Part shown: positions 1-64,000 of the stretch, piece after piece
Numbering within the stretch: the first letter of the stretch is position 1
Layout of the letters: the number at the start of each line of letters is the position of its first letter
Assembly: GCA_964549305.1 (NCBI GenBank)
Contig: CAZJVM010000007.1
Coordinates: forward strand, 3,029-67,028
Reading direction: 5' to 3'
Length of the DNA: 64,000 bases
Origin: an uncultured bacterium
GTDB taxonomy: Bacteria; Schekmanbacteria; GWA2-38-11; J061
Notes under the pieces: generated by a model
The model's input: only the letters and a program-made list of their open reading frames with translations
Told to the model about the DNA's origin: nothing
Database searches by the model: none
Program-made: the position numbers and the translations under genes

Positions 1-4
1 AATG

Positions 5-532
5 TTATTTTTTCATTTTAAATGTCCACACACACCCCGTTTCTTCCCATTCAATCACAGTGGGGATACATCCCATTTCAGTAGTTGGATGACGAGGATG
101 GGTAAGGTGCATCTTTTCAATTTCACAAATTTCCCTTCCATCAAATCCCAGATTTGCAGTTTCAACAATTTCTCTCTGTTTTTTTAACCTAAGACAGTTT
201 TTAAACCTTACGGTAATCTCACCGTCCTTCGGTTCGGAAACTTCATACTCCCCCGGACCATGCATCATCTGGTCATTATAGAGCACTCTTTTGATTGCCT
301 CTTTAAGGGATTTATTGGGAGCAAGTTTTCCCACAAAGCGGGCGACAGGCCCGAGAAATCTCGGTCCCATATATCTGTACGCCTCTACAGTATCGTCAAC
401 CCATTCCTGCACCGTACCGAGACGTTTGTGTGTTTTGTAGCTTATAGCATGGTCCATAGTAAAAAAGTCATGAAGTCTGTCCCATTTCTCATCAATGGGC
501 ATTTCCTTGATGTCCGGCTTTTTCATTTCCAT
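5..532 (-). CDS. Small four-cysteine protein, ATC-hydrolase-like (PF14196-like) family, paralog 1
   Basis: 175 aa ORF. C-terminal pattern is F-x-N-C ... E-I-C ... M-G-C ... C-V-W. It is clearly paralogous to the 588..1124 ORF (shared motifs HKRLGTV-EWVDDTV, PRFLGPV, EKMHLTHP). The family name is from memory and not verified. Confidence 0.5.
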   Translation of the reverse strand: MEMKKPDIKEMPIDEKWDRLHDFFTMDHAISYKTHKRLGTVQEWVDDTVEAYRYMGPRFLGPVARFVGKLAPNKSLKEAIKRVLYNDQMMHGPGEYEVSEPKDGEITVRFKNCLRLKKQREIVETANLGFDGREICEIEKMHLTHPRHPTTEMGCIPTVIEWEETGCVWTFKMKK

Positions 533-587
533 AGAGATTTACCTCCCGTAAATATATTTAACTTATTTGTTTTCCCCAAAAACAAAG

Positions 588-1124
588 CTACACTTTTTTA
601 TATACCCATACGCATCCGTCATCTTCCCAGATTATTTCAACTGCTTTGCATCCCATATTAGATGCAGGGTGGTTAGGATGAGTAAGATGCATTTTTTCAA
701 CTTCGCAAATTTCTCTTTCATCAAAGTCATAGCCAAGAGTTTTTATCCATTTTTTATGTCTCTTGAGACGGGCGCAATGACGCCATCTAACTATTATCTG
801 GCCGTCTTTCGGTTCGGAATATTCAAACTCGGAAACATCGTGGTGCTGCTGATCAAGTTTAAAAACAGATTCGAACGTTTTCTTAAGATAAAGGTTGGGG
901 GCAAGATTGCTAACAGTTTTTACGACAGGGCCTAAAAATCTCGGGACCGAACGGTTATAAGCGGCAACGGTATCATCAACCCACTCTTTAACAGTGCCAA
1001 GTCGTTTGTGAGTGTAGTAGCTTATCATATGGTCCATTTCGAAGAAATCACAACAGCGGTCATACTTATCCTCAATGGACAACTCTTTGACATTCGCTTT
1101 GTGAGTCTTAAGTTCTTCAGACAT
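588..1124 (-). CDS. Small four-cysteine protein, ATC-hydrolase-like family, paralog 2
   Basis: 178 aa. Same motifs as the 5..532 ORF, so this is a tandem duplicate. Confidence 0.5.
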   Translation of the reverse strand: MSEELKTHKANVKELSIEDKYDRCCDFFEMDHMISYYTHKRLGTVKEWVDDTVAAYNRSVPRFLGPVVKTVSNLAPNLYLKKTFESVFKLDQQHHDVSEFEYSEPKDGQIIVRWRHCARLKRHKKWIKTLGYDFDEREICEVEKMHLTHPNHPASNMGCKAVEIIWEDDGCVWVYKKV

Positions 1125-1176
1125 AAATTCTACCTCCTTCCGGTTGAGGTTATTTACAACAGAAGAAAACCTGAAT

Positions 1177-1380
1177 CTACTCCGCAGGTGTCGCCTCTTC
1201 TCCGCTTTTTCCCGCTTTCACTATTGCCGCATTGGGACAAACCTTCACACAGGCACCGCACTCCACACAAGTTTCCTGATTTATTTTATAGGTGTCCTCA
1301 AAATCCATAATCGAGTCAGTGGGACAAATGTGCCAACAGGTACCGCATAGAATACAATCTTCTGTAATGACAAATGCCAT
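1177..1380 (-). CDS. 2x[4Fe-4S] ferredoxin
   Basis: 67 aa with two cluster motifs: C-x2-C-x2-C-x3-CP (CILCGTCWHICP) and CVECGACVKVCP. Confidence 0.85.
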   Translation of the reverse strand: MAFVITEDCILCGTCWHICPTDSIMDFEDTYKINQETCVECGACVKVCPNAAIVKAGKSGEEATPAE

Positions 1381-1404
1381 TTTTCAAATCTCCTCTTTAA
1401 AAAA

Positions 1405-2091
1405 TTACATTGCAATTCCGGTCTGAATATTTTCAAGATTTTCAACTATCAGGCCAAGCAGGTCGTAATGAATGGTGCAATAAACCTCCCCCGGGGCAAG
1501 ATTCATAAGGCAACGCGCCTGCTCATCTCCCATATTGTATGTCATTGTCTTTTTTTCAAAAACTATGGGAAAGGAATTCGTACACCACGCTGTCCCCGAC
1601 AAACCGTGTACCAATTCACCTGTCTTCCAGGTGTATGCCTTGGTAAGACGCATTACCCTGTATGCGTCAGTTACAATCATTACCATATCAGGGTCTTCCA
1701 CATCTTCCAGCGCGCCGATAACCTGATACTTGTGATGAAAAAAATGATGGGGCACCTGCTGATTTACCCGGCGGAAAACCTTGCGGTCTGCATATCCCTT
1801 TTTAACGCCTATTGTAGATGACATCCCCGCATCGAATTCCTCTTTGGATACTTTTCTGTTTCCGATTCCAGAATACAGCGCGCCTCCGCACATCACATTT
1901 TTATTTGTAATATAAAAGGGCCTTCGTCCTTCCTCCCACATTTCTGCCACAATTGCGCAGTGGAAGGAAAAATCATCGCCATAGGACTCAACATTGGCAG
2001 GAATTTCATCAAAAAGTTTAAATGCGATTATCCTTCTTTCATATCCCTCGAGCTCTTTCAGTTTTTTTGCAAGTTCAGCGTTTTTACTCAT
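1405..2091 (-). CDS. DUF169 (COG2043-like) family protein
   Basis: 228 aa. The size and pattern recalled for DUF169 match. It has a paralog immediately upstream. Assigned by eye. Confidence 0.4.
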   Translation of the reverse strand: MSKNAELAKKLKELEGYERRIIAFKLFDEIPANVESYGDDFSFHCAIVAEMWEEGRRPFYITNKNVMCGGALYSGIGNRKVSKEEFDAGMSSTIGVKKGYADRKVFRRVNQQVPHHFFHHKYQVIGALEDVEDPDMVMIVTDAYRVMRLTKAYTWKTGELVHGLSGTAWCTNSFPIVFEKKTMTYNMGDEQARCLMNLAPGEVYCTIHYDLLGLIVENLENIQTGIAM

Positions 2092-2126
2092 TTATCTTTA
2101 TTTCCTTTTTCAATATCTAAGAAAAT

Positions 2127-3122
2127 TTAACCTAACATATCATCTATATTCAGCCCAACCGATTCCATCTGCTCGGCAATGACATCGCGGGTAATCTTTT
2201 TATATCCTTTCTCTTTTGCAAATGTTTCCACCGTTTCAACGGCAAACTCCCGAATCCCGTCAGGCGAGGACATTACAAGGGACTGAGCTTCGTCATCCCA
2301 GTCCATAGTCACTTTTAAACCTGATTCAGTTTTTATCACATCAGTTTCTTTTGCCTTTTCACTTTCCTTTTTCCAGAATTTTGACCATTCGGGCTTTGTG
2401 GCGGCAAGATTTGCTCTCGTATCTATTCGCACATCAACCAAAAGACGGGGCAGGTTTTTAGCGTATTCAAGGGGAATAACCACAAAAAGTTCTTCCGGCT
2501 TAATTCTGTTGAACATCCTTCCGCCGAAATCACCGAAAGTTACCACAACATTTTTTTCGTGCCAGGGCGATGAAAAAAGCTCACCGCAAAGGGAAGTGCC
2601 GAATGAACCGTAGGGTTTTATTCCGTCGCACACTAACCGGCAACCAGCAATTGGATTTGCATTGTGAGGATTGCAGACAACGACAATCCAGTCCACATCC
2701 ACACCGTCGGGCACACAGTCAAGAGGCGCCGCGCCGATTCCCTTAACCATTCCCGGAGGAAGATTTCGCATTCCCGATTTAAGGCGTGCCGCTCCCTCAT
2801 AGGTGAAAAAACTGCTCGTTTCAGAAAGGTATTCGCCATTTATTATATCCGCCTTACCTTCAACCATACCACAGTGGTATGTCCCCACAAGGCAGTCATG
2901 ATGCGTGGAATCGAAATAGGACCTTTTCCCATCATCCATTGCAAGGCGTACGAGTGTGCAGGGTTCTCCGCTTATTGGCTCATATTCCGCCGGAATTTGC
3001 TCTCTGAAAAGACTTACGGCAACGGGGTTACCGCGCACATGCCCTTTAGTTTTCAAAATCTCTGAAATCTCTTTTAGATTGGTCATTTGATATTTTATTG
3101 AACAAATACTCCCTTTATTCAA
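2127..3122 (-). CDS. DUF169-like domain protein with about 90 aa C-terminal extension
   Basis: 331 aa. The N-terminal roughly 240 aa are paralogous in architecture to the 1405..2091 ORF, and a charged C-terminal tail follows. The true start may be the internal Met (MTNLKEISE). Confidence 0.4.
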   Translation of the reverse strand: MNKGSICSIKYQMTNLKEISEILKTKGHVRGNPVAVSLFREQIPAEYEPISGEPCTLVRLAMDDGKRSYFDSTHHDCLVGTYHCGMVEGKADIINGEYLSETSSFFTYEGAARLKSGMRNLPPGMVKGIGAAPLDCVPDGVDVDWIVVVCNPHNANPIAGCRLVCDGIKPYGSFGTSLCGELFSSPWHEKNVVVTFGDFGGRMFNRIKPEELFVVIPLEYAKNLPRLLVDVRIDTRANLAATKPEWSKFWKKESEKAKETDVIKTESGLKVTMDWDDEAQSLVMSSPDGIREFAVETVETFAKEKGYKKITRDVIAEQMESVGLNIDDMLG

Positions 3123-3226
3123 TCATATATTTTAATCAAAATGTCAAACACTATATTAAGTTATTGGAAGATGCAGGAAATCGGGAATTTCACTTAGAAA
3201 AATACAGCACAATTGAAAAATCATCT

Positions 3227-3245
3227 TGATTCTTGACAAGAATCA
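3227..3245. promoter_or_regulatory. 8-3-8 inverted repeat TGATTCTT-gac-AAGAATCA overlapping a TTGACA hexamer, upstream of the lipoprotein gene
   Basis: Perfect 8 bp arms read directly. It sits about 60 bp upstream of the 3303 start. Confidence 0.25.
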
Positions 3246-3302
3246 GAGAAACCTGAATGATTAATTGAATATGTTCAATTCATTTTTAAAAGGGAGAAGG
3301 CG

Positions 3303-5132
3303 ATGTCAAAGCTAAGAGTGATGACTCCTTGTCTGTTGATAATAGGTCTATTTTTTGTAAATCCCGTTTTTTGGGGATGCGCGGGAAAAGAGAAAAAAGA
3401 AATTAAAGCGACGGCTGAAAAAAACGCTCATAAAAATCTTTCCGAAAAAAGTGACAGGAAGACAATACCTTCTGAAATAAAGGGACTGGACGGGTCATTG
3501 TGGAAACAGGTAAATTTAGATGGATTCGGAGAAGAGGAAAATGTGGCAATCGTTGCAATGAAGGAATTTCAGGACAAACTCTACGCCCTTGTCAGAAACG
3601 ATAAATATGGCGCCGAAGTTTGGTGCTATGACGGAGAAAAATGGACTCAGGTTTTATTTCCCGATGGCATAAAAAACGGAATCTACAACAACTTTTTCAT
3701 CAACTCCCATATGGGCACTATGGAAGTATTCAGGGAAAAGCTTTATGTGGGATTTTCTTCGGGAGTTCAGGGGTACTACCTTAAATCTTCGGGCTGTGAA
3801 ATATGGCGATATGACGGCACATCGTGGGAACCGGTCATATCGGACAAAAAGGACAGGGAAGAATCCGGAAAGATAACCGGTATTTCCGGGTGCGCAGACA
3901 ATGATTCGGAAACCACCGCTTTTTTTTCTGACGGTTCAAAAAGATGGAAAGAAAACCAATGGGCAGGCGGAGTTCTTCAGATAACCTCCGGTAAAGGCAG
4001 ATTCAGGCGTTTCGACATTCTTTCCAACACAAAGGACACGCTTACGGTTCAGCAGAATGAAATCGGCGGAAACAAGGGCAAGGAATATACGATATGCGCA
4101 AAAAAACATTATATCAATCCTTTCCCTCTTCACGAATATGACATTCTCTCTGTATCGGTAGGAGACAACTATGAAATCGGAACAGGAAGCGATGAAAACG
4201 GTTTCGGAGATTATTTCAACAAAGCCCTTGCAAGTATGATTATTTTTGACGGGAAACTTTATGCAAGCACAGTTTTGAACTACGATTACGGCGGACAAGT
4301 ATGGTACACGGAAAACGGAGATAACTGGAAGATAACAAATCCTCCGCGCAGTATGGGCCTTTTTCACAACGACCCTAAATATCCCGATTCCAAAAAACCT
4401 GTTACCAGGGGAATCCCCGGATTGGGAGTATGCGATATGGAAGGAAAACCCGTTCTTTACGCGGGCACACTGGGTTCAGACGGAAATCTCGGAGGATGCG
4501 CGCGCTTTGCGAAAATGACTCCCGGGGGGTGGAAGCTGATTGTTGACACTGATGTCGATGACAATGATACGGGAACAAACGAAAACGGTTTCGGGATTGG
4601 CCTTGAATGTAATATGTTCAACGGCAACTTCAACGTGTGGAGTCAGGCATGTTTCAAAAACAAACTTTTTGTGGGATTTCAGGCAATCGCGGGAGCGAGA
4701 GTTTTGTACACGGAAACGGGAAGCAGTGACGACGGAAGCTGGTTTTACAGCGTAGGGGGAGACGGCAAACTGCCTGCGGGGTTTGACGGAAAGACAAACA
4801 AAGGCGCATCGCTTGTAATGAAAAAACCGGTCCACGAAACAATTGCCGTTCAGCTTTTTCCATACGACGAATATCTTTATGCCGGACTGGTACGCCTCTA
4901 TATGCCTCTTATGGGCGCGGGCGCAGAAACCATAACAGGCTCCCATATATGGAAAACAAAAGACGGAATTAACTGGGAAAAGGTTACGGACAACGGTTTC
5001 GGCGACAGAACTGTTTTAAACTTTCAGGCATTCACCGTATATAAGGGCAATCTCTTTGTCGCGGGAAGCAGGGCGGCAAATACTGTAGGAGGAGGCCTCG
5101 GAGGCGCAAAGGTTTACAAACTGATGCAATAG
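3303..5132 (+). CDS. Secreted lipoprotein with beta-propeller-like repeats
   Basis: Signal peptide with a lipobox-like ...VFWGCAG. It has at least 6 repeats of the form KLY[AV]G...G...W...DG..W..V, which look like BNR/Kelch-like blades. Confidence 0.55.
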   Translation: MSKLRVMTPCLLIIGLFFVNPVFWGCAGKEKKEIKATAEKNAHKNLSEKSDRKTIPSEIKGLDGSLWKQVNLDGFGEEENVAIVAMKEFQDKLYALVRNDKYGAEVWCYDGEKWTQVLFPDGIKNGIYNNFFINSHMGTMEVFREKLYVGFSSGVQGYYLKSSGCEIWRYDGTSWEPVISDKKDREESGKITGISGCADNDSETTAFFSDGSKRWKENQWAGGVLQITSGKGRFRRFDILSNTKDTLTVQQNEIGGNKGKEYTICAKKHYINPFPLHEYDILSVSVGDNYEIGTGSDENGFGDYFNKALASMIIFDGKLYASTVLNYDYGGQVWYTENGDNWKITNPPRSMGLFHNDPKYPDSKKPVTRGIPGLGVCDMEGKPVLYAGTLGSDGNLGGCARFAKMTPGGWKLIVDTDVDDNDTGTNENGFGIGLECNMFNGNFNVWSQACFKNKLFVGFQAIAGARVLYTETGSSDDGSWFYSVGGDGKLPAGFDGKTNKGASLVMKKPVHETIAVQLFPYDEYLYAGLVRLYMPLMGAGAETITGSHIWKTKDGINWEKVTDNGFGDRTVLNFQAFTVYKGNLFVAGSRAANTVGGGLGGAKVYKLMQ

Positions 5133-5134
5133 CC

Positions 5135-5608
5135 TTAAATAATGTTCCTGATTTTGTTCCACAATCCGCTGCCAATCATATTGTCGGCAACCTGAATAAT
5201 GTGTTTTACCTGCCCGAGGACATCTCCCTCACCGGGCCAATTCCTTTCTATTACTTCAGGGTCAAGACCGTTTGCAATTTTATTCAATACATAGGCAGTA
5301 AGCACCACATCATCGGCATAACCTACCACTCCGAGAATCGCCTCCGGAAGAAGGTCAATTGGTAGGACGAAATAGGCAATCACCGCACCGATTTTAACCT
5401 TGTCTTCCGCGGGCACATCCCTGTCTGTCATAAGTTTACAGAGAAGATAAAAAAGGTCAGGGGCAAGAACTATATACTCTCTCCATTTTGACTCGTTCCC
5501 CTCATCGGATTCAAGCCATTTCATTATCTTTGTCCGCAAGCGCCTGTAAAAATCCTCATTCTTGCCGTTCAGTTTTGTTTCTCCCATTTTTTCCTCCTTG
5601 AAAAGCAT
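5135..5608 (-). CDS. DUF1232 (YkvA-like) family membrane protein
   Basis: Contains PIDLLPEAILGVVGYADD, which matches the DUF1232 PID(L/F)IPD...GY-DD signature. Confidence 0.6.
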   Translation of the reverse strand: MLFKEEKMGETKLNGKNEDFYRRLRTKIMKWLESDEGNESKWREYIVLAPDLFYLLCKLMTDRDVPAEDKVKIGAVIAYFVLPIDLLPEAILGVVGYADDVVLTAYVLNKIANGLDPEVIERNWPGEGDVLGQVKHIIQVADNMIGSGLWNKIRNII

Positions 5609-5682
5609 TCCTCTGTTTATTGGAAAAATTACTTAATCTTATATCAGCAGGAGATTCCTATTTACAGAAAAATCTCAGGGCG

Positions 5683-6009
5683 TTAAATTATCAGTGTATG
5701 ATGAGTCGAAAGTTTCTTTATATTTTTCCTGTAATAGGTAAAATTCAGTACTTTACCCGCTTCCCACGAATTGTTCGTTTTTTCTCCTGAATTATCTGCT
5801 TTTCTGTTTAAAACCACATTTAAAACTCTTCTAAATTTCCTTTGGAAAACTTTCAAAATGCCGCATCCCGGAAATATTCTCAGGAGAAACGACGCGGTTT
5901 TATCTATGGCGCGCATGAGGAATAAAGAGAATTTAAATGCACTCCAGCAAAGGAAGTAAATTAACTCGATGATAAGAATCAAACCTCCCAGAATGTTTAG
6001 TAACGCCAT
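5683..6009 (-). CDS. Possible small membrane protein
   Basis: 108 aa with a hydrophobic N-terminal 35 aa. It overlaps the stop of the upstream gene by 13 nt on the same strand. It may be spurious. Confidence 0.2.
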   Translation of the reverse strand: MALLNILGGLILIIELIYFLCWSAFKFSLFLMRAIDKTASFLLRIFPGCGILKVFQRKFRRVLNVVLNRKADNSGEKTNNSWEAGKVLNFTYYRKNIKKLSTHHTLII

Positions 6010-6959
6010 CTTCTTCTCCCTGACCTTTTATTTTCTCTTGAAGAAAAAACCGTAAGATGCAAAAGCTTATTATTCAGTTCCACTCCGGAACCCAAAATAC
6101 TTTTTCCTTCTATCTGCAAATCAGTGCCTTCGCCAATGCCTTTAAAGACTGAGATCTGAGCTTTTTTAAGCTCATTGAGGGTTTGCGACAGCACTTTGCC
6201 GGCACTTTTCTTTTTGCCCGGTTTTTTCATATGCTTGTTCAGATTGTCGAGATAAACGCTTTTCATAAGCTTCGGATACATACCTTTGAACGCTTTGGGA
6301 CTCGAGCATGTTTCAAAAATCTGAAACTCGCTATTTACGATTATAAAAGCGCCTATCTGATTTCTATGCGCCTTGAAATTAGCCAGGAATTTCTCTGAAT
6401 TCAGGCGATTTTCAATAAAAGCTTCGTCAAGTGAATGAGTGGGAGAATCAACTTTAAGATCACATAATTTTAAGTTTACCATATCCCAGACCTTCCCCTG
6501 TTGGGCATATGCCTTGCCCGTTGTTCTTCTGCTCATATTCACATCTCTTACGATTTCCTTCCGAAGGTCGTTGAACGCAAAGGCATCAAAATCGGAAAAA
6601 TGTTTTTCCTCATAGGACCATCGACCTTCTTCGACACAGGACACGGGGATTTCAATCTCGCTCAGAGGTTTAATAATTATAGTTGTATTGACAACCCTGT
6701 TTTGTTTCGCCCCAACAAGCATCTCTCCCATAAAAATTACCACATACTGCTTTGAAAAATTAATCACTCTCAAAATCGGGACAGACCCTGAATCGGAAAT
6801 TTCCGACACCTTTATCAATTCCTTCTTCATCGCTTCATCGAGTGTAAGAAATGTTTCTCCCTTCTCATCTGCATAAACAGGAAAAACGGCAAAATTTTCC
6901 ACTTCTTCACAATCACCGATTACAAAGCTTTCGAGTTGCTTTACAAAATTACTTTCCAT
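5997..6959 (-). CDS. Conserved hypothetical protein (320 aa) immediately downstream of the WYL regulator
   Basis: Long ORF with good coding character and no recognisable catalytic motif. It has a Lys/Arg-rich C-terminal tail. Confidence 0.5.
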   Translation of the reverse strand: MESNFVKQLESFVIGDCEEVENFAVFPVYADEKGETFLTLDEAMKKELIKVSEISDSGSVPILRVINFSKQYVVIFMGEMLVGAKQNRVVNTTIIIKPLSEIEIPVSCVEEGRWSYEEKHFSDFDAFAFNDLRKEIVRDVNMSRRTTGKAYAQQGKVWDMVNLKLCDLKVDSPTHSLDEAFIENRLNSEKFLANFKAHRNQIGAFIIVNSEFQIFETCSSPKAFKGMYPKLMKSVYLDNLNKHMKKPGKKKSAGKVLSQTLNELKKAQISVFKGIGEGTDLQIEGKSILGSGVELNNKLLHLTVFSSRENKRSGRRRWRY

Positions 6960-7034
6960 AATATTTCCTCCTTTTCAAAACAATATAAAGGAGGCAGATG
7001 ACAGCAGTATGTCTGTGTCAGAAAAAAAACTTTT

Positions 7035-8033
7035 TTAGGAGTATTTTTTGAGGGTTTTTTGGAGTTCCGCCCTGATTTCTTTCCGCAATTCGGGAGGAGA
7101 AATAACTTCGCAGTCGGGTATCCAGGAATAAATCCAGCGCTTTATCTCTTCTGTGCCCGCCACTTTAAAAAAGAGAACTACATCACCGTTTTGCATCTGT
7201 TTTGCTTCCTGAAAGCGATGCCATTTTTTTCTTAAAATCTGATGTGCAACTTTGCAAGAAAACCTGATTTTAACCTCAACATCGTTGTCGACTACGATTT
7301 TGAAACTTTTCGAAAAATAGTCGGCAAGATTGAAATTGCGGGGAATAGCATATCTGTTATTGGTATTTTTTATTTCCTTTATTCCGTCTATGGCAAAAGT
7401 TCTCATGGCGCCCCTAAGGTCGCATTTCCCCACCATATACCAAAATCCGTCACTGTAAGTTAATCCGTAAGGAGCAACCTCTCTTTCCGTTTCTTTTTGA
7501 CTGCTGTTGGCATAATATTTAATCCATACTCTGCATTTTGAGGAAATAGCGCTATTGATTATGCTTAAAACCTTCTCGGTTTCAGGTGATTGAAGCGTAA
7601 TTCCGAGATTTACTATAATAGGAAAATTCTTATCCGATGAATTTATGCCGGCATTTTGCGCAATCCTTTCCACAACAGTAAAGAACGGGGAATCCGACGG
7701 GAAACCGAGATTTGTAACTAATTCCCGGACAGACATAAAATTGGAAAATTCATCGGGATTGAAAATTATCTTTTTCAGCGAAAACGTGCCGTCGAATGCA
7801 TAAGTTTTTTCTTCTCTGTCGTAGTATATCGGTATACCCGATTCTTCTATTGTCTGAATATATCTGCCAATGCTCCTCGTCGATTTTTCGAGAATTTCGG
7901 ATAGTTTTACGGCAGTAACCTTCTCTCCTGCGTCAATCATACTTAGAATCTTTACAATATTGATGATTTTTTCTGAAGTGCCATTTTTTGAAGAATTCTT
8001 TTTTTTGAGGCCCTTGAATTTTTTCCCGCTCAT
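7035..8033 (-). CDS. WYL-domain transcriptional regulator (HTH-WYL-WCX architecture)
   Basis: N-terminal DeoR-like HTH (KLSEILEKSTRSIGRYIQTIEESGIPI), a central WYL-like segment (YSDGFWYMVGKCDLRGAMRTFAIDGI) and a C-terminal extension. Confidence 0.7.
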   Translation of the reverse strand: MSGKKFKGLKKKNSSKNGTSEKIINIVKILSMIDAGEKVTAVKLSEILEKSTRSIGRYIQTIEESGIPIYYDREEKTYAFDGTFSLKKIIFNPDEFSNFMSVRELVTNLGFPSDSPFFTVVERIAQNAGINSSDKNFPIIVNLGITLQSPETEKVLSIINSAISSKCRVWIKYYANSSQKETEREVAPYGLTYSDGFWYMVGKCDLRGAMRTFAIDGIKEIKNTNNRYAIPRNFNLADYFSKSFKIVVDNDVEVKIRFSCKVAHQILRKKWHRFQEAKQMQNGDVVLFFKVAGTEEIKRWIYSWIPDCEVISPPELRKEIRAELQKTLKKYS

Positions 8034-8156
8034 TTTAAGATGATCCCAAAATAAGTTTAAATTTACGAGCTTTTAGTGTAACTTGTCTCTTTACAGGTGT
8101 TCTATATTATTTATTCCTTTTTATTACAGTAATAAAGTTATCAAACACTGAAGAGA

Positions 8157-8534
8157 ATGAGCAATATTTTTTTTCCAAAATTATTTATTAAATCAAATAT
8201 AAGTCTTTTTTTGTTGCTTATTTTAATTTTATCAATTCCTCTATCGGCGTGCACATCGCCTGACATCAGCAGGGACAAATGGTTTTCAAGGGATAAACTC
8301 TACCATTTCGCAACAGCAGGGGCAGTTAGCGCCGCAACAACAGCAGTCGCGAAACACAATGAAAATTCCGATGTGAAATCTATGATTGCAGGCGTTTCGG
8401 TAACTCTCGCTTTAGGCGCAGGCAAGGAAACATATGATAAAAAAGTCAAAAAAACATACTTCAGTTGGAGAGATATGTTTTGGAATCTTCTTGGCGCCGT
8501 TACGGGCAGTCTCATAATAACCGCCTCAGACTAA
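8157..8534 (+). CDS. YfiM/DUF2279-like lipoprotein
   Basis: Signal peptide plus lipobox (LSAC). The motifs DKLYHF ... GAGKETYD ... SWRDMFWNLLGAVTGS resemble the DUF2279 pattern. Confidence 0.45.
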   Translation: MSNIFFPKLFIKSNISLFLLLILILSIPLSACTSPDISRDKWFSRDKLYHFATAGAVSAATTAVAKHNENSDVKSMIAGVSVTLALGAGKETYDKKVKKTYFSWRDMFWNLLGAVTGSLIITASD

Positions 8535-8584
8535 TCCTTGAATCTCCATTTTTTTAAAGTATAGATTTCCCTCCCCTTGACAAA

Positions 8585-8599
8585 TGATAATATTTATCA
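8585..8599. promoter_or_regulatory. Fur-family operator (7-1-7 TGATAAT-a-TTTATCA), likely PerR/Fur autoregulation
   Basis: 13 of 14 positions match the classical Fur box TGATAATnATTATCA. It sits next to a TTGACA hexamer, about 40 bp upstream of the fur-family gene. Confidence 0.5.
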
Positions 8600-8640
8600 A
8601 ATAATAATTTATATCATATAATATATTTTACGGTTTAAAA

Positions 8641-9078
8641 ATGAATCAGATATCTTTTTTTATAGAGGGTTGCAGGAAAAAAGGGGTCAAGGTCACTCCT
8701 CAAAGGATAGCCCTTTTCAAAATTCTTTCAGACAAATCCCTGCATCCAACGATTGCGGAAATATATGAAAGGACGAGAGCGGATTTCCCTTCTATGTCGC
8801 TGAATACAGTATATAAAACAGTCCGGCTTTTTACGGAATTGGGATTTCTTTCGCAATTCAAGTCAAAGGATTCCACGATAAGGTTTGAAGCCAAGATAAA
8901 ACCCCATCATCATATCATCTGTCTTAAATGCAGAAAAATATCTGATGTGTTCGACAAATCTCTCGACTCAATCAAACTATCGTCATCAAAGAAGGACGAT
9001 TTTGACATAGTGAAACACGACGTTATTTTTTACGGATATTGTAACAACTGCAAAAATGAAAGGAGAAAGGCACAATGA
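8641..9078 (+). CDS. Fur-family transcriptional regulator (probably PerR-like)
   Basis: Fur-family motifs TPQRIALFKIL ... HPTIAEIY ... SLNTVYKTVRLFTELG, with C-terminal C-x2-C pairs (CLKC ... CNNC). It is in an operon with a rubrerythrin-like gene. Confidence 0.75.
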   Translation: MNQISFFIEGCRKKGVKVTPQRIALFKILSDKSLHPTIAEIYERTRADFPSMSLNTVYKTVRLFTELGFLSQFKSKDSTIRFEAKIKPHHHIICLKCRKISDVFDKSLDSIKLSSSKKDDFDIVKHDVIFYGYCNNCKNERRKAQ

Positions 9079-9446
9079 GCAAAACCGATGATAATCTTGA
9101 AAAAAATTTCAAAGGTGAAACAAGCGAAGTAGGACTCTACCTTGCAATGTCAAAACAGGCGGAAATCGAAGGTCATCCCGATATTGCAATGTATCTGAGG
9201 CAGGTTGCAATGGATGAGGCGTGGCATGCCGCGTGGGTTGCAAGAATTCAGGGAAAAATAGGCAACACCAGGGAAAACCTCCAGAAAATGGTCGGCGGCG
9301 AAACAGGCGCGACAGCAGGCAAAGCCGAAGCGGCAAAAATCGCAAGGGAGGAAGGCAACGAAGAGGCCGCGCGATTCTTCGAAATAGCTTCACGGGACGA
9401 AGACAGGCACCGCGCGGGACTCGAAGGTTTTCTGAAGAAACTTTAA
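9075..9446 (+). CDS. Rubrerythrin-family ferritin-like diiron protein (no rubredoxin domain)
   Basis: 123 aa with E...E-x2-H diiron ligand motifs (EIEGH, DEAWH, EDRH). It overlaps the stop of the Fur-family gene by 4 nt. Confidence 0.7.
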   Translation: MSKTDDNLEKNFKGETSEVGLYLAMSKQAEIEGHPDIAMYLRQVAMDEAWHAAWVARIQGKIGNTRENLQKMVGGETGATAGKAEAAKIAREEGNEEAARFFEIASRDEDRHRAGLEGFLKKL

Positions 9447-9477
9447 GACTCAGAAAAGGCTTGAAAATATCACAGAA

Positions 9478-9508
9478 GAGGCATAGACAAATCTATGCCT
9501 CTTTTTTT
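9478..9508 (+). terminator. Rho-independent terminator after the rubrerythrin gene
   Basis: 9 bp perfect stem GAGGCATAG/CTATGCCTC with a 6 nt loop, followed by TTTTTTT. Confidence 0.6.
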
Positions 9509-9545
9509 CCTCCTTATAGTTTAATGGTTAAAAAAGGAACGGATT

Positions 9546-10364
9546 ATGAGCTTCGAGAAAAAGAAAGAAATCATTGACGGTATAGCCGTGGAATTTGCCG
9601 TACCCGAAGAAGTGAAATTTCCCTCTCCCATTCTCTTTCTCCACGGCTCAAGGGGCGGAAGCTGGATATGGAATAATTTTATGGAATACCTTGCCTCCAA
9701 AGGGTGGCGTAGCTACGCTATCAATTTAAAAGGGCACCATTTAAGCGCCCCTGTGGACGACTGGAGTAAAGTAGGAGCGGATTCCTATCTTGAAGATGTA
9801 GAAAATATCGTTGAATGGATAGGCGAAGACCTCATTCTCGCCGGGCACAGCATGGGCGGAGTACTTGCGCAAAAACAGGCGGAATCAAAAAATCCTCTCA
9901 AGCTCATTCTTCTGCACACCGGTCCTCCTAAAAGAAGCGAGGAAAGAGAGGATTTCAACTCCTTTGTAAAGCAGGTCAGGGAGCAGGGGAAAATATCCGG
10001 AGAAACTGTAATCAAAATGGATGATAATCCGGAAAATCTTCTCGGCTATATGTTTGAAAAAGGGAACATTGATGATGAAACATTGAAGTACGCCCACAGC
10101 ATGCTCGGTGTCGAGTCGGCAAGGGCGCTTGGAGAAATGAAAGATATAACCGTAGACCCGGATAAGATTCAATGTCCCGTTTATCTTCTCGGATTTGACC
10201 TTGAAAAGATAGGCGTAAAATCACCCGTTGACATCAACAAGGAGCTAATCGAATTTTACAATCCCCGCGACCATAAAATAATCGAACCGGGAGGGCATAT
10301 GTTTATGCTTGAAAACAACTGGATGACATATGCACGCCTTCTTGAAATGTGGCTTCTTGACTAA
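9546..10364 (+). CDS. Alpha/beta-fold hydrolase
   Basis: Contains the HG box (LFLHGSRGG) and the nucleophile elbow GHSMGG. Confidence 0.7.
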   Translation: MSFEKKKEIIDGIAVEFAVPEEVKFPSPILFLHGSRGGSWIWNNFMEYLASKGWRSYAINLKGHHLSAPVDDWSKVGADSYLEDVENIVEWIGEDLILAGHSMGGVLAQKQAESKNPLKLILLHTGPPKRSEEREDFNSFVKQVREQGKISGETVIKMDDNPENLLGYMFEKGNIDDETLKYAHSMLGVESARALGEMKDITVDPDKIQCPVYLLGFDLEKIGVKSPVDINKELIEFYNPRDHKIIEPGGHMFMLENNWMTYARLLEMWLLD

Positions 10365-10366
10365 TA

Positions 10367-11161
10367 TCAAAGCTTCAGTATTTCTTTTGCGTTATCACCG
10401 AGTATTTTTTTCTTCGCTCTCTCATCAAGGAAATCAGCATCCTTTACAGCGGATATGAGCGCTTCCACATTGAATATGCCGTCTGACCCAAAGAGTACTC
10501 TGTGCGTACCAAGCCCGGCAGTCAACTTTTTTATAGTCGGCAGAACAACATCAACACCCATTGCCTCTTCAAGCTGATTGAGAGTCGATATGTCAATGAA
10601 AACGCTTCCCGCGTAAAGACAGGAAGCTATTGCCTCCTCAACCCACGGATAACCCGCGTGTGAAATGATAATCGTAAGTTCGGGGAAATCCACTGTAATG
10701 TCATCAATGAATACGGGTCTGCAATACTTCAATCTCGTCCCTTCCTGAGGGGCTTTTACACCGGAATGAATCATTACGGGAATCTCCAGTTCAACCGCTT
10801 TCTCAAACACGGGATAGAGTCTTTCGTCATTGGGATAAAAACCTGCGTGTGGATTCAGTTTAATTCCACAAAGCCCAAAATCGTTTACCGCTTTTTCTAC
10901 CCTTTCGACATTTGCTTTCTGATCCCTGTCGGGATGTATACCCGTAAAACCTATGAAGCGGTCAGGATGCGCCGTTACGAATGACGCAACCTCGCTATCG
11001 GGAAGATTCGTTCCCGCATCGTCTCCGATTTTTCCGTAATCCTTTCCAAGAATCACCATTTTATCAACGCCCGTACTGTCCATAATGTTAAGATATTCTT
11101 CCGCAGGCAAATGATAGGGACTGCTTTTTCCCGTTATGTGGTTATGAACATCGATTATCAT
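10367..11161 (-). CDS. Amidohydrolase-2 (TIM-barrel metal-dependent hydrolase) family protein
   Basis: N-terminal IIDVHNH metal-binding motif. Size and layout are typical of PF04909. Confidence 0.6.
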   Translation of the reverse strand: MIIDVHNHITGKSSPYHLPAEEYLNIMDSTGVDKMVILGKDYGKIGDDAGTNLPDSEVASFVTAHPDRFIGFTGIHPDRDQKANVERVEKAVNDFGLCGIKLNPHAGFYPNDERLYPVFEKAVELEIPVMIHSGVKAPQEGTRLKYCRPVFIDDITVDFPELTIIISHAGYPWVEEAIASCLYAGSVFIDISTLNQLEEAMGVDVVLPTIKKLTAGLGTHRVLFGSDGIFNVEALISAVKDADFLDERAKKKILGDNAKEILKL

Positions 11162-11363
11162 TTAAAATGCCTCCCTCGATAAATTAAAATTCCCATCCTG
11201 GAAAAAGTTCACGTTTCTTTATATCTGAAAATATTTGACTTTGATAATCACTTTTAAGAAAAGTATCAAATATATAATTTTTCCAAAACATTATTGCCTT
11301 TTAAAAATAAAACTTTACTATATTCGATTACAATATTTTATATTTCAATTTAGGATAGAGAAT

Positions 11364-12701
11364 ATGGCTGACACCATAAAAAAGATTGTGGATTTATTTA
11401 AAGGTGATGTTTCGGAAAATTACAGCCAAAGTCCCGACGAGGGTAAAAACTATCTCCTTGACACTCTGAAATTCCTTATAAACGCGGTAAAGGAATTTAA
11501 CGAAACACAGCTAACCCTTCGGGCAATGAGTCTTGTTTATACCACGATTCTTTCCCTCGTACCTCTTCTTGCCGTTAGCTTTTCGGTGCTTAAAGCATTC
11601 GGCGTACACAACAAGGTTGAACCATTCCTCTACAATTTCCTTGCGCCTTTAGGTCCCAAGGGCGCTGAAATGACGGAAAAAATAATCGATTTTGTGAACA
11701 ACATAAAAGTCGGTGTACTCGGCTCGATAGGATTGATAATGCTCATCTATACGGTAATTTCGCTGGTACAAAAAGTGGAAGAGTCATTCAACGCCATCTG
11801 GAAGGTTAAGCAGTCGCGAACGATTATGAGGCGTTTCAGCGATTATCTCAGTGTCATTCTCGTAGGTCCGGTACTGATTGTTTCGGCGCTCGGAATTACG
11901 GCATCCGTTATGAGCGGGACAATAATGAAAAAAATCCTCTCCATAGAGCCCTTCGGCACGGCAATTTTGTTTGCAGGCGAATTGATACCTTACTTTCTAA
12001 TATGCCTCGCTTTTACATTCATTTACAGTTTTGTTCCAAACACGAAAGTAAATTTCACATCAGCCCTCGTAGGCGGGATTACGGGAGGGATTCTCTGGGA
12101 GGCATCCGGCTGGGCATTCACTTCTTTTGTCGTTTCATCGGGCAAATATTCAGCCATATATTCAAGCTTTGCCATTTTAATTCTCTTTATGATATGGCTT
12201 TACTTCAATTGGCTCATACTGCTTTTCGGCTCATTTATCAGCTTTTGCCATCAGTACCCTTCAGCACTTATGCACAAGAAGAAGTCTTTTCTTTCGGAAA
12301 GCAGAATGAACGAAGAAAGAATCCTTCGAATTATGCATCTTGTGGGGAAAAGCTTTTATAACAATTCACCTTCCTGGAATGCGGCATCTCTGTCGCATTT
12401 TTTTAAATTACCCATTGATTACATAGAGAAGCTTACTGATATTCTCATTTCAAAGGGATTGATTTTAGAAACGGGAGATTCTGTGCATCCAAACCTTCTG
12501 CCTGCGCGCGACATTGAAACAATAACCGTGGCGGAAATAATCAATATTGCAAGAGGAATTGAAGGGGGAAACACATCTGACAGCAATGACGACGAAGTAA
12601 ACAGTATTTTTTTAAAACTCGACAGAGCAACGGAAAAATCCCTTGAAGGGGAAACCCTTAAAGACATTGTAATAAAAAAACAGCAACCTGGAAATATTTA
12701 A
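11364..12701 (+). CDS. YihY/BrkB family membrane protein with C-terminal winged-helix-like extension
   Basis: YihY signature RAMSLVYTTILSLVPLLAVSFSVL and multiple TM segments. The start at MADTIKK (computed from the frame of the longer 11235 ORF) is the likely initiation codon. Confidence 0.7.
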   Translation: MADTIKKIVDLFKGDVSENYSQSPDEGKNYLLDTLKFLINAVKEFNETQLTLRAMSLVYTTILSLVPLLAVSFSVLKAFGVHNKVEPFLYNFLAPLGPKGAEMTEKIIDFVNNIKVGVLGSIGLIMLIYTVISLVQKVEESFNAIWKVKQSRTIMRRFSDYLSVILVGPVLIVSALGITASVMSGTIMKKILSIEPFGTAILFAGELIPYFLICLAFTFIYSFVPNTKVNFTSALVGGITGGILWEASGWAFTSFVVSSGKYSAIYSSFAILILFMIWLYFNWLILLFGSFISFCHQYPSALMHKKKSFLSESRMNEERILRIMHLVGKSFYNNSPSWNAASLSHFFKLPIDYIEKLTDILISKGLILETGDSVHPNLLPARDIETITVAEIINIARGIEGGNTSDSNDDEVNSIFLKLDRATEKSLEGETLKDIVIKKQQPGNI

Positions 12702-14785
12702 AGATTTCTAAGCTGTAAAAGAACCTTTTGAGACCCTGCAAGAAGCAGAATATCGTTTTTTTCTATGACCGTATCAGGTTTGGGAACAATATCCATATAT
12801 CTGCCGTCCTTTGAGTCGGGCATCTGTTTTTTGACGAGGAAAACCTGAACTCCGTAACGCTGCCTTAAGGCAAGGTCTTTGAGATTTTTTCCCACGAATG
12901 TCAAAGGGGCGTTAATTTCAATAAGGTTAAACTCATCAGTAAAGGATTCAATGCGCCTCTTATCAATGTTTCCTATCCCTTCAGATATCTCCGTAAGAGT
13001 ATCTATTTTGAATATTTCCTTGTTGTATGTTTCTATAATATCGTTCTCCCTAACCTTGCCGAGCATTTTTCCGTTTCCCGACGGGTCAAGAACCGGTATT
13101 TCCTCTACATTTCTGTTTCCGAAAATATGCATTGCATGGTCAAGATTATCTTCAGGATACAAAAATAAATCTGACTGACCCACAAGATCTTCGGCAACGA
13201 GAATATCTTTCAAAGTGTCTATATCTTTCATTATCCCCGTAATATCTTTGAGATTAATGGTACCAAGAAACTTATCCCCATCGCCGATAACGTAAAAAAC
13301 AGTGTCTTTCGACTCGGTAATTCTGTCAATTAAATCATTGAAAGGAAGGTTTGCGGGAATGGTTTCCGCATTTTCCATTACATGGGCAACGCTGAGTTTT
13401 CTCAGCACATTAACCTCCTTGCCCTTAAATATACTGATTCCGCGAAGAGCAAGTTTTAGCGTATAAATCGATTCCTTGTTAAGCTTGCTCGTTAAAAGCG
13501 TACTAATGATACAGCTAATCATCAGGGGAAGAATAATCTTATAGTCGTTGGTAAGTTCAAAGATTATGAGAATTGCCGTAATCGGCGCGTGCGTCGCCCC
13601 CGAAACTACTGCACCCATTCCTACAAGGGCATAAGCACCCGTAGATGCTGTTATATCAGGTGCAAGAATATGGACAACTGAACCAAAAAAACCACCTGCC
13701 ATTGCTCCGATAAAGAGAGACGGCGCAAAAACACCTCCCGACCCTCCGGACCCGAGAGTTACCGATGTAGCAATAACCTTGGCAAATGTTAAAAGCAGAA
13801 GAAAACTCCATGCCATATTACTGTTTAAGGCGAGATTGATGCTTTCATAACCTACACCGAATATATGGGGCACCCAAAGCGCCATGACACCAATTAACAC
13901 GCCTCCTATGGCAGGTTTAACAGCTTCGTGAAGTTTCAGATTATCAAAGAATGATTCAAGGGAATAAAGGACTTTTATGAAAGCAAGAGCAACCAAACCG
14001 CAGAATATTCCGAGCCCGAAATAAAATATCAATTCTCGCGGATCTACAAGACGGTAGGCGGGAACATCAAACGCGGCAAAATCGCCCATAAAATGCCTTG
14101 ATATTACCGTTGCGACTACAGATGAGATTACTATGGGACTGAAAAAAGTGAGTCCAAAGTCGCCGAGTATTATTTCTACGGAAAAGAGCGCACCGGCAAT
14201 AGGTGCATTAAATGCCGCGGCAATACCCGCGGCGGCACCGCAGGCAACGAATGTTCGAAGGCGCCTTCCGGAAACCATAAAGAGCTGTCCGATTGTGGAA
14301 CCTACGCTTGACCCGATTTGAACGACAGGTCCTTCCCTTCCCACGGATCCCCCCGTCCCTATTGAAATTGCTGAAGCAAGCGCTTTTATAAGCGCCACAC
14401 GCGGCCTGATAACTCCATCCCTCAATACAACTGCCTCCATTACTTCAGGGACACCATGCCCTTTTGCCTCCTTCGCGAAATAATGGATTAATGGACCAAC
14501 AACAGCGCCACCTATCAGAGGGATTAATATTTTCTCGTACCAGGGAAGCTGAAAAGCTTTTTCAAGAACATTCATCCCCGAGCCAAAAGAAAGCTCTTCA
14601 ACAAGTTTGATTAAAAACCGTACTCCAACAGCTCCGAATCCTGCAAGAAAACCGATGAGGATGGAAACAAGAATCGTGAATGTGTGCTCAGTCATCTTCA
14701 TCCGCTCGATCCGCTCGATAAACACTTTTTTCCAAAAGCTTACTATTCGGTCACGGATACTTGTTTTAGATGAAGAGTCAGGCAT
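12698..14785 (-). CDS. ClC-family chloride channel with C-terminal CBS pair and TrkA-C (RCK_C) domain
   Basis: Carries GHGVPE, GREGP and GVFAPS selectivity-filter motifs. Two CBS-like repeats and a terminal TrkA-C-like segment follow. Confidence 0.85.
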   Translation of the reverse strand: MPDSSSKTSIRDRIVSFWKKVFIERIERMKMTEHTFTILVSILIGFLAGFGAVGVRFLIKLVEELSFGSGMNVLEKAFQLPWYEKILIPLIGGAVVGPLIHYFAKEAKGHGVPEVMEAVVLRDGVIRPRVALIKALASAISIGTGGSVGREGPVVQIGSSVGSTIGQLFMVSGRRLRTFVACGAAAGIAAAFNAPIAGALFSVEIILGDFGLTFFSPIVISSVVATVISRHFMGDFAAFDVPAYRLVDPRELIFYFGLGIFCGLVALAFIKVLYSLESFFDNLKLHEAVKPAIGGVLIGVMALWVPHIFGVGYESINLALNSNMAWSFLLLLTFAKVIATSVTLGSGGSGGVFAPSLFIGAMAGGFFGSVVHILAPDITASTGAYALVGMGAVVSGATHAPITAILIIFELTNDYKIILPLMISCIISTLLTSKLNKESIYTLKLALRGISIFKGKEVNVLRKLSVAHVMENAETIPANLPFNDLIDRITESKDTVFYVIGDGDKFLGTINLKDITGIMKDIDTLKDILVAEDLVGQSDLFLYPEDNLDHAMHIFGNRNVEEIPVLDPSGNGKMLGKVRENDIIETYNKEIFKIDTLTEISEGIGNIDKRRIESFTDEFNLIEINAPLTFVGKNLKDLALRQRYGVQVFLVKKQMPDSKDGRYMDIVPKPDTVIEKNDILLLAGSQKVLLQLRNL

Positions 14786-15257
14786 TTTAATATTCCCTGA
14801 AGTTCAGCGTCTTTACATTTTTTTTTATACAAAAGTTTAAGTATATTTTTATCACACTTTGAAGACTTTATAAACAAACACCTCGTCTGACAATTGCGCT
14901 TTGCTTCCGGAAATCCGCTAAAGGTCTTCTTTTTTAATCCGTAAAAGATAAATTGAGCCTGAAAAGGGCAAACTGTCTGAAAGGGCAGGACGCAAAGCCA
15001 ACGGCCTAAGTCCTTGATATTAAAAGGATATGGCGGCAGGGTTGCCGGGCGAACACAGCATCTCCTGTAAACGCTGTTTTTCGCTGCGGCGTTAACAATT
15101 AACAGGAGGTTACGACTATGAACCCCACTTAAAACTTTTCTTTCTTCAATCCAACTCGCTTTTAGTTCAGGACACTTCTGCGCTTATTGTTAATGTAAGC
15201 GAAACATTTTTTACATCACGCGCAGAGCAAATTAGGGGGGCAGTATTTTGAAGCATT

Positions 15258-15482
15258 TTGATGAAGGGAAAAAAGCCTACAGGAAACCGGAAATCAGATG
15301 CGTGCAACTTAAGGCTGATGAGGCGGTCCTCAAAGCTTGCAAAAATGATTCCGTATCGGGTCCTCATTCGTCAAGTTGCCTTATCCCTATGTGCTTCACA
15401 CAGGGAAGCTAAAAAATGGAAAAACAAAATGAAGATTAAACTTGAAGTACGGGACCCCGGGGAGGCATCTAAGCACGTTTAA
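15258..15482 (+). CDS. Possible small highly basic protein (74 aa)
   Basis: ORF in a 680 bp intergenic region, Lys/Arg-rich, with no homology recognised. It may be non-coding. Confidence 0.15.
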   Translation: MMKGKKPTGNRKSDACNLRLMRRSSKLAKMIPYRVLIRQVALSLCASHREAKKWKNKMKIKLEVRDPGEASKHV

Positions 15483-15903
15483 AGCATTCTCTGTTTAAAT
15501 AGAGGAGGAGGCAAATAACGCCTCCTCCTATTAATGAAAAAAGATCGAATAGTATTTTCACCTTTACAGAGGCCTGAGGCAACATAATGGAAAAAGAATG
15601 CATACTTACGAAAGAATAGATGCAGTAGGCAACGGGCAGACAAAAACCGGTAATCTTCTCCTTATTATAAATCCCATAAATAATCAGAGAAACTACAGTT
15701 AACTGAATTACATCCATTATTTTTGCGTATATTCCGTATACGCTGAATCCAAGAATCACATTGACCGCTTTCCCGTCAATCCTGTGAGTGTTGATTCCGG
15801 AAAAATCAATAAATATGAATAGCGCCCAAAGGGCAAAAATTCCCATTAGAAAGTTCAATGTTTTTGTACGGCGCGCCTCCTCCTGCCTTACCTCATCATT
15901 CAT
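15469..15903 (-). CDS. Hypothetical membrane protein (3-4 TM)
   Basis: 144 aa with hydrophobic segments. No family recognised. Confidence 0.45.
   Translation of the reverse strand: MNDEVRQEEARRTKTLNFLMGIFALWALFIFIDFSGINTHRIDGKAVNVILGFSVYGIYAKIMDVIQLTVVSLIIYGIYNKEKITGFCLPVAYCIYSFVSMHSFSIMLPQASVKVKILFDLFSLIGGGVICLLLYLNRECFKRA
15503..15529. terminator. Perfect 10 bp hairpin AGGAGGAGGC-aaataac-GCCTCCTCCT
   Basis: Read directly. It lies 20 nt after the 74 aa ORF stop and inside the 3' end of the minus-strand membrane-protein ORF. No T-tract follows on either side. Confidence 0.3.
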
Positions 15904-15937
15904 TTAAATCTCCTTTCCTTTTGCGGAGAACAAACAG

Positions 15938-16555
15938 TCAACCCTTTTCATCCATTTTGGGTTTTATGTCGGGAGAAAAAGATTCATATTCCCCTATCTT
16001 TCCGAATACGCTTCCCCCTATTTTATTTGTACCGAAATATACGGGCAAATCCATTGCCTTGATTCTGTCAACCCTATCCATTTCCAAAAACCTTTCATCG
16101 ATGGAAATATCTAAAATATCGGCAATGAATGTAACCTGCGTAACGCTGGGATAAAAGGTTTCGTTAACTTTACATTCAATATGCTGATAACATTCCGATA
16201 TTCTCGGAGGCGCTACTTTATTCGACGCTTCTGCCTTTAATTCCGCGAACTCAAGCTCATTCATTCCTTCGGGGTAAAATCTTCCAGTCTCGGTAACCTT
16301 CTCGCAAAGTGCCGATGACGGATAATTCACGACAAACTCCCCTGTTTCTTTTATGTTATGAGGAGTATGCCACGCCTTGTTACAGCTTAGCATAATCTGA
16401 GGTTTTTTTGGTGAGGCACAGTAGGGTATTACAAGAGAATAGGGAGCGGCATTGATGTTTCCTTTCTTATCCACTGTTGTAATGATAGTTACCGGAAAAG
16501 GCAAAATGAGTTTGTCAAGATGCCACAGCATTTCGATTTTAACGCTTTGTTTCAT
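15938..16555 (-). CDS. Flavin reductase-like (FMN-binding split-barrel, PF01613-like) protein
   Basis: N-terminal ITTVDKKGNINAAPYS is typical of the flavin reductase domain. Confidence 0.65.
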   Translation of the reverse strand: MKQSVKIEMLWHLDKLILPFPVTIITTVDKKGNINAAPYSLVIPYCASPKKPQIMLSCNKAWHTPHNIKETGEFVVNYPSSALCEKVTETGRFYPEGMNELEFAELKAEASNKVAPPRISECYQHIECKVNETFYPSVTQVTFIADILDISIDERFLEMDRVDRIKAMDLPVYFGTNKIGGSVFGKIGEYESFSPDIKPKMDEKG

Positions 16556-16710
16556 ATGCTTTCACTCCTTAGTATTATATACACTCCATTAAAAACTTTT
16601 TTTTTCTTGTCTGCAACATTTTCTTGAAAGATTCCCCGGTAAACCGGCAAAATGGAAAATAACATTAATATGGACTACTTTTAAAGAAGTCAGATATACT
16701 TAACAAAGTT

Positions 16711-19700
16711 ATGGATAAACAGCTGAAAATACAACATCCTAAAAAACATATTTTTTCAATTCTCTTCTTTTTGCTTATTCTGAGTTGTCCGCTTTTTTCA
16801 CTAATCTCCACCGCCTCTGAAACATCTATCGGCCTTTCGGGAAAATGGAAACTCTTCGAGACAAAAACAAGCACTCTGCCTCGTAAAGATACCAACTGGC
16901 AAACCGTTACAGTGCCCGGATACATTACGGGGAATTGGTATCCCTATGCGTGGTATAAAAAAAACTTTACGCTTCCGGAAAAGAAAAACGGTAAAGCAGA
17001 TAAAGTGTTTATCGCCTTTGAAGCTGTAAAATGGTCCGCGGAAGTCTTTATCAACGGCAACTCCGCCGGCACTCATTCTGGCGGATTTACTCCTTTTGAA
17101 TTCGATATAACTCCATATATAAAATTCGGCGAAGAAAACGAAATACTTGTAAAAGTATCCAACATCAGCAGCATCAGGGAAGAAAATACAAGAAAATTCC
17201 TTTATCCTCCGGGATGGCATAAAGATATAAATCTTCACGGCATATGGGGAAATGTATCAATTGAAATAAGGCCTTATCTTCATATAAAAAACCTATCTCT
17301 GTTCACCTTTGTAAAAAGCAAGACAATCACTATTTCGGCCATGATAGTCAACTACTCCGACACTTCTGCAACTGCAAACTTAACGTTCTCCGTAAAAGAT
17401 AAATCTGATTTGGTATTAAATTTTAAAAACAATCCCGAAACAATCGGACCGGGAAAAATCAAAAAAATCACGGCACGGGCAAAATGGCAGTCTCCCAAGC
17501 TTTGGTCTCCTCAATCGCCTTTTCTGTATGAGCTTGAAAGCATACTTTCTTCAGATGACAAAATTATAGATAAAAAAAAGACGAAGTTCGGTTTCAGGGA
17601 ATTTTCGATTTCCGGAAATCAATTTTTCCTAAACGGGAAAAAAATTCATCTTTTCGGCACCTGTTTTCATATAGCCGATGTTTTCGACAATCTCGATGCA
17701 GGATCTCCCGAAAGAACATTCAGCCTTCTCAAATACGCAAATATAAATGTCGTACGCCTGATGGATCAGCCTTGGCCCGAACACTGGTATGATACAGCAG
17801 ACAGAATGGGAATGCTTATAATCGCCGATTCTGCCATAACTCCCGACGGTTCGCAAAAAATATCCGATCCCCGATACTGGGAAAACGCTTCCGCGCACAT
17901 CAGTTCATATGTGCAGGACAAGACAAACCATCCCTCAATTATAATATGGAACCTTTCAAGCGAAATAGACAGCATGCTCGCCCAAAACAAAGATGTGAAA
18001 AAGAGCGAACTTGAAAACAGAATGATACGCCTGAAATACGACGTTTCATCCATTGACCCTGTAAGACCGACAATGAATGAAGGAGCGAGAGATTTCGGCA
18101 ATGCCGACATCGAGAATATCCACTATCCGCGGGAATATGTTTATGACCTCAATATGGGAGGATGGCATTATCAATATCCCAATGCGGGATTCTGGTTCAG
18201 ACTTGATAAAAAAGGCGCGCTTAGAAAAAATCCCGCCATTCCCTACTATATAGGTGAAACTCTTTGGTCGGCGTCACGGACACCTGACGGCGATACGGTT
18301 TTTACAGGCGACAAGGCATATGTAAATTTTTTACACTTCAAGCAGATTGCAAAGTCAAAAGCACTGCTTTCGCAAATGAAAGCATATCGTATGACAAATA
18401 TGCCGGGCGTCAGTCCGTGGAATATATTCGAGGAAAAGTTCTGGGGAAACAGCTGGAAGGACAAGCATATTCCTGAAAAAAATCCACTCATTGAAGCCTG
18501 CAGAAAAGCTTTTGCGCCGGTTGTCGCATTTGTAAAAGAATATAACGGAAGGTTTTTCTCGGATTCCCTTTTAAAGCGGACAATTTACGTTTTGAATGAT
18601 TCGCTTTCCGATAAATTTTTACGGGCAAAGATCTCACTTCTTCTTGACGGAAAAACACTTGAGGAAACGGAAAAAAGTTTTTTCATAAAAACAGGTGGAA
18701 AAAACCTCATTAACGCTTCCTTCAAACTTCCTGAAACGCGAATACAAAAAGAATTTTTTCTCAAGATTTCCCTGAGCGACGAAAGGAAAGAATTGTTTTC
18801 TGATTCGATCAAGTACACACTTTTCCCGAAATTGGAAAAATCCAATTTCCCTAAGGACAAGATAATGGTCTTCGACCCATCCCAATCGCTTTCCTTTCTT
18901 GCTATGGAAGCATTCGAATATCTGAACGGACAATCTCTGGATGATTTGCCGTCAGATAAAATTCTGATAGTCGGAGAAAATGCCTTTAACGAACCTCTTA
19001 CTGACAATTCAAAAAGGGCGCAGGCAATAAGCCGGTTTATACAGAAAGGGGGAAAGGCGCTCATATTGAAGCAAAAAACTCTTCCCCCGGAAATTTATCC
19101 TGTAAAAAAATCAAATCATACTCCCACAATGGTCTATATAAGGTCAAAGGGACATCCTGTTTTCAGTGGAATGAAAAACGATAGTCTTTCATTCTGGCAG
19201 GGTAACAATTTTGTCGCCGAAGACTGTTATCTTAAACCGGAAAAAGGCAGAGTGCGCGCTTTGGCAGATTCCGGAGGAAAAGGAGGACTTCTCTATACAC
19301 CTCTCATTGAATGTTTCAAAGGTGACGGATTGTTTATTCTCTGTCAGATGAATATTGCGTCAAAGTATAATGTCGAACCATCGGCGGGCATGCTTTTTAA
19401 AAATATCGTAGATTATCTTCTTTCACTTTCCATTAAAAAAACCTCTGCAGATAATATATTTTTAATTAACGGAGGCGATAATTTTTTAAAAAAGATAAAG
19501 CGTCTAACAAATTTAAACCCCCGCGACTTAAGAGGAAAAACCCTGTCTTCTCTTATAAACGAAAAAGCGTTGTTTCTCGCAGATTTTGGCAAAGAAAAGA
19601 ATGTCAACATTCCGCAAAGCATTCTGGAAGGCGTAAAATCGGGAAGCACCCTCTATATTCATAGTTTAACTCCCCGCATTATAGATAGGGTAAATAATAT

Positions 19701-20460
19701 GCTTGGATTGAATATTTCCCTTGAAAAACCAATTCATTTACCGCCTTTTGTAATTTCGCGGAACCCGTCCCTTTGGGGAATAAGCAATCAGGAATTATAC
19801 TGGACAATAGACAAACAGGGACTTGCTCAACATCCTACGCCCTTAAGGCGGGAAATAATCACCTTTGCCGCAGATATTGCAGATTCATCAGATATAAAAG
19901 ATAAATATGCCATTCCACTTGAAAACACGGAATGTGACAAAAAGGCTGAATTTAAAGAAGACAGGATTTATTTAAAAAACAACTCATCGCTTGTCTTTGA
20001 TATCGATTCAAAAAGCGATTATACCGCGATAATTGACTTAAATATTGAATCCTCAAACTCCGGAAAGAAGGAGTTGTTGTTTTCAATTAAAAACAGTTAT
20101 TTCCCGAAAGGAAAGCTTATTGCCATTAAAAGCATTGCCGCCAATTCCAAAATAAACAGCGTAGTCACAGTAATTCCACTGATTAAAGGCACGAATAGAA
20201 TCTCAATAAAATATAGAACCGATATAAAAAATTCACCCTTTGTAATTTCAGCAATTTCCTATTCCCCTATGGAGGAAAACAGTGGTTTGCTTCCGTTAAT
20301 TTTTCCTTCGGGTCTTGTAAAAATGCAACTGGGCAAAGGCAATATTATAATCGACCAGTTAAGGTGGAAAACATTGCCGGATACTTCTCCTGAGATTAAA
20401 AAAGCGGAAAGATATCTCAGCACGCTTTTCACAAATCTTATTTATAAAACCTCTCTCTAA
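16711..20460 (+). CDS. Secreted glycoside hydrolase family 2-like large protein
   Basis: Signal peptide, then a GH2 N-terminal sugar-binding-domain pattern (WQTVTVPG ... AFEAVKWSAEVFINGN ... GGFTPFEFDIT). The C-terminal 600 aa is of unknown function. Confidence 0.65.
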   Translation: MDKQLKIQHPKKHIFSILFFLLILSCPLFSLISTASETSIGLSGKWKLFETKTSTLPRKDTNWQTVTVPGYITGNWYPYAWYKKNFTLPEKKNGKADKVFIAFEAVKWSAEVFINGNSAGTHSGGFTPFEFDITPYIKFGEENEILVKVSNISSIREENTRKFLYPPGWHKDINLHGIWGNVSIEIRPYLHIKNLSLFTFVKSKTITISAMIVNYSDTSATANLTFSVKDKSDLVLNFKNNPETIGPGKIKKITARAKWQSPKLWSPQSPFLYELESILSSDDKIIDKKKTKFGFREFSISGNQFFLNGKKIHLFGTCFHIADVFDNLDAGSPERTFSLLKYANINVVRLMDQPWPEHWYDTADRMGMLIIADSAITPDGSQKISDPRYWENASAHISSYVQDKTNHPSIIIWNLSSEIDSMLAQNKDVKKSELENRMIRLKYDVSSIDPVRPTMNEGARDFGNADIENIHYPREYVYDLNMGGWHYQYPNAGFWFRLDKKGALRKNPAIPYYIGETLWSASRTPDGDTVFTGDKAYVNFLHFKQIAKSKALLSQMKAYRMTNMPGVSPWNIFEEKFWGNSWKDKHIPEKNPLIEACRKAFAPVVAFVKEYNGRFFSDSLLKRTIYVLNDSLSDKFLRAKISLLLDGKTLEETEKSFFIKTGGKNLINASFKLPETRIQKEFFLKISLSDERKELFSDSIKYTLFPKLEKSNFPKDKIMVFDPSQSLSFLAMEAFEYLNGQSLDDLPSDKILIVGENAFNEPLTDNSKRAQAISRFIQKGGKALILKQKTLPPEIYPVKKSNHTPTMVYIRSKGHPVFSGMKNDSLSFWQGNNFVAEDCYLKPEKGRVRALADSGGKGGLLYTPLIECFKGDGLFILCQMNIASKYNVEPSAGMLFKNIVDYLLSLSIKKTSADNIFLINGGDNFLKKIKRLTNLNPRDLRGKTLSSLINEKALFLADFGKEKNVNIPQSILEGVKSGSTLYIHSLTPRIIDRVNNMLGLNISLEKPIHLPPFVISRNPSLWGISNQELYWTIDKQGLAQHPTPLRREIITFAADIADSSDIKDKYAIPLENTECDKKAEFKEDRIYLKNNSSLVFDIDSKSDYTAIIDLNIESSNSGKKELLFSIKNSYFPKGKLIAIKSIAANSKINSVVTVIPLIKGTNRISIKYRTDIKNSPFVISAISYSPMEENSGLLPLIFPSGLVKMQLGKGNIIIDQLRWKTLPDTSPEIKKAERYLSTLFTNLIYKTSL

Positions 20461-20609
20461 AAAAAGCCTTTACTTTAAAAAAAAACAAATGGTATTTTAA
20501 ATTTCGTGGCAGTTATATTTTTGTTACCGTTCCTATATTTTCCTGATGGTTTTATTAATGTTCACATCACCGTTTAAGTTGTTTATAACAATCTTCATGG
20601 AGTGACATT

Positions 20610-23336
20610 ATGATCAGAAAGTTTTTCATATTTCTTCTTTTAAGCGCTCTTCTCCTTTCTCCCTTAACTTCCGCTCTTTGCGCTGAAACTGGAAAAATCA
20701 AAGGTGTCGTCAAAGACGAACAAAATGGCGAAGCACTTCCCGGCGTGACAATAACCGTCGATGGAACAGACATAGTAACTTTTACCGATGAGAAGGGAAG
20801 TTTCGAAATAGATATTTCCGAAGGGACATATACGGTAATCGCGGAATTCTTGGGATACAGTCCTTCAAAGGCGGAAAATGTAGTTGCCTCCTCTGAAAAG
20901 GATAACATCGTAAATTTTTCCTTGAAGGAGTTTGCCGCAATCGAAGGAGATACAGTCATAGTAACGGGCGACAGGATGAACATTCCCCTTTCAAGGGCAA
21001 CTGCTTCAGTTGAAGTAGTAAATTCCAAAAAATTTGAAATGACTGCAGGCGCTGATAATGCAGGCGATATTTTGAAAAACACCCCCGGCATCCAGATGGA
21101 AAGCGTTGGAGGTCCCGGAACAAGAAAAATCATCAAAATCAGAGGTCAGGGTTCTCAAACAGACAGCAACAGGGTTCTTCTTCTGATTGATGGAATACCA
21201 GCACAATCACCAAGAGTCGGGACTGGAGAACTTTCAGATTTTCCCGTTGAAATGATAGAACGCATAGAAGTAATGAAGGGTGCGGCATCTGCTATCTATG
21301 GCGGAAGTGCACAAGCAGGCGTCATAAACATAATCACGAAAAAGGGCAGAAAAAAACCCGTTTTTAAATTCAACACAAAGGTAAGCACATATCAGCACAG
21401 AACAAACGCCAATCAGGACTGGACGCAGTATTACGGAATATTTCATAGTTGGGGGGGAGAAAACTGGAATTACACTATAAGCGGTTCATACTTGTTTTCA
21501 AAAGGATTAACATATGCTGAAACTGGAAATATCGGTATCCTGTCAGCTAAAGAAAAATTCATTAAAGTCAATTATCCGGGATTCCCCGACTTTAAACCGA
21601 AAGAGAAAGCAACAGCACCTCCATTTTTTAATCAGGACTTGAATGCGCTTGAAGATATAGGAGCTCTTGATGACAGTGAAAATTATAATGTTTCGGCATC
21701 ATTCGGGGCAACACTTTTCAAGGGAAACCATATTAATTTAGCTGTCGGTTATTCCTTCAGGAAAAATCCCCAGTCATTTGGTGTTTTTACTGTTCCAACA
21801 ATGCAGTTACAAAGCGGTGGTAAGAGAGAATACCTCAATGTCTCCGATAACTGGGAAATTACTCCTAATCTTTTATACAGTTTAAAGATCAATCTTGCAA
21901 AAATTACTGAACCTGCAGATGTTCTCTTCTTTTCAAGTGATTACCAGTCAAAAAGGAATGCAGGTTATTATAAGAGAAATGGCATTGATCCCGAAAGTGA
22001 TATAGATTTTTATAAGGGTACCGGTGTACCTATCAACCCTGCTGTATTTCGTTATTTTTCAAAAAACTGGGGCGCGGACAATTCGCTGACTTATACTTCT
22101 GATATTCTTGAACCTGAAGGCAACAATTTAACAGTGGGGCATGCCTTCAGATGGGAAAAAGTTGACCTGCCTCTCTCAAAAAATGGTGGAACCCGTATCT
22201 TTACTGAGACTCCACAGCGAAGAAAATTCAACTCTTTATACTTTCAGGATGTCCAGAAATTCGGAAAACTCAATGTTAACATAGGCGGAAGATGGGAACA
22301 GGTATCAGGTTTCGTAGATGACTGGCAAGATGAATTTTCCCCCAGATTTGCAATAAATTACGAAATCAAACCCGGAACTTCCTTCAGGGCATCAGTAGGA
22401 AGGGCATTCAGACCACCTGAATACAGTCATATCTTTTGGCTGGAAGGACAGGGCGGAACTCTCTACGGCAATCCCAATCTTGGCTATGAGGTGACATGGT
22501 CGTATGAGCTTGGTTTTAAATTCCTGACAAAATATTTAAGCGGTGACATTGCATATTTTTTCAGCAAATATTCAGACCAGGAAGTGCAGGCGCCTCTCCT
22601 TGCCACAAATCCGGAGTTTATTAACCTTAACAATCCAAAAAACGTTAAGTTTTTTAAAATTTATAAAAAAAACAGAGAAATACTTGGAGAAGATATTTCA
22701 AGGGCAGTTGAAGAAATTGTTGACTATTATATTGATAAAGGGTTTTCAACAAAAGAAGGACTAATAAGCAGTGCTCAGCGATCAGTGACATGGATTAATC
22801 GTGGAACCTCTGTCCATCAGGGTTTTGACATCAGTTTTGATATCTCCAATCCGTGGCTTCCTGAATTTGCAGTCGGAGTTAATTATCTCTTTGACAGGGC
22901 AGTGGCAGAGGGAAGGAATCCCTTTGATTTTTCACAAGGAAGCGCTCCAAAAACAATATACAGCATCAATGATTTAGGTGGAAAGAAAAGTGCCGTTCCT
23001 CTTTCACTCATTGAGCTTAACGGAAATCGCTTAATTGAAACCCCCACTCATACATTGAGAGTTAGTACAAGCTACAGATTTCCTTTCGGACTTATTGGAA
23101 CAATCAATGGAAGATTTAAAAGTACCACCTTTTTCAGAACTCCATACTCAACAAGCGGAGCTATTTCTCAACCCGAGCACTGGGTTTGGGACATCGCACT
23201 TGTCCAACCATTGTTCAAAGGCAAAATGAAAATACAATTTGCCATAGAGAATATTTTCAGCAAACTTTATTATGAAGTCGGAATGATACCGTCAAGTGTT
23301 GCAAGATATGAATTGGGATTAAGCTGGGATTTTTAA
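20610..23336 (+). CDS. TonB-dependent outer-membrane receptor with N-terminal carboxypeptidase-regulatory-like domain
   Basis: Signal peptide, a CarbD-like segment (GKIKGVVKDEQNGEALPGVTITVDGTD), TonB box/plug (DTVIVTGDRM; plug), and a barrel with terminal aromatic ...LSWDF. Confidence 0.85.
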   Translation: MIRKFFIFLLLSALLLSPLTSALCAETGKIKGVVKDEQNGEALPGVTITVDGTDIVTFTDEKGSFEIDISEGTYTVIAEFLGYSPSKAENVVASSEKDNIVNFSLKEFAAIEGDTVIVTGDRMNIPLSRATASVEVVNSKKFEMTAGADNAGDILKNTPGIQMESVGGPGTRKIIKIRGQGSQTDSNRVLLLIDGIPAQSPRVGTGELSDFPVEMIERIEVMKGAASAIYGGSAQAGVINIITKKGRKKPVFKFNTKVSTYQHRTNANQDWTQYYGIFHSWGGENWNYTISGSYLFSKGLTYAETGNIGILSAKEKFIKVNYPGFPDFKPKEKATAPPFFNQDLNALEDIGALDDSENYNVSASFGATLFKGNHINLAVGYSFRKNPQSFGVFTVPTMQLQSGGKREYLNVSDNWEITPNLLYSLKINLAKITEPADVLFFSSDYQSKRNAGYYKRNGIDPESDIDFYKGTGVPINPAVFRYFSKNWGADNSLTYTSDILEPEGNNLTVGHAFRWEKVDLPLSKNGGTRIFTETPQRRKFNSLYFQDVQKFGKLNVNIGGRWEQVSGFVDDWQDEFSPRFAINYEIKPGTSFRASVGRAFRPPEYSHIFWLEGQGGTLYGNPNLGYEVTWSYELGFKFLTKYLSGDIAYFFSKYSDQEVQAPLLATNPEFINLNNPKNVKFFKIYKKNREILGEDISRAVEEIVDYYIDKGFSTKEGLISSAQRSVTWINRGTSVHQGFDISFDISNPWLPEFAVGVNYLFDRAVAEGRNPFDFSQGSAPKTIYSINDLGGKKSAVPLSLIELNGNRLIETPTHTLRVSTSYRFPFGLIGTINGRFKSTTFFRTPYSTSGAISQPEHWVWDIALVQPLFKGKMKIQFAIENIFSKLYYEVGMIPSSVARYELGLSWDF

Positions 23337-23450
23337 ATTTTTTTTCATTGCGGCTCTTATTTTTTTTCGATATGCAAATCCCTTCAAATTTAATATAATG
23401 TGTATTTGTTTTTTACGCTTTACCCTTATAACATTTTACAGAGAGGAACT

Positions 23451-26177
23451 ATGATCAGAAAGTTTTTCGTATTTCTTCTTTTAAGCGCTCTTCTCCTTTC
23501 CCCCTTAACTTCCGCTCTTTGCGCTGAAACCGGGAAAATCAAAGGTATCGTCAAAGACGAACAAAGCGGCGAAGCGCTTCCCGGCGTTACAATAACCGTC
23601 GATGGCACAGACATAGTAACTTTTACCGATGAGAAGGGAAGTTTCGAAATAGATATTTCCGAAGGGACATATACGGTAATCGCGGAATTCTTGGGATACA
23701 GTCCTTCAAAGGCGGAAAATGTAGTTGCCTCCTCTGAAAAGGATAACATCGTAAATTTTTCCTTGAAGGAGTTTGCGGCAATCGAGGGGGAAGAAGTCAT
23801 CGTGACAGGCGACAGAATGAACATCCCTATTTCAAGGGCAACAGCATCTGTAGAAGTTGTGAACTCCAAAAAATTTGAAGTTACCGCGGGCGCAGACAAT
23901 GCGGGAGATATCCTGAAAAACACGCCCGGAGTGCAGATGGAAAGCGTTGGAGGACCAGGCACAAGAAAAATCATTAAAATCCGCGGACAGGGTTCACAGG
24001 TTAACAGCAATCGTGTACTGCTTCTAATTGACGGTATACCGGCACAATCTCCAAGAGTCGGTACAGGTGAGCTTTCGGATTTTCCCGTTGAAATGATTGA
24101 GCGTATTGAAGTTATGAAGGGCGCCGCGTCTGCCATATACGGCGGAAGCGCTCAGGCAGGCGTCATAAACATAATCACGAAAAAGGGGAGAAAAAAACCT
24201 GTCTTTAAATTTAACACAAAGGTGAGCACATATCAGCACAGGACAAACGCCAATCAGGACTGGTCTCAATACTACGGTATATTTCACAGTTGGGGGGGAG
24301 AAAATTGGAATTATACCATAAGCGGTTCATACCTCTTTTCAAAGGGTCTGACTTATGCCGAAAAGGGAAATATCGCTGTTTTTCCTGCAAAAGGAAATTT
24401 TATTTCAGTTAATCACCCCGGATTCCCCGGGTTTAACCCGAAAGAAAAAGCAACGGCACCGCCATTTTTCAATCAGGACATGAATGTTTTACAAGATACC
24501 GGAGATCTCGATGACAGCGAAAATTACAATGTAAATGCATCATTCGGCGCAAAACTTTTTAAAGGAAATCGTTTCAATTTATCAGTTGGCTATTCCTTCA
24601 GAAAAAATCCACAGTCCTTCGGTGTTTTGACTGTGCCTACAATACAATTACAAAGCGGAGGGAAAAGAGATTATATTAATTTCTCAGATAACTGGGAAAT
24701 AACGCCCGACCTCTCATACAGTTTTAAGCTCAATCTCGCAAAAATCACGGAAAACGCGGATCTCGTTTTCTTTTCAAGCGATTATGTTTCTAAAAGAAAT
24801 GCCGGATACTATAAAAGAAATAACATAGACCCATGGACAGATGTTGATTTCTATAAAGGTACGGGCATCCCGGGAAATGTTGCGCCCTTTCATTATTTTG
24901 CCAAAAACTGGAATATGGACAACTCTATAACCTTTACTTCTGACATTTTGGAACCTGATGGAAACGGTCTTACTATTGGAGAATCATTCAGGTGGGAAAA
25001 GGTTGATTTGCCTCCTTCAAAAAACGGAGGAAATCTGATTTTTACCGAAACACCACAACATAGAAAATTCACTTCTCTTTATTTTCAGGATGTTCAGAAA
25101 TTCGGAAAACTTAATGTCAACATAGGCGGGAGATGGGAGCAGATAACGGGTTTTATTGATGATTGGGACGACGAGTTTTCACCAAGAGTTGCCATAAATT
25201 ACGAAATCAAACCGGGCACTTCCATAAGGGCGTCTGTGGGAAGGGCATTCAGACCGCCTGAATATTCACACATATATTGGTTTAAGGGGCAGGGAGGCAA
25301 TCTTTATGGCAACCCCAATCTCGGTTATGAAATCACCTGGTCCTATGAACTCGGATTCAAGTTTCTCACAAAATATCTGAGCGGCGACATTGCGTATTTT
25401 TACAGCAAATACTCAGATCAGGAAGTGTCGGTCCCCCTTCTCGCCGTAAATCCTAACTTTATCAATCTTAACAATCCCAAAAATGTTAAATTTTTTAAAA
25501 TTTATAAACAAAACAGGGAAATACTTGGAGAAGGAATAGCGAAATCCGTTGAAGAAGTTATTGATTATTACATTAGCAATGGCTTTATTAATAAAGAAGA
25601 GCTTATCAATGAAGCCCAGAGGTCAGTTACGTGGATTAACAGGGGGACATCAGTACATCAGGGTTTTGATGTAAGTTTTGATATTTCAAATCCGTGGTTG
25701 CCCGAGTTCGCAATCGGAATAAATTACCTCTTTGACAGAGCAGTGGCAGAAGGCAGAAACCCTTTCGATTTTTCTCAGGGAGACGCACCAAGCCCGGTTT
25801 TAGGCATTAACAGCTTGGGAGGAAAAAAATCTCCTATCCCACTATCACTTCTTGAACTTAATGGAAATCGACTTGTTGAAGTACCAACCCATAATTTCCG
25901 GGTACGGACAAGTTATAGATTTCCTTTTGGCCTAATGGCAACAATTAACGGCAGGTTTAAAAGCACAAGCCGCTTTAAATCCAATTACTCGGCAAGTGGC
26001 GCAATTCCTCAACCGGAACACTGGATTTGGGATTTGGCTCTTGTGCAGCCACTTTTTAATGGAAAAATGAAGGTCAAGTTTGCAATAGAAAACATCTTCA
26101 GCAAACTCTATTATGAAGTGGGAATGATACCGTCAAGCGTCGCAAGGTATGAATTGGGATTGAGTTGGGAGTTTTAA
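23451..26177 (+). CDS. TonB-dependent outer-membrane receptor, tandem paralog
   Basis: Same architecture as the first receptor. The start was taken at MIRKFF by analogy to its paralog (the ORF track extends to 23400). It ends ...LSWEF. Confidence 0.85.
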   Translation: MIRKFFVFLLLSALLLSPLTSALCAETGKIKGIVKDEQSGEALPGVTITVDGTDIVTFTDEKGSFEIDISEGTYTVIAEFLGYSPSKAENVVASSEKDNIVNFSLKEFAAIEGEEVIVTGDRMNIPISRATASVEVVNSKKFEVTAGADNAGDILKNTPGVQMESVGGPGTRKIIKIRGQGSQVNSNRVLLLIDGIPAQSPRVGTGELSDFPVEMIERIEVMKGAASAIYGGSAQAGVINIITKKGRKKPVFKFNTKVSTYQHRTNANQDWSQYYGIFHSWGGENWNYTISGSYLFSKGLTYAEKGNIAVFPAKGNFISVNHPGFPGFNPKEKATAPPFFNQDMNVLQDTGDLDDSENYNVNASFGAKLFKGNRFNLSVGYSFRKNPQSFGVLTVPTIQLQSGGKRDYINFSDNWEITPDLSYSFKLNLAKITENADLVFFSSDYVSKRNAGYYKRNNIDPWTDVDFYKGTGIPGNVAPFHYFAKNWNMDNSITFTSDILEPDGNGLTIGESFRWEKVDLPPSKNGGNLIFTETPQHRKFTSLYFQDVQKFGKLNVNIGGRWEQITGFIDDWDDEFSPRVAINYEIKPGTSIRASVGRAFRPPEYSHIYWFKGQGGNLYGNPNLGYEITWSYELGFKFLTKYLSGDIAYFYSKYSDQEVSVPLLAVNPNFINLNNPKNVKFFKIYKQNREILGEGIAKSVEEVIDYYISNGFINKEELINEAQRSVTWINRGTSVHQGFDVSFDISNPWLPEFAIGINYLFDRAVAEGRNPFDFSQGDAPSPVLGINSLGGKKSPIPLSLLELNGNRLVEVPTHNFRVRTSYRFPFGLMATINGRFKSTSRFKSNYSASGAIPQPEHWIWDLALVQPLFNGKMKVKFAIENIFSKLYYEVGMIPSSVARYELGLSWEF

Positions 26178-26287
26178 AGACAGCTCCTTACAATATGCAA
26201 TCTCGACTTCTTTGAAAGAAAAATCAGGTTGAATTAATTTCTTTCCTGTATTAATTTCAAACAGTTAAAGCAATGGCGGGAAAGTCT

Positions 26288-26316
26288 TTGACATTATTAA
26301 TTTTTTTTGTTATGAA
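26288..26316 (+). promoter_or_regulatory. Sigma70-like promoter TTGACA-17-TATGAA for the tRNA pair
   Basis: The hexamers have 17 bp spacing and end about 19 nt upstream of tRNA-Lys. Confidence 0.35.
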
Positions 26317-26334
26317 ACTGCCTCTTTAAACAAT

Positions 26335-26407
26335 GGGCCGTTAGCTCAGGTGGTAGAGCATCTCCCTTTTAAGGAGAGGGTCGTTGGTTCGAGCCCAACA
26401 CGGCTCA
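26335..26407 (+). tRNA. tRNA-Lys (anticodon TTT)
   Basis: Folded by hand as a cloverleaf. The 7 bp acceptor is GGGCCGT/ACGGCTC. D-arm GCTC..GAGC. Anticodon stem TCTCC/GGAGA with loop CTTTTAA. T-arm GTTGG-TTCGAGC-CCAAC. No encoded CCA. Confidence 0.9.
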
Positions 26408-26456
26408 AAGCTGATATTTTCATTTGGAGATATTGTTTTTTCAGGTTTTAAGATGT

Positions 26457-26529
26457 GTCCCCATCGTCTAGTGGTCTAGGACACCGGCCTTTCACGCCGG
26501 CAGCGGGGGTTCGACTCCCCCTGGGGACG
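26457..26529 (+). tRNA. tRNA-Glu (anticodon TTC)
   Basis: Acceptor GTCCCCA/TGGGGAC. Anticodon stem CCGGC/GCCGG with loop CTTTCAC. T-arm GGGGG-TTCGACT-CCCCC. Confidence 0.9.
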
Positions 26530-26963
26530 TATTTTGCGCCCTTCCTCTTATTATTCAAAAGCCATTGATTTATAAATCGATTCCTGAGTGTCGGTTTTTT
26601 GAACAGATAAATTCTTTATTTTTCAATTGGTTACATAAAAGAAAGGAAAAGTGTTATATTTTTTGGACACTTTTGAGAAATATTAGGAATAATTTAAAAC
26701 GATATATTAACTTCAAATTTTCTTTTTTTGATAATTATATCTTTAAAATTCAATAGGATATATCTGAGTTGTTTTCTTTGTTTCACATTTTGGCATTGAA
26801 ATTGCATAATTGTAAATAAATCAGTATTTAATTTGAAGAGGCTTTACATTATGTCGCTTAACAGAAAAATGAAGTACATTTCTCTTTATATACTGATATT
26901 TGCCCTCTCAGCTTTTATTGCCTGTTCGGTTATAAACTGAAACCCCGCCAAAGAATCAGCTAT

Positions 26964-27158
26964 TCATGCTGTTACCTCTGAAATAGCTTTATGTTGGCAT
27001 ACTTCACAACATACAAGACATCCTGTACAAAGGTTTTCAAGCCATACAACCGCTTCATCTCCTAAACGCAGAGCGTTATAGTCACACATATCAATGCAGC
27101 TTAAACAGGCCACACATATTTGTCTGTCAATTTTTATAATTGTTTTTCCGGAATTCAT
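26964..27158 (-). CDS. Ferredoxin-like protein (FixX-like), 2 Cys clusters
   Basis: 64 aa with CVACLSCIDMC and CTGCLVCCEVC. Its start overlaps the stop of the upstream flavoprotein gene by 4 nt. Confidence 0.7.
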   Translation of the reverse strand: MNSGKTIIKIDRQICVACLSCIDMCDYNALRLGDEAVVWLENLCTGCLVCCEVCQHKAISEVTA

Positions 27159-28519
27159 TTTTGAAATTCTTCTCCCCGCTTTAAAATCATGGAAACGAGC
27201 AACCTTACCTTTTGAGATTTTATTTCTGACGATTTCACAGAAAGAAGAGTCTTATACATATTTTTTATATACTCATTGGGCGTTCCAAACATATCATCAC
27301 TACCTTTAAGATGATCAATAACAATTTCTTCATTGAATATTCCAAAAAGTTCATTCAGATCTTCTTCATCAAGTGAATGCATAAATGTTGAAAAATCGAC
27401 CTGTTTCCTTGCATTCTTCACATACTTACCCCACCACTTATTATATCTCTCGATGGCATCCTTTGCTCCGTCACAACCCAGTATCTTTTCTATAGTTTCA
27501 GCCGCCCGGGCTGCGATTGCCATTGCGCCTGCCCACTGGGTTTCTATTGTAAATGCCGTATCGCCGAGGAAACTCATCCCTTCCAGAGCAAAAGGTTCTG
27601 CAATAGGAGAATCAACGGGAAGATAACAGCAAAACCTTTTGTAGGGGCATGCCTTACTAAATGCCTCTGCGCATGCATCATGATTATTCAGGAAATTGAG
27701 GAAATTTTTAAGGAAATCCACTGGGTTATCTGAGGAATTGTTTTTCGTATCATGGTCATTAATATCTGTAATAGTGTACATCTCCCCTTCACCAAGGTAT
27801 GCGGCCAGAGCAAGGGCATTTGGACCTGAAAATTTTCTGTTAAGATACATATTATGAAACGTGGGGTCAAAAAGTTCACTTCTGGACGTAAGGGATATAT
27901 CAAAATCCTTAAATTTCAGGCCTGCAATCCTTTTGGATCCCCAGTGTTTCTTCACAATTCCGGCAAGCCGCGAAATTTTCGATCTTATGCCGTCTGCGGC
28001 CACAACATGGTCAGCCTTAATTTTCAAATGAGAATTTCCTGCATTTTCAGCCAATAATCCAGTTACACGATTTTTTTTCTTTATGAGGCCGACAATCTCA
28101 AATCCGTAAAATAAAGCTGTGCCGGCTTCCCTTGCCTCTTTTTCAAGCTTCTCTACCCAATAACGGTAATCGATGCGATAATTAGTCGGAGAAATAGAAC
28201 GGAGGCGCAGATTCTGCTTGCCGGGAGAATATGTTGCAAACCCGTATATTTCATTTTTAATGCTGTGCTTTTCAAGCGTGAACCCGCTTTCGAGGAAATA
28301 AATGCCGTTGTCATTTATACTTACCCTGTTTGGCTGGAGAGAAAGCATCTCCATTATGCCAGGATTAATAAAGGTTGGCGAAGGCTTCCGGTCAACGACT
28401 GCTACCTTAAATCCTTTCCCGGATAACTTCTTTGCTGCCATTAATCCGCATGGCCCTGCACCTGCAATCGCTATATCAAATGATTTTTCTGTCATAATAC
28501 TAAATTCCTCATTTTCCAT
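27155..28519 (-). CDS. FAD-dependent oxidoreductase, geranylgeranyl-reductase/FixC-like family
   Basis: Rossmann dinucleotide motif DIAIAGAGPCG and a GD..G-like region. It has a roughly 100 aa C-terminal extension. The true start is possibly the internal MTEKSF. Confidence 0.75.
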   Translation of the reverse strand: MENEEFSIMTEKSFDIAIAGAGPCGLMAAKKLSGKGFKVAVVDRKPSPTFINPGIMEMLSLQPNRVSINDNGIYFLESGFTLEKHSIKNEIYGFATYSPGKQNLRLRSISPTNYRIDYRYWVEKLEKEAREAGTALFYGFEIVGLIKKKNRVTGLLAENAGNSHLKIKADHVVAADGIRSKISRLAGIVKKHWGSKRIAGLKFKDFDISLTSRSELFDPTFHNMYLNRKFSGPNALALAAYLGEGEMYTITDINDHDTKNNSSDNPVDFLKNFLNFLNNHDACAEAFSKACPYKRFCCYLPVDSPIAEPFALEGMSFLGDTAFTIETQWAGAMAIAARAAETIEKILGCDGAKDAIERYNKWWGKYVKNARKQVDFSTFMHSLDEEDLNELFGIFNEEIVIDHLKGSDDMFGTPNEYIKNMYKTLLSVKSSEIKSQKVRLLVSMILKRGEEFQK

Positions 28520-28585
28520 ACACCGTCGGAATTTTCAAAACCTTGTTTTTTTTCAATACACATAATTAATAAATGAACTTTGAAA

Positions 28586-29074
28586 TTATTTTATAGGACT
28601 AATCCTAAAAGTGCATTTTTCAGCACCTGCCGCAATTCTTGAAATGATTGTCATCTTACAGCCAATCTTCTCAACCTGTTTTGCTTCCCGTTCGCAGAGA
28701 TATTTACACACTTCTTTTTCAAGCCCGTATTGCCCTGCTACATCCAATGGAGGACAATTCAAAAAAGAGAGTTGGAGCTCGTTTTCTGTTTCAGAATCTC
28801 TTTCTACACAGAAACCTAACATCCTGTCAGGCACACCTATATTTTGTTTTAAATCTGCAAATTTTAACTTCATTTTCATGTTGCTTGCCGTTTGATGAAA
28901 CATACATTCCCTGATAGACCAATAAAGCTCTTTTCCTTTTTCCCCTAATTGTTCTGTCAAAACCTTATAAGCAGCAGCATCTCTGCTGAAAACAGCTTTT
29001 CTTAAAAATTCTATCTGTCTGTCGAGAGGGATTTCATTGTCGATAATGACATGATTGTTTTCTATTCCTGTCAT
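28586..29074 (-). CDS. Small four-cysteine protein, ATC-hydrolase-like family (third member in window)
   Basis: 162 aa. Its C-terminal pattern F-L-N-C ... E-V-C-K-Y-L-C ... I-G-C ... K-C-T-F is parallel to the 5..532 and 588..1124 ORFs. Confidence 0.45.
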   Translation of the reverse strand: MTGIENNHVIIDNEIPLDRQIEFLRKAVFSRDAAAYKVLTEQLGEKGKELYWSIRECMFHQTASNMKMKLKFADLKQNIGVPDRMLGFCVERDSETENELQLSFLNCPPLDVAGQYGLEKEVCKYLCEREAKQVEKIGCKMTIISRIAAGAEKCTFRISPIK

Positions 29075-29142
29075 AACTTACCTCCTTGAATATGATTATT
29101 ATCTTTTATTGCTATAAATTTTTTCATGCGTTTCTTTCATTC

Positions 29143-29907
29143 TCATGCAAAAAGAAATTCATGTAAAAATCTTTCCGTCCACTCCTCACCAAAAAATTTT
29201 CTATACAATCCGCCTCCTGGATCATTTTCAGCATATGCGCTTTTAAACTTATTTTTAAACTCAAGCACTTCTGTCAGAAGCTCAGGGTTCTCAATAGGGG
29301 TAGCTTCCTTCACTTTCTCAATATATAAATTGAGATATTCTTTAAAACCCTGCTCTATCTTCTCCTCATATTCTTTCGGACAACGAAAATAAAAAGGATA
29401 TTTTGAGGAATATTCTCTAGTCCATTCTCTTAATTGGGTACGTGATCCTCCAAGCAGAGGAATATTTTTATATTTCTCCTTAATTTCCGCCAAAGGTTCT
29501 GAATAATGCTTTAAATACAATTCATCCCTGCGCATAGGATGGAAATCCAGTAAAATAAAAAGCCAGCCCTTTGTCTCAGCCGAATCATAAATCAGAGCGG
29601 GAAAGTCATAGTTATTGGCAGGCCATATAACACTATTTCTCACATAGACGGCACCTACAGCATTAAATGCAGAGGTCTTAATATTTTCAAACTTCTCAAA
29701 GGAATAAAGACTGCTTCTTTGCTCTATGAGGCTTTTTCCCTCTATATTTTTTTTATGTGCGAAATCTTTCGGCAGTTCGTCCTTCCTAAGCTTGAAATGC
29801 TGAGTCAATGATTCAATGAGGATTTCATTGAATCTAAGTTTCAACGATTGCCCCGGTGCTCGTTCATAAAGAAGTCCCGCCTCTTTATTTCTATCTTTAG
29901 AACCCAT
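29143..29907 (-). CDS. Ferredoxin-dependent bilin reductase (FDBR, PcyA/PebA-family) homolog, paralog 1
   Basis: The C-terminus RKFFGEEWTERFLHEFLFA matches the PcyA C-terminal KAFGEAWAERYMSQVLFD. The core NSVIWP...DFPALIYDSA aligns to PcyA HCVMFP...LPLFGCDIV, with the catalytic Asp conserved but Asn in place of the PcyA His88-equivalent. Confidence 0.6.
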   Translation of the reverse strand: MGSKDRNKEAGLLYERAPGQSLKLRFNEILIESLTQHFKLRKDELPKDFAHKKNIEGKSLIEQRSSLYSFEKFENIKTSAFNAVGAVYVRNSVIWPANNYDFPALIYDSAETKGWLFILLDFHPMRRDELYLKHYSEPLAEIKEKYKNIPLLGGSRTQLREWTREYSSKYPFYFRCPKEYEEKIEQGFKEYLNLYIEKVKEATPIENPELLTEVLEFKNKFKSAYAENDPGGGLYRKFFGEEWTERFLHEFLFA

Positions 29908-29980
29908 TTTGTTTGCCTTTTTTTGTCATAAGACTCCTGTCAAAAACTATACTGTTGTAAAAAAATGTTTCAGCAATCTC

Positions 29981-30508
29981 CTAATCCTTTGTCCAGTGCA
30001 GAAAATACATCCATTGTTTCGCCGTATTCATAAAGTGGATTTCTTCAGGCTCGATTTTGATTGCACACATTCTGTTAAAGAGCACCTCTTCATAATTCTC
30101 ACCAAAATCCCGTATAAGATTGTCTATCCCATAATTCTCAAAACCCTTTCTCGTTCCCTTCTTTTCAACATGCTCCATAAAGAGAGATTCGTTGTTCCTG
30201 AGAGTTATTATTTCCCCTTTGCCCCGGTAGGAAATACCAACAGTTGTTGTCCATCCATAGGTCCCCTTTTCATAATTTTCGAAACGGGACACAGCCACAT
30301 TGGGGTTTTCCAGTACATCCTTAACCTTTTGACCCTCCTGTGAATCACAGCTTATCCACATGGTCAGCCCCTCATTTCTGTAACCTACCGGTGTTGCCTT
30401 AATAATATTATCGTGAGATGTAGATAGTACGCACAGAAAGTTAGCATCCAAATATTCAATAATCTCCTGCTCTACTTCTTTCTTATTTTTTCCAAAATTC
30501 TTCTCCAT
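29981..30508 (-). CDS. Pyridoxamine 5'-phosphate oxidase-like FMN-binding split-barrel protein
   Basis: 175 aa. N-terminal NFLCVLSTSHDN...ATPV is typical of the PNPOx-like fold. Its size equals HutZ-type proteins, and it has two His near the C-terminus. Confidence 0.6.
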   Translation of the reverse strand: MEKNFGKNKKEVEQEIIEYLDANFLCVLSTSHDNIIKATPVGYRNEGLTMWISCDSQEGQKVKDVLENPNVAVSRFENYEKGTYGWTTTVGISYRGKGEIITLRNNESLFMEHVEKKGTRKGFENYGIDNLIRDFGENYEEVLFNRMCAIKIEPEEIHFMNTAKQWMYFLHWTKD

Positions 30509-30637
30509 AATTTTTCTCCTTTTTAATTGATAAGATAAATGCTATTTGATGATTACAAAGAATATCTTAGTGCTGAGCATGTCCTCGCTTTCGCATTCTC
30601 CATCACGATCTATGACATTTTTTTTCATCAGTTCAGA

Positions 30638-30880
30638 TCATCCGCATGAATATATTACTCCTGTCCCGCTTGCAGGAACCTGAACCTGAATGGCACCTGC
30701 ATCACACACAACTTCACAACTCCAACACTCAAGACATTGATCTATATGTAAAACATAGGCCTTGTCTTCTTTTATCTCAAAGACCTGACCGCCGCAGATG
30801 ACAGTGCAACTTCCACAACCAGTACATTTTTTTTGATTAACGACAATAAATCTTTCCGGTGCCTGAACTCGTTTACCCAC
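30638..30880 (-). CDS. 2x[4Fe-4S] ferredoxin (FixX-like)
   Basis: 80 aa with CTGCGSCTVIC and CLECWSCEVVC. Confidence 0.8.
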   Translation of the reverse strand: MGKRVQAPERFIVVNQKKCTGCGSCTVICGGQVFEIKEDKAYVLHIDQCLECWSCEVVCDAGAIQVQVPASGTGVIYSCG

Positions 30881-30892
30881 AACATTCCCTCC

Positions 30893-32356
30893 TTAAAATG
30901 GATGGTCATAAACCTTGTTTTCAGTGAATGACTGCTGATTTTTTTGAAACCACTTTAGTATTCGCGGAAACATATCAGGGTCTGCAAGAATTGGAGCATA
31001 CATATTCAGAAAGTGATTTATTTTTACAGCTATAAGCCAGGCACCCATTTCCTCATATCCAAACTCGCCGCATTTTTCAGGACTTGGAACGCCCATGACA
31101 TGAGGCATTGCAGCAAAACGCATATTATCCACAACTTGCTCCATACTGCATTTATGCTTATCCATATATCCTGCACCGGTACTCCATGATACGATGCGTG
31201 TAGGACTTACCTCACCAAGCTCCTTAGAAAATATTGCCCCTCCCTGAATTTCATCATTATTTTTTAGCTTTCTCTGCACTGCTTCAGAAAATCTTGCTAC
31301 GGCAAAATCTGAAAGAGCTTCCTCTGATAAGTCGTTTCTTTCCAACAGTGGGGTTACAAAAGTTGCCGCACGCTCTCCAGCGTCGCATAATCCTCCTACA
31401 CCACCGGCATCACCGCAGATGATAAGCCCTGCCAGATAAGGTTTTTTTAGTGGAGGGCCCGGCAGAAATGCTGACTGGCGCTGATATGGCCTATCCGGGA
31501 ATCCATCACATGGACGCAACATCCGCTTTACTTCCATTATTTTATAGAGGTTCTGAATATACTTGCTCCGGGAGTTCTTTTGTGAGCGTACCATAGAGCT
31601 TAATGGGGTGAATCCAGTTGGCGCATTAACAGTTACAATGCCCCCGGGGCGCAGACTCATCGTACATCCGCCCCACGGATGAGGCGGGGTCAGAGTGACT
31701 CCATAAAATATATGTCGCGCATACTCAACATATTCAAACATCTCTTCTTCCGACCTGAATTTCCACGCTTCGCCGTACTGATAACAGCATATATCTTTAT
31801 TCCATTTCCTTAAAAGACCTGCTTTCTTTGCAACGGTTGAAGTCCTTCCGTCAGCGGCAATGGTAAGCTGTGCTCTGATTTCTTCGCCGCTTTGAGTTAT
31901 AACACCCTTCACAACTTGATTTTTAATAAGCAGACTTGCAATCTTGACACCCGTTCTAAGCTCGGCACCGGCTTCCACAGCTTCTTTCGAAAGAACCCTG
32001 ACAAAGTCGCAATTATTAACACCGTAACTTTCTTCCTGAGCGGTACTTCCAGGTGCAACAGACATAGATTTGAATATAACCTTATTGCTTGCGTCAACAT
32101 AGTAGTAATGATGGGCTCTTCCCAGGTCTCCGGGATTCAGGTGCGGTATCTTTTTGATAACTCCCTTCATTAGTTTAACCAGGCGGGGACGGTTATGGTA
32201 GATTACACCCGGAACATACTCAGTCGCCCCCTGGCATTTGTCTCCCGGAGTTGTGCTCGCTTCAATAAGCAAAGTTTTAAAACCGCTTTTTGCCAGAAAA
32301 TAGGCGGCTGTCCCGCCATTGCTACCTGCACCCACAATAATAACATCATATGTCAT
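30893..32356 (-). CDS. FAD-dependent oxidoreductase, geranylgeranyl-reductase/FixC-like family
   Basis: Dinucleotide-binding YDVIIVGAGSNGGTAA. The start is taken at the internal MTYDVII because a GGAGG lies about 8 nt upstream of it. The ORF track extends to 32416. Confidence 0.75.
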   Translation of the reverse strand: MTYDVIIVGAGSNGGTAAYFLAKSGFKTLLIEASTTPGDKCQGATEYVPGVIYHNRPRLVKLMKGVIKKIPHLNPGDLGRAHHYYYVDASNKVIFKSMSVAPGSTAQEESYGVNNCDFVRVLSKEAVEAGAELRTGVKIASLLIKNQVVKGVITQSGEEIRAQLTIAADGRTSTVAKKAGLLRKWNKDICCYQYGEAWKFRSEEEMFEYVEYARHIFYGVTLTPPHPWGGCTMSLRPGGIVTVNAPTGFTPLSSMVRSQKNSRSKYIQNLYKIMEVKRMLRPCDGFPDRPYQRQSAFLPGPPLKKPYLAGLIICGDAGGVGGLCDAGERAATFVTPLLERNDLSEEALSDFAVARFSEAVQRKLKNNDEIQGGAIFSKELGEVSPTRIVSWSTGAGYMDKHKCSMEQVVDNMRFAAMPHVMGVPSPEKCGEFGYEEMGAWLIAVKINHFLNMYAPILADPDMFPRILKWFQKNQQSFTENKVYDHPF

Positions 32357-32470
32357 AACACCACCCTCCGCTTGACAAATAGAGAAAAGGCATCTATAGT
32401 TAGTATCTAAGAGCAAATTGTTTTATTAACTATTACCTTTACAAACATATAGTATTAGGAGAACTAATAA

Positions 32471-32995
32471 ATGTCAAGAGAAAAAACCGAGAAAAAAAAG
32501 ATTAAGACCAACAAGAAAAATCAGGATCAGGTTATTGAATATTACATACGGCAACTCCACATCGATCTTAAAAGAGCGCTAACATCCTATGTCCTCATGT
32601 TTATTTTAAAAATAAGGCCTCACTATTCTTTTGAAATTAGAAAAAAGGCTATTGAAATAGGCACCCTCATTAGCAATATTTCCGGAGTTGATGAACCAAA
32701 AATAATAATAGCTCCAAAAGTTATCTACGATAATTTCAAAAAACTGGAAAAAAAAGGCTTAGTCGGCAGCTATTTGAAAAAATCTGAAGTTGGCCCTGAC
32801 AGAAAATATTATTATCTCACCGCGTTGGGGGAACGCCTTTTTGATGAAGCAGTTATCAAAATCCTTTATCCCCGCTTACTGCTTTTTATAACCGCCGTCG
32901 ATAACGGTATTAAAGAATTGAACGGAATAGCAGAACCCGCAAGAAAGGAAACTAAGAAACTGCATAGCTTGATTAATGATATTTTTAACAGCTAA
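32471..32995 (+). CDS. PadR-family transcriptional regulator, divergent from the reductase gene string
   Basis: Winged-helix PadR pattern SYVLMFIL...EKKGLVGSYLKK...RKYYYLTALGERLF. Confidence 0.6.
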   Translation: MSREKTEKKKIKTNKKNQDQVIEYYIRQLHIDLKRALTSYVLMFILKIRPHYSFEIRKKAIEIGTLISNISGVDEPKIIIAPKVIYDNFKKLEKKGLVGSYLKKSEVGPDRKYYYLTALGERLFDEAVIKILYPRLLLFITAVDNGIKELNGIAEPARKETKKLHSLINDIFNS

Positions 32996-33063
32996 ATCGC
33001 AAATAGATTTCGCTAATTAAAGAGAACAACTGGTTAAAGAATTAAAGAAAAGGAGAAAGAGTC

Positions 33064-33390
33064 ATGCCGAAAGAATATAAAATCACTTTAGAAATCACAC
33101 AAGTTGGAGGAACTTGCAGGGCAGGATGCAAAGTTGGGCAGACATTTGAACTCTCCACAACAAAGACTGACAATTTATGCGGGGCCTTTTATCACAGCCT
33201 TTTTCCAACTATATCTGTCTTCGACAATGATGGGGAATTCTGGTATCTTCCAAATAAAGACACTTTTCCGGTACGATGTCCGGATTATGTAAACGATGTC
33301 AGGGGAACACTGCGAAGAGATTATGTGGGAGAGTTAAAGCTGTCACCCGAAGTGTTAAAAAAAATCAAAGAATTAAAGGATAAACTTTAA
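33064..33390 (+). CDS. TIGR04076-like small cysteine-containing protein
   Basis: 108 aa. The pattern CRAGCKVGQTFEL ... LCGAFYHSL ... GEFWY ... RCPDY resembles the TIGR04076 family as remembered. Confidence 0.35.
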   Translation: MPKEYKITLEITQVGGTCRAGCKVGQTFELSTTKTDNLCGAFYHSLFPTISVFDNDGEFWYLPNKDTFPVRCPDYVNDVRGTLRRDYVGELKLSPEVLKKIKELKDKL

Positions 33391-33433
33391 ATTTAAAAAC
33401 TAAGAGAAACCCACCATAAGGGATTTAAATTCT

Positions 33434-35581
33434 TCAATTCACATATCCCAATGCCTTCATCTGATTAAGCTGTTCTTCTCTTATCTTCTCGTCATTTGCG
33501 CTTTCTTTCGAATCTTTTGGGGCCTGATTGTTTTTTTCAATCCAGTCGGAAAGTTCCTTTTTCATTTTTTCCATCATTTCGGGCTTCACAAAGCTTACAT
33601 CTTCCGTCTCTTCGGGATTCTGCTCCAAATCATAGAGTTCGACCTTTCCGCTCTCCATTCCCATAATGAGTTTATAATTATTCTCTATAATCGCCTTTCT
33701 TTTCTCAAAGTAATATGTCCCCTCGCAAAAAACCCTTTTGTCCTTTGATTCCTCTTCTCCCTCAATATAGGGCATCAGGCTCTCGCCCTCATAAAGCGCG
33801 GGCTTTTCTATCCCGGCAATATCAAAAAATGTGGGCATAACATCGATTGCGGAAACGAGCGATTGGATTTTTTTAGGAGAACCGACTCCCGGAATGGAAA
33901 ATATGAGAGGTACTCTTACAAGCTCATCATAAAGACTCTGTCCGTGATAATAGTCATTATGCTCCCAAAATTCCTCGCCATGGTCGGAAGTTACGCATAT
34001 CACGGTTTTATCGTATATCCCTTCATCTCTCAAGGCATTAAGGATATCCTCAAAAATCTTGTCCATATATAAAACTTCGCCATCATACAACTGTCTTATA
34101 TATTTTTTTTCATTGTTCTTTAAATAAATCTTTCCGTCGCGAATCTGAAAAAGCTGTGGAAATCCCAATGACTCATCCATAGGGGCAAAGAGGGGCCAGG
34201 GCTTTTCACCCTTAATGTCTCCTCTGAATTCCCCGGGAGGATTGTAGGGGTCGTGAGGGTCAACAAAATGCACCCAGAGGAAAAAATTATTCCCTTTATT
34301 CTCCTTTATAAAGCGAAGCGCGCCCTCCTTTAAAATTTGCGAGCTGTCCATGAGGTACTTGTATTTTTCCTCAGGGAATGTATATGCCGCCATTGTGCCT
34401 AAAAGGGGAAGAATAAAAGAAAAACGATTCATAACCGGAGTGTGATGATTGAGTGTCACAACACTGTCAAATCCCTGTGATATGCCCGAAGACTTTCTTA
34501 GCAGATAATTACCTATAAATGCCGCGCTTTTGTAACGTTTTTTATCGAGAGCTTCGGAAAAGGTTTCCGCTTCAGGGGAAATCCTGTAATAATCGAGTGA
34601 ATTGCCCACCGAAAGTTTAGAAGGCGACTGCGATGAAAAGAGTGATACCATCGAGGGAATTGTCCACGGTGCTGAGGAATAGGATTTTTCGAAGACAATA
34701 TTTTTCGCGGCAAATGAGTTGAAGACAGGAGTTGAAAGCTTGCCTCCGTAAGCGCCAAGGGCATCCGCCCTTAAAGTGTCGAATGTCAAAAGCACGTAAT
34801 TGTAACCACCATTCTCCGCTGCTTCATCACTTGAGAAAAATGCCGGTACGCCAAAGAGCGGTATCACGATAAAAATAACCGTAACTGAGAGACTTTTAAA
34901 AATGGAAGGAGTAGAAAATCCTAACTTTCCCTTAAAGGATAAAATACCGGCAAAAAGGGCAATTAAAGACCAGGCGACGGAAACTGCAATAAGCATTAAA
35001 CTTCCGAAGGTAAGGGATTCATACTTTAAGTATCCCGCAGTTGAAAAGATTATCATCATCGAGATATGGGCAATGAGGGGAATAAGCAATGAAAGACATA
35101 TTAACGGATATTTCTCCACCCATCTTCCGCTTGCGCCATTTATTTTCTTAAAAATGAAAACTGCAAAAAGCACGAGTACAACCGCCAATGCAAAAAGAAG
35201 AGTCAGAATTTGAAAAAAACGGGGAGTGATTTTTACAAAATAAAAATAATAGTAAAGCCAGTTTAAGGAAGTAACAATCCAAAGGGAAATAGCCGATAAA
35301 ATCAATGGAAAAATTGTACAGTTTTTATCCTTTCCACTTTTCAATCCAAAGCGGTTTAAAACAAAAAAACTTACGATTAAAACCGTTATGCCAATAACGA
35401 AGTAAGCAAATAATCCCTGAACTACAAGCAATATTATTTCATTCGGAGCAAAGGGTTGGGGGGCAAACCTGAAGAATCCGAAAGAGATGTCAAAGGCGGT
35501 GAAAAAAAACGCAAGCACAAGGGCGTTTGCGATTAAAGAACTCAGTATAAAAGAGCTTTTTATTTTATTGTTTCCCGACAA
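33434..35581 (-). CDS. Membrane-anchored sulfatase-like (LtaS/alkaline-phosphatase superfamily) protein
   Basis: N-terminal roughly 9 TM segments. The C-terminal domain has LLTFDTLRADALGAYG (a Thr-type nucleophile region) and a HGEEF-like metal site. Confidence 0.7.
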   Translation of the reverse strand: MSGNNKIKSSFILSSLIANALVLAFFFTAFDISFGFFRFAPQPFAPNEIILLVVQGLFAYFVIGITVLIVSFFVLNRFGLKSGKDKNCTIFPLILSAISLWIVTSLNWLYYYFYFVKITPRFFQILTLLFALAVVLVLFAVFIFKKINGASGRWVEKYPLICLSLLIPLIAHISMMIIFSTAGYLKYESLTFGSLMLIAVSVAWSLIALFAGILSFKGKLGFSTPSIFKSLSVTVIFIVIPLFGVPAFFSSDEAAENGGYNYVLLTFDTLRADALGAYGGKLSTPVFNSFAAKNIVFEKSYSSAPWTIPSMVSLFSSQSPSKLSVGNSLDYYRISPEAETFSEALDKKRYKSAAFIGNYLLRKSSGISQGFDSVVTLNHHTPVMNRFSFILPLLGTMAAYTFPEEKYKYLMDSSQILKEGALRFIKENKGNNFFLWVHFVDPHDPYNPPGEFRGDIKGEKPWPLFAPMDESLGFPQLFQIRDGKIYLKNNEKKYIRQLYDGEVLYMDKIFEDILNALRDEGIYDKTVICVTSDHGEEFWEHNDYYHGQSLYDELVRVPLIFSIPGVGSPKKIQSLVSAIDVMPTFFDIAGIEKPALYEGESLMPYIEGEEESKDKRVFCEGTYYFEKRKAIIENNYKLIMGMESGKVELYDLEQNPEETEDVSFVKPEMMEKMKKELSDWIEKNNQAPKDSKESANDEKIREEQLNQMKALGYVN

Positions 35582-35710
35582 TTTTTCAGAATTTCAATTT
35601 AAAAATAAACAGAGCACTAAAAGTATTGTGGAATAATCGCCTTTTAAAAGTCAAGAGGTTAGCTTTTAGAAATGAATAATCTGATTTAACCATTGTCGCC
35701 TCATCTCGAA

Positions 35711-36850
35711 TTAAGACTTTCTGAAACTTACGTAAAAAAATCCCGCTATAATGAATGAGAGAGCAGACGCAATGAAGAAGGGAAATTTAATACCCAGAGA
35801 AACCGAGATTATACCCGCGCCCGCAGGGGCGATTAAATAGGCAACGGAAAAGGACATATTCCAGAGAGCGTATGCCGTGCCTTCGGCATTGATGGCGGAT
35901 TCGGAGATAAGAGTCATTGACGCCGTTACCATTGTGCCGAGGGCAAAACCGAAAAAAACCGAAAGCACAGTCCAGACAAAAAACGACGCGCTTTGCACAA
36001 AAAGAGTTATCGTCACCCCTGCAATTAAAAAGGAAGCTACAACAGGTTTCAGGCATCCTGAAAGGGATATCCATTTCCCGATAAGCGGTTGGCAGATTGT
36101 AAGCACAATTGCCATTACACCAAAAAGTATTCCTATCTCCAATTTCTTAAAGGCAAGTGAATCCATATAAAGTGGAAACAAAAGTTCGAGTACTCCGACG
36201 CAAAGATAGGCATAAAATATAACGGCACAACCCAAAAGGATTTTTCTTTCCCGAAGAAGCGAAAAAAGAGAGGCGTTGTCGCTTTTATCCCTTACAAAAT
36301 CATCTTTCACTGCAAAGAACGAAACCGCTGACATAAGAAGGGAAATCACGGCGCAAATGAGAAAAGGAAGTTCGAAAGGGCTCATTCCGCCTATTATGGG
36401 GCCGGCAATAAGCCCCAATCCGTATGAAGCGCTGATTAAGCTTAAATAGCGCGCGCGCTTATTTCCGCTTTCCGCGCATTTTGAAGCAAGGGGTTGTGCG
36501 GCAACCCATGAGACAGCAGATGCCATCCCCTGAAAAGCCCTTGCCGCAAAGAAAACGATAAATGAATCCGTTATAGTCAAAAGGCAGGAAGAAAGAAAAA
36601 GAAGAAACATACCAGATGAAATCACCAAACGGTGTTTCCCCGTGCGGTCGATGATTTTTCCCACAGGCAATACAACAAGAATGAACGCCACGGGATAGGC
36701 TGAAAAAGCGAACCCCAACGCCCTTTCCGAGACATTGAGAATCTTCGCGAATATTGGTATTGCCGGCGTTATTATCCCGTAACCGAGCATATCGGTAAAA
36801 ATCACACCGCAGCATACAAGCAGAGTAATTACGGAAGATCTTTTCCCCAT
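35711..36850 (-). CDS. MFS transporter
   Basis: 12 TM-like segments and a G-x-L-x-D-R-x-G-R-like loop (GKIIDRTGKHR). Confidence 0.8.
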   Translation of the reverse strand: MGKRSSVITLLVCCGVIFTDMLGYGIITPAIPIFAKILNVSERALGFAFSAYPVAFILVVLPVGKIIDRTGKHRLVISSGMFLLFLSSCLLTITDSFIVFFAARAFQGMASAVSWVAAQPLASKCAESGNKRARYLSLISASYGLGLIAGPIIGGMSPFELPFLICAVISLLMSAVSFFAVKDDFVRDKSDNASLFSLLRERKILLGCAVIFYAYLCVGVLELLFPLYMDSLAFKKLEIGILFGVMAIVLTICQPLIGKWISLSGCLKPVVASFLIAGVTITLFVQSASFFVWTVLSVFFGFALGTMVTASMTLISESAINAEGTAYALWNMSFSVAYLIAPAGAGIISVSLGIKFPFFIASALSFIIAGFFYVSFRKS

Positions 36851-36944
36851 TTTTATCTCCGAAAAAAAATCATCAGAGAAACAATAATACAGGAATTTTC
36901 TCTATCAAAGGAAGAGGATAAAAGACATTATATATTTGAGGATA

Positions 36945-37670
36945 TCAACCCCCTGCAAAGAGGATATTGTGGAAATAGTAATCAGCCCACTCCCTGCCGA
37001 AATATTTTTTCATTGGGCCGTACCCGGGATCCTGATCGATATATGCCTGAACTATTCTTTTTCTTCCTTCTGCAACCTTTTGAATCCTTTCATCATCATC
37101 GAGCGGATTCGCGGCACTAACAAAAGAAACATAGGTTTCAAAATAGTCCATAGTGGCAGCGAAAGACTCTTCAAGACAGTCCAAGTTCGTGGATGTTACA
37201 TTCAGACCGTAACCGGAAGCTATGTTTTTAAGCCATTCTCTGTCACGAGGTATTTCGTTTGGGAGATTCTTATATTTTTCGTGAAGGAGTTTTATAGGTG
37301 AAATATATTTTTCATCCGTTTCTCTATCTCTTAAATATGGCTGAATATCGCAAAACATTACTATCATTTTCCCAAAGACAACTACATCGGTGCCGAAAAA
37401 AGGAAGGTCGTATTTTCCGTCGGGAAAGATACTGAAGTTGTGCGACTGCACAACGCCGTGGACAACGAGCTTTGAAAGTGAAATATGCTTCAGTTTTTCC
37501 GTGTGGAAGGTCTTTGCCATATTTTCAACGTCTTTTCCTTCGGCGTGAACTTTTTTGTAGACGAATTCCTCTGCAAGTTCGTTCTGGACCGGATTTAACG
37601 CTTTTGTCATTTTCCCGACCATGCGTTCATAGAAATCATATACCTTCAATCCATCGGTATTCTCACTCAT
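36945..37670 (-). CDS. Ferredoxin-dependent bilin reductase (FDBR) homolog, paralog 2
   Basis: C-terminus KKYFGREWADYYFHNILFAGG. The core HNFSIFPDGKYDLPFFGTDVVVFG aligns to PcyA [24 protein letters not shown] with the catalytic His and Asp both conserved. KLKHISLSKL is similar to PcyA RKMHLELAKV. Confidence 0.65.
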   Translation of the reverse strand: MSENTDGLKVYDFYERMVGKMTKALNPVQNELAEEFVYKKVHAEGKDVENMAKTFHTEKLKHISLSKLVVHGVVQSHNFSIFPDGKYDLPFFGTDVVVFGKMIVMFCDIQPYLRDRETDEKYISPIKLLHEKYKNLPNEIPRDREWLKNIASGYGLNVTSTNLDCLEESFAATMDYFETYVSFVSAANPLDDDERIQKVAEGRKRIVQAYIDQDPGYGPMKKYFGREWADYYFHNILFAGG

Positions 37671-37853
37671 CTGAAATCTCCCTTAAATAGTATCAAGACA
37701 AATAGTTTATAAACTTCAAATAAGTTATTAAGGTATCAGGAAAAACCGAGCAGTCAATCGAAAAATTTTTAAAAATGTTCAGTATTGTGCACAAACATAC
37801 ATACAATAATATATTTTCTTTTCGCTAATTCAATTATAAAAATCCGCCCGAAG

Positions 37854-38480
37854 TCAGCGGTTGTTTGGAATGTCTTCAAACACCGAAGGCGCCTTTTCTT
37901 TCAGAATATCGAGAATATTAAGGCAGATTTGCTTTATCTCCCACTGGGCATCGGGTTTGAGGCGAAGTTCGAGTATATGGCGCCATTCTCTGAAGTTTGC
38001 CGTAATTACGATTTCGCTTTTAACGGCATTTGGAAGGACAAAGCGCGCATCTTCATTTTTGATTCCCATTTTCTGAAGCTCGCGGTAGGAATCCTGAATC
38101 TTGTCCACAGTTTCCGTGAAAATTCTGTGGGCTTCGGGGTTAGAGACTATGGAAAGGGGTTCCACGTAATCAAAGTTTTTTTCGCTTACATATCTTTGCG
38201 ACTGTTGTGAAAAGGCGCATAGGCGATGCCTTACAAGCTGATGGGTAAAAGCGCGCGACCCGCCCCTTATGCGAAAGGTCGCCGAAGCGTGTTCAAGCAC
38301 AGATAAATGACCGCTTCTTACAATCATATGAATGAATGACTTTTCGCTGTCGGAAGATTTTTTATCAAATGAAAGGTAGCAGGTCCTTCCGGCGTCTTCT
38401 ATAACCTTTTCCGCATTTTCAGTTATGCTTATTAACTCAACTTCGGAGTTTGAATCATTGGAGTTTTTGTTCTCATTCAT
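37854..38480 (-). CDS. thyX: FAD-dependent thymidylate synthase ThyX
   Basis: ThyX signature RHR-x7-S-x-R-Y, present as VRHRLCAFSQQSQRY. Confidence 0.8.
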   Translation of the reverse strand: MNENKNSNDSNSEVELISITENAEKVIEDAGRTCYLSFDKKSSDSEKSFIHMIVRSGHLSVLEHASATFRIRGGSRAFTHQLVRHRLCAFSQQSQRYVSEKNFDYVEPLSIVSNPEAHRIFTETVDKIQDSYRELQKMGIKNEDARFVLPNAVKSEIVITANFREWRHILELRLKPDAQWEIKQICLNILDILKEKAPSVFEDIPNNR

Positions 38481-38496
38481 ATATTCCGCAAAATCC

Positions 38497-39072
38497 TTAT
38501 TTTATTCCCTCATAGGGGCGCGAAAGTTCATTTTCTATTCCAAGCAGGTCAAGGCTTCTGCCTACTGTAAAATCAACTATCTCCTCTATGCTCTTCGGGC
38601 GATGATAAAAAGACGGTGAAAGAGGAAAGATAATCCCTCCGATTTCCGAAAGGCGCGTCAGATTTTTTAGATGCCCGAGATGAAGAGGAGTTTCGCGGAC
38701 GCACACGACAAGCGGTTTCTTCTCCTTAAGATTGACATCGGCAGACCTGACTATGAGATTGTCGGCAAGGGAAAACGATACGGCAGACATTGTTTTTATA
38801 CTGCATGGCATTATTATCATTCCGCTTCTCTTGAATGACCCGCTTGCAATGGGAGCTGCAAGGTCGCTGTTTTCAAAAACCCTGTCACATTTTGAGGCAA
38901 GATTCGATGGGGATATTTCTGTTTCATGCTCTATAATCATCTTCCCCTTGTCGCTCATTATAAGTGAAGTTTCGATGTCTTCGCGACTGCTGAGATAGTC
39001 CACGAGCCTTACGGCATAAGCGGCGCCCGTTGCCCCTGTTATTCCAATGATTATACTTTTTTTATTTCCCAT
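38497..39072 (-). CDS. ubiX: UbiX/Pad1 family flavin prenyltransferase
   Basis: N-terminal IIGITGATGAAYAVRLV, MIIMPCSIKTMSAVS and a C-terminal HLGHL/ENELSRPY-like region typical of UbiX. Confidence 0.8.
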   Translation of the reverse strand: MGNKKSIIIGITGATGAAYAVRLVDYLSSREDIETSLIMSDKGKMIIEHETEISPSNLASKCDRVFENSDLAAPIASGSFKRSGMIIMPCSIKTMSAVSFSLADNLIVRSADVNLKEKKPLVVCVRETPLHLGHLKNLTRLSEIGGIIFPLSPSFYHRPKSIEEIVDFTVGRSLDLLGIENELSRPYEGIK

Positions 39073-39152
39073 ACTTTTTTCAGCTCTTTAATTTTTAAAA
39101 GAGGCAAAACCTCGAACGGATTTTTTAACTTTAATAAAACAGCAATGTCAAT

Positions 39153-39539
39153 TCATTTCCCTGAAGAAAGCGCCTTTATTATTTTATCCGCGCACCTGTC
39201 AGCTTCCCTGACAATGGCTTTAATTTCAACCCCTGTGGCTTTTTTAATGTGTATTCCCGCAGTTACAACCGCCTTCTTACCCAGCGATGACGCAATTTTT
39301 TCGGCAACTGCTTTGGCAATTTCATCATCCTTGTGTCCCGTTACGGTAAAAACCGATGTCGATGAACTTGTTCTGTCTTTGTCCTTAAGGCTTTTTCTCG
39401 GAATCGAAAGGGCAACTGCGCCGATATGCGGTTTGCTTCCTCCGTAAATACTCACGAGAATATCCCTTCCTATGACACTTACCTCACCCGTTACCTCTGT
39501 TCTGCCTTTCCCTGACAATACCTTCAAATCCTTATCCAT
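39153..39539 (-). CDS. Conserved hypothetical protein (128 aa) between ubiX and the iron-sulfur flavoprotein gene
   Basis: Good coding character, with a GGSKPHIGAVA motif. Family not recognised. Confidence 0.45.
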   Translation of the reverse strand: MDKDLKVLSGKGRTEVTGEVSVIGRDILVSIYGGSKPHIGAVALSIPRKSLKDKDRTSSSTSVFTVTGHKDDEIAKAVAEKIASSLGKKAVVTAGIHIKKATGVEIKAIVREADRCADKIIKALSSGK

Positions 39540-39540
39540 T

Positions 39541-40101
39541 TCACAAAAGTTTCGCCACTTCAGCGCCTAATTTTTCAGCTTCCAACATCAGTTCGGGGAT
39601 TTCCGTAACCTCTTTCATTCCCGCAACTGCCTGCATTTTCCCGGCAAGCTTCATTTCATTATAGCTTACATATCTTTCCATTGTTTCGAGCGCTCTTTCG
39701 GCACCGTGCCCCGCAACTGCAGAAACCAGGGCAACGGGCTTGTCCGCGAGGGGTTTCCTCCCGTGCATTGGAATATCCGACTCCTTTCCCACGCCCATAT
39801 AGCCAAGGGCAATGGAGCGGTCGATAAAGCTCTTAAAAAGACCCGAAACATCTCCGTAGTAACAGGGCGACCCAAGGACAAGTCCGCTGCAGTTCAAAAG
39901 CTTTTCATAAAGCGCGCTCATACCATCCTCCTGCCAGCATTTCCCTTCCATCGCGCACTGCATACAACCTGTACAATATCCCACTCCTATATCGATAAGC
40001 CATATCATTTCACTTTGAACCTTTGCGCAATCAAGAATTTTTTTCACCATTATCCCCGTATTGCCTTCCTTTCTTCCGCTTCCGCATATTCCTATGAGCA
40101 T
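39541..40101 (-). CDS. Iron-sulfur flavoprotein (Isf / NADPH-dependent FMN reductase-like)
   Basis: Flavodoxin-like N-terminus IGICGSGRKEGNT plus a compact Cys cluster CTGCMQCAMEGKC. The start is taken at MLIGICG, 14 codons inside the ORF-track call (40143). Confidence 0.7.
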   Translation of the reverse strand: MLIGICGSGRKEGNTGIMVKKILDCAKVQSEMIWLIDIGVGYCTGCMQCAMEGKCWQEDGMSALYEKLLNCSGLVLGSPCYYGDVSGLFKSFIDRSIALGYMGVGKESDIPMHGRKPLADKPVALVSAVAGHGAERALETMERYVSYNEMKLAGKMQAVAGMKEVTEIPELMLEAEKLGAEVAKLL

Positions 40102-40210
40102 CTTTATCTCTCCCTTTAAAAATTGGAACTTTGAAACTTTCAAAGTTAAGTTTATTATAATTTCAGGCTGATGGACAAAATATTTTTTTTATAATTCACT
40201 TTAAAAAGCC

Positions 40211-41863
40211 ATGAATCTAATTGAGATAGTAAAAAAAAGTGGAAGGCGCCTTGTTTTTCCCGGAAGTTCAGAATCGGGAATGGTCTTAACGGGTCACAGT
40301 GTCAGGGAGTGTCTTTTTGACAAGGACGCGAAATTGCACTCAATACTCGCCTATGCAAAAAAGTTCGACCCGGACATAATATTTAATATCGGGGGAATCG
40401 CCGAAGAAGCAGAATGCTTCGGGGCAGAATTGAATTATTCCGACGAAGAAGACCCCTGCGTGGCAAAACCTCTCGTAGCGACAAAGAGAGATGTCGAAAA
40501 GCTTGAAATTCCGCCCCCGCAAAAGGGAAAGCTTACCTCTGTGTCTCTCGATGTTATACCTGAATTAAGCAACAAACTGAAAGGCAAACTCATTGCCGCG
40601 TCGGTTACAGGTCCATTCACTCTTGCAGCTCTTTTGGCAGGCGCCGAACAATTTTCTCTTTCGCTTAAAAAAGATACATCATTTGCTTTAACCCTTCTTG
40701 AAAAATGCACGCTTTTTATCGAGCTCTACGCAAAAAACCAATTGTCCCTTGGCGCAAACTATTTTACCATTGCAGAACCTTCCGCTATTTTTCTTACGCA
40801 AAAAGATTTTAACATTTTCTGCCTGCCATATTTAAAGCGGCTCTTTAAAAAATTCAGCGATTATCCCTCACATATACATATATGCGGAGACTGCACGCAC
40901 CTTTTAAATCCTCTGTCAAAATGCGGCGCCGACGGGCTGAGCCTCGATTCAATGATTGACCTTGAATATGCCGCAAGGTCTTTGCCGCCTGATACGGTTA
41001 TTATGGGAAATATTGATCCTGTTTCGCTAATATGCGAATCAGAGAAAGAAGAGGTCAGAGTCGAGACGGAAAAGCTTCTCTCCACAATGGAGCTTTTCGA
41101 TAATTTTATCCTTGCCACGGCATGCTCCATACCAATGAACGCGCCTTTGGAAAACATAGCTGCATTCGTAAAGACAGGCAAAGAGTTTTCCGTACTCGAT
41201 TCAAATAAAAGAGGCGCTTTAAAAAAATGCGCTGATGCCGTTCGCGAAGGGAAAAACGCAAACACATTGGATTGGGTAAAATACGCGCTTAAATCGGGTC
41301 TTACACCAGAAGATATATATTCCCGAGGGCTTGCAAGGGGAATTAAATGGTCCGCAGATGATTACAACTGCCATAGGGCGTCCATTCCTCAGGTATTGCT
41401 TTCTGTGGAGGCAATGGAAAAGGCACTGAGTGAAATTTGGACAAAGGGAGCAAAGGCAAAAAGCAACTCCGGAAGAAGGATACTCCTCGGAACTGTCAAA
41501 GGAGACATACACGAAATAGGTAAAAACCTCGTAAAGCTTATGTTTCAGTCAAAAGGATATGAGGTTATAGATGCGGGATTCGATGTAAAACCCGAAGAGT
41601 TTCTCACGTTGTGCAAAGAAAAAGATGTGCTCGCAGTTGGGCTTTCTTCTTTTACTTCTGCAGGAAAGCCCTACATAAGGGAAACGGCAATTCTCATCAA
41701 GAAGCATTTCAAGAATAAATCTCCCCTAATACTCGCCGGGGGACCTTCCATAAGAGCGGAAGACAGGAAAAAGCTCGAAATAGACGGTTACGGCGGGGAT
41801 ATGGTTGAAGCAGTCGATGAGCTTGAAAGACTCTTGAAAAAATCAGCAGACAAAGGGATTTAA
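40211..41863 (+). CDS. CmuA-like fusion: MtaA/URO-D-fold methyltransferase domain plus C-terminal cobalamin-binding domain
   Basis: The N-terminal roughly 340 aa carry an MtaA-type H-x-C-x2-C zinc motif (HICGDCTH). The C-terminus carries the B12-binding D-x-H-x2-G motif (GDIHEIGKN) followed by a Rossmann-like GL..SS..T..G core. Confidence 0.6.
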   Translation: MNLIEIVKKSGRRLVFPGSSESGMVLTGHSVRECLFDKDAKLHSILAYAKKFDPDIIFNIGGIAEEAECFGAELNYSDEEDPCVAKPLVATKRDVEKLEIPPPQKGKLTSVSLDVIPELSNKLKGKLIAASVTGPFTLAALLAGAEQFSLSLKKDTSFALTLLEKCTLFIELYAKNQLSLGANYFTIAEPSAIFLTQKDFNIFCLPYLKRLFKKFSDYPSHIHICGDCTHLLNPLSKCGADGLSLDSMIDLEYAARSLPPDTVIMGNIDPVSLICESEKEEVRVETEKLLSTMELFDNFILATACSIPMNAPLENIAAFVKTGKEFSVLDSNKRGALKKCADAVREGKNANTLDWVKYALKSGLTPEDIYSRGLARGIKWSADDYNCHRASIPQVLLSVEAMEKALSEIWTKGAKAKSNSGRRILLGTVKGDIHEIGKNLVKLMFQSKGYEVIDAGFDVKPEEFLTLCKEKDVLAVGLSSFTSAGKPYIRETAILIKKHFKNKSPLILAGGPSIRAEDRKKLEIDGYGGDMVEAVDELERLLKKSADKGI

Positions 41864-41876
41864 AAACCGCTTTCCC

Positions 41877-43592
41877 CTAAAGCTTCCTTATCATATTGAT
41901 ATACTCCCCTCTTTCAAACCCGTTTGCGCGAAAATAGTCAATTAAATCTTCTTCGTTCCAATTTACCATTGTAACGACATTTTCGATTCCTGAACTCTTA
42001 AAATATGCAAAGAGCGCATCGATAAGCATTTTTCCCACACCCATGCCCTGATACTCGATATCAACCCCCAGTATGTCGAGCCATCCGCACACGGGAATCG
42101 CATATTCCCAGCCTCTAATATCACCGAGAATAAATCCCACGACCTTGCCGCCGGATTCCGCCGCAAGGCAGGCACCGGGCTCACTTGAAAGATATTTGGA
42201 AATTTTTCCCGTCCAGTATGCCTCGTGAGGGCGTCCTGTAATTTGCTCATCGATTTTTACAACCGATTCAATATCCTGTCGGGAAAGATTCCTTATTTTT
42301 ATTTCTCCCATCTTCCTTCTCCCTTTTAAAAAGCTTTTCATAAACGAAATAATTTCTTTTACTGCAAGCTCCGGTTTTATAAGACTCTTTATAATGTCCT
42401 TGTACGCTCTGTGCCCCGACACTGAATCAAAAAGAGCGTCATAAATAATGGGATTTACAAGCGCCATCCTAACCATTCGTCCCACAAAAAATCTCGAAGC
42501 CTTCCTGCACATAAAGCGCACCATCACGCCGTATATGTAGTCATCGAGAAGTTCCCTGCAGTTCTCTTCATATTTTTTGAAGGAATCATCTCCTATTCCG
42601 CCCCCAATAATCGCGTCTGCCGCGCGTATTCCCGTAATAATCGCCACATTGATGCCCTTACCCTTGAAAGGCCTCATCCAACCGGTAGTATCGCCAACTC
42701 CCACATAGCGGTCACCGTAAGGATTTTTGGAAGGCGCGGTGGGAAACCTTCCCTCGAAATAGCTCAAATCCGACGTATCCACGGAAGGTAAATGTTCTTT
42801 CACATCTTCAAGGGATAAAAACATATCCATATCGAGAGAGGTAACATTTTCACCTGCAATGTTGATAATGATATGGTCGCCTTTGGGCGATATTGCGGCA
42901 AATTCTATCCTCGGAATTTCCGGCGGTTTCAAATAGGCATAGATTATATTGCCCACATTCTTTCTCATAAAGACAGGGTCGGCGTGAAACTTCGTAACGA
43001 AAGTTTTCAGCATTTTTTTCGGGCGTTTATAGGGCTTTCGCGATTTCGTTACTCCCTCCATTACGGAAAGCATCGTGTTATCGAGCCCAAATGCCGCAAC
43101 CATACAGTCCGCTTTCATGTAACCGCTTTCAGAATATATCCTCACTTCGCCATCTTCTTTTTCCGGATTTATAAACTCTATGTTAGTGACTCTGCTTTCA
43201 ATGAGGCGCGCTCCGAGGTCAAGGGCGGTATTTAGAAGAAATCTGTCAAATTCAAGCCGTCTTACGGTAATCGTCATTCCCGATGTGCCCCGGTCAAATA
43301 GAAGCACCTCGCTGTTTCCTCCGTGAAGCCTGTATCCGTGAATCGACCGTTTAAAAAGCTTTGGGGGAAGCTCCACAAGCAAATCCTTTTCAAGAATGTC
43401 CATGAGGGGAGGAGAAAGGACGCCGACACACTGATTGTAGTGGACTTTGAAATCTTTCCCTTCGAATATGACGACATTTATCTTTTTACCGGCCTTCTCA
43501 GCACTGCGCAGCAACCTTATCGCACAAGCGGAACCGGAAGGTCCGCCGCCTATGATTGCTATAACCGCATTATCTTTTAGGGGCAGATTCAT
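41877..43592 (-). CDS. Fusion of geranylgeranyl-reductase-family FAD oxidoreductase with C-terminal GNAT acetyltransferase domain
   Basis: N-terminal AIIGGGPSGSACAIRL FAD site. The C-terminal 150 aa are GNAT-like (GMGVGKMLIDALFAYFKSSG). Confidence 0.6.
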   Translation of the reverse strand: MNLPLKDNAVIAIIGGGPSGSACAIRLLRSAEKAGKKINVVIFEGKDFKVHYNQCVGVLSPPLMDILEKDLLVELPPKLFKRSIHGYRLHGGNSEVLLFDRGTSGMTITVRRLEFDRFLLNTALDLGARLIESRVTNIEFINPEKEDGEVRIYSESGYMKADCMVAAFGLDNTMLSVMEGVTKSRKPYKRPKKMLKTFVTKFHADPVFMRKNVGNIIYAYLKPPEIPRIEFAAISPKGDHIIINIAGENVTSLDMDMFLSLEDVKEHLPSVDTSDLSYFEGRFPTAPSKNPYGDRYVGVGDTTGWMRPFKGKGINVAIITGIRAADAIIGGGIGDDSFKKYEENCRELLDDYIYGVMVRFMCRKASRFFVGRMVRMALVNPIIYDALFDSVSGHRAYKDIIKSLIKPELAVKEIISFMKSFLKGRRKMGEIKIRNLSRQDIESVVKIDEQITGRPHEAYWTGKISKYLSSEPGACLAAESGGKVVGFILGDIRGWEYAIPVCGWLDILGVDIEYQGMGVGKMLIDALFAYFKSSGIENVVTMVNWNEEDLIDYFRANGFERGEYINMIRKL

Positions 43593-44136
43593 AATATTTG
43601 CATATTCTTACTGCATATATATTTTTAATGAATTTCTTTTTGACTGATATAATATCATAAAAAAACGCAACTGCTGAATGAATTGATTTTTAAATCTGAA
43701 ATTAAAATGCTATAAAGTTTCAAGTGGGAACGCATTTTAAAATGACATTTTGCGCATCAGTTTTTATAACATAGAGAACAAAATTGAAAAACGGTTTTAC
43801 GACAATAAACAGTCATAAGGTGTATTAAACAAAGATAAGAGGGCAGGTTTAGCCATAAGCAACAAAGTATTCGGAAATACAAAAGGCCTTAAATCTTCGA
43901 TTCTTCAGCAGCTTGAAAGGATTTACAGGAGAAAAGTTTCTCCCACGTCAATAATCACTCCCGAGCTTGCCCGCCACATCTGTGAACTTTCCTTTGAAAC
44001 AGGAAGACAAATAGGGCTTCTCATCAATCGTCGCGGTGAAATTGAACACGTCATTATAGGTGACTCCAAAGGCATTCTGCTTCCGAAACTCGGCAGGACA
44101 CGGGAAGGAAAAAAGAGATTCAGGGGGCTTCGCCTT

Positions 44137-45531
44137 GTGCATACGCATTTGAGAAAAGAACCGATTGACAATGACGACCTCACCGACCTCGCGCTTTTGC
44201 GCCTTGACCTTGTGGCATCAATAGATGTGGGCGACAGCGGTCTTCCCGAAATGTTGAGGGGAGTTCATCTCGTGCCTGCAAACAGAAACAGTTCGAACTG
44301 GAATTTTCTCGAACCTGCCCACCCGTCAAAGATAGATGTCAATTTCAGAAATCTCATAGACTCTCTCGAGGAAGAGTTTTCCAGAAACGCAAAATCCCTT
44401 AACACGAAAAGGAAAAAAGAAAGAGCTATTCTGCTGTCAATAACCAGAAAAAGCCTTTCCGACGCGGAATACTCAATGGAAGAGTTAAAGGAATTGGCGG
44501 CATCATGCGGCGTTGAAACAGTGGAAAGCATAATACAAAAGGTTCACAACTATAATCCTAAATTCCTTCTGGGGAAGGGAAAAATTTCAGACCTTACAAT
44601 AAAGTGTATGCAGCTTGAAGCTGATGTGCTCATATTCGACAGAGACTTGAGCCCCGCTCAGGCAAACGCTATATCGGAATATGCCGACATAAAGGTAATT
44701 GACAGGACACAGCTCATACTTGACATATTCGCGCAGCACGCCCACAGCAGAGAGGGAAAACTTCAGGTGGAGCTGGCACAGCTAAAATATACCCTGCCGA
44801 GACTCGTCGGAAAAGGCACGGAAATGTCGAGGTTGATGGGAGGAATCGGAGGAAGAGGCCCCGGTGAAACAAAACTTGAAGTTGACCGGAGAAGGGCGAG
44901 AGAGAGGATTAAACTTCTTGAGAACAGAATTAAAAAGCTGAGCAGGGAAAGGATTGTAAGGAGGTCAAAAAGGAACAGAAGAAACACACCTGTCATTTCA
45001 ATCATAGGATATACCAATGCCGGAAAATCTACTCTTCTCAACAATCTTACCTCAAGCAATCTTACTGCGGAGTCGAGAATGTTTGCCACGCTTGACCCCG
45101 CATCGAGACGCTTAAGGTTCCCCAGGGAAAAAGAAGTCATAATTACCGATACAGTCGGTTTTATAAGAGATTTGCCCAAAGACCTCATTAACGCCTTCAA
45201 GACGACGCTCGAAGAGCTTGAAGACGCAGACCTTCTCCTTCACATCGCCGACATATCGAGCCCCTCCTTTGACAGGCAGATAAAGTCAGTAAACAAAATT
45301 CTTGAAGAGCTTAATTTAAGCCATAAACGAAGCATTCTTGTATTCAACAAAGCGGATTTGGTTCAGGAAGAAACAGCTTTGAATATAACCTCTCTTTATG
45401 AAGGGGCAATAGCGCTTTGCGCAAAAAATCCCAACACATTCCATCCGTTAATCGAAATGATTGAAAATTTCTTTTGGATTAACGGCAAAGAGGTGTTTTC
45501 AGGCAAAACCGATAAATTTCCGCCACATTAA
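44137..45531 (+). CDS. hflX: GTPase HflX
   Basis: HflX N-domain, a coiled-coil segment, then the G-domain with G1 GYTNAGKST, DTVGF and NKAD. Confidence 0.85.
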   Translation: MHTHLRKEPIDNDDLTDLALLRLDLVASIDVGDSGLPEMLRGVHLVPANRNSSNWNFLEPAHPSKIDVNFRNLIDSLEEEFSRNAKSLNTKRKKERAILLSITRKSLSDAEYSMEELKELAASCGVETVESIIQKVHNYNPKFLLGKGKISDLTIKCMQLEADVLIFDRDLSPAQANAISEYADIKVIDRTQLILDIFAQHAHSREGKLQVELAQLKYTLPRLVGKGTEMSRLMGGIGGRGPGETKLEVDRRRARERIKLLENRIKKLSRERIVRRSKRNRRNTPVISIIGYTNAGKSTLLNNLTSSNLTAESRMFATLDPASRRLRFPREKEVIITDTVGFIRDLPKDLINAFKTTLEELEDADLLLHIADISSPSFDRQIKSVNKILEELNLSHKRSILVFNKADLVQEETALNITSLYEGAIALCAKNPNTFHPLIEMIENFFWINGKEVFSGKTDKFPPH

Positions 45532-45953
45532 CCGTTAGTTTTTATCTTGAATCCCGCCTGCTTATACGCTTCGATACCGCCTTTGAGATTAAAGACCTTT
45601 TTAAATCCCTTTTTAAGCAGTATCTCCGCGGCCTTGCTGCTTCTTGCCCCGCTTCGGCAGTGAAGCACGACATCTTTCCCCTTAAACTCCCCGAGCTCTC
45701 CTATGCGGCTTTCAAGCTTATCTACGGGAATGAGTTTTTTTACTCCAGGAATATGCCCCCTATCGTATTCCGCGCGCGTCCTCACATCTATGAGCATAAG
45801 CGTTTCGTCATCTTCAAGCATGGAGCGAAGCTCTGCAGGCGAAATATCCTTGTAACCGCCCTCTTCTTTACAGCCGGTTTCAAGAAGAGGAAACAGTAAT
45901 ACAAGAACGAATAAACACAAAAAGATAAGCGATAAAGAATTTCTTTTCTTCAT
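45528..45953 (-). CDS. Secreted single-domain rhodanese-like sulfurtransferase
   Basis: Signal peptide. Rhodanese motifs DVRTRAEYDRGHIPG and the active-site loop HCRSGARS. Confidence 0.75.
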   Translation of the reverse strand: MKKRNSLSLIFLCLFVLVLLFPLLETGCKEEGGYKDISPAELRSMLEDDETLMLIDVRTRAEYDRGHIPGVKKLIPVDKLESRIGELGEFKGKDVVLHCRSGARSSKAAEILLKKGFKKVFNLKGGIEAYKQAGFKIKTNG

Positions 45954-45972
45954 ATTTCTCCTCTTCGTTCAC

Positions 45973-46704
45973 CTACTTTGACGATATTTTTTCAATCTCC
46001 ATCCTATATCTTGAATCTTCCGGATTCATTTCAATGGCTTTCTTAAGATACTCAACGGCTTTTGCCCTGTCCTCTCCCTTTGCCCCCTGGAGAGAATATG
46101 CTCTTGCAAACCAATACAAAACCTCCGGATTATCGGGTGCCGCGCTTTTTGCCTTTTCAAAGTGCGGTACCGCCTTTTCGATTCCGCCTTCCATATTTTC
46201 GGGCTTGTAAAGAGTCTGAATTCCCAGTGCAGTTTCGGCAAACATCTTCGCCGATTCTATTTTTTTCAAAGTCTCTATTTCTTTCGTTGCCGCCTGCCCA
46301 TTCGTTATTATCTTGTAAAGATCAAAAAGTCCGCCGAAATGTCTGATTCGATAGACAAGGGCTCGTACAAGCTCAAAGTGAATATCAGGCGTCGCATTTT
46401 CGGATACTGCGGCTTTTTTTAACGCCTCCAATGCCTTTTCAATAAATTTTTCCGATTCTTTCCACTCCGAAGTTTTTTTACCCCTGGACTTCAATTCATA
46501 ATATTCCGCAACTTTAAAATAAAGCTTTCCCGCAAGAGCAGAATCTCCCCCTTTTTGGGCTTTTTCCGCCTCTGCCGTAAGGGTTTTGACATCAAGATTC
46601 AATATGGCTTTGTCAAGAGCATCATCTGCATATGAAAACGACGGGTATAAAGCGGCACATATAAGGATTGCAACAGAAATAATCTTTAATTTGATTCCTT
46701 TCAT
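45973..46704 (-). CDS. Secreted TPR-repeat protein
   Basis: Signal peptide. Repeated A-x2-Y/F-x-K-A helical pairs. Confidence 0.55.
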   Translation of the reverse strand: MKGIKLKIISVAILICAALYPSFSYADDALDKAILNLDVKTLTAEAEKAQKGGDSALAGKLYFKVAEYYELKSRGKKTSEWKESEKFIEKALEALKKAAVSENATPDIHFELVRALVYRIRHFGGLFDLYKIITNGQAATKEIETLKKIESAKMFAETALGIQTLYKPENMEGGIEKAVPHFEKAKSAAPDNPEVLYWFARAYSLQGAKGEDRAKAVEYLKKAIEMNPEDSRYRMEIEKISSK

Positions 46705-46887
46705 ATCTTTTCATCTCCCAAAATTTAAATTTGAAATACCTCTACTTAATCATTCACTTTTTAATATTTTTTTCAAGAAATTATAAATCAAATCTCTCAA
46801 CGATATTAATTGCACTTTACAAATGATAGTCTATATTTGAACTTCACACTTAAATAATTAAAATTAATTTTTAACAAAGGAGGAACA

Positions 46888-47457
46888 ATGAAAATCCTCG
46901 GAATATGCGCAAGTCTCAGAGAAATGAGCAATACCAACAAAATTGTCAAGACAGTGGCAGAGTCATCGGGAAAGGATTACGAACTTATATATCTCAGAGA
47001 TATGGATATTCGCTCCTGCACCGGTTGCTACACCTGTATGATGAGTGAAGGGAAATGCTCGGTAAATGACGATATGCAGAATATTTACGAAAAAATGCTT
47101 GACTGCAGCGCAATGATTCTGGGCGCGCCAACATACTATCTCGATGTTTCGGGAGTGGCAAAATGCTTCATAGACAGGACAATGGCACTTTATTACAGAG
47201 GAATCGGACCTGACGCCGAAATGGAAGTGCTCGGGAAACGCCCTCTCGCGGAAAGGCCTGCAGTGGGAGTTACCACCGTAGCGGGAGACGGACATAAGAG
47301 AGCGATTGAAACCATCAGGCTTTATTTCGAAATAAACAAAATGAATGTCGTAGGCGAGCTTGCGGAAATAGTGGGAATGGGCGATATTGACGAAATGCCT
47401 GAGGTCATCAAAAGAGCCGAAGAGGTGGGCAAAAAGCTTGCCAAGTCGCTGGGATAA
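46888..47457 (+). CDS. Iron-sulfur flavoprotein (Isf), second copy
   Basis: Carries ILGICASLREMSNT and CTGCYTCMMSEGKC. It is paralogous to the 39541..40101 gene. Confidence 0.7.
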   Translation: MKILGICASLREMSNTNKIVKTVAESSGKDYELIYLRDMDIRSCTGCYTCMMSEGKCSVNDDMQNIYEKMLDCSAMILGAPTYYLDVSGVAKCFIDRTMALYYRGIGPDAEMEVLGKRPLAERPAVGVTTVAGDGHKRAIETIRLYFEINKMNVVGELAEIVGMGDIDEMPEVIKRAEEVGKKLAKSLG

Positions 47458-47487
47458 CCTATGAATTAAGAACTATTTCAAAAGAAA

Positions 47488-48513
47488 TCAGTAATACGCT
47501 TCATTAAGCATTATTCCCGATTTCCAAAGATACATAAAGCTTGCGGGAGAATTGAGTCCGAGCACCCCTTTTTTTATTAATTCAAGGACACTTAAATTTC
47601 CGCCTAATCCCCCTGGCATTGAATAGATATTGGGCTCATAGGCGCCCGGACGGTTATAGGTTATGATTTGAGCATTTTCAATTCCTGCGTTCAACAGTGC
47701 TCTGTCAATCACATCATCATAATAAAGTATGCCGTCTATTATTCCAGACTCAAGGGCTTTTTTTGCCGAAAGGATTCTCCCGTCAGCGATTTTCAAAATA
47801 TCTTCTCTCGACAATTGTTTCCTGGAGTCAGCAATAACGTCTACAAACTTTTCGTACATTTCAAGAGTAATTTCCGTCATTATGGCAATCTCTTCATCTG
47901 TCATTTTGCGAAGCGGAGAGCCCATATCCTTTTTATCTCCGGACTTTACCGTCCTGTCCCTGATTCCAACCTTGTCAAGAAGCTCCTTAATTTCCACATT
48001 TTGAAAAATTACGCCTATACTTCCCGTAACGGTGGTGGGAGAGGCATAAATCGCATCACAAGCCATTGCAATATAAAGTGCCCCCGAAGCTGCCAAATCT
48101 ATCATCGAGGCATAAACGGGAATTCCGGTATCTTTTCTGAATTTAAGTATTTCTCTGTAAATCAGGTCCGAAGCCGTTACAGTACCTCCGGGGCTGTTTA
48201 TTCTCAAAACCAGGGCTTTTATTTTCCGGTCTTCTCTTGCCTTGTCCAAAACCTCTTTAATAAACATGAGCATATTTCTTTTTTGCACTATGCCCGTAAA
48301 GGATTTCACTTCATCGGAAAGAATTATACCGGATACATCCACTATGAGAATTTTATATTTCCCCTCACCGCCAACCCTATACTGCCTCAAAGGTTGGTCT
48401 TCACTGAAAAAGGGTAAATTCACGGAAATGCAGGTACATCCTGAAACCAGGAGAATTACCGCAAGTGAAAGGATTATAGGGAAAAACAATTTTTTTTGAG
48501 TGTTTCTCAGCAA
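47488..48513 (-). CDS. sppA: Signal peptide peptidase SppA (S49 family, 36K type)
   Basis: S49 motifs LRINSPGGTVTAS and the catalytic-Ser region TGSIGV, plus an N-terminal TM segment. Confidence 0.8.
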   Translation of the reverse strand: MLRNTQKKLFFPIILSLAVILLVSGCTCISVNLPFFSEDQPLRQYRVGGEGKYKILIVDVSGIILSDEVKSFTGIVQKRNMLMFIKEVLDKAREDRKIKALVLRINSPGGTVTASDLIYREILKFRKDTGIPVYASMIDLAASGALYIAMACDAIYASPTTVTGSIGVIFQNVEIKELLDKVGIRDRTVKSGDKKDMGSPLRKMTDEEIAIMTEITLEMYEKFVDVIADSRKQLSREDILKIADGRILSAKKALESGIIDGILYYDDVIDRALLNAGIENAQIITYNRPGAYEPNIYSMPGGLGGNLSVLELIKKGVLGLNSPASFMYLWKSGIMLNEAYY

Positions 48514-48732
48514 CTTATCTCTTTGTAAAAGGTTTCCTGAAAGTAAAAATAGCAGATGATTTACAAAGGGTCAACGCAAATTTATGGGCTTGTGTAAAGG
48601 TCCCGAAACGAGAATATTTTTCCGGAGAAGAAAAGTGGTTCTTGAAAAAACAACTATTTTTTAATAGAAGAACACAAATAAAATCCTTAAATTAAGCATC
48701 TTTCACAAAGCAATAACATTGCCGGGTCAAAT

Positions 48733-50016
48733 ATGGACAACATCAAAAAACTCTATGTAGAGACAACATCAAGGTGCAATCTCAACTGCACTATGTGCGT
48801 CAAGAATTATTCAGATGATGAAGAAGGGGATATGAGCCTTGAAACTTTTAAAAAACTCATTCCCGTAATGGGCGGTTTGGAATATGTCAACCTGAACGGA
48901 ATAGGAGAACCGCTGTTGAATAAAGATATATTCGGGATTTTATCTACAGTAAAAGAAAATATAGGTCCGTCGTCAGCGGTGGGTTTTACCACCAACGGTA
49001 TTCTTTTGGGGGCAAAAACATCGGAAAGGCTCATCGATGAAGGACTTGACAAGATTGTCATATCCCTTGACAGCACAAACCCGGAAAACCTTTCAAACTT
49101 GAGGAAAGGAGCATCTTTCGAACTCATAGAAAAAAATATCGACGCCTTAAACGAGGCAAAGAAGAAAAGGAAAGCGGAAAATCCTCAGCTCGGTTTTGAA
49201 ATCGTCGCGACGAAAGATAATTTCAGGGAAATCCCCTCGCTTGTTGAATTTGCGGGGGAGAAAAAAGCTTCTTTTGTTATTGTTTCACACATATTTCCCT
49301 ATTCCTATGAACTGAATAAAAGAAAAATTTTCGAACCTCTTTCCATTGATTCCTTTGCCTTATATGAAGATACAAAGGAAAAGCTGAAGGAAATGGGAAT
49401 AGAAATAAAGGATTACGCAAATCTCAATTTTCTTCTTCTAAAGCATAAACGGGACGAAACATCGGCGAAACTCTGGTCTGTTATGGAAAAAGCCTTTGAG
49501 AAATCAAAGGAAAAGGAATTGTTCCTTAACATTCCACGCCTGATTGAAATCGATGAAGGCAAAACTTTTTCCAGTGTTGACGAGGTCTTCGCGGAATCAG
49601 CAGACATTGCTGACAGATTGGGAATTGAAATAACCATTCCGCCCACTATACCCGATTTTTCCCGCTCATGTTCATTCATAGAAGAAGACACCTGTTTTGT
49701 AAGCTGGGACGGTTATGTGTCCACCTGCCTCAGGGTGCTTCACAAAAACAAATATTATCTTAATGAATGCCAGAGGGAAACAAACCGCTTTTCCTTTGGA
49801 AATATTAAAAACGAAAAGATAGAAGACATATGGAACAACCCAAAATACAAATCGCTGAGGGAAAAGGTAAAAATTTTCGATTTCCCCAACTGTCTCGATT
49901 GCTCAGGGTATGACTCCTGCGGATATTTTAAAGACAATTTCGATTATGACTGCTACGGAAACAGCGAACCGTGCGCAGACTGTCTGTGGAGCAAAAAAAT
50001 CCTCCATTGCCTCTGA
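48733..50016 (+). CDS. Radical SAM protein with C-terminal SPASM/twitch-like Cys-rich domain
   Basis: C-x3-C-x2-C present as CNLNCTMC. A GGEPLL-like motif (GIGEPLL). The C-terminal 100 aa contain about 14 Cys. Confidence 0.75.
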   Translation: MDNIKKLYVETTSRCNLNCTMCVKNYSDDEEGDMSLETFKKLIPVMGGLEYVNLNGIGEPLLNKDIFGILSTVKENIGPSSAVGFTTNGILLGAKTSERLIDEGLDKIVISLDSTNPENLSNLRKGASFELIEKNIDALNEAKKKRKAENPQLGFEIVATKDNFREIPSLVEFAGEKKASFVIVSHIFPYSYELNKRKIFEPLSIDSFALYEDTKEKLKEMGIEIKDYANLNFLLLKHKRDETSAKLWSVMEKAFEKSKEKELFLNIPRLIEIDEGKTFSSVDEVFAESADIADRLGIEITIPPTIPDFSRSCSFIEEDTCFVSWDGYVSTCLRVLHKNKYYLNECQRETNRFSFGNIKNEKIEDIWNNPKYKSLREKVKIFDFPNCLDCSGYDSCGYFKDNFDYDCYGNSEPCADCLWSKKILHCL

Positions 50017-50158
50017 TTGCGATAAAGTCAGATTCCAAAAACGTAAAATCATTAAATTAGAAAAATATTCAGCCGTAAAATGCCGATATCTTGACAACAA
50101 AAATGTGTTAAGGTTATAAATTAGAGGAGACGTATTAAATAGAAAGGGTAAAGAAGAA

Positions 50159-52492
50159 ATGAAAAAATCTTTAATCGTCATATTGATTGTCTGCTTTTTC
50201 ACGCTTAACGGAGGTTGCGCGTGGGAAAAGCTTTCCGGCAATTATAATAAAAAAGAAAATCCGAATGTTTCCGAAACGGAAAATGCAGATCAGAAAGATA
50301 AAATCAATCCGCCAACGGAAGAAAAAAAATCTGAAAATACCATCACTGCAACGGGAAACGATTCCGCAGTAATCTCAGATACTGAAACAATTGCCGAAGA
50401 GGAAACGGAGCAACTCGATAAGGAACTTGAAAGTCTATTTATAACCTCAGAGCAGTTTTACAGCAGGGGATTGGAATATGCCAACAACGGAAAATGGGAC
50501 CTCGCGGAGGAAGAATTCGAAAATTCCCTTGAACTTCTCCACAACTCGCCAATAAGAGAAAAATATCCTGAGCAGGTCAATAATTTCTACAATGAACTTT
50601 CCTTAGAAATTCTTGAAAGGCTCGAGCAGAACGAAGAATCCGATGTAAAAACAAGAGAAGAAATCCTTCTTGCCCAGATTCGCGCGAAACCTGAGCAGGA
50701 GAGGACAATAAAGGAAAAAGTAACTCTCGACCTGAGGGAAATGGAATATGACGTTCCCGTTGAAATAAACGATCTTGTAATACGCTACATAGAATATTAC
50801 ACCATAGAAAACAAAGAAAAATTCAAAGTCTGGCTCGAAAGGTCAGGCGCCTATATGCCGATTTTAAGGAAAATCTTCAGGGAAGAAGGACTTCCCCTTG
50901 ACCTTACATACCTTCCCATAATCGAAAGCGCATTTAAAACAAGCGCCTATTCAAGGGCAAGGGCGGCAGGGTTATGGCAGTTTATACCGGGAACTGGGAA
51001 AAAATACGGACTTCGTATTACCTGGTGGGTTGACGAGAGAAGAGATTTCGAAAAATCGACCAGAAGCGCCGCAAAATACCTCAAATTTCTTTTCGGCGAA
51101 TTCAACTCCTGGAATCTCGCCCTTGCGGGATACAATGCCGGAGAAGGGCGCGTTCAAAGAGCCATCAGGTATACAAAAACGGATGATTTCTGGAAACTGC
51201 GCACCCACCTGCCAAGGGAAACGAGAAACTATGTCCCCGCATTCCTTGCATCGGTAATAGTTGCAAAAAATCCCGGGCATTACGGCCTTGACAATGTTAA
51301 ATATGAAAAGCCCATTATCTTTGAAAAAATATCCATCAATCGTTCCGTTCCCATAGAGAATCTTGCCAAGTGTGCAAATACTTCCAAAGAAGAGATAAAG
51401 CGCCTCAATCCGGAAATAAGATACTGGGCAACACCGCCCACGAAGAATTACACAATCAGAATACCGGAAGGCACGGCAAAAACATTTGCGGCAAATTTTG
51501 AAAAGGTAAAGGATACATACAGTCTTGCGTGGAATAAATACAAAGTCAGAAGAGGCGATTCCCTCTATATCATATCGAGAAATTTCGGCGTTCCCGTTGC
51601 CGTAATCGCCGCAGCGAACAATATCCGCAATCCGCGCCTTATCAGAGTAGGACAGACAATCCTCATGCCGAATAAATGGAGCAAGGAATTCAGTTCTCCA
51701 TCCGGTTACTCATCGGGAGAGCTTGCCATTCATCTTGTAAGAAGAGGAGAAACCCTTTCGCATATAGCAAAGAAATACGGCACATCGGTATCGAGTATTA
51801 TGAGATGGAACAATCTCACTTCGGCAAGGAGAATTTATCCAAATCAGAAACTTAAAGTGTATGCAGGACTTACTTCCTCAGGTACCAAAGTTAAAAAAGT
51901 AAATGCCACCGATTTGAGCAACAGCAAGGCTGATGAATCCGGAAAGTATATTACACATAGTGTCAGAAGAGGCGAAAACCTATGGCTCATATCCAAAAAA
52001 TACGGCGTGAGCATATCCGGTTTAATGAAATGGAACGGAATAAGATATGCCAACAAGATTCGGCCCGGACAATCCCTTAAGGTTTATATAGAAAGCAAAC
52101 CACAGAGTTCAGGGAAAAAATATGCTTCATCGCAAAATCCAACCACATCGCCTCAAAAAACGGAAAAAGGCCGGATTCATATTGTCAGAAAAGGAGACAG
52201 CCTCTGGTCAATATCAAAGCAATACGGCGTATCCGTTAATAACCTGAAAAAATGGAACGGATTGCTATATTCCAACAGAATAACTCCGGGAGATAAAATA
52301 AGAATATTTTCTTCAATGACATCAGGTAATATGGACAATTATATCGTTCACAATGTGAGAAAGGGTGAAAACCTTTGGGTAATAGCAAGACGCTACGGAG
52401 TTTCCATTGCAAATATAATGGAGTGGAACAACATAAGTTCAGCAAGTAAAATCCGCCCCAGTCAGAAACTCAAAATATATAAAAATATTTAA
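50159..52492 (+). CDS. MltD-like membrane-bound lytic murein transglycosylase with multiple LysM domains
   Basis: Lipoprotein-like N-terminus (LNGGCAW). SLT catalytic region ES..K.SAYSRARAAGLWQFIPGTG. Five C-terminal LysM repeats (Y.V..GDSL..I...Y). Confidence 0.8.
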   Translation: MKKSLIVILIVCFFTLNGGCAWEKLSGNYNKKENPNVSETENADQKDKINPPTEEKKSENTITATGNDSAVISDTETIAEEETEQLDKELESLFITSEQFYSRGLEYANNGKWDLAEEEFENSLELLHNSPIREKYPEQVNNFYNELSLEILERLEQNEESDVKTREEILLAQIRAKPEQERTIKEKVTLDLREMEYDVPVEINDLVIRYIEYYTIENKEKFKVWLERSGAYMPILRKIFREEGLPLDLTYLPIIESAFKTSAYSRARAAGLWQFIPGTGKKYGLRITWWVDERRDFEKSTRSAAKYLKFLFGEFNSWNLALAGYNAGEGRVQRAIRYTKTDDFWKLRTHLPRETRNYVPAFLASVIVAKNPGHYGLDNVKYEKPIIFEKISINRSVPIENLAKCANTSKEEIKRLNPEIRYWATPPTKNYTIRIPEGTAKTFAANFEKVKDTYSLAWNKYKVRRGDSLYIISRNFGVPVAVIAAANNIRNPRLIRVGQTILMPNKWSKEFSSPSGYSSGELAIHLVRRGETLSHIAKKYGTSVSSIMRWNNLTSARRIYPNQKLKVYAGLTSSGTKVKKVNATDLSNSKADESGKYITHSVRRGENLWLISKKYGVSISGLMKWNGIRYANKIRPGQSLKVYIESKPQSSGKKYASSQNPTTSPQKTEKGRIHIVRKGDSLWSISKQYGVSVNNLKKWNGLLYSNRITPGDKIRIFSSMTSGNMDNYIVHNVRKGENLWVIARRYGVSIANIMEWNNISSASKIRPSQKLKIYKNI

Positions 52493-52539
52493 TTGCAACT
52501 TCCCGAATCCCATTGCAGGCAATCTTGAAATAAGCTTTG

Positions 52540-53907
52540 TTATTTATCCTTTCCGAGGCTAATCTTAATTAACGGCGGTGTCACGAGTGTCGTAACTATA
52601 ACCATAATAACCACAGCGCTGAATATGGCATCGTTAATTACACCAAGCTGTTTTCCTATTGCGGCAAATATCAAACCAACTTCTCCTCTCGGCACCATGG
52701 AAACTCCCACGCAAAACCGGTTAATACCCTTGCCGGTAACCAAACCGCAAACCTGCTTTCCAATAAATGCGGCAACGGTTATCCCCGCGGCAACACCTAA
52801 AATTTTCACATTGGTAAATGTTTCAAGCTTAACCTGCACTCCCATTAGCACAAAGAATACAGGGACAAGAAAAGAGGATATGGGCTTGATTATTTCGTCG
52901 AGTTTTTGAGCATCCTTGAATCCCGCAAAGTATACTTCCTCAAGTATAAGTCCTGCCGCAAAAGCGCCTACGATAGGTGCAAGCCCTATTTTACTTGCCG
53001 CGTATGAAAAAAGGAATGCGATGCTCAGGGCGATAACAAGTTTTATTCCGTCAACTCTCATTTTTGTCGCCTGTTTTATAATCAAAGGAGCAATTTTTAT
53101 GCCTACTAAAATTCCTACGGCGAGAAACAATATCGCCTTAATTGTTATATAGGATACTGTAAAGAGACTTATGCTTCCCGATAATATTATTCCCGAAACA
53201 ATGCTCAATATGACAAGGCCCATTACATCATCGATAACCGCCGCGCCAAGCACTATTCTTGCTTCTTTTGAAGATATCTTCCCCAAATCCTTGAACACTC
53301 TTGCCGTTATTCCCACGCTTGTTGCGCACAGAGTTGCGCCAATAAACATATGGAGGTTCGTGCTTTCGTCGGGGAAAAAATAAAGGCTGACAAAGTAGCC
53401 GAGTACGAAGGGCGCGATTACTCCCACAGTTGCCACCCAGAATGACGCCCATCCCACTTTAAGCATCTCATCGAGGTTGGATTCAAGTCCCACTTCAAAA
53501 AGGAGGATTATTACGCCGATTCTTGATATTATGTCTATATAAAGATCCGTTCCGAGGGGCTGGAATAAATCAAACCCCGTAAGATAATAAACATTACCGA
53601 TTATCACTCCCGCTATAAGCTCACCCAACACCGGCGGCTGTTTAATCCTGTCAAAAATCTCACCGCCTATTTTTGCGCCGAGAAGAATGACAATCAGCCA
53701 AAGAAGCACAGGTGTAACAGGGTCAGTATGTCCTGCTTCGGCGTGTTCCGACGAATTCTCGCTATGTGTATCCTTTGCATTTTCAATCTGTGAATTTACC
53801 TCAGTTATAACTCCGGTTTCTGTCGCCGTCGAGCTATAGGAACAGAGAAGCGGAAAAAAGAGAAGTACCGCAAGGAGCAACAACATAAACAGTTTCTTGT
53901 TTTTCAT
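52540..53907 (-). CDS. Cation:proton antiporter (CPA1/CPA2, Na+/H+ exchanger family)
   Basis: About 12 TM segments. The start is taken at the internal MKNKKLFMLLLL. Confidence 0.7.
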   Translation of the reverse strand: MKNKKLFMLLLLAVLLFFPLLCSYSSTATETGVITEVNSQIENAKDTHSENSSEHAEAGHTDPVTPVLLWLIVILLGAKIGGEIFDRIKQPPVLGELIAGVIIGNVYYLTGFDLFQPLGTDLYIDIISRIGVIILLFEVGLESNLDEMLKVGWASFWVATVGVIAPFVLGYFVSLYFFPDESTNLHMFIGATLCATSVGITARVFKDLGKISSKEARIVLGAAVIDDVMGLVILSIVSGIILSGSISLFTVSYITIKAILFLAVGILVGIKIAPLIIKQATKMRVDGIKLVIALSIAFLFSYAASKIGLAPIVGAFAAGLILEEVYFAGFKDAQKLDEIIKPISSFLVPVFFVLMGVQVKLETFTNVKILGVAAGITVAAFIGKQVCGLVTGKGINRFCVGVSMVPRGEVGLIFAAIGKQLGVINDAIFSAVVIMVIVTTLVTPPLIKISLGKDK

Positions 53908-53990
53908 TTCAAATCCTTTTTTATTGTTAATTAATGGATTGATTTTTCGTAACATCTATTAACCGCTGTATCAAATCTGATTTAACTCTT

Positions 53991-54467
53991 TCACTTCCTT
54001 CTGAAGGTACCACTTTTCCCTCCTGTTTTTTCAAGGAGGAAGATATCCAGAATCTCTATGGATTTATCAACCGCTTTGCACATATCATATACTGTAAGTG
54101 CGGCAACTGATACTGCCGTAAGAGCTTCCATTTCAACACCGGTAAAATCGACCGCCTTCACCGTAGATATTATTCTTACAGAAAAATCATCATCTGCAAG
54201 CTCATAATCTATATTTACGGAAGTAAGTTTTAACGGGTGGCAAAGCGGTATCAGTCCGCTTGTTTTCTTTGCACCCATAATTCCGGCAAGGCGCGCAACT
54301 TCAAGGACATCTCCTTTTGCCACTTTCTTGTCTTTGAGCATTAAATAAGTCTTTTCCCCCAGCTTAACCTTTCCGCAAGCTTTTGCAGTCCTCAAATTAG
54401 GCTTTTTAAGGCTTACATCCACCATACGGGAAGCGCCCTTGTCATCAAAATGAGTGAAATCCGCCAT
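53991..54467 (-). CDS. moaC: Cyclic pyranopterin monophosphate synthase MoaC
   Basis: Characteristic MoaC blocks THFD..G..RMVDVS.K, GLIPLCHPL and EMEALTAVSVAALTVYDMCKA. Confidence 0.85.
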   Translation of the reverse strand: MADFTHFDDKGASRMVDVSLKKPNLRTAKACGKVKLGEKTYLMLKDKKVAKGDVLEVARLAGIMGAKKTSGLIPLCHPLKLTSVNIDYELADDDFSVRIISTVKAVDFTGVEMEALTAVSVAALTVYDMCKAVDKSIEILDIFLLEKTGGKSGTFRRK

Positions 54468-54602
54468 TTTTTTTCTCCGTAAACCAAAAGTTAAAAGCTT
54501 CTAAAAGAAACATAAAACCTTGTCAATATTTAACTGTCTTGCTTTTTGTTTAAAAAAAAGTATTTTTATTTTTCATAAATAAAACTTTAAAAGGATAAAA
54601 AA

Positions 54603-57350
54603 ATGAAAACCATACCGAGAATATGTTATTTTATTTTAACTGCAATTATTATTTTTTGGCAAGCGGGGTGTGCCACAATTTCACAAAACAAAACCTTTAA
54701 CAAAAATGACATGAAAGAAAAAACGCTTGAAAACGGACTTAAGATAATTGTCAAGGAATCTCATTCATCGCCTGTAGTTTCATTTCATATGTGGGTAAAA
54801 ACGGGAAGCAGCAATGAAAACGAAAATACAAGGGGAATGTCCCACCTTTTGGAACATATGCTTTTCAAAGGAACGGATAAAAGAAAAGTCGGGGCAATAG
54901 CAAAGGAAGTTGACAGCGCCGGGGGAATGATAAACGCATTTACCTCCAAAGACGTAACGGTTTATTATCTTACCGTTGCAAGCCGCTATTTCGAATCGGG
55001 ACTCGATATTATCTCAGACGCCATTATGAATTCGTCAATAGACGAGAAAGAGCTTGAAAAGGAAAAAAAGGTTGTTCTTGAAGAAATCAGAATGGGCGAA
55101 GACGACCCTGAAAGAAACTCCTACAAGAAACTTTTCCTGATTGCCTACGATACTCACCCATACAGATTTCCCGTGATAGGCTATACCGAAACCGTCAGCG
55201 CAGTTACGAGAGAAACGCTTATGGACTATTACAAGCAAAGATACGTTCCTTCGAATATGACCCTTATCATAGCAGGCGATGTTGACAGTAATGAGGTTTT
55301 TACAAAAGCGGCACAAATATTCAAAAATTTTAAGGATAAGCCCGTCAATAATAATCCTCTTCCAAAAGAACTTCCTCAAAATGAATTGAAGTTTAAAATA
55401 ACCAAAAGTCCCGTTAAGCAGGCATTTGTAAAGCTCGCCTATCATATTCCGGGAATCAGCTCTGAGGATGTTCCCGCTATCGACCTGCTTGCGTCGATTC
55501 TCGGCGAAGGCGACAGTTCGAGGTTATATAAGAAGCTTAAACTCAAATCGCAAATAGCAAATTCCGTATATGCTTATTCAATGACTCCGAAAGATCCCGG
55601 ACTTTTCATTGTAAGCGTTTCGGCAGACACTGAAAAGCTTGACAAAGCCCTCGGGACTACAATTGCAGAGATTAAAAGAATCACCACGGAAAAAGCAGAT
55701 AATGACGAAATTGGCAGGGCAAAACTTTCAATAGAAAGCAGCACCATATATTCATCGGAAACGGTCAACGGAATGGCACAAAATATAGGAAGTAACATTA
55801 CACTTACGGGAGATATTAATTTCGAAAAGAAATACCTGAAAAAAATAAGAGACATTACTGATGATGACATTTTAAGAGTTGCCAAGAAATATCTTAATAA
55901 TGGTAATTTAAGCTCTTACATCATTGTGCCTGATGACCTTGAATGGAAACCGGACAAAAAATGGTTTGAAGATATTCTGAAAAATGCGGAAAAATACACA
56001 CCGGAAAAAAAAGAAACTGCAAAGATAAACGATGAAAACATAAAAGCACTTTCAAAGACTGCCAATAAATGCAATCAACAAACCTCTTCAGGCAAGGTTG
56101 TCAAAAAGATCCTTCCCGGAGGGACCATACTTCTTCTTGAGGAAGACCATGAAATTCCCATTGTCGCTCTTCAGGCAACATTGAGGGGAGGACTTTCGGT
56201 AGAATCTGCCGGAAAAGAAGGAGTTATGAATTTTACATTCGATATGCTCCCTTTAGGCGCAGGCGGAATGTCCTCTATTGAAATAGCCGAAAAAGTTGAC
56301 GGTATCGCAGGATACCTTTCAACCTTTTCCGGGAGAGACCTTTCAGGCCTTTCAACGAATTTTCTCTCGCAATACCTTCCCGAAGGTCTGGATATATTTT
56401 TTACAGTGTTAAAACAACCTGACTTCAATGACGATGACATTGAAATCAAGAGAAACGAAATTCTGTCAAAAATCAAAAATATTGAAGACGAACTGACACA
56501 TTTCGTCTTCAAGCTTTTTACTCACGAACTTTTCGGCGGTCATCCTTATCAGAACGATATTCTTGGCTCACAAAAATCAATCAAAACAATTACCAAAATT
56601 GATTTACAAAAATATTACTCACAAACTGTAAGGCCTGATAATCTTATTCTTTCCGTAACCGGAGATTTCGATTCAGATGCACTTATAAAAAATATCGAAA
56701 ACGAACTTCAGGATTGGTCTTCCGGAAAAAGCAATAAAAACACGGAACCGGAACTCCCTTCGCCGATTTCCGGAATTAAAACCAAAACATTCAATAAAGA
56801 CCGTCAGCAGGCGCATATCATCCTCGGTTTCAGAGCGCCCACGTTACTTGATAAAGACAGTTATCCTCTGGAAGTTCTCGATGCCATATTGTCGGGGCAG
56901 GGCGGAAAACTTTTTATCGAGCTTCGGGACAAACAGAGTCTCGCGTACAGCGTAACATCTTTTTTCAGGCCTCTTCAAAAAAGCGGAATATTCGGAGTTT
57001 ATATAGCTACAAAACCGGAAAACAGGGATAAAGCCGTAAATGGCATAATCAATGAGCTGAACAATGTGCTTGAGGGAGGAATTTCTGAAGAAGACATCGA
57101 CAGAGCGAAAAAATCCCTTATAGGCCATTTTGAAATAGGGCTTCAGAGGAGAAGAGCCCGCGCTTCAATCGTAGGCACTGATGAAGCTTTGGATTTAGGA
57201 TATGAGAACTATCTGAAGTATGCTAAAAATATAGGTAAGGTTTCAAAAAAAGATATTATTAGTACGGCAAAAAAATATATCGACCTGAATAAGTACGTTT
57301 TGACCATAATCGAACCCGGAGAAAAGAATAAAGAGGCAGATTCGCGATAA
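54603..57350 (+). CDS. Secreted tandem M16-family zinc peptidase (pitrilysin-like)
   Basis: Signal peptide. Inverted zinc motif HLLEHMLFKG followed by E-x6-E. A second inactive M16 repeat follows. Confidence 0.8.
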   Translation: MKTIPRICYFILTAIIIFWQAGCATISQNKTFNKNDMKEKTLENGLKIIVKESHSSPVVSFHMWVKTGSSNENENTRGMSHLLEHMLFKGTDKRKVGAIAKEVDSAGGMINAFTSKDVTVYYLTVASRYFESGLDIISDAIMNSSIDEKELEKEKKVVLEEIRMGEDDPERNSYKKLFLIAYDTHPYRFPVIGYTETVSAVTRETLMDYYKQRYVPSNMTLIIAGDVDSNEVFTKAAQIFKNFKDKPVNNNPLPKELPQNELKFKITKSPVKQAFVKLAYHIPGISSEDVPAIDLLASILGEGDSSRLYKKLKLKSQIANSVYAYSMTPKDPGLFIVSVSADTEKLDKALGTTIAEIKRITTEKADNDEIGRAKLSIESSTIYSSETVNGMAQNIGSNITLTGDINFEKKYLKKIRDITDDDILRVAKKYLNNGNLSSYIIVPDDLEWKPDKKWFEDILKNAEKYTPEKKETAKINDENIKALSKTANKCNQQTSSGKVVKKILPGGTILLLEEDHEIPIVALQATLRGGLSVESAGKEGVMNFTFDMLPLGAGGMSSIEIAEKVDGIAGYLSTFSGRDLSGLSTNFLSQYLPEGLDIFFTVLKQPDFNDDDIEIKRNEILSKIKNIEDELTHFVFKLFTHELFGGHPYQNDILGSQKSIKTITKIDLQKYYSQTVRPDNLILSVTGDFDSDALIKNIENELQDWSSGKSNKNTEPELPSPISGIKTKTFNKDRQQAHIILGFRAPTLLDKDSYPLEVLDAILSGQGGKLFIELRDKQSLAYSVTSFFRPLQKSGIFGVYIATKPENRDKAVNGIINELNNVLEGGISEEDIDRAKKSLIGHFEIGLQRRRARASIVGTDEALDLGYENYLKYAKNIGKVSKKDIISTAKKYIDLNKYVLTIIEPGEKNKEADSR

Positions 57351-57374
57351 CAAAATCAAAGCTCCTGAAAGTTG

Positions 57375-57899
57375 TCATTTGTCCAAAAGGGCTAAAATAT
57401 CTCTTTCAAATACCTTGCCTTCGGTATAGCCAATATATTTTTTATAAATATTGCCTTCCTTATCGACTACGAATGTCGTTGGAATACCTCTGATTCCGCC
57501 GTATGCATTGGCGATCTCTTCATTTCCCATAACCACCGGATAGGTAACCTTATATTCTCCAAGAAATTTTTTTACAATCTCACTATTATCATCAAGGGAA
57601 ATTCCTATCATCAGAAATTTATCACCGGGATATTTATCGTGAAGCGACTGAAAATCTGGAATCTCCATTCTGCAGGGAGGGCACCATGTAGCCCAAAAAT
57701 CAATTATTTTAACTTTTCCCGAATGGTCGGAAAGAGTAAAAGGATTACCTCCCACATCTTTAAGGGAAAAATCCGGCGCTTTTATGTTTTCTGTTATGCC
57801 CTGAGAAGAGTTATCCGCTTTTTCCTTTTCATTGTTGCATGCCGTAAAGGGCAAAAGGAATAGTGCTGTAAGGGCAAACAGTGTCACTGCTTTTCTCAT
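57375..57899 (-). CDS. TlpA/ResA-like thiol-disulfide oxidoreductase lipoprotein
   Basis: Lipobox (FTAC) and thioredoxin motif WATWCPPCRMEIP. Confidence 0.75.
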   Translation of the reverse strand: MRKAVTLFALTALFLLPFTACNNEKEKADNSSQGITENIKAPDFSLKDVGGNPFTLSDHSGKVKIIDFWATWCPPCRMEIPDFQSLHDKYPGDKFLMIGISLDDNSEIVKKFLGEYKVTYPVVMGNEEIANAYGGIRGIPTTFVVDKEGNIYKKYIGYTEGKVFERDILALLDK

Positions 57900-58033
57900 T
57901 ATGTTCTCCTCTTTAACTATTTTTTCAAAAGTGATTATTATTTTTATTCCAAGATATTTATTTTAATGTTACTTTTTGTTTAAAATTATTTCTACAGAAA
58001 AACCAACCTTAAATTAATAAGTTTAAAAGTGTT

Positions 58034-58783
58034 ATGATAAAAGAAAACGATGAAACTCTGGATAGTATTTCATTTCCTTCTGTAAAAATACTGCAAAGGG
58101 AAAAGGGTTATCGTTTTTCACTTGACCCGGTACTTCTTTCGGATTTTTTCATCAAATCACATTTCAAAGCATCGAGAATAGCCGACCTTGGCACGGGCTC
58201 GGGAATAATTCCAATATTAATATGCACTAAAAAGATGAACGTTTCCGCTGTGGGTATAGAAATTCAGGAATCCCTTTCAAAACTCGCGGAAAAAAACGTA
58301 AAGATGAATAATCTTTCAGAAAGAATAAGCATTATAAATGACGACCTTAGAAAAGTAAGAGGAAAACTCTTACCTGAAAAATATGATGCCGTAATTGCCA
58401 ATCCGCCGTTTCGTGAATCAAACAGCGGAAGGTTAAACAAAATATCGGAAAAAACCATAGCAAGACACGAAATCAAATGCTCGTTAAAGGATATACTGAA
58501 AGCGTCCTTTTATCTTCTCAAGGCAGGCGGAGCATTGTTTATGATTTACCCTCCAAGAAGATTGAGCCAGATTATTTCAGAACTCAAATCCAATAAATTC
58601 GAGCCAAAGATAATGAGGTTTGTTCATTCATATGCAGATACTGACGCGGTAATGATGCTCATAAAAGCAAAAAAAGGAGGAAATTCAGGATTAAAAATAC
58701 TCAAACCGCTATATGTATATGAAAAAGAAAAAACCTATTCTGCGGAGATGAATGAAATATACGGAATTAATCCAAAGCAATAA
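58034..58783 (+). CDS. tRNA (adenine-N6)-methyltransferase TrmN6/YfiC-like
   Basis: SAM-binding DLGTGSGI and the N6-MTase NPPF motif (ANPPFRE). The N-terminus QREKGYRFSLDPVLL is typical of TrmN6. Confidence 0.7.
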   Translation: MIKENDETLDSISFPSVKILQREKGYRFSLDPVLLSDFFIKSHFKASRIADLGTGSGIIPILICTKKMNVSAVGIEIQESLSKLAEKNVKMNNLSERISIINDDLRKVRGKLLPEKYDAVIANPPFRESNSGRLNKISEKTIARHEIKCSLKDILKASFYLLKAGGALFMIYPPRRLSQIISELKSNKFEPKIMRFVHSYADTDAVMMLIKAKKGGNSGLKILKPLYVYEKEKTYSAEMNEIYGINPKQ

Positions 58784-58922
58784 CTTCATATTTGATAAAG
58801 TTTTTTTTCAAAAACCCGAAAAAAATATAGTTTGGCACTTGCTTAATTGTCGTCTATTAAATTGACAAAGTTTTTTTTAAAAACTAAAATTAGACTAACA
58901 TCCAAATTATAAGGAGAACTTA

Positions 58923-59513
58923 ATGGAATACAGAAAAAGAAATTTATTGTTTACACTTTTTGTTTTTGTGATTGTCGGTATGTTTTCAATCGCTTCTATC
59001 AGTGCCATTAACTACAAAAAGAAGAAAAAGAGCAAAAGCGCTAAAAAAGGAGCTATCACCGTCAAGCTGAAGAAGGGAAAACAAACCGGAAAAGCCAAAA
59101 TCAAATACAATGCAAAGAAGGGCAAAAACGGAGAGGCAGGTATGAGTCTTTCAGTGAAAAAACTCTCAACTATAATGCCCACAACTGACCATGAAGACCC
59201 TCGCTATTATGAAAGCTGGTTTATCCTCGATGGAAAGAAAGGCGACGATTATGAAGTGAGCGCAGGTGTTTTTAACACAAACAAGAAAAAGAAGGGAAGC
59301 GCCTATTTTACCTTCAAACCGAACAAAATCGACGATGCAGTTGAAAAAGGCAGTGGAGTCATTGGACACAATCTGTCTGCTCTAAAGCAAATTAAGGTTA
59401 CAAAAGAGGCAAATGACGGAGAACTTGAGCGCCAAGGTCAAATAGTCCTGACGGGGAATGTAAAATTCAAACGCAATCCCTATAAGGGTATTTACGGTGA
59501 CAAGTTAAAATAG
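58923..59513 (+). CDS. Secreted hypothetical protein with Lys-rich N-terminal region
   Basis: Signal peptide, then KKKKKSKSAKKG. No family recognised. Confidence 0.4.
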   Translation: MEYRKRNLLFTLFVFVIVGMFSIASISAINYKKKKKSKSAKKGAITVKLKKGKQTGKAKIKYNAKKGKNGEAGMSLSVKKLSTIMPTTDHEDPRYYESWFILDGKKGDDYEVSAGVFNTNKKKKGSAYFTFKPNKIDDAVEKGSGVIGHNLSALKQIKVTKEANDGELERQGQIVLTGNVKFKRNPYKGIYGDKLK

Positions 59514-59519
59514 TACCTT

Positions 59520-61421
59520 TTACCCCGATGCAGGATTTTCTTTCAGCCTTTGGCTGGAAGGCAAATAAGCAGGATTAAAGACAAGGGAGATTTTAAAGGC
59601 AATTCTGGCGCCTTTGAAATCTCCCTTGTTTATTAAAGAATTGCCTAAATTATTATACGCCACGGAAGCAAGATTCCGGTAATTTCTCTTCTCTTTTTCC
59701 GTAAGAGGCAATGAAAAGATTTCTTCAAAGGTATTTACGGCATCTGAATAGTACTTTACCGATTCTTCTATTCTACCTGTCGCGTAACTTCTGTTACCGC
59801 ACTCATTAAGAGAAAATATATAAAGTTTTAAAAGCTCTGATACATTTGGCGTCAATGCCTTAGCTTTTGAAGAGTATTTTAGCGCTGAATTGAAATCGGA
59901 CAATCCATAAGAAGTCAATGCCGCCGTATAAAGATATTTTCCTTTCCCTGAATTCAGCTTAAGGCATTTTTTGATATTCAAATTGCTTTCCTTCCAGTCG
60001 CTTTCCTGCAACGCCTTAGATGCTTTTACATAATAAACTTCCGCAAGCGGTTTTCTAATGAAAAAGAGAAGCGAGGAAAGGGAAAAAGCGACGAGAATTA
60101 ATATAGTGGGCCAATTAACTTTTTCGGCCCTGTCGTCGTGCAATGAAACCATTCTTTCCCCGTTCATTATTACGGCAAAAGAGAAAAATAAAAAAATTGC
60201 TGGAACAGTCTGATAAAAATTGAAACTTGTCAGCGATTGGACAACAGTTGCCGCTACTGAGACCGATAAAGGAATTACAACCATTATCTTATCCTCGCTG
60301 AATTTATTTACTGAAAAAGATTTTAAAATCACTCTTACAACTATCAGGAGAAATATTATCGACGCTACAATTCCGCTTTCTGCGGCAATTTGAAAAAAAT
60401 CATTGTGTGCCCATTTAACGATATTCTTTTCCGCACTTCCTCCACTGGCGGGCATATAGCGCGGAATATGTATTTTAAAATTTCCCGCGCCGACTCCAAG
60501 TAATGGATTTTCCCAACAAATTTTTCCTGTTCCTTTCCATATCACTCTTCTCTGTTTTACTGTTCTTATTTTGGAAATTTCGGCATATTCATCATTTGTC
60601 TCTGTTACTGCTTTCTCCGCTTTATACTTTGGAATTAAAGAGGTTATAACGCCGGGATTTTTTAAGATAATGGGGATGCTTATGAGAAAAAGTGCCGCAG
60701 TTAAAAACGAAAAAAATTTAACCGAAGTCGAATTTTTTAAAAGTTTGCCAGATTTCAACAGAAGTACGAACATGAGCAGAAAGGAAAATCCGAAACCAAG
60801 CCAGGCGCCTCTGCAGTATGTGAGCATTATCGCGGAAAAGATGAGAGGAGTTTCAAAAAGATATATCATCGAATATTTTCGACCTGTTTCCAGATTTCGG
60901 CAAAAGGCAAGAGGAAATACTGCGATTAGATATTGGGCAAGAAGATTTGAATGCCCGAAAGTAGATGTTACTGTCTCCTGTAGTGTAAACCCACTTGAAA
61001 CAACTGCCTGTATAACGGCAATAATGGAAATCACAAAAGCAGAGTGTATGGCAAAGGAAATAATTTTTCTAACGCCTTCAAATGATAATGTAAATGAAGA
61101 CACATAGTAAAAAGCAATTAGAGACATAAAGTATGTAATTGTCTCCGCTGACTCCGGTTTGTTTATTGCCTCGACCGAAGACAAGACCAGTAAAAGTATA
61201 AAGAAGAAAAAAAGAATATCGAGCGGGGTCCTGTGTAATTTTGCCCGCGCGCGCAGAAATATTAAAAGAGAAAGTGCAATTAGAATCGACAGTATAAAAT
61301 AAAAAAATGATGTTTTCGCTATGAAATGAAATTCCAGAGAAGCAGGCACATAAATTAGAGGGATAATGGAAAAAAGCGAAATAAAAAGAATTTCATTTAT
61401 GCGGGGAAAGTTTACTTTCAT
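59520..61421 (-). CDS. O-antigen ligase (Wzy_C)-like polytopic membrane protein with C-terminal TPR repeats
   Basis: More than 10 TM segments with the Wzy_C-like core (GHSNLLAQYL ... YCRGAWLG). The C-terminal 180 aa are TPR-like. Confidence 0.65.
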   Translation of the reverse strand: MKVNFPRINEILFISLFSIIPLIYVPASLEFHFIAKTSFFYFILSILIALSLLIFLRARAKLHRTPLDILFFFFILLLVLSSVEAINKPESAETITYFMSLIAFYYVSSFTLSFEGVRKIISFAIHSAFVISIIAVIQAVVSSGFTLQETVTSTFGHSNLLAQYLIAVFPLAFCRNLETGRKYSMIYLFETPLIFSAIMLTYCRGAWLGFGFSFLLMFVLLLKSGKLLKNSTSVKFFSFLTAALFLISIPIILKNPGVITSLIPKYKAEKAVTETNDEYAEISKIRTVKQRRVIWKGTGKICWENPLLGVGAGNFKIHIPRYMPASGGSAEKNIVKWAHNDFFQIAAESGIVASIIFLLIVVRVILKSFSVNKFSEDKIMVVIPLSVSVAATVVQSLTSFNFYQTVPAIFLFFSFAVIMNGERMVSLHDDRAEKVNWPTILILVAFSLSSLLFFIRKPLAEVYYVKASKALQESDWKESNLNIKKCLKLNSGKGKYLYTAALTSYGLSDFNSALKYSSKAKALTPNVSELLKLYIFSLNECGNRSYATGRIEESVKYYSDAVNTFEEIFSLPLTEKEKRNYRNLASVAYNNLGNSLINKGDFKGARIAFKISLVFNPAYLPSSQRLKENPASG

Positions 61422-61544
61422 AAATTTTTGTTTCTAAATTCATACCTTGCTGAAATATTTTTAATTTAAAAATTGTAGCATAAAGACGCGCCGCATAAAA
61501 ACAAACAGATATCAGGGGAAGCAAATATAAATGCCGGTTTTAGG

Positions 61545-62576
61545 TCAATTTCCGCTATTCCTGAAATCGTGCACCACATCAACGAGATACTTTGCCTTTT
61601 CAAAAGGTGTATCTCTTAAAATCCATCCGCCAAGGCCGAAGATATGCGCAGGCGCATTGCAAGCGGATTTCAAGATGTTTTCCGCTCTTTCTTTAATTTT
61701 TTCATCGGTGCCGTACAACGCGTAAGGTTCGAGATTTCCCTGTATAACCTTGCTTCTTCCGAGAATTTCTACAGCATCACCGATATTTATGGTTTCGTCT
61801 ATTCCAACGATATCAACCTCCGTATCCCTGATATATTTAAGAAAGTTCATTCCGCGGGAATGGTAAATTAAAGGAACATTCATTTCCTTTACGCGACGCG
61901 CTATCTCTTTTATATAAGGGAAACAAAATTCTTCATAATCTCCGGGCGACAAGAATCCCGCAACAATATCAAAAAGCATCGCGACTTCCGCGCCTGCATC
62001 CACCTGTGCTTTGAGAAATTTTACTGCCATTTCGGAAATCTTCGAGAAAAGCGTATGAACGATTTTTGGCTCCTTATACATCATGGATTTGATATTTCTG
62101 AAAGGCGAAGGTTTCCCTCCTTCTATTATAAAGGAGCCCATCCCGAATGGAGCCCCCACCCAACCGATAATGGGCGCTTTGCCGGAAAGCTCTTTTTTTG
62201 ACAGACGTATTGTTTCAAGCCATGTTTTCATTCCCTCCTCGGGTTCGGGAATTATAAGTTTTTCCGCGTCCTGCAAGCTTCTTACGGGATTGGAAATGGA
62301 AGGCCCCTTCAAGCTGTATTCCACATTAATTCCCATTGCCTCGGCAGGTGCAAGAAGGTCCGAGAAGAGAATCGCTCCGTCAACACCCAATGTTTCCACG
62401 GGCTCGACAGTGGATATTGCTGCAAGTTCGGCGTCTTTGACAATCCCCGCAAAACCGTATTTTTCCGTAAGCCTCCTGTGTTCCGGCGTAACCAGCATCT
62501 GCACTTCTATCCAAACAGGAGTCACATCAGTCCTTTCCCCTCTTGCCGCCTTAAGCATTATTTTTTTCATTACCAT
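61545..62576 (-). CDS. Uroporphyrinogen decarboxylase (URO-D) family protein, HemE/MtaA-like
   Basis: N-terminal RGERTDVTPVW resembles HemE RQPVDVTPVW, but the following HemE M-R-Q-A-G-R motif is replaced (IEVQMLV). ILFSDLL is conserved. Confidence 0.6.
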   Translation of the reverse strand: MVMKKIMLKAARGERTDVTPVWIEVQMLVTPEHRRLTEKYGFAGIVKDAELAAISTVEPVETLGVDGAILFSDLLAPAEAMGINVEYSLKGPSISNPVRSLQDAEKLIIPEPEEGMKTWLETIRLSKKELSGKAPIIGWVGAPFGMGSFIIEGGKPSPFRNIKSMMYKEPKIVHTLFSKISEMAVKFLKAQVDAGAEVAMLFDIVAGFLSPGDYEEFCFPYIKEIARRVKEMNVPLIYHSRGMNFLKYIRDTEVDIVGIDETINIGDAVEILGRSKVIQGNLEPYALYGTDEKIKERAENILKSACNAPAHIFGLGGWILRDTPFEKAKYLVDVVHDFRNSGN

Positions 62577-62749
62577 TTCTCCTCTATCAAAAACGCTTTA
62601 TTTAAATATAAAAATCATATTCCCTTTTTTTGCTTTCTTCAACCGGCTATTGGTTGAATCTAATGATATTTACATCTGAGGCACAGGTTATTTACATTTT
62701 TTTTTAATTTGTGTCCCTGCAGGCAAAAACTAAAAAAACGGAGTGAAAA

Positions 62750-64000
62750 ATGGAAACTCTTCGGGAAACAAAGTTTTTGAATATTTCCTTTCGCGAAGGA
62801 ATATCGAAAGCCAATGTAATAACTCTTTTCACAATGTGTTTTTTCGCAATGCTTATGAATATAGCACCAACTATGCTCATTCCCGTCTATCTTCAGGAAA
62901 CAATTAATATAAGCCGTCAGCATATGGGAAAAATCAACGCGTCCCTTTCCGTAATCGTTGAAATAATGATTATCTGTTTCGTTGGCGCCGTTGGCGTTTT
63001 ATCTGATAAGAAAGGCAGAAGAAACCTTCTTGTAGGTGGATTTTTCTGCGGAGGAGTCCTGTCTCTTTTTTTCGGCTCATCACATATAATTTCGGACATC
63101 ATAGGGATTGATACTCCTTTTGTTTTAATATACCTGTTCCGCTCTCTTCTCGGATTGTCCCTGCTTTTTGTCTGGCCTCAAGTGCAATCCCTTATCACCG
63201 ACTATACCTATGTTGCAGGCAGAGGTAAAGCAATGGCGGTGATGGGATTTATGTACACCTCGGCATCGCTTTTCAGCTTTCTCTTTCTGGCAAGACTTCC
63301 AAAGATTATCGGGCTTTACTCGGTATTTGTCATCATAATGCTTCTCGGAATATTCGCCTCCATTATGTCACGGATAGGCCTTGTTGACCTTGTGGACAAG
63401 AAACAAAAGGAAAAAATTCAATGGAAAGAGGTTTTCAGTCTCCTGAAAAAAAGCCCCTGCCTGAAAATAACCTTTTCCGCCGCCTTTGCCTCCCGTGCCG
63501 ATGTTGTAATCCTTGCAATGTTTATAATGATATGGGTAAGCAAAGAAGCAAGACATTTCGGAAAAACCCCTTTTGAAGCAATGGCAGAAGGCGGCATCAC
63601 CATTGCACTGGCAAGCATTGTCGGGCTTATATGTTATCCTCTATGGGGATATCTCGTAGAAAGAATAGGCCGTCTCAAAGTTCTGGTTATAGGGATGTTT
63701 TTTGCGGGACTGGGATACACCCTTATCGGATTTATCTCAAACCCTTTTTCTATATGGATGAAAGTGTGCATATTTATTTTCGCTCTCGGTGTAAACGGAA
63801 GCGGTGTCGGTGCGTCAACTCTTACTTCCGACTTGGCTCCAAGAAATCTTATAGGTTCTCTTTTGGGCGGTTACCACACGGCGGCGGCAATTGGGATAAT
63901 GTTTTTCCTGCAAACGGGTGGTTTCCTTTTTGACCATTTCGGGCATTCTTCTCCTTTTGTCCTCACGGGAGTCGCAGACCTTGCGGTAGTCCTTTTTGCG
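62750..64000 (+). CDS. MFS transporter, 3'-truncated by the window end
   Basis: Hand-translated open frame from the ATG at 62750, with a GGAG 8 nt upstream, to the window end (417 codons, about 12 TM segments, DKKGRRN loop). It is absent from the ORF track because it has no stop in the window. Confidence 0.7.
   Translation, partial: METLRETKFLNISFREGISKANVITLFTMCFFAMLMNIAPTMLIPVYLQETINISRQHMGKINASLSVIVEIMIICFVGAVGVLSDKKGRRNLLVGGFFCGGVLSLFFGSSHIISDIIGIDTPFVLIYLFRSLLGLSLLFVWPQVQSLITDYTYVAGRGKAMAVMGFMYTSASLFSFLFLARLPKIIGLYSVFVIIMLLGIFASIMSRIGLVDLVDKKQKEKIQWKEVFSLLKKSPCLKITFSAAFASRADVVILAMFIMIWVSKEARHFGKTPFEAMAEGGITIALASIVGLICYPLWGYLVERIGRLKVLVIGMFFAGLGYTLIGFISNPFSIWMKVCIFIFALGVNGSGVGASTLTSDLAPRNLIGSLLGGYHTAAAIGIMFFLQTGGFLFDHFGHSSPFVLTGVADLAVVLFA

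Follow-up and report, generated by a model that had tools for sequence, protein, structure and literature searches.

What two tandem copies of a small cysteine-containing protein do at the end of an operon encoding two DUF169 proteins and a ferredoxin, and whether a third small protein further along belongs to the same system, are the questions raised by this locus. It is located in a stretch of 64,000 nucleotides that was analysed as a whole and is here called the window. The following features make up the operon:

2127..3122, minus strand: DUF169 long subunit (DUF169L), PF02596 with E 2.9e-26, a 331-aa ORF with a TTG start
2175..2300, minus strand: PCP_red-like C-terminal domain of DUF169L, aa 275-316, with matches to PF08369, NCBIfam BchB and PDB 2KRU
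1405..2091, minus strand: DUF169 short subunit (DUF169S), 228 aa, PF02596 with E 3.8e-26
1177..1380, minus strand: 2x[4Fe-4S] ferredoxin, 67 aa, Fer4 8.9e-16 and NCBIfam FdxA_fam 69.7 bits (cutoff 65)
588..1124, minus strand: small protein of the '178-type' clade, 178 aa, with an inferred V4R/Bet3/H-NOX-like fold
5..532, minus strand: small protein of the '175-type' clade, 175 aa, with a modelled V4R/Bet3/H-NOX-like fold

The preliminary description of this string as an uncharacterised ferredoxin-linked operon was right, and both the ORFs and the family matches agree with the order DUF169, DUF169, ferredoxin and two tandem paralogs. The genes are separated by gaps of only 24-55 nt, and a strong terminator hairpin (dG -22.7 kcal/mol, z -5.1) is located directly past the last gene, beyond the window edge, where it was read in another contig that is identical to the window across the overlap. 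The five genes are therefore read as one transcription unit. Downstream past the terminator, and just outside the window, there is a conserved short-chain dehydrogenase gene. The gene order is repeated in a Schekmanbacteria genome assembly and in the deltaproteobacterial loci L015 and L022. The operon is thus real, it is found in a Candidatus Schekmanbacteria-like bacterium and is conserved among sediment bacteria. It couples two DUF169 proteins and a dedicated ferredoxin to a pair of small proteins which, judging from the structure models, resemble ligand-binding V4R/H-NOX domains and not a four-cysteine redox family.

Both large proteins belong to DUF169, as had been proposed, with scores against PF02596 of 93.0 bits for DUF169L (profile positions 2-204 of 209) and 92.7 bits for DUF169S (positions 1-209 of 209), the gathering score being 27. 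The true start of DUF169L is probably Met13 (ATG 3084-3086), giving a protein of 319 aa, because 370 homologs of about 320-326 aa align from residue 13. The two proteins show only 19% identity to each other. Cys55, Cys77 and Cys179 of DUF169L are invariant over 67 sequences, His74 and His83 are invariant as well, and the equivalent residues Cys45, Cys68 and Cys170 of DUF169S are invariant over 48, and DUF169S is the probable heteromeric partner of DUF169L. The C-terminal end of DUF169L is matched by PCP_red (PF08369) with E 1.9e-5 and 25.0 bits, which is under the cutoff of 32.5, and by the C-terminus of the NCBIfam BchB model at 8.4e-7. The DUF169L family profile matches PDB 2KRU with E 0.005, and PF08369 matches are precomputed for many DUF169L homologs.

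The ferredoxin has two CxxCxxCxxxCP motifs with the ligands C9, C12, C15, C19-P and C38, C41, C44, C48-P, and with its 67 residues falls in the size class of bacterial-type 2x[4Fe-4S] ferredoxins having two such motifs (about 55-80 aa). DUF169S adjoins DUF169L in 51 of the 58 metagenomic loci retrieved with DUF169L, and a ferredoxin follows DUF169S in 46 of the 58; many of the fetched loci derive from related samples and are not independent. A ferredoxin-DUF169 fusion protein is encoded at L065:6435-7313. The conserved core is DUF169L, DUF169S and the ferredoxin. In the DUF169L clade of the window the core is accompanied by the short-chain dehydrogenase (14 of 15 loci), a small protein (8 of 15) and a membrane protein (7 of 15), and the corresponding numbers in a distant clade are 1, 0 and 1 of 24 loci, so that these three are accessories of the window's clade. 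Recurring neighbours of the triads are MMPL/sterol-sensing-type transporters and sulfatases, with a molybdenum hydroxylase in L015, and sigma-54 activator or PAS-LuxR regulators are found beside some of them.

The third small protein is part of a second cluster, 24 kb from the operon with unrelated genes between, comprising the following features:

26964-27158, minus strand: small ferredoxin, Fer4 2e-8
27155-28519, minus strand: geranylgeranyl-reductase-like flavoprotein, FAD_binding_3 3e-14 and GG-red-SF 1.4e-15, the latter below cutoff
28586..29074, minus strand: third small protein, 162 aa, PF14196 (ATC_hydrolase) with E 1.3e-11 and a weak MetOD1 match
29143-29907, minus strand: bilin-reductase-family protein, PF05996 1.2e-37, with PDB PebA-type relatives at 1e-27
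29981-30508, minus strand: PNPOx-like protein, PNPOx_N 1e-6
30638-30880, minus strand: ferredoxin, in the upstream part of the cluster
30893-32416, minus strand: second geranylgeranyl-reductase-like flavoprotein, in the upstream part of the cluster

The protein is located between the bilin-reductase-like gene and the flavoprotein/ferredoxin pair 26964..28519, which is directly downstream. All three copies had been said to lie next to ferredoxins; this holds for the tandem pair, but the third copy is one gene away on one side and two genes away on the other.

The three small proteins had also been placed in one PF14196 family. The third one does belong there, scoring 45.9 bits where the cutoff is 28.1, and all 8 members of its subfamily also pass. 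The tandem pair, on the other hand, gave no Pfam or NCBIfam match at E<=0.1, and when 21 members of the tandem family were scanned against PF14196 at E<=1 only 2 weak matches appeared, the best at 0.035. Apart from DUF2378 and PF14196, each weakly matched by two members, no Pfam model was matched by several members. The tandem proteins are paralogs with 55% identity (E 2e-73), and BLASTP of the pair against the third protein was non-significant. The family of 5-532 is rare, with 46 representative clusters in 1.84e9 proteins, and is divided into two clades that are usually encoded in tandem.

A relationship can be seen at the level of the predicted fold. The AlphaFold2 model of 5-532 (pLDDT 89, pTM 0.81) is matched best in the PDB by TRAPPC3/Bet3 (Foldseek probability 0.89-0.93) and then by H-NOX, the matches being weak with E about 0.03-0.04 and TM 0.37-0.48, and it has the order shared in the V4R/H-NOX/Bet3 superfamily, N-terminal helices followed by beta-beta-alpha-alpha-beta-beta. 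The low-confidence model of the third protein (pLDDT 64) matches the V4R domains of DmpR/MopR/PoxR, Bet3, H-NOX and MJ1460. An hhalign comparison of the two families gave E 2.3e-4 and 44% probability over 130 collinear columns. Since both models show the same fold class and the profile-profile E is 2e-4, the third protein is, as far as the models can be followed, a remote relative of the tandem pair in one ligand-binding superfamily, and the shared small family survives as a superfamily but not as one Pfam family. The V4R model itself (PF02830) matched none of the three proteins at E<=0.1 and no family members at E<=1, and the tandem pair is read as a divergent, Pfam-less branch of the predicted H-NOX/V4R/Bet3 superfamily.

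Our main reading, to which we give a probability of about 40%, is that the operon encodes a ferredoxin-dependent reductase, with a hydrophobic, possibly tetrapyrrole-derived substrate presented by a V4R-like carrier pair. DUF169L and DUF169S, with three invariant Cys each, would form a catalytic heteromer to which DUF169L would bring a 'lid' domain like the C-terminus of BchB, and the co-encoded 2x[4Fe-4S] ferredoxin would supply it with low-potential electrons. The three-Cys site of the small paralogs is probably a structural zinc site, and by analogy to BchJ the pair might bind and present, or sequester, the hydrophobic substrate for the reductase. The downstream short-chain dehydrogenase might perform a neighbouring step, and the PF14196 protein 28586-29074 would serve its neighbours, the geranylgeranyl-reductase-like flavoprotein and ferredoxin, as the small pair serves the reductase. 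Most likely the substrate would be conjugated and lipophilic, possibly tetrapyrrole-derived. The data show the operon and its conservation, the modelled folds, the conserved Cys and the associations between genes, whereas the heteromer, the flow of electrons, the carrier role, the kind of metal and the substrate class are inferred.

The alternative that has to be weighed most seriously, although it is unlikely, is that the third copy has no functional tie to the tandem pair, or the one cluster to the other, that the recurrence reflects a superfamily common in the genome, and that the DUF169 substrate is a non-tetrapyrrole, for example an isoprenoid, steroid-like or a sulfated lipid. The distance between the clusters with its unrelated genes, the only remote sequence relationship, and the transporters, sulfatases and molybdenum hydroxylase beside the triads all agree with this. 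However, components of the second cluster adjoin DUF169 triads elsewhere: the PNPOx-like protein, the flavoprotein or the flavoprotein/ferredoxin pair has homologs that flank triads in L043, L045, L048, L056 and L057, and in L057 this is the 507-aa flavoprotein and its ferredoxin (E 7e-242). The same flavoprotein type also pairs with both types of small protein, as in L001-3, L021 and L039 the gene immediately upstream of a 175-type small protein encodes a related flavoprotein, and one adjoins a PF14196 homolog in L018, which counts as support for the carrier reading.

The cysteines are the main ground for regarding the small proteins as redox or metal (Fe-S) proteins that directly move electrons between ferredoxins and partner enzymes, which we consider improbable. 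The four-Cys pattern pointed out before is literally present in all three proteins of the window, with H-C for N-C in 588-1124, but only three Cys are conserved in the homologs. C113, C136 and C167 of 5-532 are invariant in 30 sequences and mostly retained in distant members, whereas C155, the 'G-C' cysteine, has been replaced by I, V or F in almost every relative; in 588-1124 Cys117, Cys140 and Cys171 are conserved and Cys159 is not. The third protein has Cys107, Cys123 and Cys154 invariant in its subfamily alignment, and the 'G-C' cysteine is kept in 7 of 8 members of its family. An invariant His and Glu accompany the three Cys in the close clade of the tandem family, an Fe-S protein is nearly always near, and in MsvR the V4R cysteines are sensitive to redox state (PMC3729527), all of which would suit electron transfer. 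The Fe-S protein is either a 2x[4Fe-4S] ferredoxin, or in L035 a ferredoxin domain joined to a bilin reductase, or, where 178-type genes occur singly (L007-11, L029, L031 and L034), an upstream protein with a weak thioredoxin-like [2Fe-2S] match. Against it, the homologous three-Cys site of DmpR is a structural zinc site, held by C151, E172, C177 and C185 (PMC7264223). A metal-binding Cys cluster, one half of the redox or metal-binding role first suggested, is plausible, and the predicted ligand-binding fold class favours a substrate-binding or carrier role over electron transfer. Furthermore, the small proteins are missing in most DUF169-ferredoxin triads, namely in all 24 loci of the distant clade and in 7 of the 15 of the close clade, and therefore the triad works without them and they are not an obligatory redox component.

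We find it equally doubtful that the small proteins are stand-alone sensors of a metabolite or of the redox state, comparable to stand-alone H-NOX proteins or V4R sensor domains, and control how active the neighbouring enzymes are or how strongly they are expressed. The closest solved folds include those of phenol sensor domains and of H-NOX gas sensors, regulators flank some triads, and in one context the small gene lies between BTAD/AAA-type regulators. The operon of the window has, however, no signalling partner, its small genes are co-transcribed and tightly spaced within an enzyme operon, and the two-clade tandem pairs recur by enzymes (flavoprotein, DUF169, dehydrogenase) and not by kinases or DNA-binding domains.

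An ATC-hydrolase-type enzyme cleaving ring C-S or C-N bonds of a heterocyclic pathway intermediate is very improbable, as had been supposed from the start. In its favour, the third protein truly belongs to PF14196, the tandem family is remotely related to it, and the namesake hydrolyses a thiazoline ring (as cited in PMC5847659). However, the tandem pair fails the PF14196 model, no sulfur or cysteine metabolism context was found in the window or in related loci, and with undefined catalytic residues in the hydrolase there is no support for a conserved activity. The statement that none of the families has a known function does not strictly hold for PF14196, which is named after this characterised hydrolase.

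For the preferred carrier reading, hints of a tetrapyrrole come from the PCP_red domain and from bilin-reductase-family genes, two of which are present in the window, at 26 and 34 kb from the pair, while L035, L036 and L042 have others beside or close to genes for small proteins or triads, directly adjacent in L035. This linkage is occasional, being seen in 3 fetched loci and in 0 of 80 loci found with DUF169L, and we count it against the reading together with the weak Foldseek values, the low confidence of the third protein's model, a Cys spacing unlike that of V4R, the 24 kb between the clusters, the PCP_red score below cutoff and the non-independent loci. In the alignment, moreover, no acidic or His residue that could be a fourth zinc ligand is conserved across distant members of the tandem family. 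The small family is also found in quite different surroundings that lack DUF169, namely Chloroflexota loci where it is accompanied by a HAD-type hydrolase and an uncharacterised protein of 342 aa, and loci with BTAD/AAA regulators. A more far-reaching version, speculative and decidedly improbable, would make the triad a previously unrecognised class of ferredoxin-dependent reductases, with which anaerobic heterotrophs of sediments would act on pigments derived from tetrapyrroles, such as products of chlorophyll, heme or bilin breakdown. The BchB-like lid would cover the substrate and the V4R-like heterodimer deliver it, and the triad, the Schekmanbacteria bilin-reductase-like proteins, the PNPOx-like protein and the geranylgeranyl-reductase-like flavoproteins would together make up a pathway that saturates or catabolises pigments under anoxic conditions. 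If true, it would give the first functions for DUF169 and for the module of an Fe-S protein and two V4R proteins.

Compared to known systems, the tandem family shows the same secondary-structure order as PF14196, with Cys at equivalent positions and an identical spacing of 31 residues between the second and the last conserved Cys (C-x22-C-x30-C for the pair and C-x15-C-x30-C for 28586-29074). The pair is nevertheless below any reportable threshold for PF14196, and the context is one of reductases and ferredoxins, not of cysteine or thiazoline metabolism. A three-Cys cluster in the C-terminal half, with which the conserved Cys of the small proteins agree, is common to V4R, ATC hydrolase and MetOD1 (PMC5847659). 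The tolyporphin gene cluster lists tolI, annotated as ATC hydrolase, and tolJ, a FAD-binding protein (PMC8401325). Bet3/TRAPPC3 and H-NOX, the best solved-structure matches of the 5-532 model, are both alpha/beta ligand-binding domains, the first carrying covalent palmitate in entry 6aq3 and the second binding heme. Bet3 is, however, a eukaryotic or Asgard vesicle-tethering subunit and H-NOX a heme gas sensor, and an equivalent of the heme-ligating His motif or the palmitoylated Cys is not established in the tandem pair. The V4R domains of DmpR/MopR/PoxR, the best structural matches for the model of the third protein and also of the fold class predicted for the tandem pair, share the three-Cys cluster, which there is a structural zinc site beside a hydrophobic ligand pocket (PMC7264223). 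They are N-terminal domains of sigma-54 activators, whereas the small proteins stand alone, and the canonical spacing (DmpR, MsvR) is C-x25-C-x7-C, with a Glu ligand that is not mappable here.

The last ~50 residues of DUF169L align to the C-terminal domain of BchB/ChlB (PCP_red, PDB 2KRU), but the remainder is DUF169 without a nitrogenase-like fold, and no ATP-dependent reductase component is encoded here. BchJ, a V4R protein of bacteriochlorophyll biosynthesis, has the fold class predicted for the small proteins and is a small accessory to ferredoxin-dependent reductases; it is thought to be a substrate carrier, scaffold or chaperone, and in the proposed mechanism its carrying or scaffolding raises the activity of the chlorophyllide and protochlorophyllide reductases (PMC4432870). 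It shows no detectable sequence similarity to the small proteins, and its partners are nitrogenase-like reductases and not DUF169.

The bilin-reductase clusters of heterotrophs (pre-PcyA), like cyanobacterial slr0144-slr0149, encode an Fe-S protein and two V4R proteins of two clades (Rockwell et al. 2023, PMC10151467). In a complete pre-PcyA/BBAG cluster a bilin reductase and an Fe-S protein are joined by two V4R proteins and a bilin-associated globin, heme oxygenase being optional. Neither cluster of the window has this composition, no globin or canonical heme oxygenase being found in either, and the literature places bilin-reductase-like sequences of Schekmanbacteria outside the pre-PcyA lineages. 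The small proteins of the present operon differ in having no PF02830 match, their Fe-S partner is a 2x[4Fe-4S] ferredoxin, and a DUF169 pair is attached that is missing there. In both cases, nevertheless, two paralogs of a V4R-type fold, here a predicted one, from two clades are co-encoded with an Fe-S protein, and bilin-reductase-family genes occur in the same genome, directly adjacent in some loci such as L035.

Five ORFs are located on the minus strand between positions 5 and 3122, with intergenic gaps of 24–55 nt, and these are listed below. Loci with L numbers are those fetched for comparison from other genomes and metagenomes.

Genes of the operon, with window coordinates and strand
2127-3122 (-), DUF169L, the long DUF169 protein (PF02596, full-length profile match, E 2.9e-26)
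1405-2091 (-), DUF169S, the short DUF169 protein (PF02596, full-length profile match, E 3.8e-26)
1177-1380 (-), canonical 2x[4Fe-4S] ferredoxin (Pfam/NCBIfam match and motifs)
588-1124 (-) and 5-532 (-), tandem paralogs of 178 and 175 aa (55% identity, E 2e-73)

Where it overlaps the window, the JGI contig L123 matches it without a difference, and it extends 491 nt beyond the window's left edge, with a strong hairpin and U-run about 25 nt past the last stop codon of the operon (L123 10145-10254; dG -22.7 kcal/mol, z -5.1). This is the intrinsic terminator of the operon, and the conserved short-chain dehydrogenase gene that comes after it lies outside the window; the operon thus exists as a unit of five genes with a defined end. 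The same gene order is found in the genome assembly of a close relative, a Candidatus Schekmanbacteria, where the last protein of the operon is 93% identical to that of the window. The preliminary description, which had proposed an uncharacterised ferredoxin-linked operon, is borne out on these points, and what it observed is genuine and goes beyond chance. The real start of DUF169L is probably the ATG at 3084-3086, since the homologs align from residue 13. Divergent from the operon there is a gene (3303-5132, +) for a protein of 609 aa that has a lipoprotein-like signal peptide and matches no Pfam model; the Schekmanbacteria assembly (L019) keeps it in the corresponding place. Further on, an ARPP-1 domain protein (PF20208, 2.4e-77; 5997-8033, -) adjoins a WYL/WCX/HTH regulator, a pair also present in L123.

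DUF169 (COG2043) is a family widespread in archaea and bacteria, and the membership of both large proteins, earlier given as likeness only, was confirmed by the profile matches. A literature search on DUF169, COG2043 and PCP_red returned incidental mentions only, with no functional paper found for DUF169, and no solved-structure relative of the DUF169 domain was found by sequence search; the conserved enzyme core is genuinely uncharacterised. DUF169L and DUF169S share only 19% identity, and among 67 long and 48 short sequences they have in common an invariant GD...R motif, with three invariant cysteines in each paralog (C55, C77 and C179 in the long, C45, C68 and C170 in the short protein). 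The C-terminal stretch of DUF169L resembles the C-terminus of BchB/ChlB (PCP_red, 25 bits, E 1.9e-5, under the cutoff of 32.5; NCBIfam BchB, 8.4e-7), and this tail alone matches when the DUF169L family profile is compared with the PDB (2KRU, an isolated PCP_red domain, E 0.005). At least 370 relatives, of about 320–326 aa, are of the type with a PCP_red tail.

The DUF169L search of metagenomic data gave 80 loci, 58 of which were informative for neighbour counts; DUF169S adjoins DUF169L in 51 of these and the ferredoxin is next in line in 46, the three genes forming a triad. A third kind of DUF169 protein, whose N-terminal domain is a 2x[4Fe-4S] ferredoxin, occurs close to DUF169L/S triads, as in L065 (6435-7313, -; Fer4 at residues 3-53, DUF169 at 71-279), and similar ORFs are located at L037:10638-11561 (-) and L063:6563-7432 (-). 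Because of the dedicated ferredoxin, the natural fusions and the three invariant cysteines per subunit, this rigid three-gene unit is a concrete, testable reductase candidate. DUF169L and DUF169S would together make up an oxidoreductase, a heteromer that receives its electrons from the dedicated ferredoxin, a reading to which we give a probability of about 0.6, and the three cysteines of each subunit would hold a cofactor or be catalytic. A PFL-like glycyl-radical enzyme of 818 aa and its radical-SAM activase are encoded on the opposite strand directly after some of the more distant triads (L073, L076, L086 and L088). The radical SAM gene beside distant triads was considered as a DUF169 partner and rejected, as it is the activase of the adjacent enzyme.

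The company of the triad depends on how closely its DUF169L is related to that of the window.

Partners scored within 6 kb of the triad in loci that extend 4 kb or more downstream, by identity of DUF169L to the window's; many triad loci come from related samples and the counts therefore overstate independence
Short-chain dehydrogenase: 14/15 at 61% identity or above, 1/24 at 57% or below
Small protein: 8/15 at 61% or above, 0/24 at 57% or below
Membrane protein of about 255 aa with about 6 TM: 7/15 at 61% or above, 1/24 at 57% or below

By these counts the small proteins are accessories specific to a clade, and the core is the triad itself. Occasional neighbours in the close clade are genes for PNPOx-like proteins, geranylgeranyl-reductase-like flavoproteins and methyltransferases. 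Where they stand beside DUF169, the 175- and 178-type genes are mostly in tandem (the window, L019, L015, and L047 with a second 178-type copy). In L001-3, L021 and L039 the small gene has a geranylgeranyl-reductase-like flavoprotein directly upstream and dehydrogenases downstream, and in L007-11, L029, L031 and L034 a weak thioredoxin-like [2Fe-2S] protein is followed by the 178-type and then by a 297-aa protein without a name. The small gene adjoins a fusion of ferredoxin and bilin-reductase-family protein in L035, a bilin-reductase-family gene is located 5 kb off in L036, the Chloroflexota loci show a HAD-type hydrolase and an unnamed 342-aa protein, and one context places the gene among BTAD/AAA regulators.

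The membrane protein (L040:10779-11546 and homologs) has no Pfam match and is encoded after the dehydrogenase and before the 178-type gene in several loci. An apparent fusion with the small protein (L037:9119-10525) was rejected: its junction, about 60 aa of low complexity and rich in Arg, makes a read-through artefact probable. The same ORF showed that the 255-aa partner spans the membrane several times. That the 255-, 297- and 342-aa neighbours are divergent bilin reductases was also rejected, with an hhalign probability of at most 1.2%.

All three small proteins had been provisionally placed in PF14196. This stands for the third one (28586-29074, 162 aa; E 1.3e-11) and for all seven homologs of it that were found, most of which match MetOD1 weakly too; the tandem pair has no match among the Pfam and NCBIfam models. 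BLASTP of the pair against the third protein gave nothing significant, and hhalign with a shallow alignment of tandem-pair relatives (A1) gave only 2.3% probability between the two families. With a more diverse alignment (A3) they are collinear over 130 columns (E 2.3e-4, probability 44%), a remote superfamily kinship with no shared Pfam model. Among 21 diverse tandem-family members, the only Pfam models matched more than once are DUF2378 (0.0016) and PF14196 (0.035), each weakly and by two members. The tandem family divides into the 175-type and 178-type clades and comprises 79 proteins in an index of 5.8 billion, every one labelled 'hypothetical', or 46 clusters when 1.84 billion representatives were searched exhaustively with its profile; it carries no functional name in any source and is not annotated in Pfam or NCBIfam. 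In 185,579 species genomes, a scan seeded with a pattern located at least 20 loci, all in assemblies of the Desulfobacterota/'delta' lineage or Chloroflexota, a lower bound because the scan had to rest on A1, A3 having no conserved stretches usable as seed. The surroundings of a third relative in PF14196 (L124) were uninformative.

No solved-structure relatives of either small family were found by sequence search. The AlphaFold2 model of 5-532 is confident (pLDDT 89, pTM 0.81), with Bet3/TRAPPC3 as the best PDB matches (prob 0.89-0.93) followed by many H-NOX domains. The model of the third protein is poor (pLDDT 64), and matches the V4R sensor domains of DmpR, MopR and PoxR, then Bet3, H-NOX and the V4R protein MJ1460; its order of secondary structure is that of the tandem type, with cysteines at equivalent positions. 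HNOB, V4R, ATC hydrolase and MetOD1 are related, as noted by Galperin et al. (PMC5847659). We conclude that the three proteins are remote relatives inside one H-NOX/V4R/Bet3 superfamily, and that the tandem pair defines a new, rare and unannotated branch of it, not PF14196. The superfamily, its cysteine cluster and its company of Fe-S proteins and reductases are all already known. The view that these proteins are not thiazoline hydrolases is probably right.

The motif conserved in the alignments is of three cysteines, not the four of the preliminary description. C113, C136 and C167 (numbering of 5-532) are invariant in 30 relatives, and the 'G-C' cysteine, C155, is replaced by I, V or F almost throughout, likewise in more distant members. 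In the third-protein family C107, C123 and C154 are invariant and the 'G-C' cysteine is found in 7/8, and in both families 31 residues separate the second from the last conserved cysteine. A cluster of three conserved cysteines is common to V4R, ATC hydrolase and MetOD1 (PMC5847659), but the spacing in the window's small proteins is unlike the canonical V4R spacing. The equivalent site in DmpR holds zinc through C151, E172, C177 and C185, beside a hydrophobic phenol pocket (PMC7264223); no conserved fourth ligand was identified in the small-protein alignments. A structural metal site is the most economical reading, with about an even chance of being correct. The three V4R cysteines of MsvR give redox sensitivity (PMC3729527), and the cluster may also be an Fe-S site or a redox switch. 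Of the redox or metal-binding role earlier proposed, metal binding is probable, and the binding of a ligand is a likelier role than the carrying of electrons.

Bilin-reductase clusters are central to present ideas on the origin of phycobilin biosynthesis. The third protein is encoded in a minus-strand cluster of seven genes (26964-32995: flavoprotein, ferredoxin, PNPOx-like, bilin-reductase-like, PF14196, flavoprotein, ferredoxin), from which a PadR-type regulator (32471-32995) is divergent, and L018 has a related cluster without the bilin-reductase gene. In both, the PF14196-type protein adjoins a geranylgeranyl-reductase-like flavoprotein; the gene cluster of the tetrapyrrole tolyporphin lists tolI (annotated ATC hydrolase) and tolJ (FAD-binding protein) (PMC8401325). 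The bilin-reductase-like protein (29143-29907, -) is nearest to the PebA type (PDB 6qwq, 1e-27, and 2x9o, 7e-20; NCBIfam PebA 7.6e-36, under cutoff). Schekmanbacteria sequences were grouped with the RCCR-side outgroup by Rockwell et al. 2023 (PMC10151467), and the protein could bear on the hunt for 'pre-PebA' enzymes raised in PMC13446030. A second bilin-reductase-family gene (36945-37670, -; PF05996, 2.7e-33), 7 kb from the first, is followed by an MFS transporter and a 715-aa sulfatase (35711-36850 and 33434-35581), and a long sulfatase of the latter type is also located upstream of triads in L040 and L049. A tandem pair of genes for TonB-dependent receptors, each with an N-terminal CarboxypepD_reg domain (20610-26177, +), runs convergently towards the end of the cluster with the bilin reductase. 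The operon and this cluster are 24 kb apart with unrelated genes between them. Because homologs from the cluster adjoin triads elsewhere (PNPOx-like protein, flavoprotein, and a 507-aa flavoprotein with ferredoxin, E 7e-242 in L057), the two regions may plausibly be linked in function.

The V4R-like pair would bind and present a hydrophobic substrate to the DUF169 oxidoreductase, a tentative role drawn by analogy with BchJ, a proposed carrier or scaffold boosting the ferredoxin-dependent chlorophyllide and protochlorophyllide reductases (PMC4432870). The PCP_red tail of DUF169L, the PNPOx-like protein and the bilin-reductase-family genes, two in the window and others in L035, L036 and L042, suggest a tetrapyrrole-derived substrate, but the linkage to bilin reductases is occasional, and the recurrent MMPL/sterol-sensing-type transporters, the sulfatases and a molybdenum hydroxylase near triads point equally to one that is lipid or steroid-like. 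A tetrapyrrole-derived substrate is regarded as unlikely; were it the true one, the system would be a window onto anaerobic pigment turnover in sediments, and as a tetrapyrrole reductase its importance would be considerably higher. The bilin-reductase clusters of heterotrophs contain an unexplained module, 'Fe-S protein plus two V4R proteins of two clades' (PMC10151467), which is mirrored by the small pair of the window and its Fe-S partner, and a function found for the tandem pair could extend to that module.

What the first reader, a model, noticed from the sequence alone, without database searches (positions are those of the whole stretch)
26964..32995. Candidate anaerobic bilin/tetrapyrrole reduction gene cluster
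This is a seven-gene minus-strand string, divergent from a PadR-family regulator. It runs in order: flavoprotein (GGR/FixC-like, 30893-32356), ferredoxin (30638-30880), PNPOx-like split-barrel protein (29981-30508), FDBR homolog (29143-29907), small four-Cys protein (28586-29074), flavoprotein (27155-28519) and ferredoxin (26964-27158). What the sequence shows: the 254 aa protein has the PcyA-family C-terminal block (FFGEEWTERF..FLF versus PcyA AFGEAWAERY..VLF) and the central LP-[LF]-[FI]-G/Y-x-D-[IS]-[VA] block with the catalytic Asp. Established knowledge: FDBRs are ferredoxin-dependent four-electron/two-electron reducers of biliverdin. They are normally found in cyanobacteria, algae and cyanophages, and rarely in heterotrophs. 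Split-barrel PNPOx-like proteins include the heme oxygenases HugZ/HutZ/ChuZ and the F420-dependent biliverdin reductase Rv2074. GGR-family flavoproteins reduce C=C bonds. Inference: this is a dedicated pathway that makes, or further reduces, a linear tetrapyrrole in an apparently anaerobic, non-photosynthetic bacterium, using its own ferredoxins as electron donors. That combination with GGR-like reductases has not been described.
Basis: partly seen in the sequence, partly recalled or inferred. Interest (0 to 1): 0.85.

Follow-up and report, generated by a model that had tools for sequence, protein, structure and literature searches.

The report
Bilin reductase inside a ferredoxin-flavoprotein operon
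An uncultured, probably anaerobic bacterium carries two genuine but uncharacterized relatives of the enzymes that make algal bile pigments, one of them inside an operon of flavoproteins and ferredoxins, but related genomes show that the pigment enzyme and the rest of that operon can each persist without the other.

Summary
The 254-aa protein and a 241-aa paralog 7 kb away are true Fe_bilin_red members (130 and 116 bits; cutoff 31). Both keep the two catalytic Asp residues. They resemble PebA/PebB rather than PcyA, reach no characterized equivalog cutoff, and belong to a rare non-cyanobacterial clade (5 clusters at E<=1e-30 among 1.84 billion). The idea of a dedicated seven-gene bilin pathway is only partly supported. 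One other species keeps PadR|flavoprotein-ferredoxin-split-barrel-FDBR. Another keeps all accessory genes but has the FDBR reduced to a stub and replaced by a different flavoprotein. Several relatives keep the FDBR alone or in tandem with a third FDBR type, with only a decayed split-barrel remnant. A split-barrel plus flavoprotein plus FDBR arrangement does recur independently in another FDBR subfamily. The flavoproteins are only distant GGR/FixC relatives. I found no heme oxygenase or globin among the window ORFs scanned. The structure-based tests of the two small proteins were inconclusive. Verdict: a new FDBR variant in a new, facultative redox context. The substrate is unknown.

The parts
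32471..32995 (+). PadR-family regulator, divergent from the operon
   Evidence: Pfam PadR 39.1 bits. A divergent promoter-like pair lies in the 32357-32470 gap. The same divergent position, at 68-70% identity, is kept in L087 and L088.
30893..32356 (-). Flavo1: 487-aa FAD flavoprotein, a distant GGR/FixC relative
   Evidence: FAD_binding_3 52.6 bits and GG-red-SF 70.7 bits, below the 158.8 cutoff. PDB FixC 7koe_C 33.6 bits and DGGR 3oz2 32.2 bits. It has a Cys at the GGR catalytic-Cys position (DKCQGA) and an ICGD motif but no YxWxFP. 79% identical in L087 and L088.
30638..30880 (-). Fd1: 80-aa 2x[4Fe-4S] ferredoxin, 12 bp after Flavo1
   Evidence: Fer4 family hits, HgcB-like at 54 bits. Two CxxCxxCxxxC motifs are visible in the sequence. 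63-65% identical in L087 and L088.
29981..30508 (-). 175-aa PNPOx-like split-barrel protein, the most conserved gene of the cluster
   Evidence: PNPOx_N 29.6 bits. A profile search of the PDB gives GSP26 3ec6 at E 0.015. 90-94% identical in L087 and L088. A decayed 42-codon remnant lies upstream of the FDBR in L001 and L004, and a 20-codon piece lies at the contig start in L005.
29143..29907 (-). A-type FDBR, 254 aa (ferredoxin-dependent bilin reductase family)
   Evidence: Fe_bilin_red 130.2 bits. PebA model 124 bits and PebB 106 bits, both below cutoffs. GtPEBB 100 bits. Catalytic D108 and D229 are present.
28586..29074 (-). 162-aa ATC_hydrolase-family protein with three invariant Cys; possibly a V4R/H-NOX-like ligand-binding fold
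27155..28519 (-). Flavo2: 454-aa FAD flavoprotein, a distant GGR relative
   Evidence: FAD_binding_3 53.4 bits and GG-red-SF 57.8 bits, below cutoff. DGGR 3oz2 36.6 bits over nearly the full length. It lacks both the GGR Cys and YxWxFP. Among the loci examined it was found only in the window's own species (L090). In L087 a different 447-aa flavoprotein takes a place between the FDBR stub and ATCh.
26964..27158 (-). Fd2: 64-aa 2x[4Fe-4S] ferredoxin, overlapping the Flavo2 stop by 4 bp
   Evidence: Fer4 34.1 bits. Two Cys motifs are present. It is present in L090 and absent from L087.
36945..37670 (-). C-type FDBR paralog, 241 aa, outside the operon and followed by an MFS transporter gene
   Evidence: Fe_bilin_red 116 bits. 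PebB model 100.5 bits and PebA 91.8 bits. Both Asp residues are present. A 57% homolog with the MFS gene nearby is in L034.

Best explanation
The region is a composite, PadR-controlled operon of an uncultured, probably anaerobic bacterium. At its centre is a genuine ferredoxin-dependent bilin reductase from a rare, uncharacterized, non-cyanobacterial clade on the PebA/PebB side of the family. It most likely reduces a biliverdin-type linear tetrapyrrole by two or four electrons, using Asp108 and Asp229 as proton donors as PebA, PebB and PebS do. Electrons would come from low-potential 2x[4Fe-4S] ferredoxins such as the two encoded in the operon. The neighbouring genes are two flavoprotein-ferredoxin pairs, a highly conserved split-barrel protein and a Cys-containing ATC_hydrolase-family protein. 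I read these as a facultative redox and handling module acting on the same or a related substrate: supplying it, reducing it further, or carrying it. The split-barrel protein is the partner with the best comparative support. Shown: the gene content, family membership, catalytic residues, rarity of the clade, operon-like layout and the pattern of conservation. Inferred: the substrate, the electron path, and any chemical link between the FDBR and the flavoproteins.
For: The layout is tight and co-directional, with one divergent promoter region and no intergenic terminator. PadR|Flavo1-Fd1-PNPOx-FDBR is conserved in a second species, L088, at 62-90% aa identity. The window's own species is seen again in L090. 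A split-barrel remnant directly upstream of the FDBR in L001, L004 and L005 shows that this adjacency is ancestral in the lineage. An independent arrangement, PNPOx-like then FMN_red-like then B-type FDBR, recurs in L007, L008 and L011. There is a precedent for a GGR-type flavoenzyme that needs the ferredoxin encoded at its own locus (PMC10821996). Known FDBR clusters of heterotrophs also contain Fe-S and V4R proteins (PMC10151467). Gut anaerobes need separate flavoenzymes for the methine bridges and vinyl groups of bilins (bioRxiv 10.64898/2026.06.10.731317).
Against: The modules are separable. L087 keeps PadR|Flavo1-Fd1-PNPOx...ATCh, but the FDBR is a 75-aa stub replaced by another flavoprotein. 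L001, L003, L004 and L091-L094 keep an intact FDBR with no flavoprotein, ferredoxin or ATC_hydrolase gene within up to 10 kb. I found no heme oxygenase, globin or other bilin-binding protein among the window ORFs scanned, so the source and fate of any bilin are unknown. If the organism is a strict anaerobe, canonical oxygen-dependent biliverdin formation is a problem. The flavoproteins score far below GGR and FixC cutoffs. The structural tests of the two small proteins were inconclusive.
Confidence: 0.45

Rival explanations
1. These are independent modules. The PadR-regulated flavoprotein/ferredoxin/split-barrel/ATC_hydrolase cluster acts on a non-tetrapyrrole substrate, such as an isoprenoid, quinone, aromatic or xenobiotic compound. 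The FDBR merely occupies a variable slot in it, and its real partner is the second FDBR (C-type here, B-type in relatives), as in the two-step PebA/PebB scheme.
For: L087 retains the accessory genes after loss of the FDBR, with another flavoprotein in the same slot. The FDBR persists alone or in tandem with a B-type FDBR elsewhere. Tandem FDBR pairs occur in L005, L006 and L091, like cyanobacterial pebA-pebB in L017. PadR regulators and V4R/XylR_N-type sensor folds are typically associated with phenolic or hydrophobic ligands; the fold hits to DmpR, MopR and PoxR are, and the PadR point rests on general knowledge. The two window paralogs lean toward PebA (A-type) and PebB (C-type) respectively.
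Against: The FDBR sits in the middle of the string with 68-73 bp gaps and no terminator. The PNPOx-FDBR adjacency is ancestral and recurs in an unrelated FDBR subfamily together with a flavin reductase. The window's two FDBRs are 7 kb apart and not co-transcribed.
Confidence: 0.35
2. The FDBR homologs do not act on biliverdin-type bilins. They would reduce another tetrapyrrole-derived compound, such as a chlorophyll catabolite (as RCCR does), an anaerobically opened heme product, or an imported phycobilin from decaying phototrophs. Alternatively they could serve as non-catalytic tetrapyrrole-binding proteins.
For: The organism shows anaerobe-type features: rubrerythrin, many 4Fe-4S proteins and radical SAM enzymes here, and AFOR and SelB in relatives. 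No heme oxygenase was found among the window ORFs scanned. Two TonB-dependent receptors and an MFS transporter lie next to the FDBR genes. All scores are far below the equivalog cutoffs. B-type relatives lack the central Asp. FDBR variants can bind cyclic tetrapyrroles (PMC13446030 abstract).
Against: Both catalytic Asp residues, and the Asn typical of PebA/PebB, are retained in the A and C types. No RCCR chain was matched at E<=1, while PEBB and PebA match strongly. All FDBR lineages characterized so far, including the heterotroph pre-PcyAs, use BV.
Confidence: 0.15

Closest known systems
PebA/PebB (cyanobacterial and algal 15,16-DHBV:ferredoxin and PEB:ferredoxin oxidoreductases) and phage PebS
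   Same: They share the same Pfam family and are the best sequence matches (GtPEBB 100 bits, PebA 75 bits). The central and C-terminal catalytic Asp and the Asn at the PcyA-His88 position are conserved. There are two paralogs per genome, and tandem pairs occur in relatives.
   Different: Identity is only 25-32%. Scores are 92-124 bits against equivalog cutoffs of 263 and 327, while true PebA and PebB controls score 380 and 473. They form their own A-D grouping in a rough NJ tree with 58% bootstrap. The host is non-photosynthetic, with no phycobiliprotein or heme oxygenase gene nearby.
pre-PcyA gene clusters of heterotrophic bacteria (HO, Fe-S protein, two V4R proteins, BBAG globin; Rockwell et al. 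2023, PMC10151467)
   Same: Both involve an FDBR in a non-photosynthetic bacterium, clustered with iron-sulfur protein(s) and, tentatively here, a V4R/H-NOX-fold small protein.
   Different: The FDBR here is on the PebA/PebB side of the family, not the PcyA side (PcyA model 44.8 bits). No HO or globin was found. The Fe-S proteins are 2x[4Fe-4S] ferredoxins paired with flavoproteins. A split-barrel protein and a PadR regulator are present instead.
Geranylgeranyl reductase with a dedicated adjacent ferredoxin (Methanosarcina acetivorans; PMC10821996)
   Same: Both have a group-A FAD flavoprotein followed directly by a small ferredoxin gene that plausibly supplies electrons for C=C reduction. Flavo1 keeps a Cys at the GGR catalytic position.
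   Different: TIGR02032 scores are 70.7 and 57.8 bits against a cutoff of 158.8. The YxWxFP motif is absent, and Flavo2 lacks the Cys. The substrate is unknown.
FixC/FixX (ETF-quinone oxidoreductase-like pair)
   Same: FixC is the best PDB sequence match of Flavo1 (7koe_C, 33.6 bits), and it is also a flavoprotein-plus-ferredoxin pair.
   Different: The match covers only the N-terminal FAD domain (48.6 bits against a cutoff of 610). No ETF (FixAB) genes were found among the window ORFs scanned.
Split-barrel heme-degrading enzymes HugZ/ChuZ/HutZ and the F420-dependent biliverdin reductase Rv2074
   Same: They share the PNPOx-like split-barrel fold class. ChuZ and HugZ appear among the weak Foldseek hits of a poor model.
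   Different: There is no sequence match to any of them at E<=10. The nearest is general stress protein 26, at E 0.015. The model has pLDDT 49, so the fold hits carry little weight.
BilR/BilV bilirubin reduction in gut anaerobes (PMC10769871; bioRxiv 10.64898/2026.06.10.731317)
   Same: This is a functional analogy only: anaerobes reduce bilins with several flavoenzymes, each specific for certain double bonds.
   Different: BilR and BilV are Old Yellow Enzyme-family proteins. No OYE domain occurs in this cluster.

Membership tests
Fe_bilin_red (FDBR, PF05996) | Profile score above the Pfam gathering threshold over the full domain | tested here: met
   The 254-aa protein scores 130.2 bits over profile positions 4-227 of 228. 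The 241-aa protein scores 116 bits. The cutoff is 31.
Fe_bilin_red (FDBR, PF05996) | Central beta-sheet catalytic Asp (PcyA D105 / PebS D105 / PebA D84 position) | tested here: met
   D108 in IYDSAE (254 aa) and GTDVV (241 aa) align with the GxDL motif of PebA, PebB and PcyA.
Fe_bilin_red (FDBR, PF05996) | C-terminal helix Asp (PebS D206 / PebA D205 / HY2 D256 position) | tested here: met
   D229 in ENDPGG and QDPGYG align with the (R/K)DP motif of PebA and PebB.
Fe_bilin_red (FDBR, PF05996) | Ferredoxin-dependent reduction of biliverdin | not testable with these tools
   This requires an anaerobic enzyme assay.
PebA, PebB or PcyA equivalogs (NCBIfam) | Score above the equivalog cutoff | tested here: not met
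   A-type: PebA 124 against 263, PebB 106 against 327, PcyA 44.8 against 206. C-type: PebB 100.5, PebA 91.8. Cyanobacterial controls pass at 380 and 473.5.
PcyA | Glu76/His88/Asp105 catalytic triad | tested here: not met
   Asn occupies the His88 position, as in PebA and PebB. Only the Asp is shared (residue table in PMC13446030).
pre-PcyA/BBAG cluster | Adjacent heme oxygenase and bilin-binding globin (BBAG) | tested here: not met
   No Heme_oxygenase, globin or phycobilisome Pfam hit appeared among the larger window ORFs scanned. The unassigned 175- and 178-aa ORFs have no PDB sequence match.
pre-PcyA/BBAG cluster | V4R-domain proteins in the cluster | tested here: inconclusive
Geranylgeranyl reductase family (TIGR02032) | Score above the subfamily cutoff | tested here: not met
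   70.7 bits (Flavo1) and 57.8 bits (Flavo2) against a cutoff of 158.8.
Geranylgeranyl reductase family (TIGR02032) | YxWxFP catalytic-domain motif and the conserved Cys near the flavin | tested here: not met
   No YxWxFP, even in relaxed form, occurs in Flavo1, Flavo2 or the L087 flavoproteins. The Cys is present in Flavo1 (DKCQGA) only. The motif definitions come from my own knowledge of GGR structures and from PMC10821996.
FixC/FixX | Score above the FixC cutoff and association with ETF (FixAB) | tested here: not met
   NF007542 scores 48.6 bits against a cutoff of 610, over the N-terminal FAD domain only. No ETF domain was found among the scanned window ORFs.
HugZ/HutZ/ChuZ heme oxygenases | Sequence or structural similarity beyond the generic split-barrel fold | tested here: inconclusive
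   There was no PDB sequence hit at E<=10. Foldseek gives ChuZ at E 0.012 and HugZ at E 0.056, but from a model with pLDDT 49, alongside GSP26-like proteins.
Rv2074-type F420-dependent biliverdin reductase | Sequence similarity to FDOR-type split barrels | tested here: not met
   No match at E<=10 in either the single-sequence or the profile search of PDB sequences. Only the weak Rv1155 fold hits (E > 1) appeared.

The most novel reading that the evidence does not exclude
The A-D type proteins are a heterotroph-borne 'pre-PebA/PebB' lineage, the counterpart of the pre-PcyA proteins for the other half of the FDBR family. In these anaerobes they would work in a bilin pathway that does not use a canonical heme oxygenase. 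In that pathway a conserved split-barrel protein supplies or processes the linear tetrapyrrole, and flavoprotein-ferredoxin pairs carry out further double-bond reductions.
Probability: 0.2. Interest if true: 0.85.

Novelty: new variant of a known kind. Interest (0 to 1): 0.6.

Why it matters
The origin of bilin biosynthesis is an active question. PcyA has been traced to pre-PcyA enzymes of heterotrophs (PMC10151467). [quoted passage not shown] Recent phylogenies mention two newly seen, uncharacterized clades of unstable placement (PMC13193486). The proteins here are candidates for such a lineage. They retain the catalytic residues, occur as two or three paralog types per lineage, and sit in contexts (split-barrel protein, flavin reductases, 4Fe-4S ferredoxins) unlike any described FDBR cluster. 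If they are active on biliverdin in an anaerobe, this raises directly testable questions: where does the bilin come from without oxygen-dependent heme oxygenase, and what is it used for in a non-photosynthetic cell? The reduced pigments could also be new products of practical interest.

Tried and rejected
1. An alignment query of the species-representative genomes failed because it had no conserved stretch. The single-protein query found only distant Prochlorococcus PebA. The source taxon therefore remains undetermined and the source genome is not in that collection.

2. The word-index homolog searches gave very few relatives: 6 for the FDBR, 3 for the split-barrel protein and 7 for the 162-aa protein. 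The alignments used for structure prediction were therefore shallow.

3. The split-barrel model was too poor (pLDDT 49) for its ChuZ, HugZ and GSP26 hits to discriminate between functions.

5. I considered whether the 1183-aa PAS protein next to the tandem FDBRs in L091 is a phytochrome-type bilin sensor. It has PAS, HisKA, HATPase, receiver and sigma-54 activator domains but no GAF or PHY domain, so I rejected the idea.

6. I considered whether the unassigned 175- and 178-aa ORFs at the window start are BBAG-like globins. They have no Pfam or PDB sequence match and no similarity to the 162-aa protein. This remains unresolved and unsupported.

7. I considered a ChuW-type anaerobic heme-opening enzyme. 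The only radical SAM gene found in the window (48733-50016) has a SPASM domain rather than a HemN-like architecture.

8. The 41-aa ORF upstream of the FDBR in L091 is not the split-barrel remnant.

Full report
**1.

The seven minus-strand ORFs and the divergent PadR gene are at the coordinates given. Profile searches give the following assignments.

| Gene | Coordinates | Length | Result |
|---|---|---|---|
| Flavo1 | 30893-32356 | 487 aa | FAD_binding_3 52.6 bits; GG-red-SF 70.7 bits (cutoff 158.8) |
| Fd1 | 30638-30880 | 80 aa | two CxxCxxCxxxC motifs |
| Split-barrel | 29981-30508 | 175 aa | PNPOx_N 29.6 bits (cutoff 28.1) |
| FDBR | 29143-29907 | 254 aa | Fe_bilin_red 130.2 bits (cutoff 31) |
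| 162-aa protein | 28586-29074 | 162 aa | Pfam ATC_hydrolase 45.9 bits |
| Flavo2 | 27155-28519 | 454 aa | FAD_binding_3 53.4 bits |
| Fd2 | 26964-27158 | 64 aa | two Cys motifs |

Gaps between the genes run from -4 to 129 bp. Most genes have a Shine-Dalgarno-like sequence upstream. A promoter-like pair faces both ways in the 32357-32470 gap, and none of the few terminator-like hits lies in an intergenic gap. A single PadR-controlled transcription unit is therefore plausible, though not demonstrated. It scores 116 bits and is 29% identical to the first.

**2. The FDBRs are real, but PebA/PebB-like and of a rare clade.**

Against PDB sequences the 254-aa protein matches Guillardia PEBB (100 bits) and PebA (75 bits) far better than PcyA (about 35 bits). 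No RCCR chain was matched at E<=1. Against the NCBIfam equivalog models:

- The A-type (254 aa) scores PebA 124 and PebB 106.
- The C-type (241 aa) scores PebB 100.5 and PebA 91.8.
- All scores lie far below the cutoffs of 263 and 327.
- A cyanobacterial pebA-pebB pair in L017, used as a control, scores 380 and 473.5.

Both window proteins keep the central Asp (D108, IYDSAE / GTDVV), the C-terminal Asp (D229, NDPG / QDPG), and the Asn that PebA and PebB carry where PcyA has His88. An exhaustive HMMER scan of 1.84 billion cluster representatives found only 5 clusters at E<=1e-30 and 229 at E<=1e-3.

Metagenomic relatives fall into four types:

- **A:** 254-like.
- **B:** about 240 aa, with Thr replacing the central Asp.
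- **C:** 241-like.
- **D:** about 236 aa.

In a rough neighbour-joining tree these group apart from PebA and PebB, with only 58% bootstrap. The literature records pre-PcyA lineages in heterotrophs (PMC10151467, PMC13446030). It also records two further uncharacterized clades of unstable placement (PMC13193486). I could not test whether those clades are the same as the types seen here.

**3. Gene-order conservation is the key test, and it gives a mixed answer.**

| Locus | Relation to the window | Arrangement |
|---|---|---|
| L090 | 97% nt identity, same species | Repeats FDBR-ATCh-Flavo2-Fd2 |
| L088 | Another species | PadR (68%) \| Flavo1 (79%) - Fd1 (65%) - split-barrel (90%) - FDBR N-terminus (62%), then the contig ends |
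| L087 | Another species | PadR \| Flavo1 (79%) - Fd1 (63%) - split-barrel (94%) - 75-aa ORF - 447-aa flavoprotein (24% to Flavo2) - ATCh (67%); no Fd2 |
| L001, L003, L004 | FDBR 67% identical | FDBR intact; only a stop-interrupted ~45-codon remnant of the split-barrel C-terminus upstream in L001 and L004 (81% identical); flanked by Nitro_FeMo-Co/NUBPL-type genes and a convergent aldehyde:ferredoxin oxidoreductase |
| L091-L094 | 43-62 kb contigs | FDBR-A directly followed by FDBR-B; no flavoprotein, ferredoxin, intact split-barrel or ATC_hydrolase gene within 10 kb |

In L087 the first ~28 residues of the 75-aa ORF match the FDBR N-terminus (EWAPGQTLRLFFNE). At the nucleotide level L087 is colinear with the window up to the FDBR start codon and again from ATCh onward. 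So the FDBR was replaced there.

The FDBR and the accessory genes can therefore each persist without the other. On the other side of the argument:

- The split-barrel/FDBR adjacency is ancestral in this lineage.
- A separate arrangement, PNPOx-like (27% identical, E 5e-9) then FMN_red-like flavoprotein then FDBR-B, is conserved in L007, L008 and L011.

A flavin-type partner next to these FDBRs is thus a recurring theme. The particular seven-gene string is not.

**4. The accessory proteins.**

*Flavoproteins.* Flavo1 and Flavo2 belong to the GGR/FixC/PHBH-type flavoprotein superfamily. Their best PDB matches are FixC 7koe_C and digeranylgeranylglycerophospholipid reductase 3oz2, at 32-37 bits. 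They fail the GGR subfamily cutoff and lack the YxWxFP motif. Only Flavo1 keeps the Cys at the GGR catalytic position. Pairing with a dedicated ferredoxin has a precedent in Methanosarcina GGR (PMC10821996).

*Split-barrel protein.* By sequence it is nearest general stress protein 26-type proteins (E 0.015). It has no match to HugZ, HutZ, ChuZ or Rv2074. Its AlphaFold model is unusable (pLDDT 49), so the weak ChuZ, HugZ and GSP26 fold hits show only the fold class. It is the most conserved protein of the cluster (90-94%).

*162-aa protein.* It has three invariant Cys. Its model is of moderate quality (pLDDT 64). The weak fold hits are mostly V4R/XylR_N sensor domains, Bet3 and H-NOX. That is suggestive, because V4R proteins accompany pre-PcyA genes, but it is not established.

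**5. Context.**

I found no heme oxygenase, globin, ETF or Old Yellow Enzyme among the window ORFs I scanned. Several features point to an anaerobic or microaerophilic heterotroph:

- a Fur-rubrerythrin pair;
- DUF169 genes;
- radical SAM/SPASM;
- a corrinoid methyltransferase fusion;
- ThyX;
- many 4Fe-4S proteins;
- in relatives, AFOR, SelB and sigma-54 systems.

This is an inference. The taxon could not be determined.

**6. Mechanism.**

The best-supported reading has confidence 0.45. The FDBR reduces a biliverdin-type bilin by proton-coupled electron transfer through D108 and D229, with low-potential ferredoxins as donors. The split-barrel protein and the flavoprotein-ferredoxin pairs form a facultative module acting on the same or a related substrate. 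The main rival has confidence 0.35. In it, the accessory cluster has its own non-tetrapyrrole substrate, and the FDBR works with its paralog as a PebA/PebB-like pair. A third possibility (0.15) is a substrate other than biliverdin. The multi-enzyme BilR/BilV system of gut anaerobes shows that stepwise bilin reduction by several flavoenzymes is biologically realistic. It uses unrelated enzyme families.

**7. Verdict.**

This is a new variant of a known enzyme kind in a previously undescribed, but not obligatory, genomic context. I score interest at 0.6. The FDBR clade and its recurring flavin partners deserve experiments. The 'dedicated seven-gene bilin pathway with GGR-like reductases' remains a hypothesis, weakened by the comparative data.

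Noticed in passing
window 36945-37670 (-) and 35711-36850 (-): The second FDBR paralog (C-type, 241 aa) is followed 94 bp later by an MFS transporter gene. L034 has a 57% FDBR homolog with the same MFS gene about 2 kb away.
   Followed up: partly
L005 1129-1875; L091 10980-11726; L007-L013: There is a third FDBR subfamily (B-type, about 240 aa) in which Thr replaces the central catalytic Asp in all seven sequences examined. It sits in tandem with the A-type in L005 and L091-L094. In L007, L008 and L011 it follows a conserved PNPOx-like plus FMN_red-like gene pair, with DUF3795 as well in L011.
   Followed up: partly
L004 3587-3712; L001 7483-7608; L005 2-61: A remnant of the split-barrel gene's C-terminus, with no start codon and stops upstream, is kept at 81-90% aa identity directly upstream of the FDBR. 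That is higher than the 67% identity of the FDBR itself. A recent truncation of a very conserved gene fits, but a residual regulatory or small-ORF role is not excluded.
   Followed up: partly
window 20610-23336 and 23400-26177 (+); 26334-26408 and 26456-26530 (+): Two tandem TonB-dependent receptor paralogs with CarboxypepD_reg N-termini converge on the cluster. They are followed by tRNA-Lys(ttt) and tRNA-Glu(ttc). The same adjacency is seen in L090.
   Followed up: no
window 14957-15049 (+): A c-di-GMP-I riboswitch aptamer is present (72.6 bits; gathering score 35).
   Followed up: no
window 5-532 and 588-1124 (-); 1405-3122 (-): Two tandem paralogous ORFs (175 and 178 aa, 55% identical, Cys-containing C-termini) have no Pfam or PDB sequence match. 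They lie next to two DUF169 genes, one of which has a sub-threshold protochlorophyllide-reductase C-terminal (PCP_red) match.
   Followed up: partly
window 37854-40143 (-) and 40211-41863 (+): Just upstream of the second FDBR there is a run of ThyX, a UbiX-like flavoprotein, a bacterial proteasome-assembly-chaperone-like protein (PAC_bac) and an FMN reductase. It faces a URO-D/B12-binding fusion, which is a corrinoid methyltransferase-type protein.
   Followed up: no
L091 13707-17258 (+): A 1183-aa fusion protein lies 3 kb from the tandem FDBR pair. It combines three PAS domains, HisKA/HATPase, a receiver and a sigma-54 activator/HTH_8 module, and has no GAF or PHY domain.
   Followed up: yes
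window 8641-9446 (+): A Fur-family regulator is followed by an overlapping rubrerythrin gene. This is an oxidative-stress pair typical of anaerobes.
   Followed up: no
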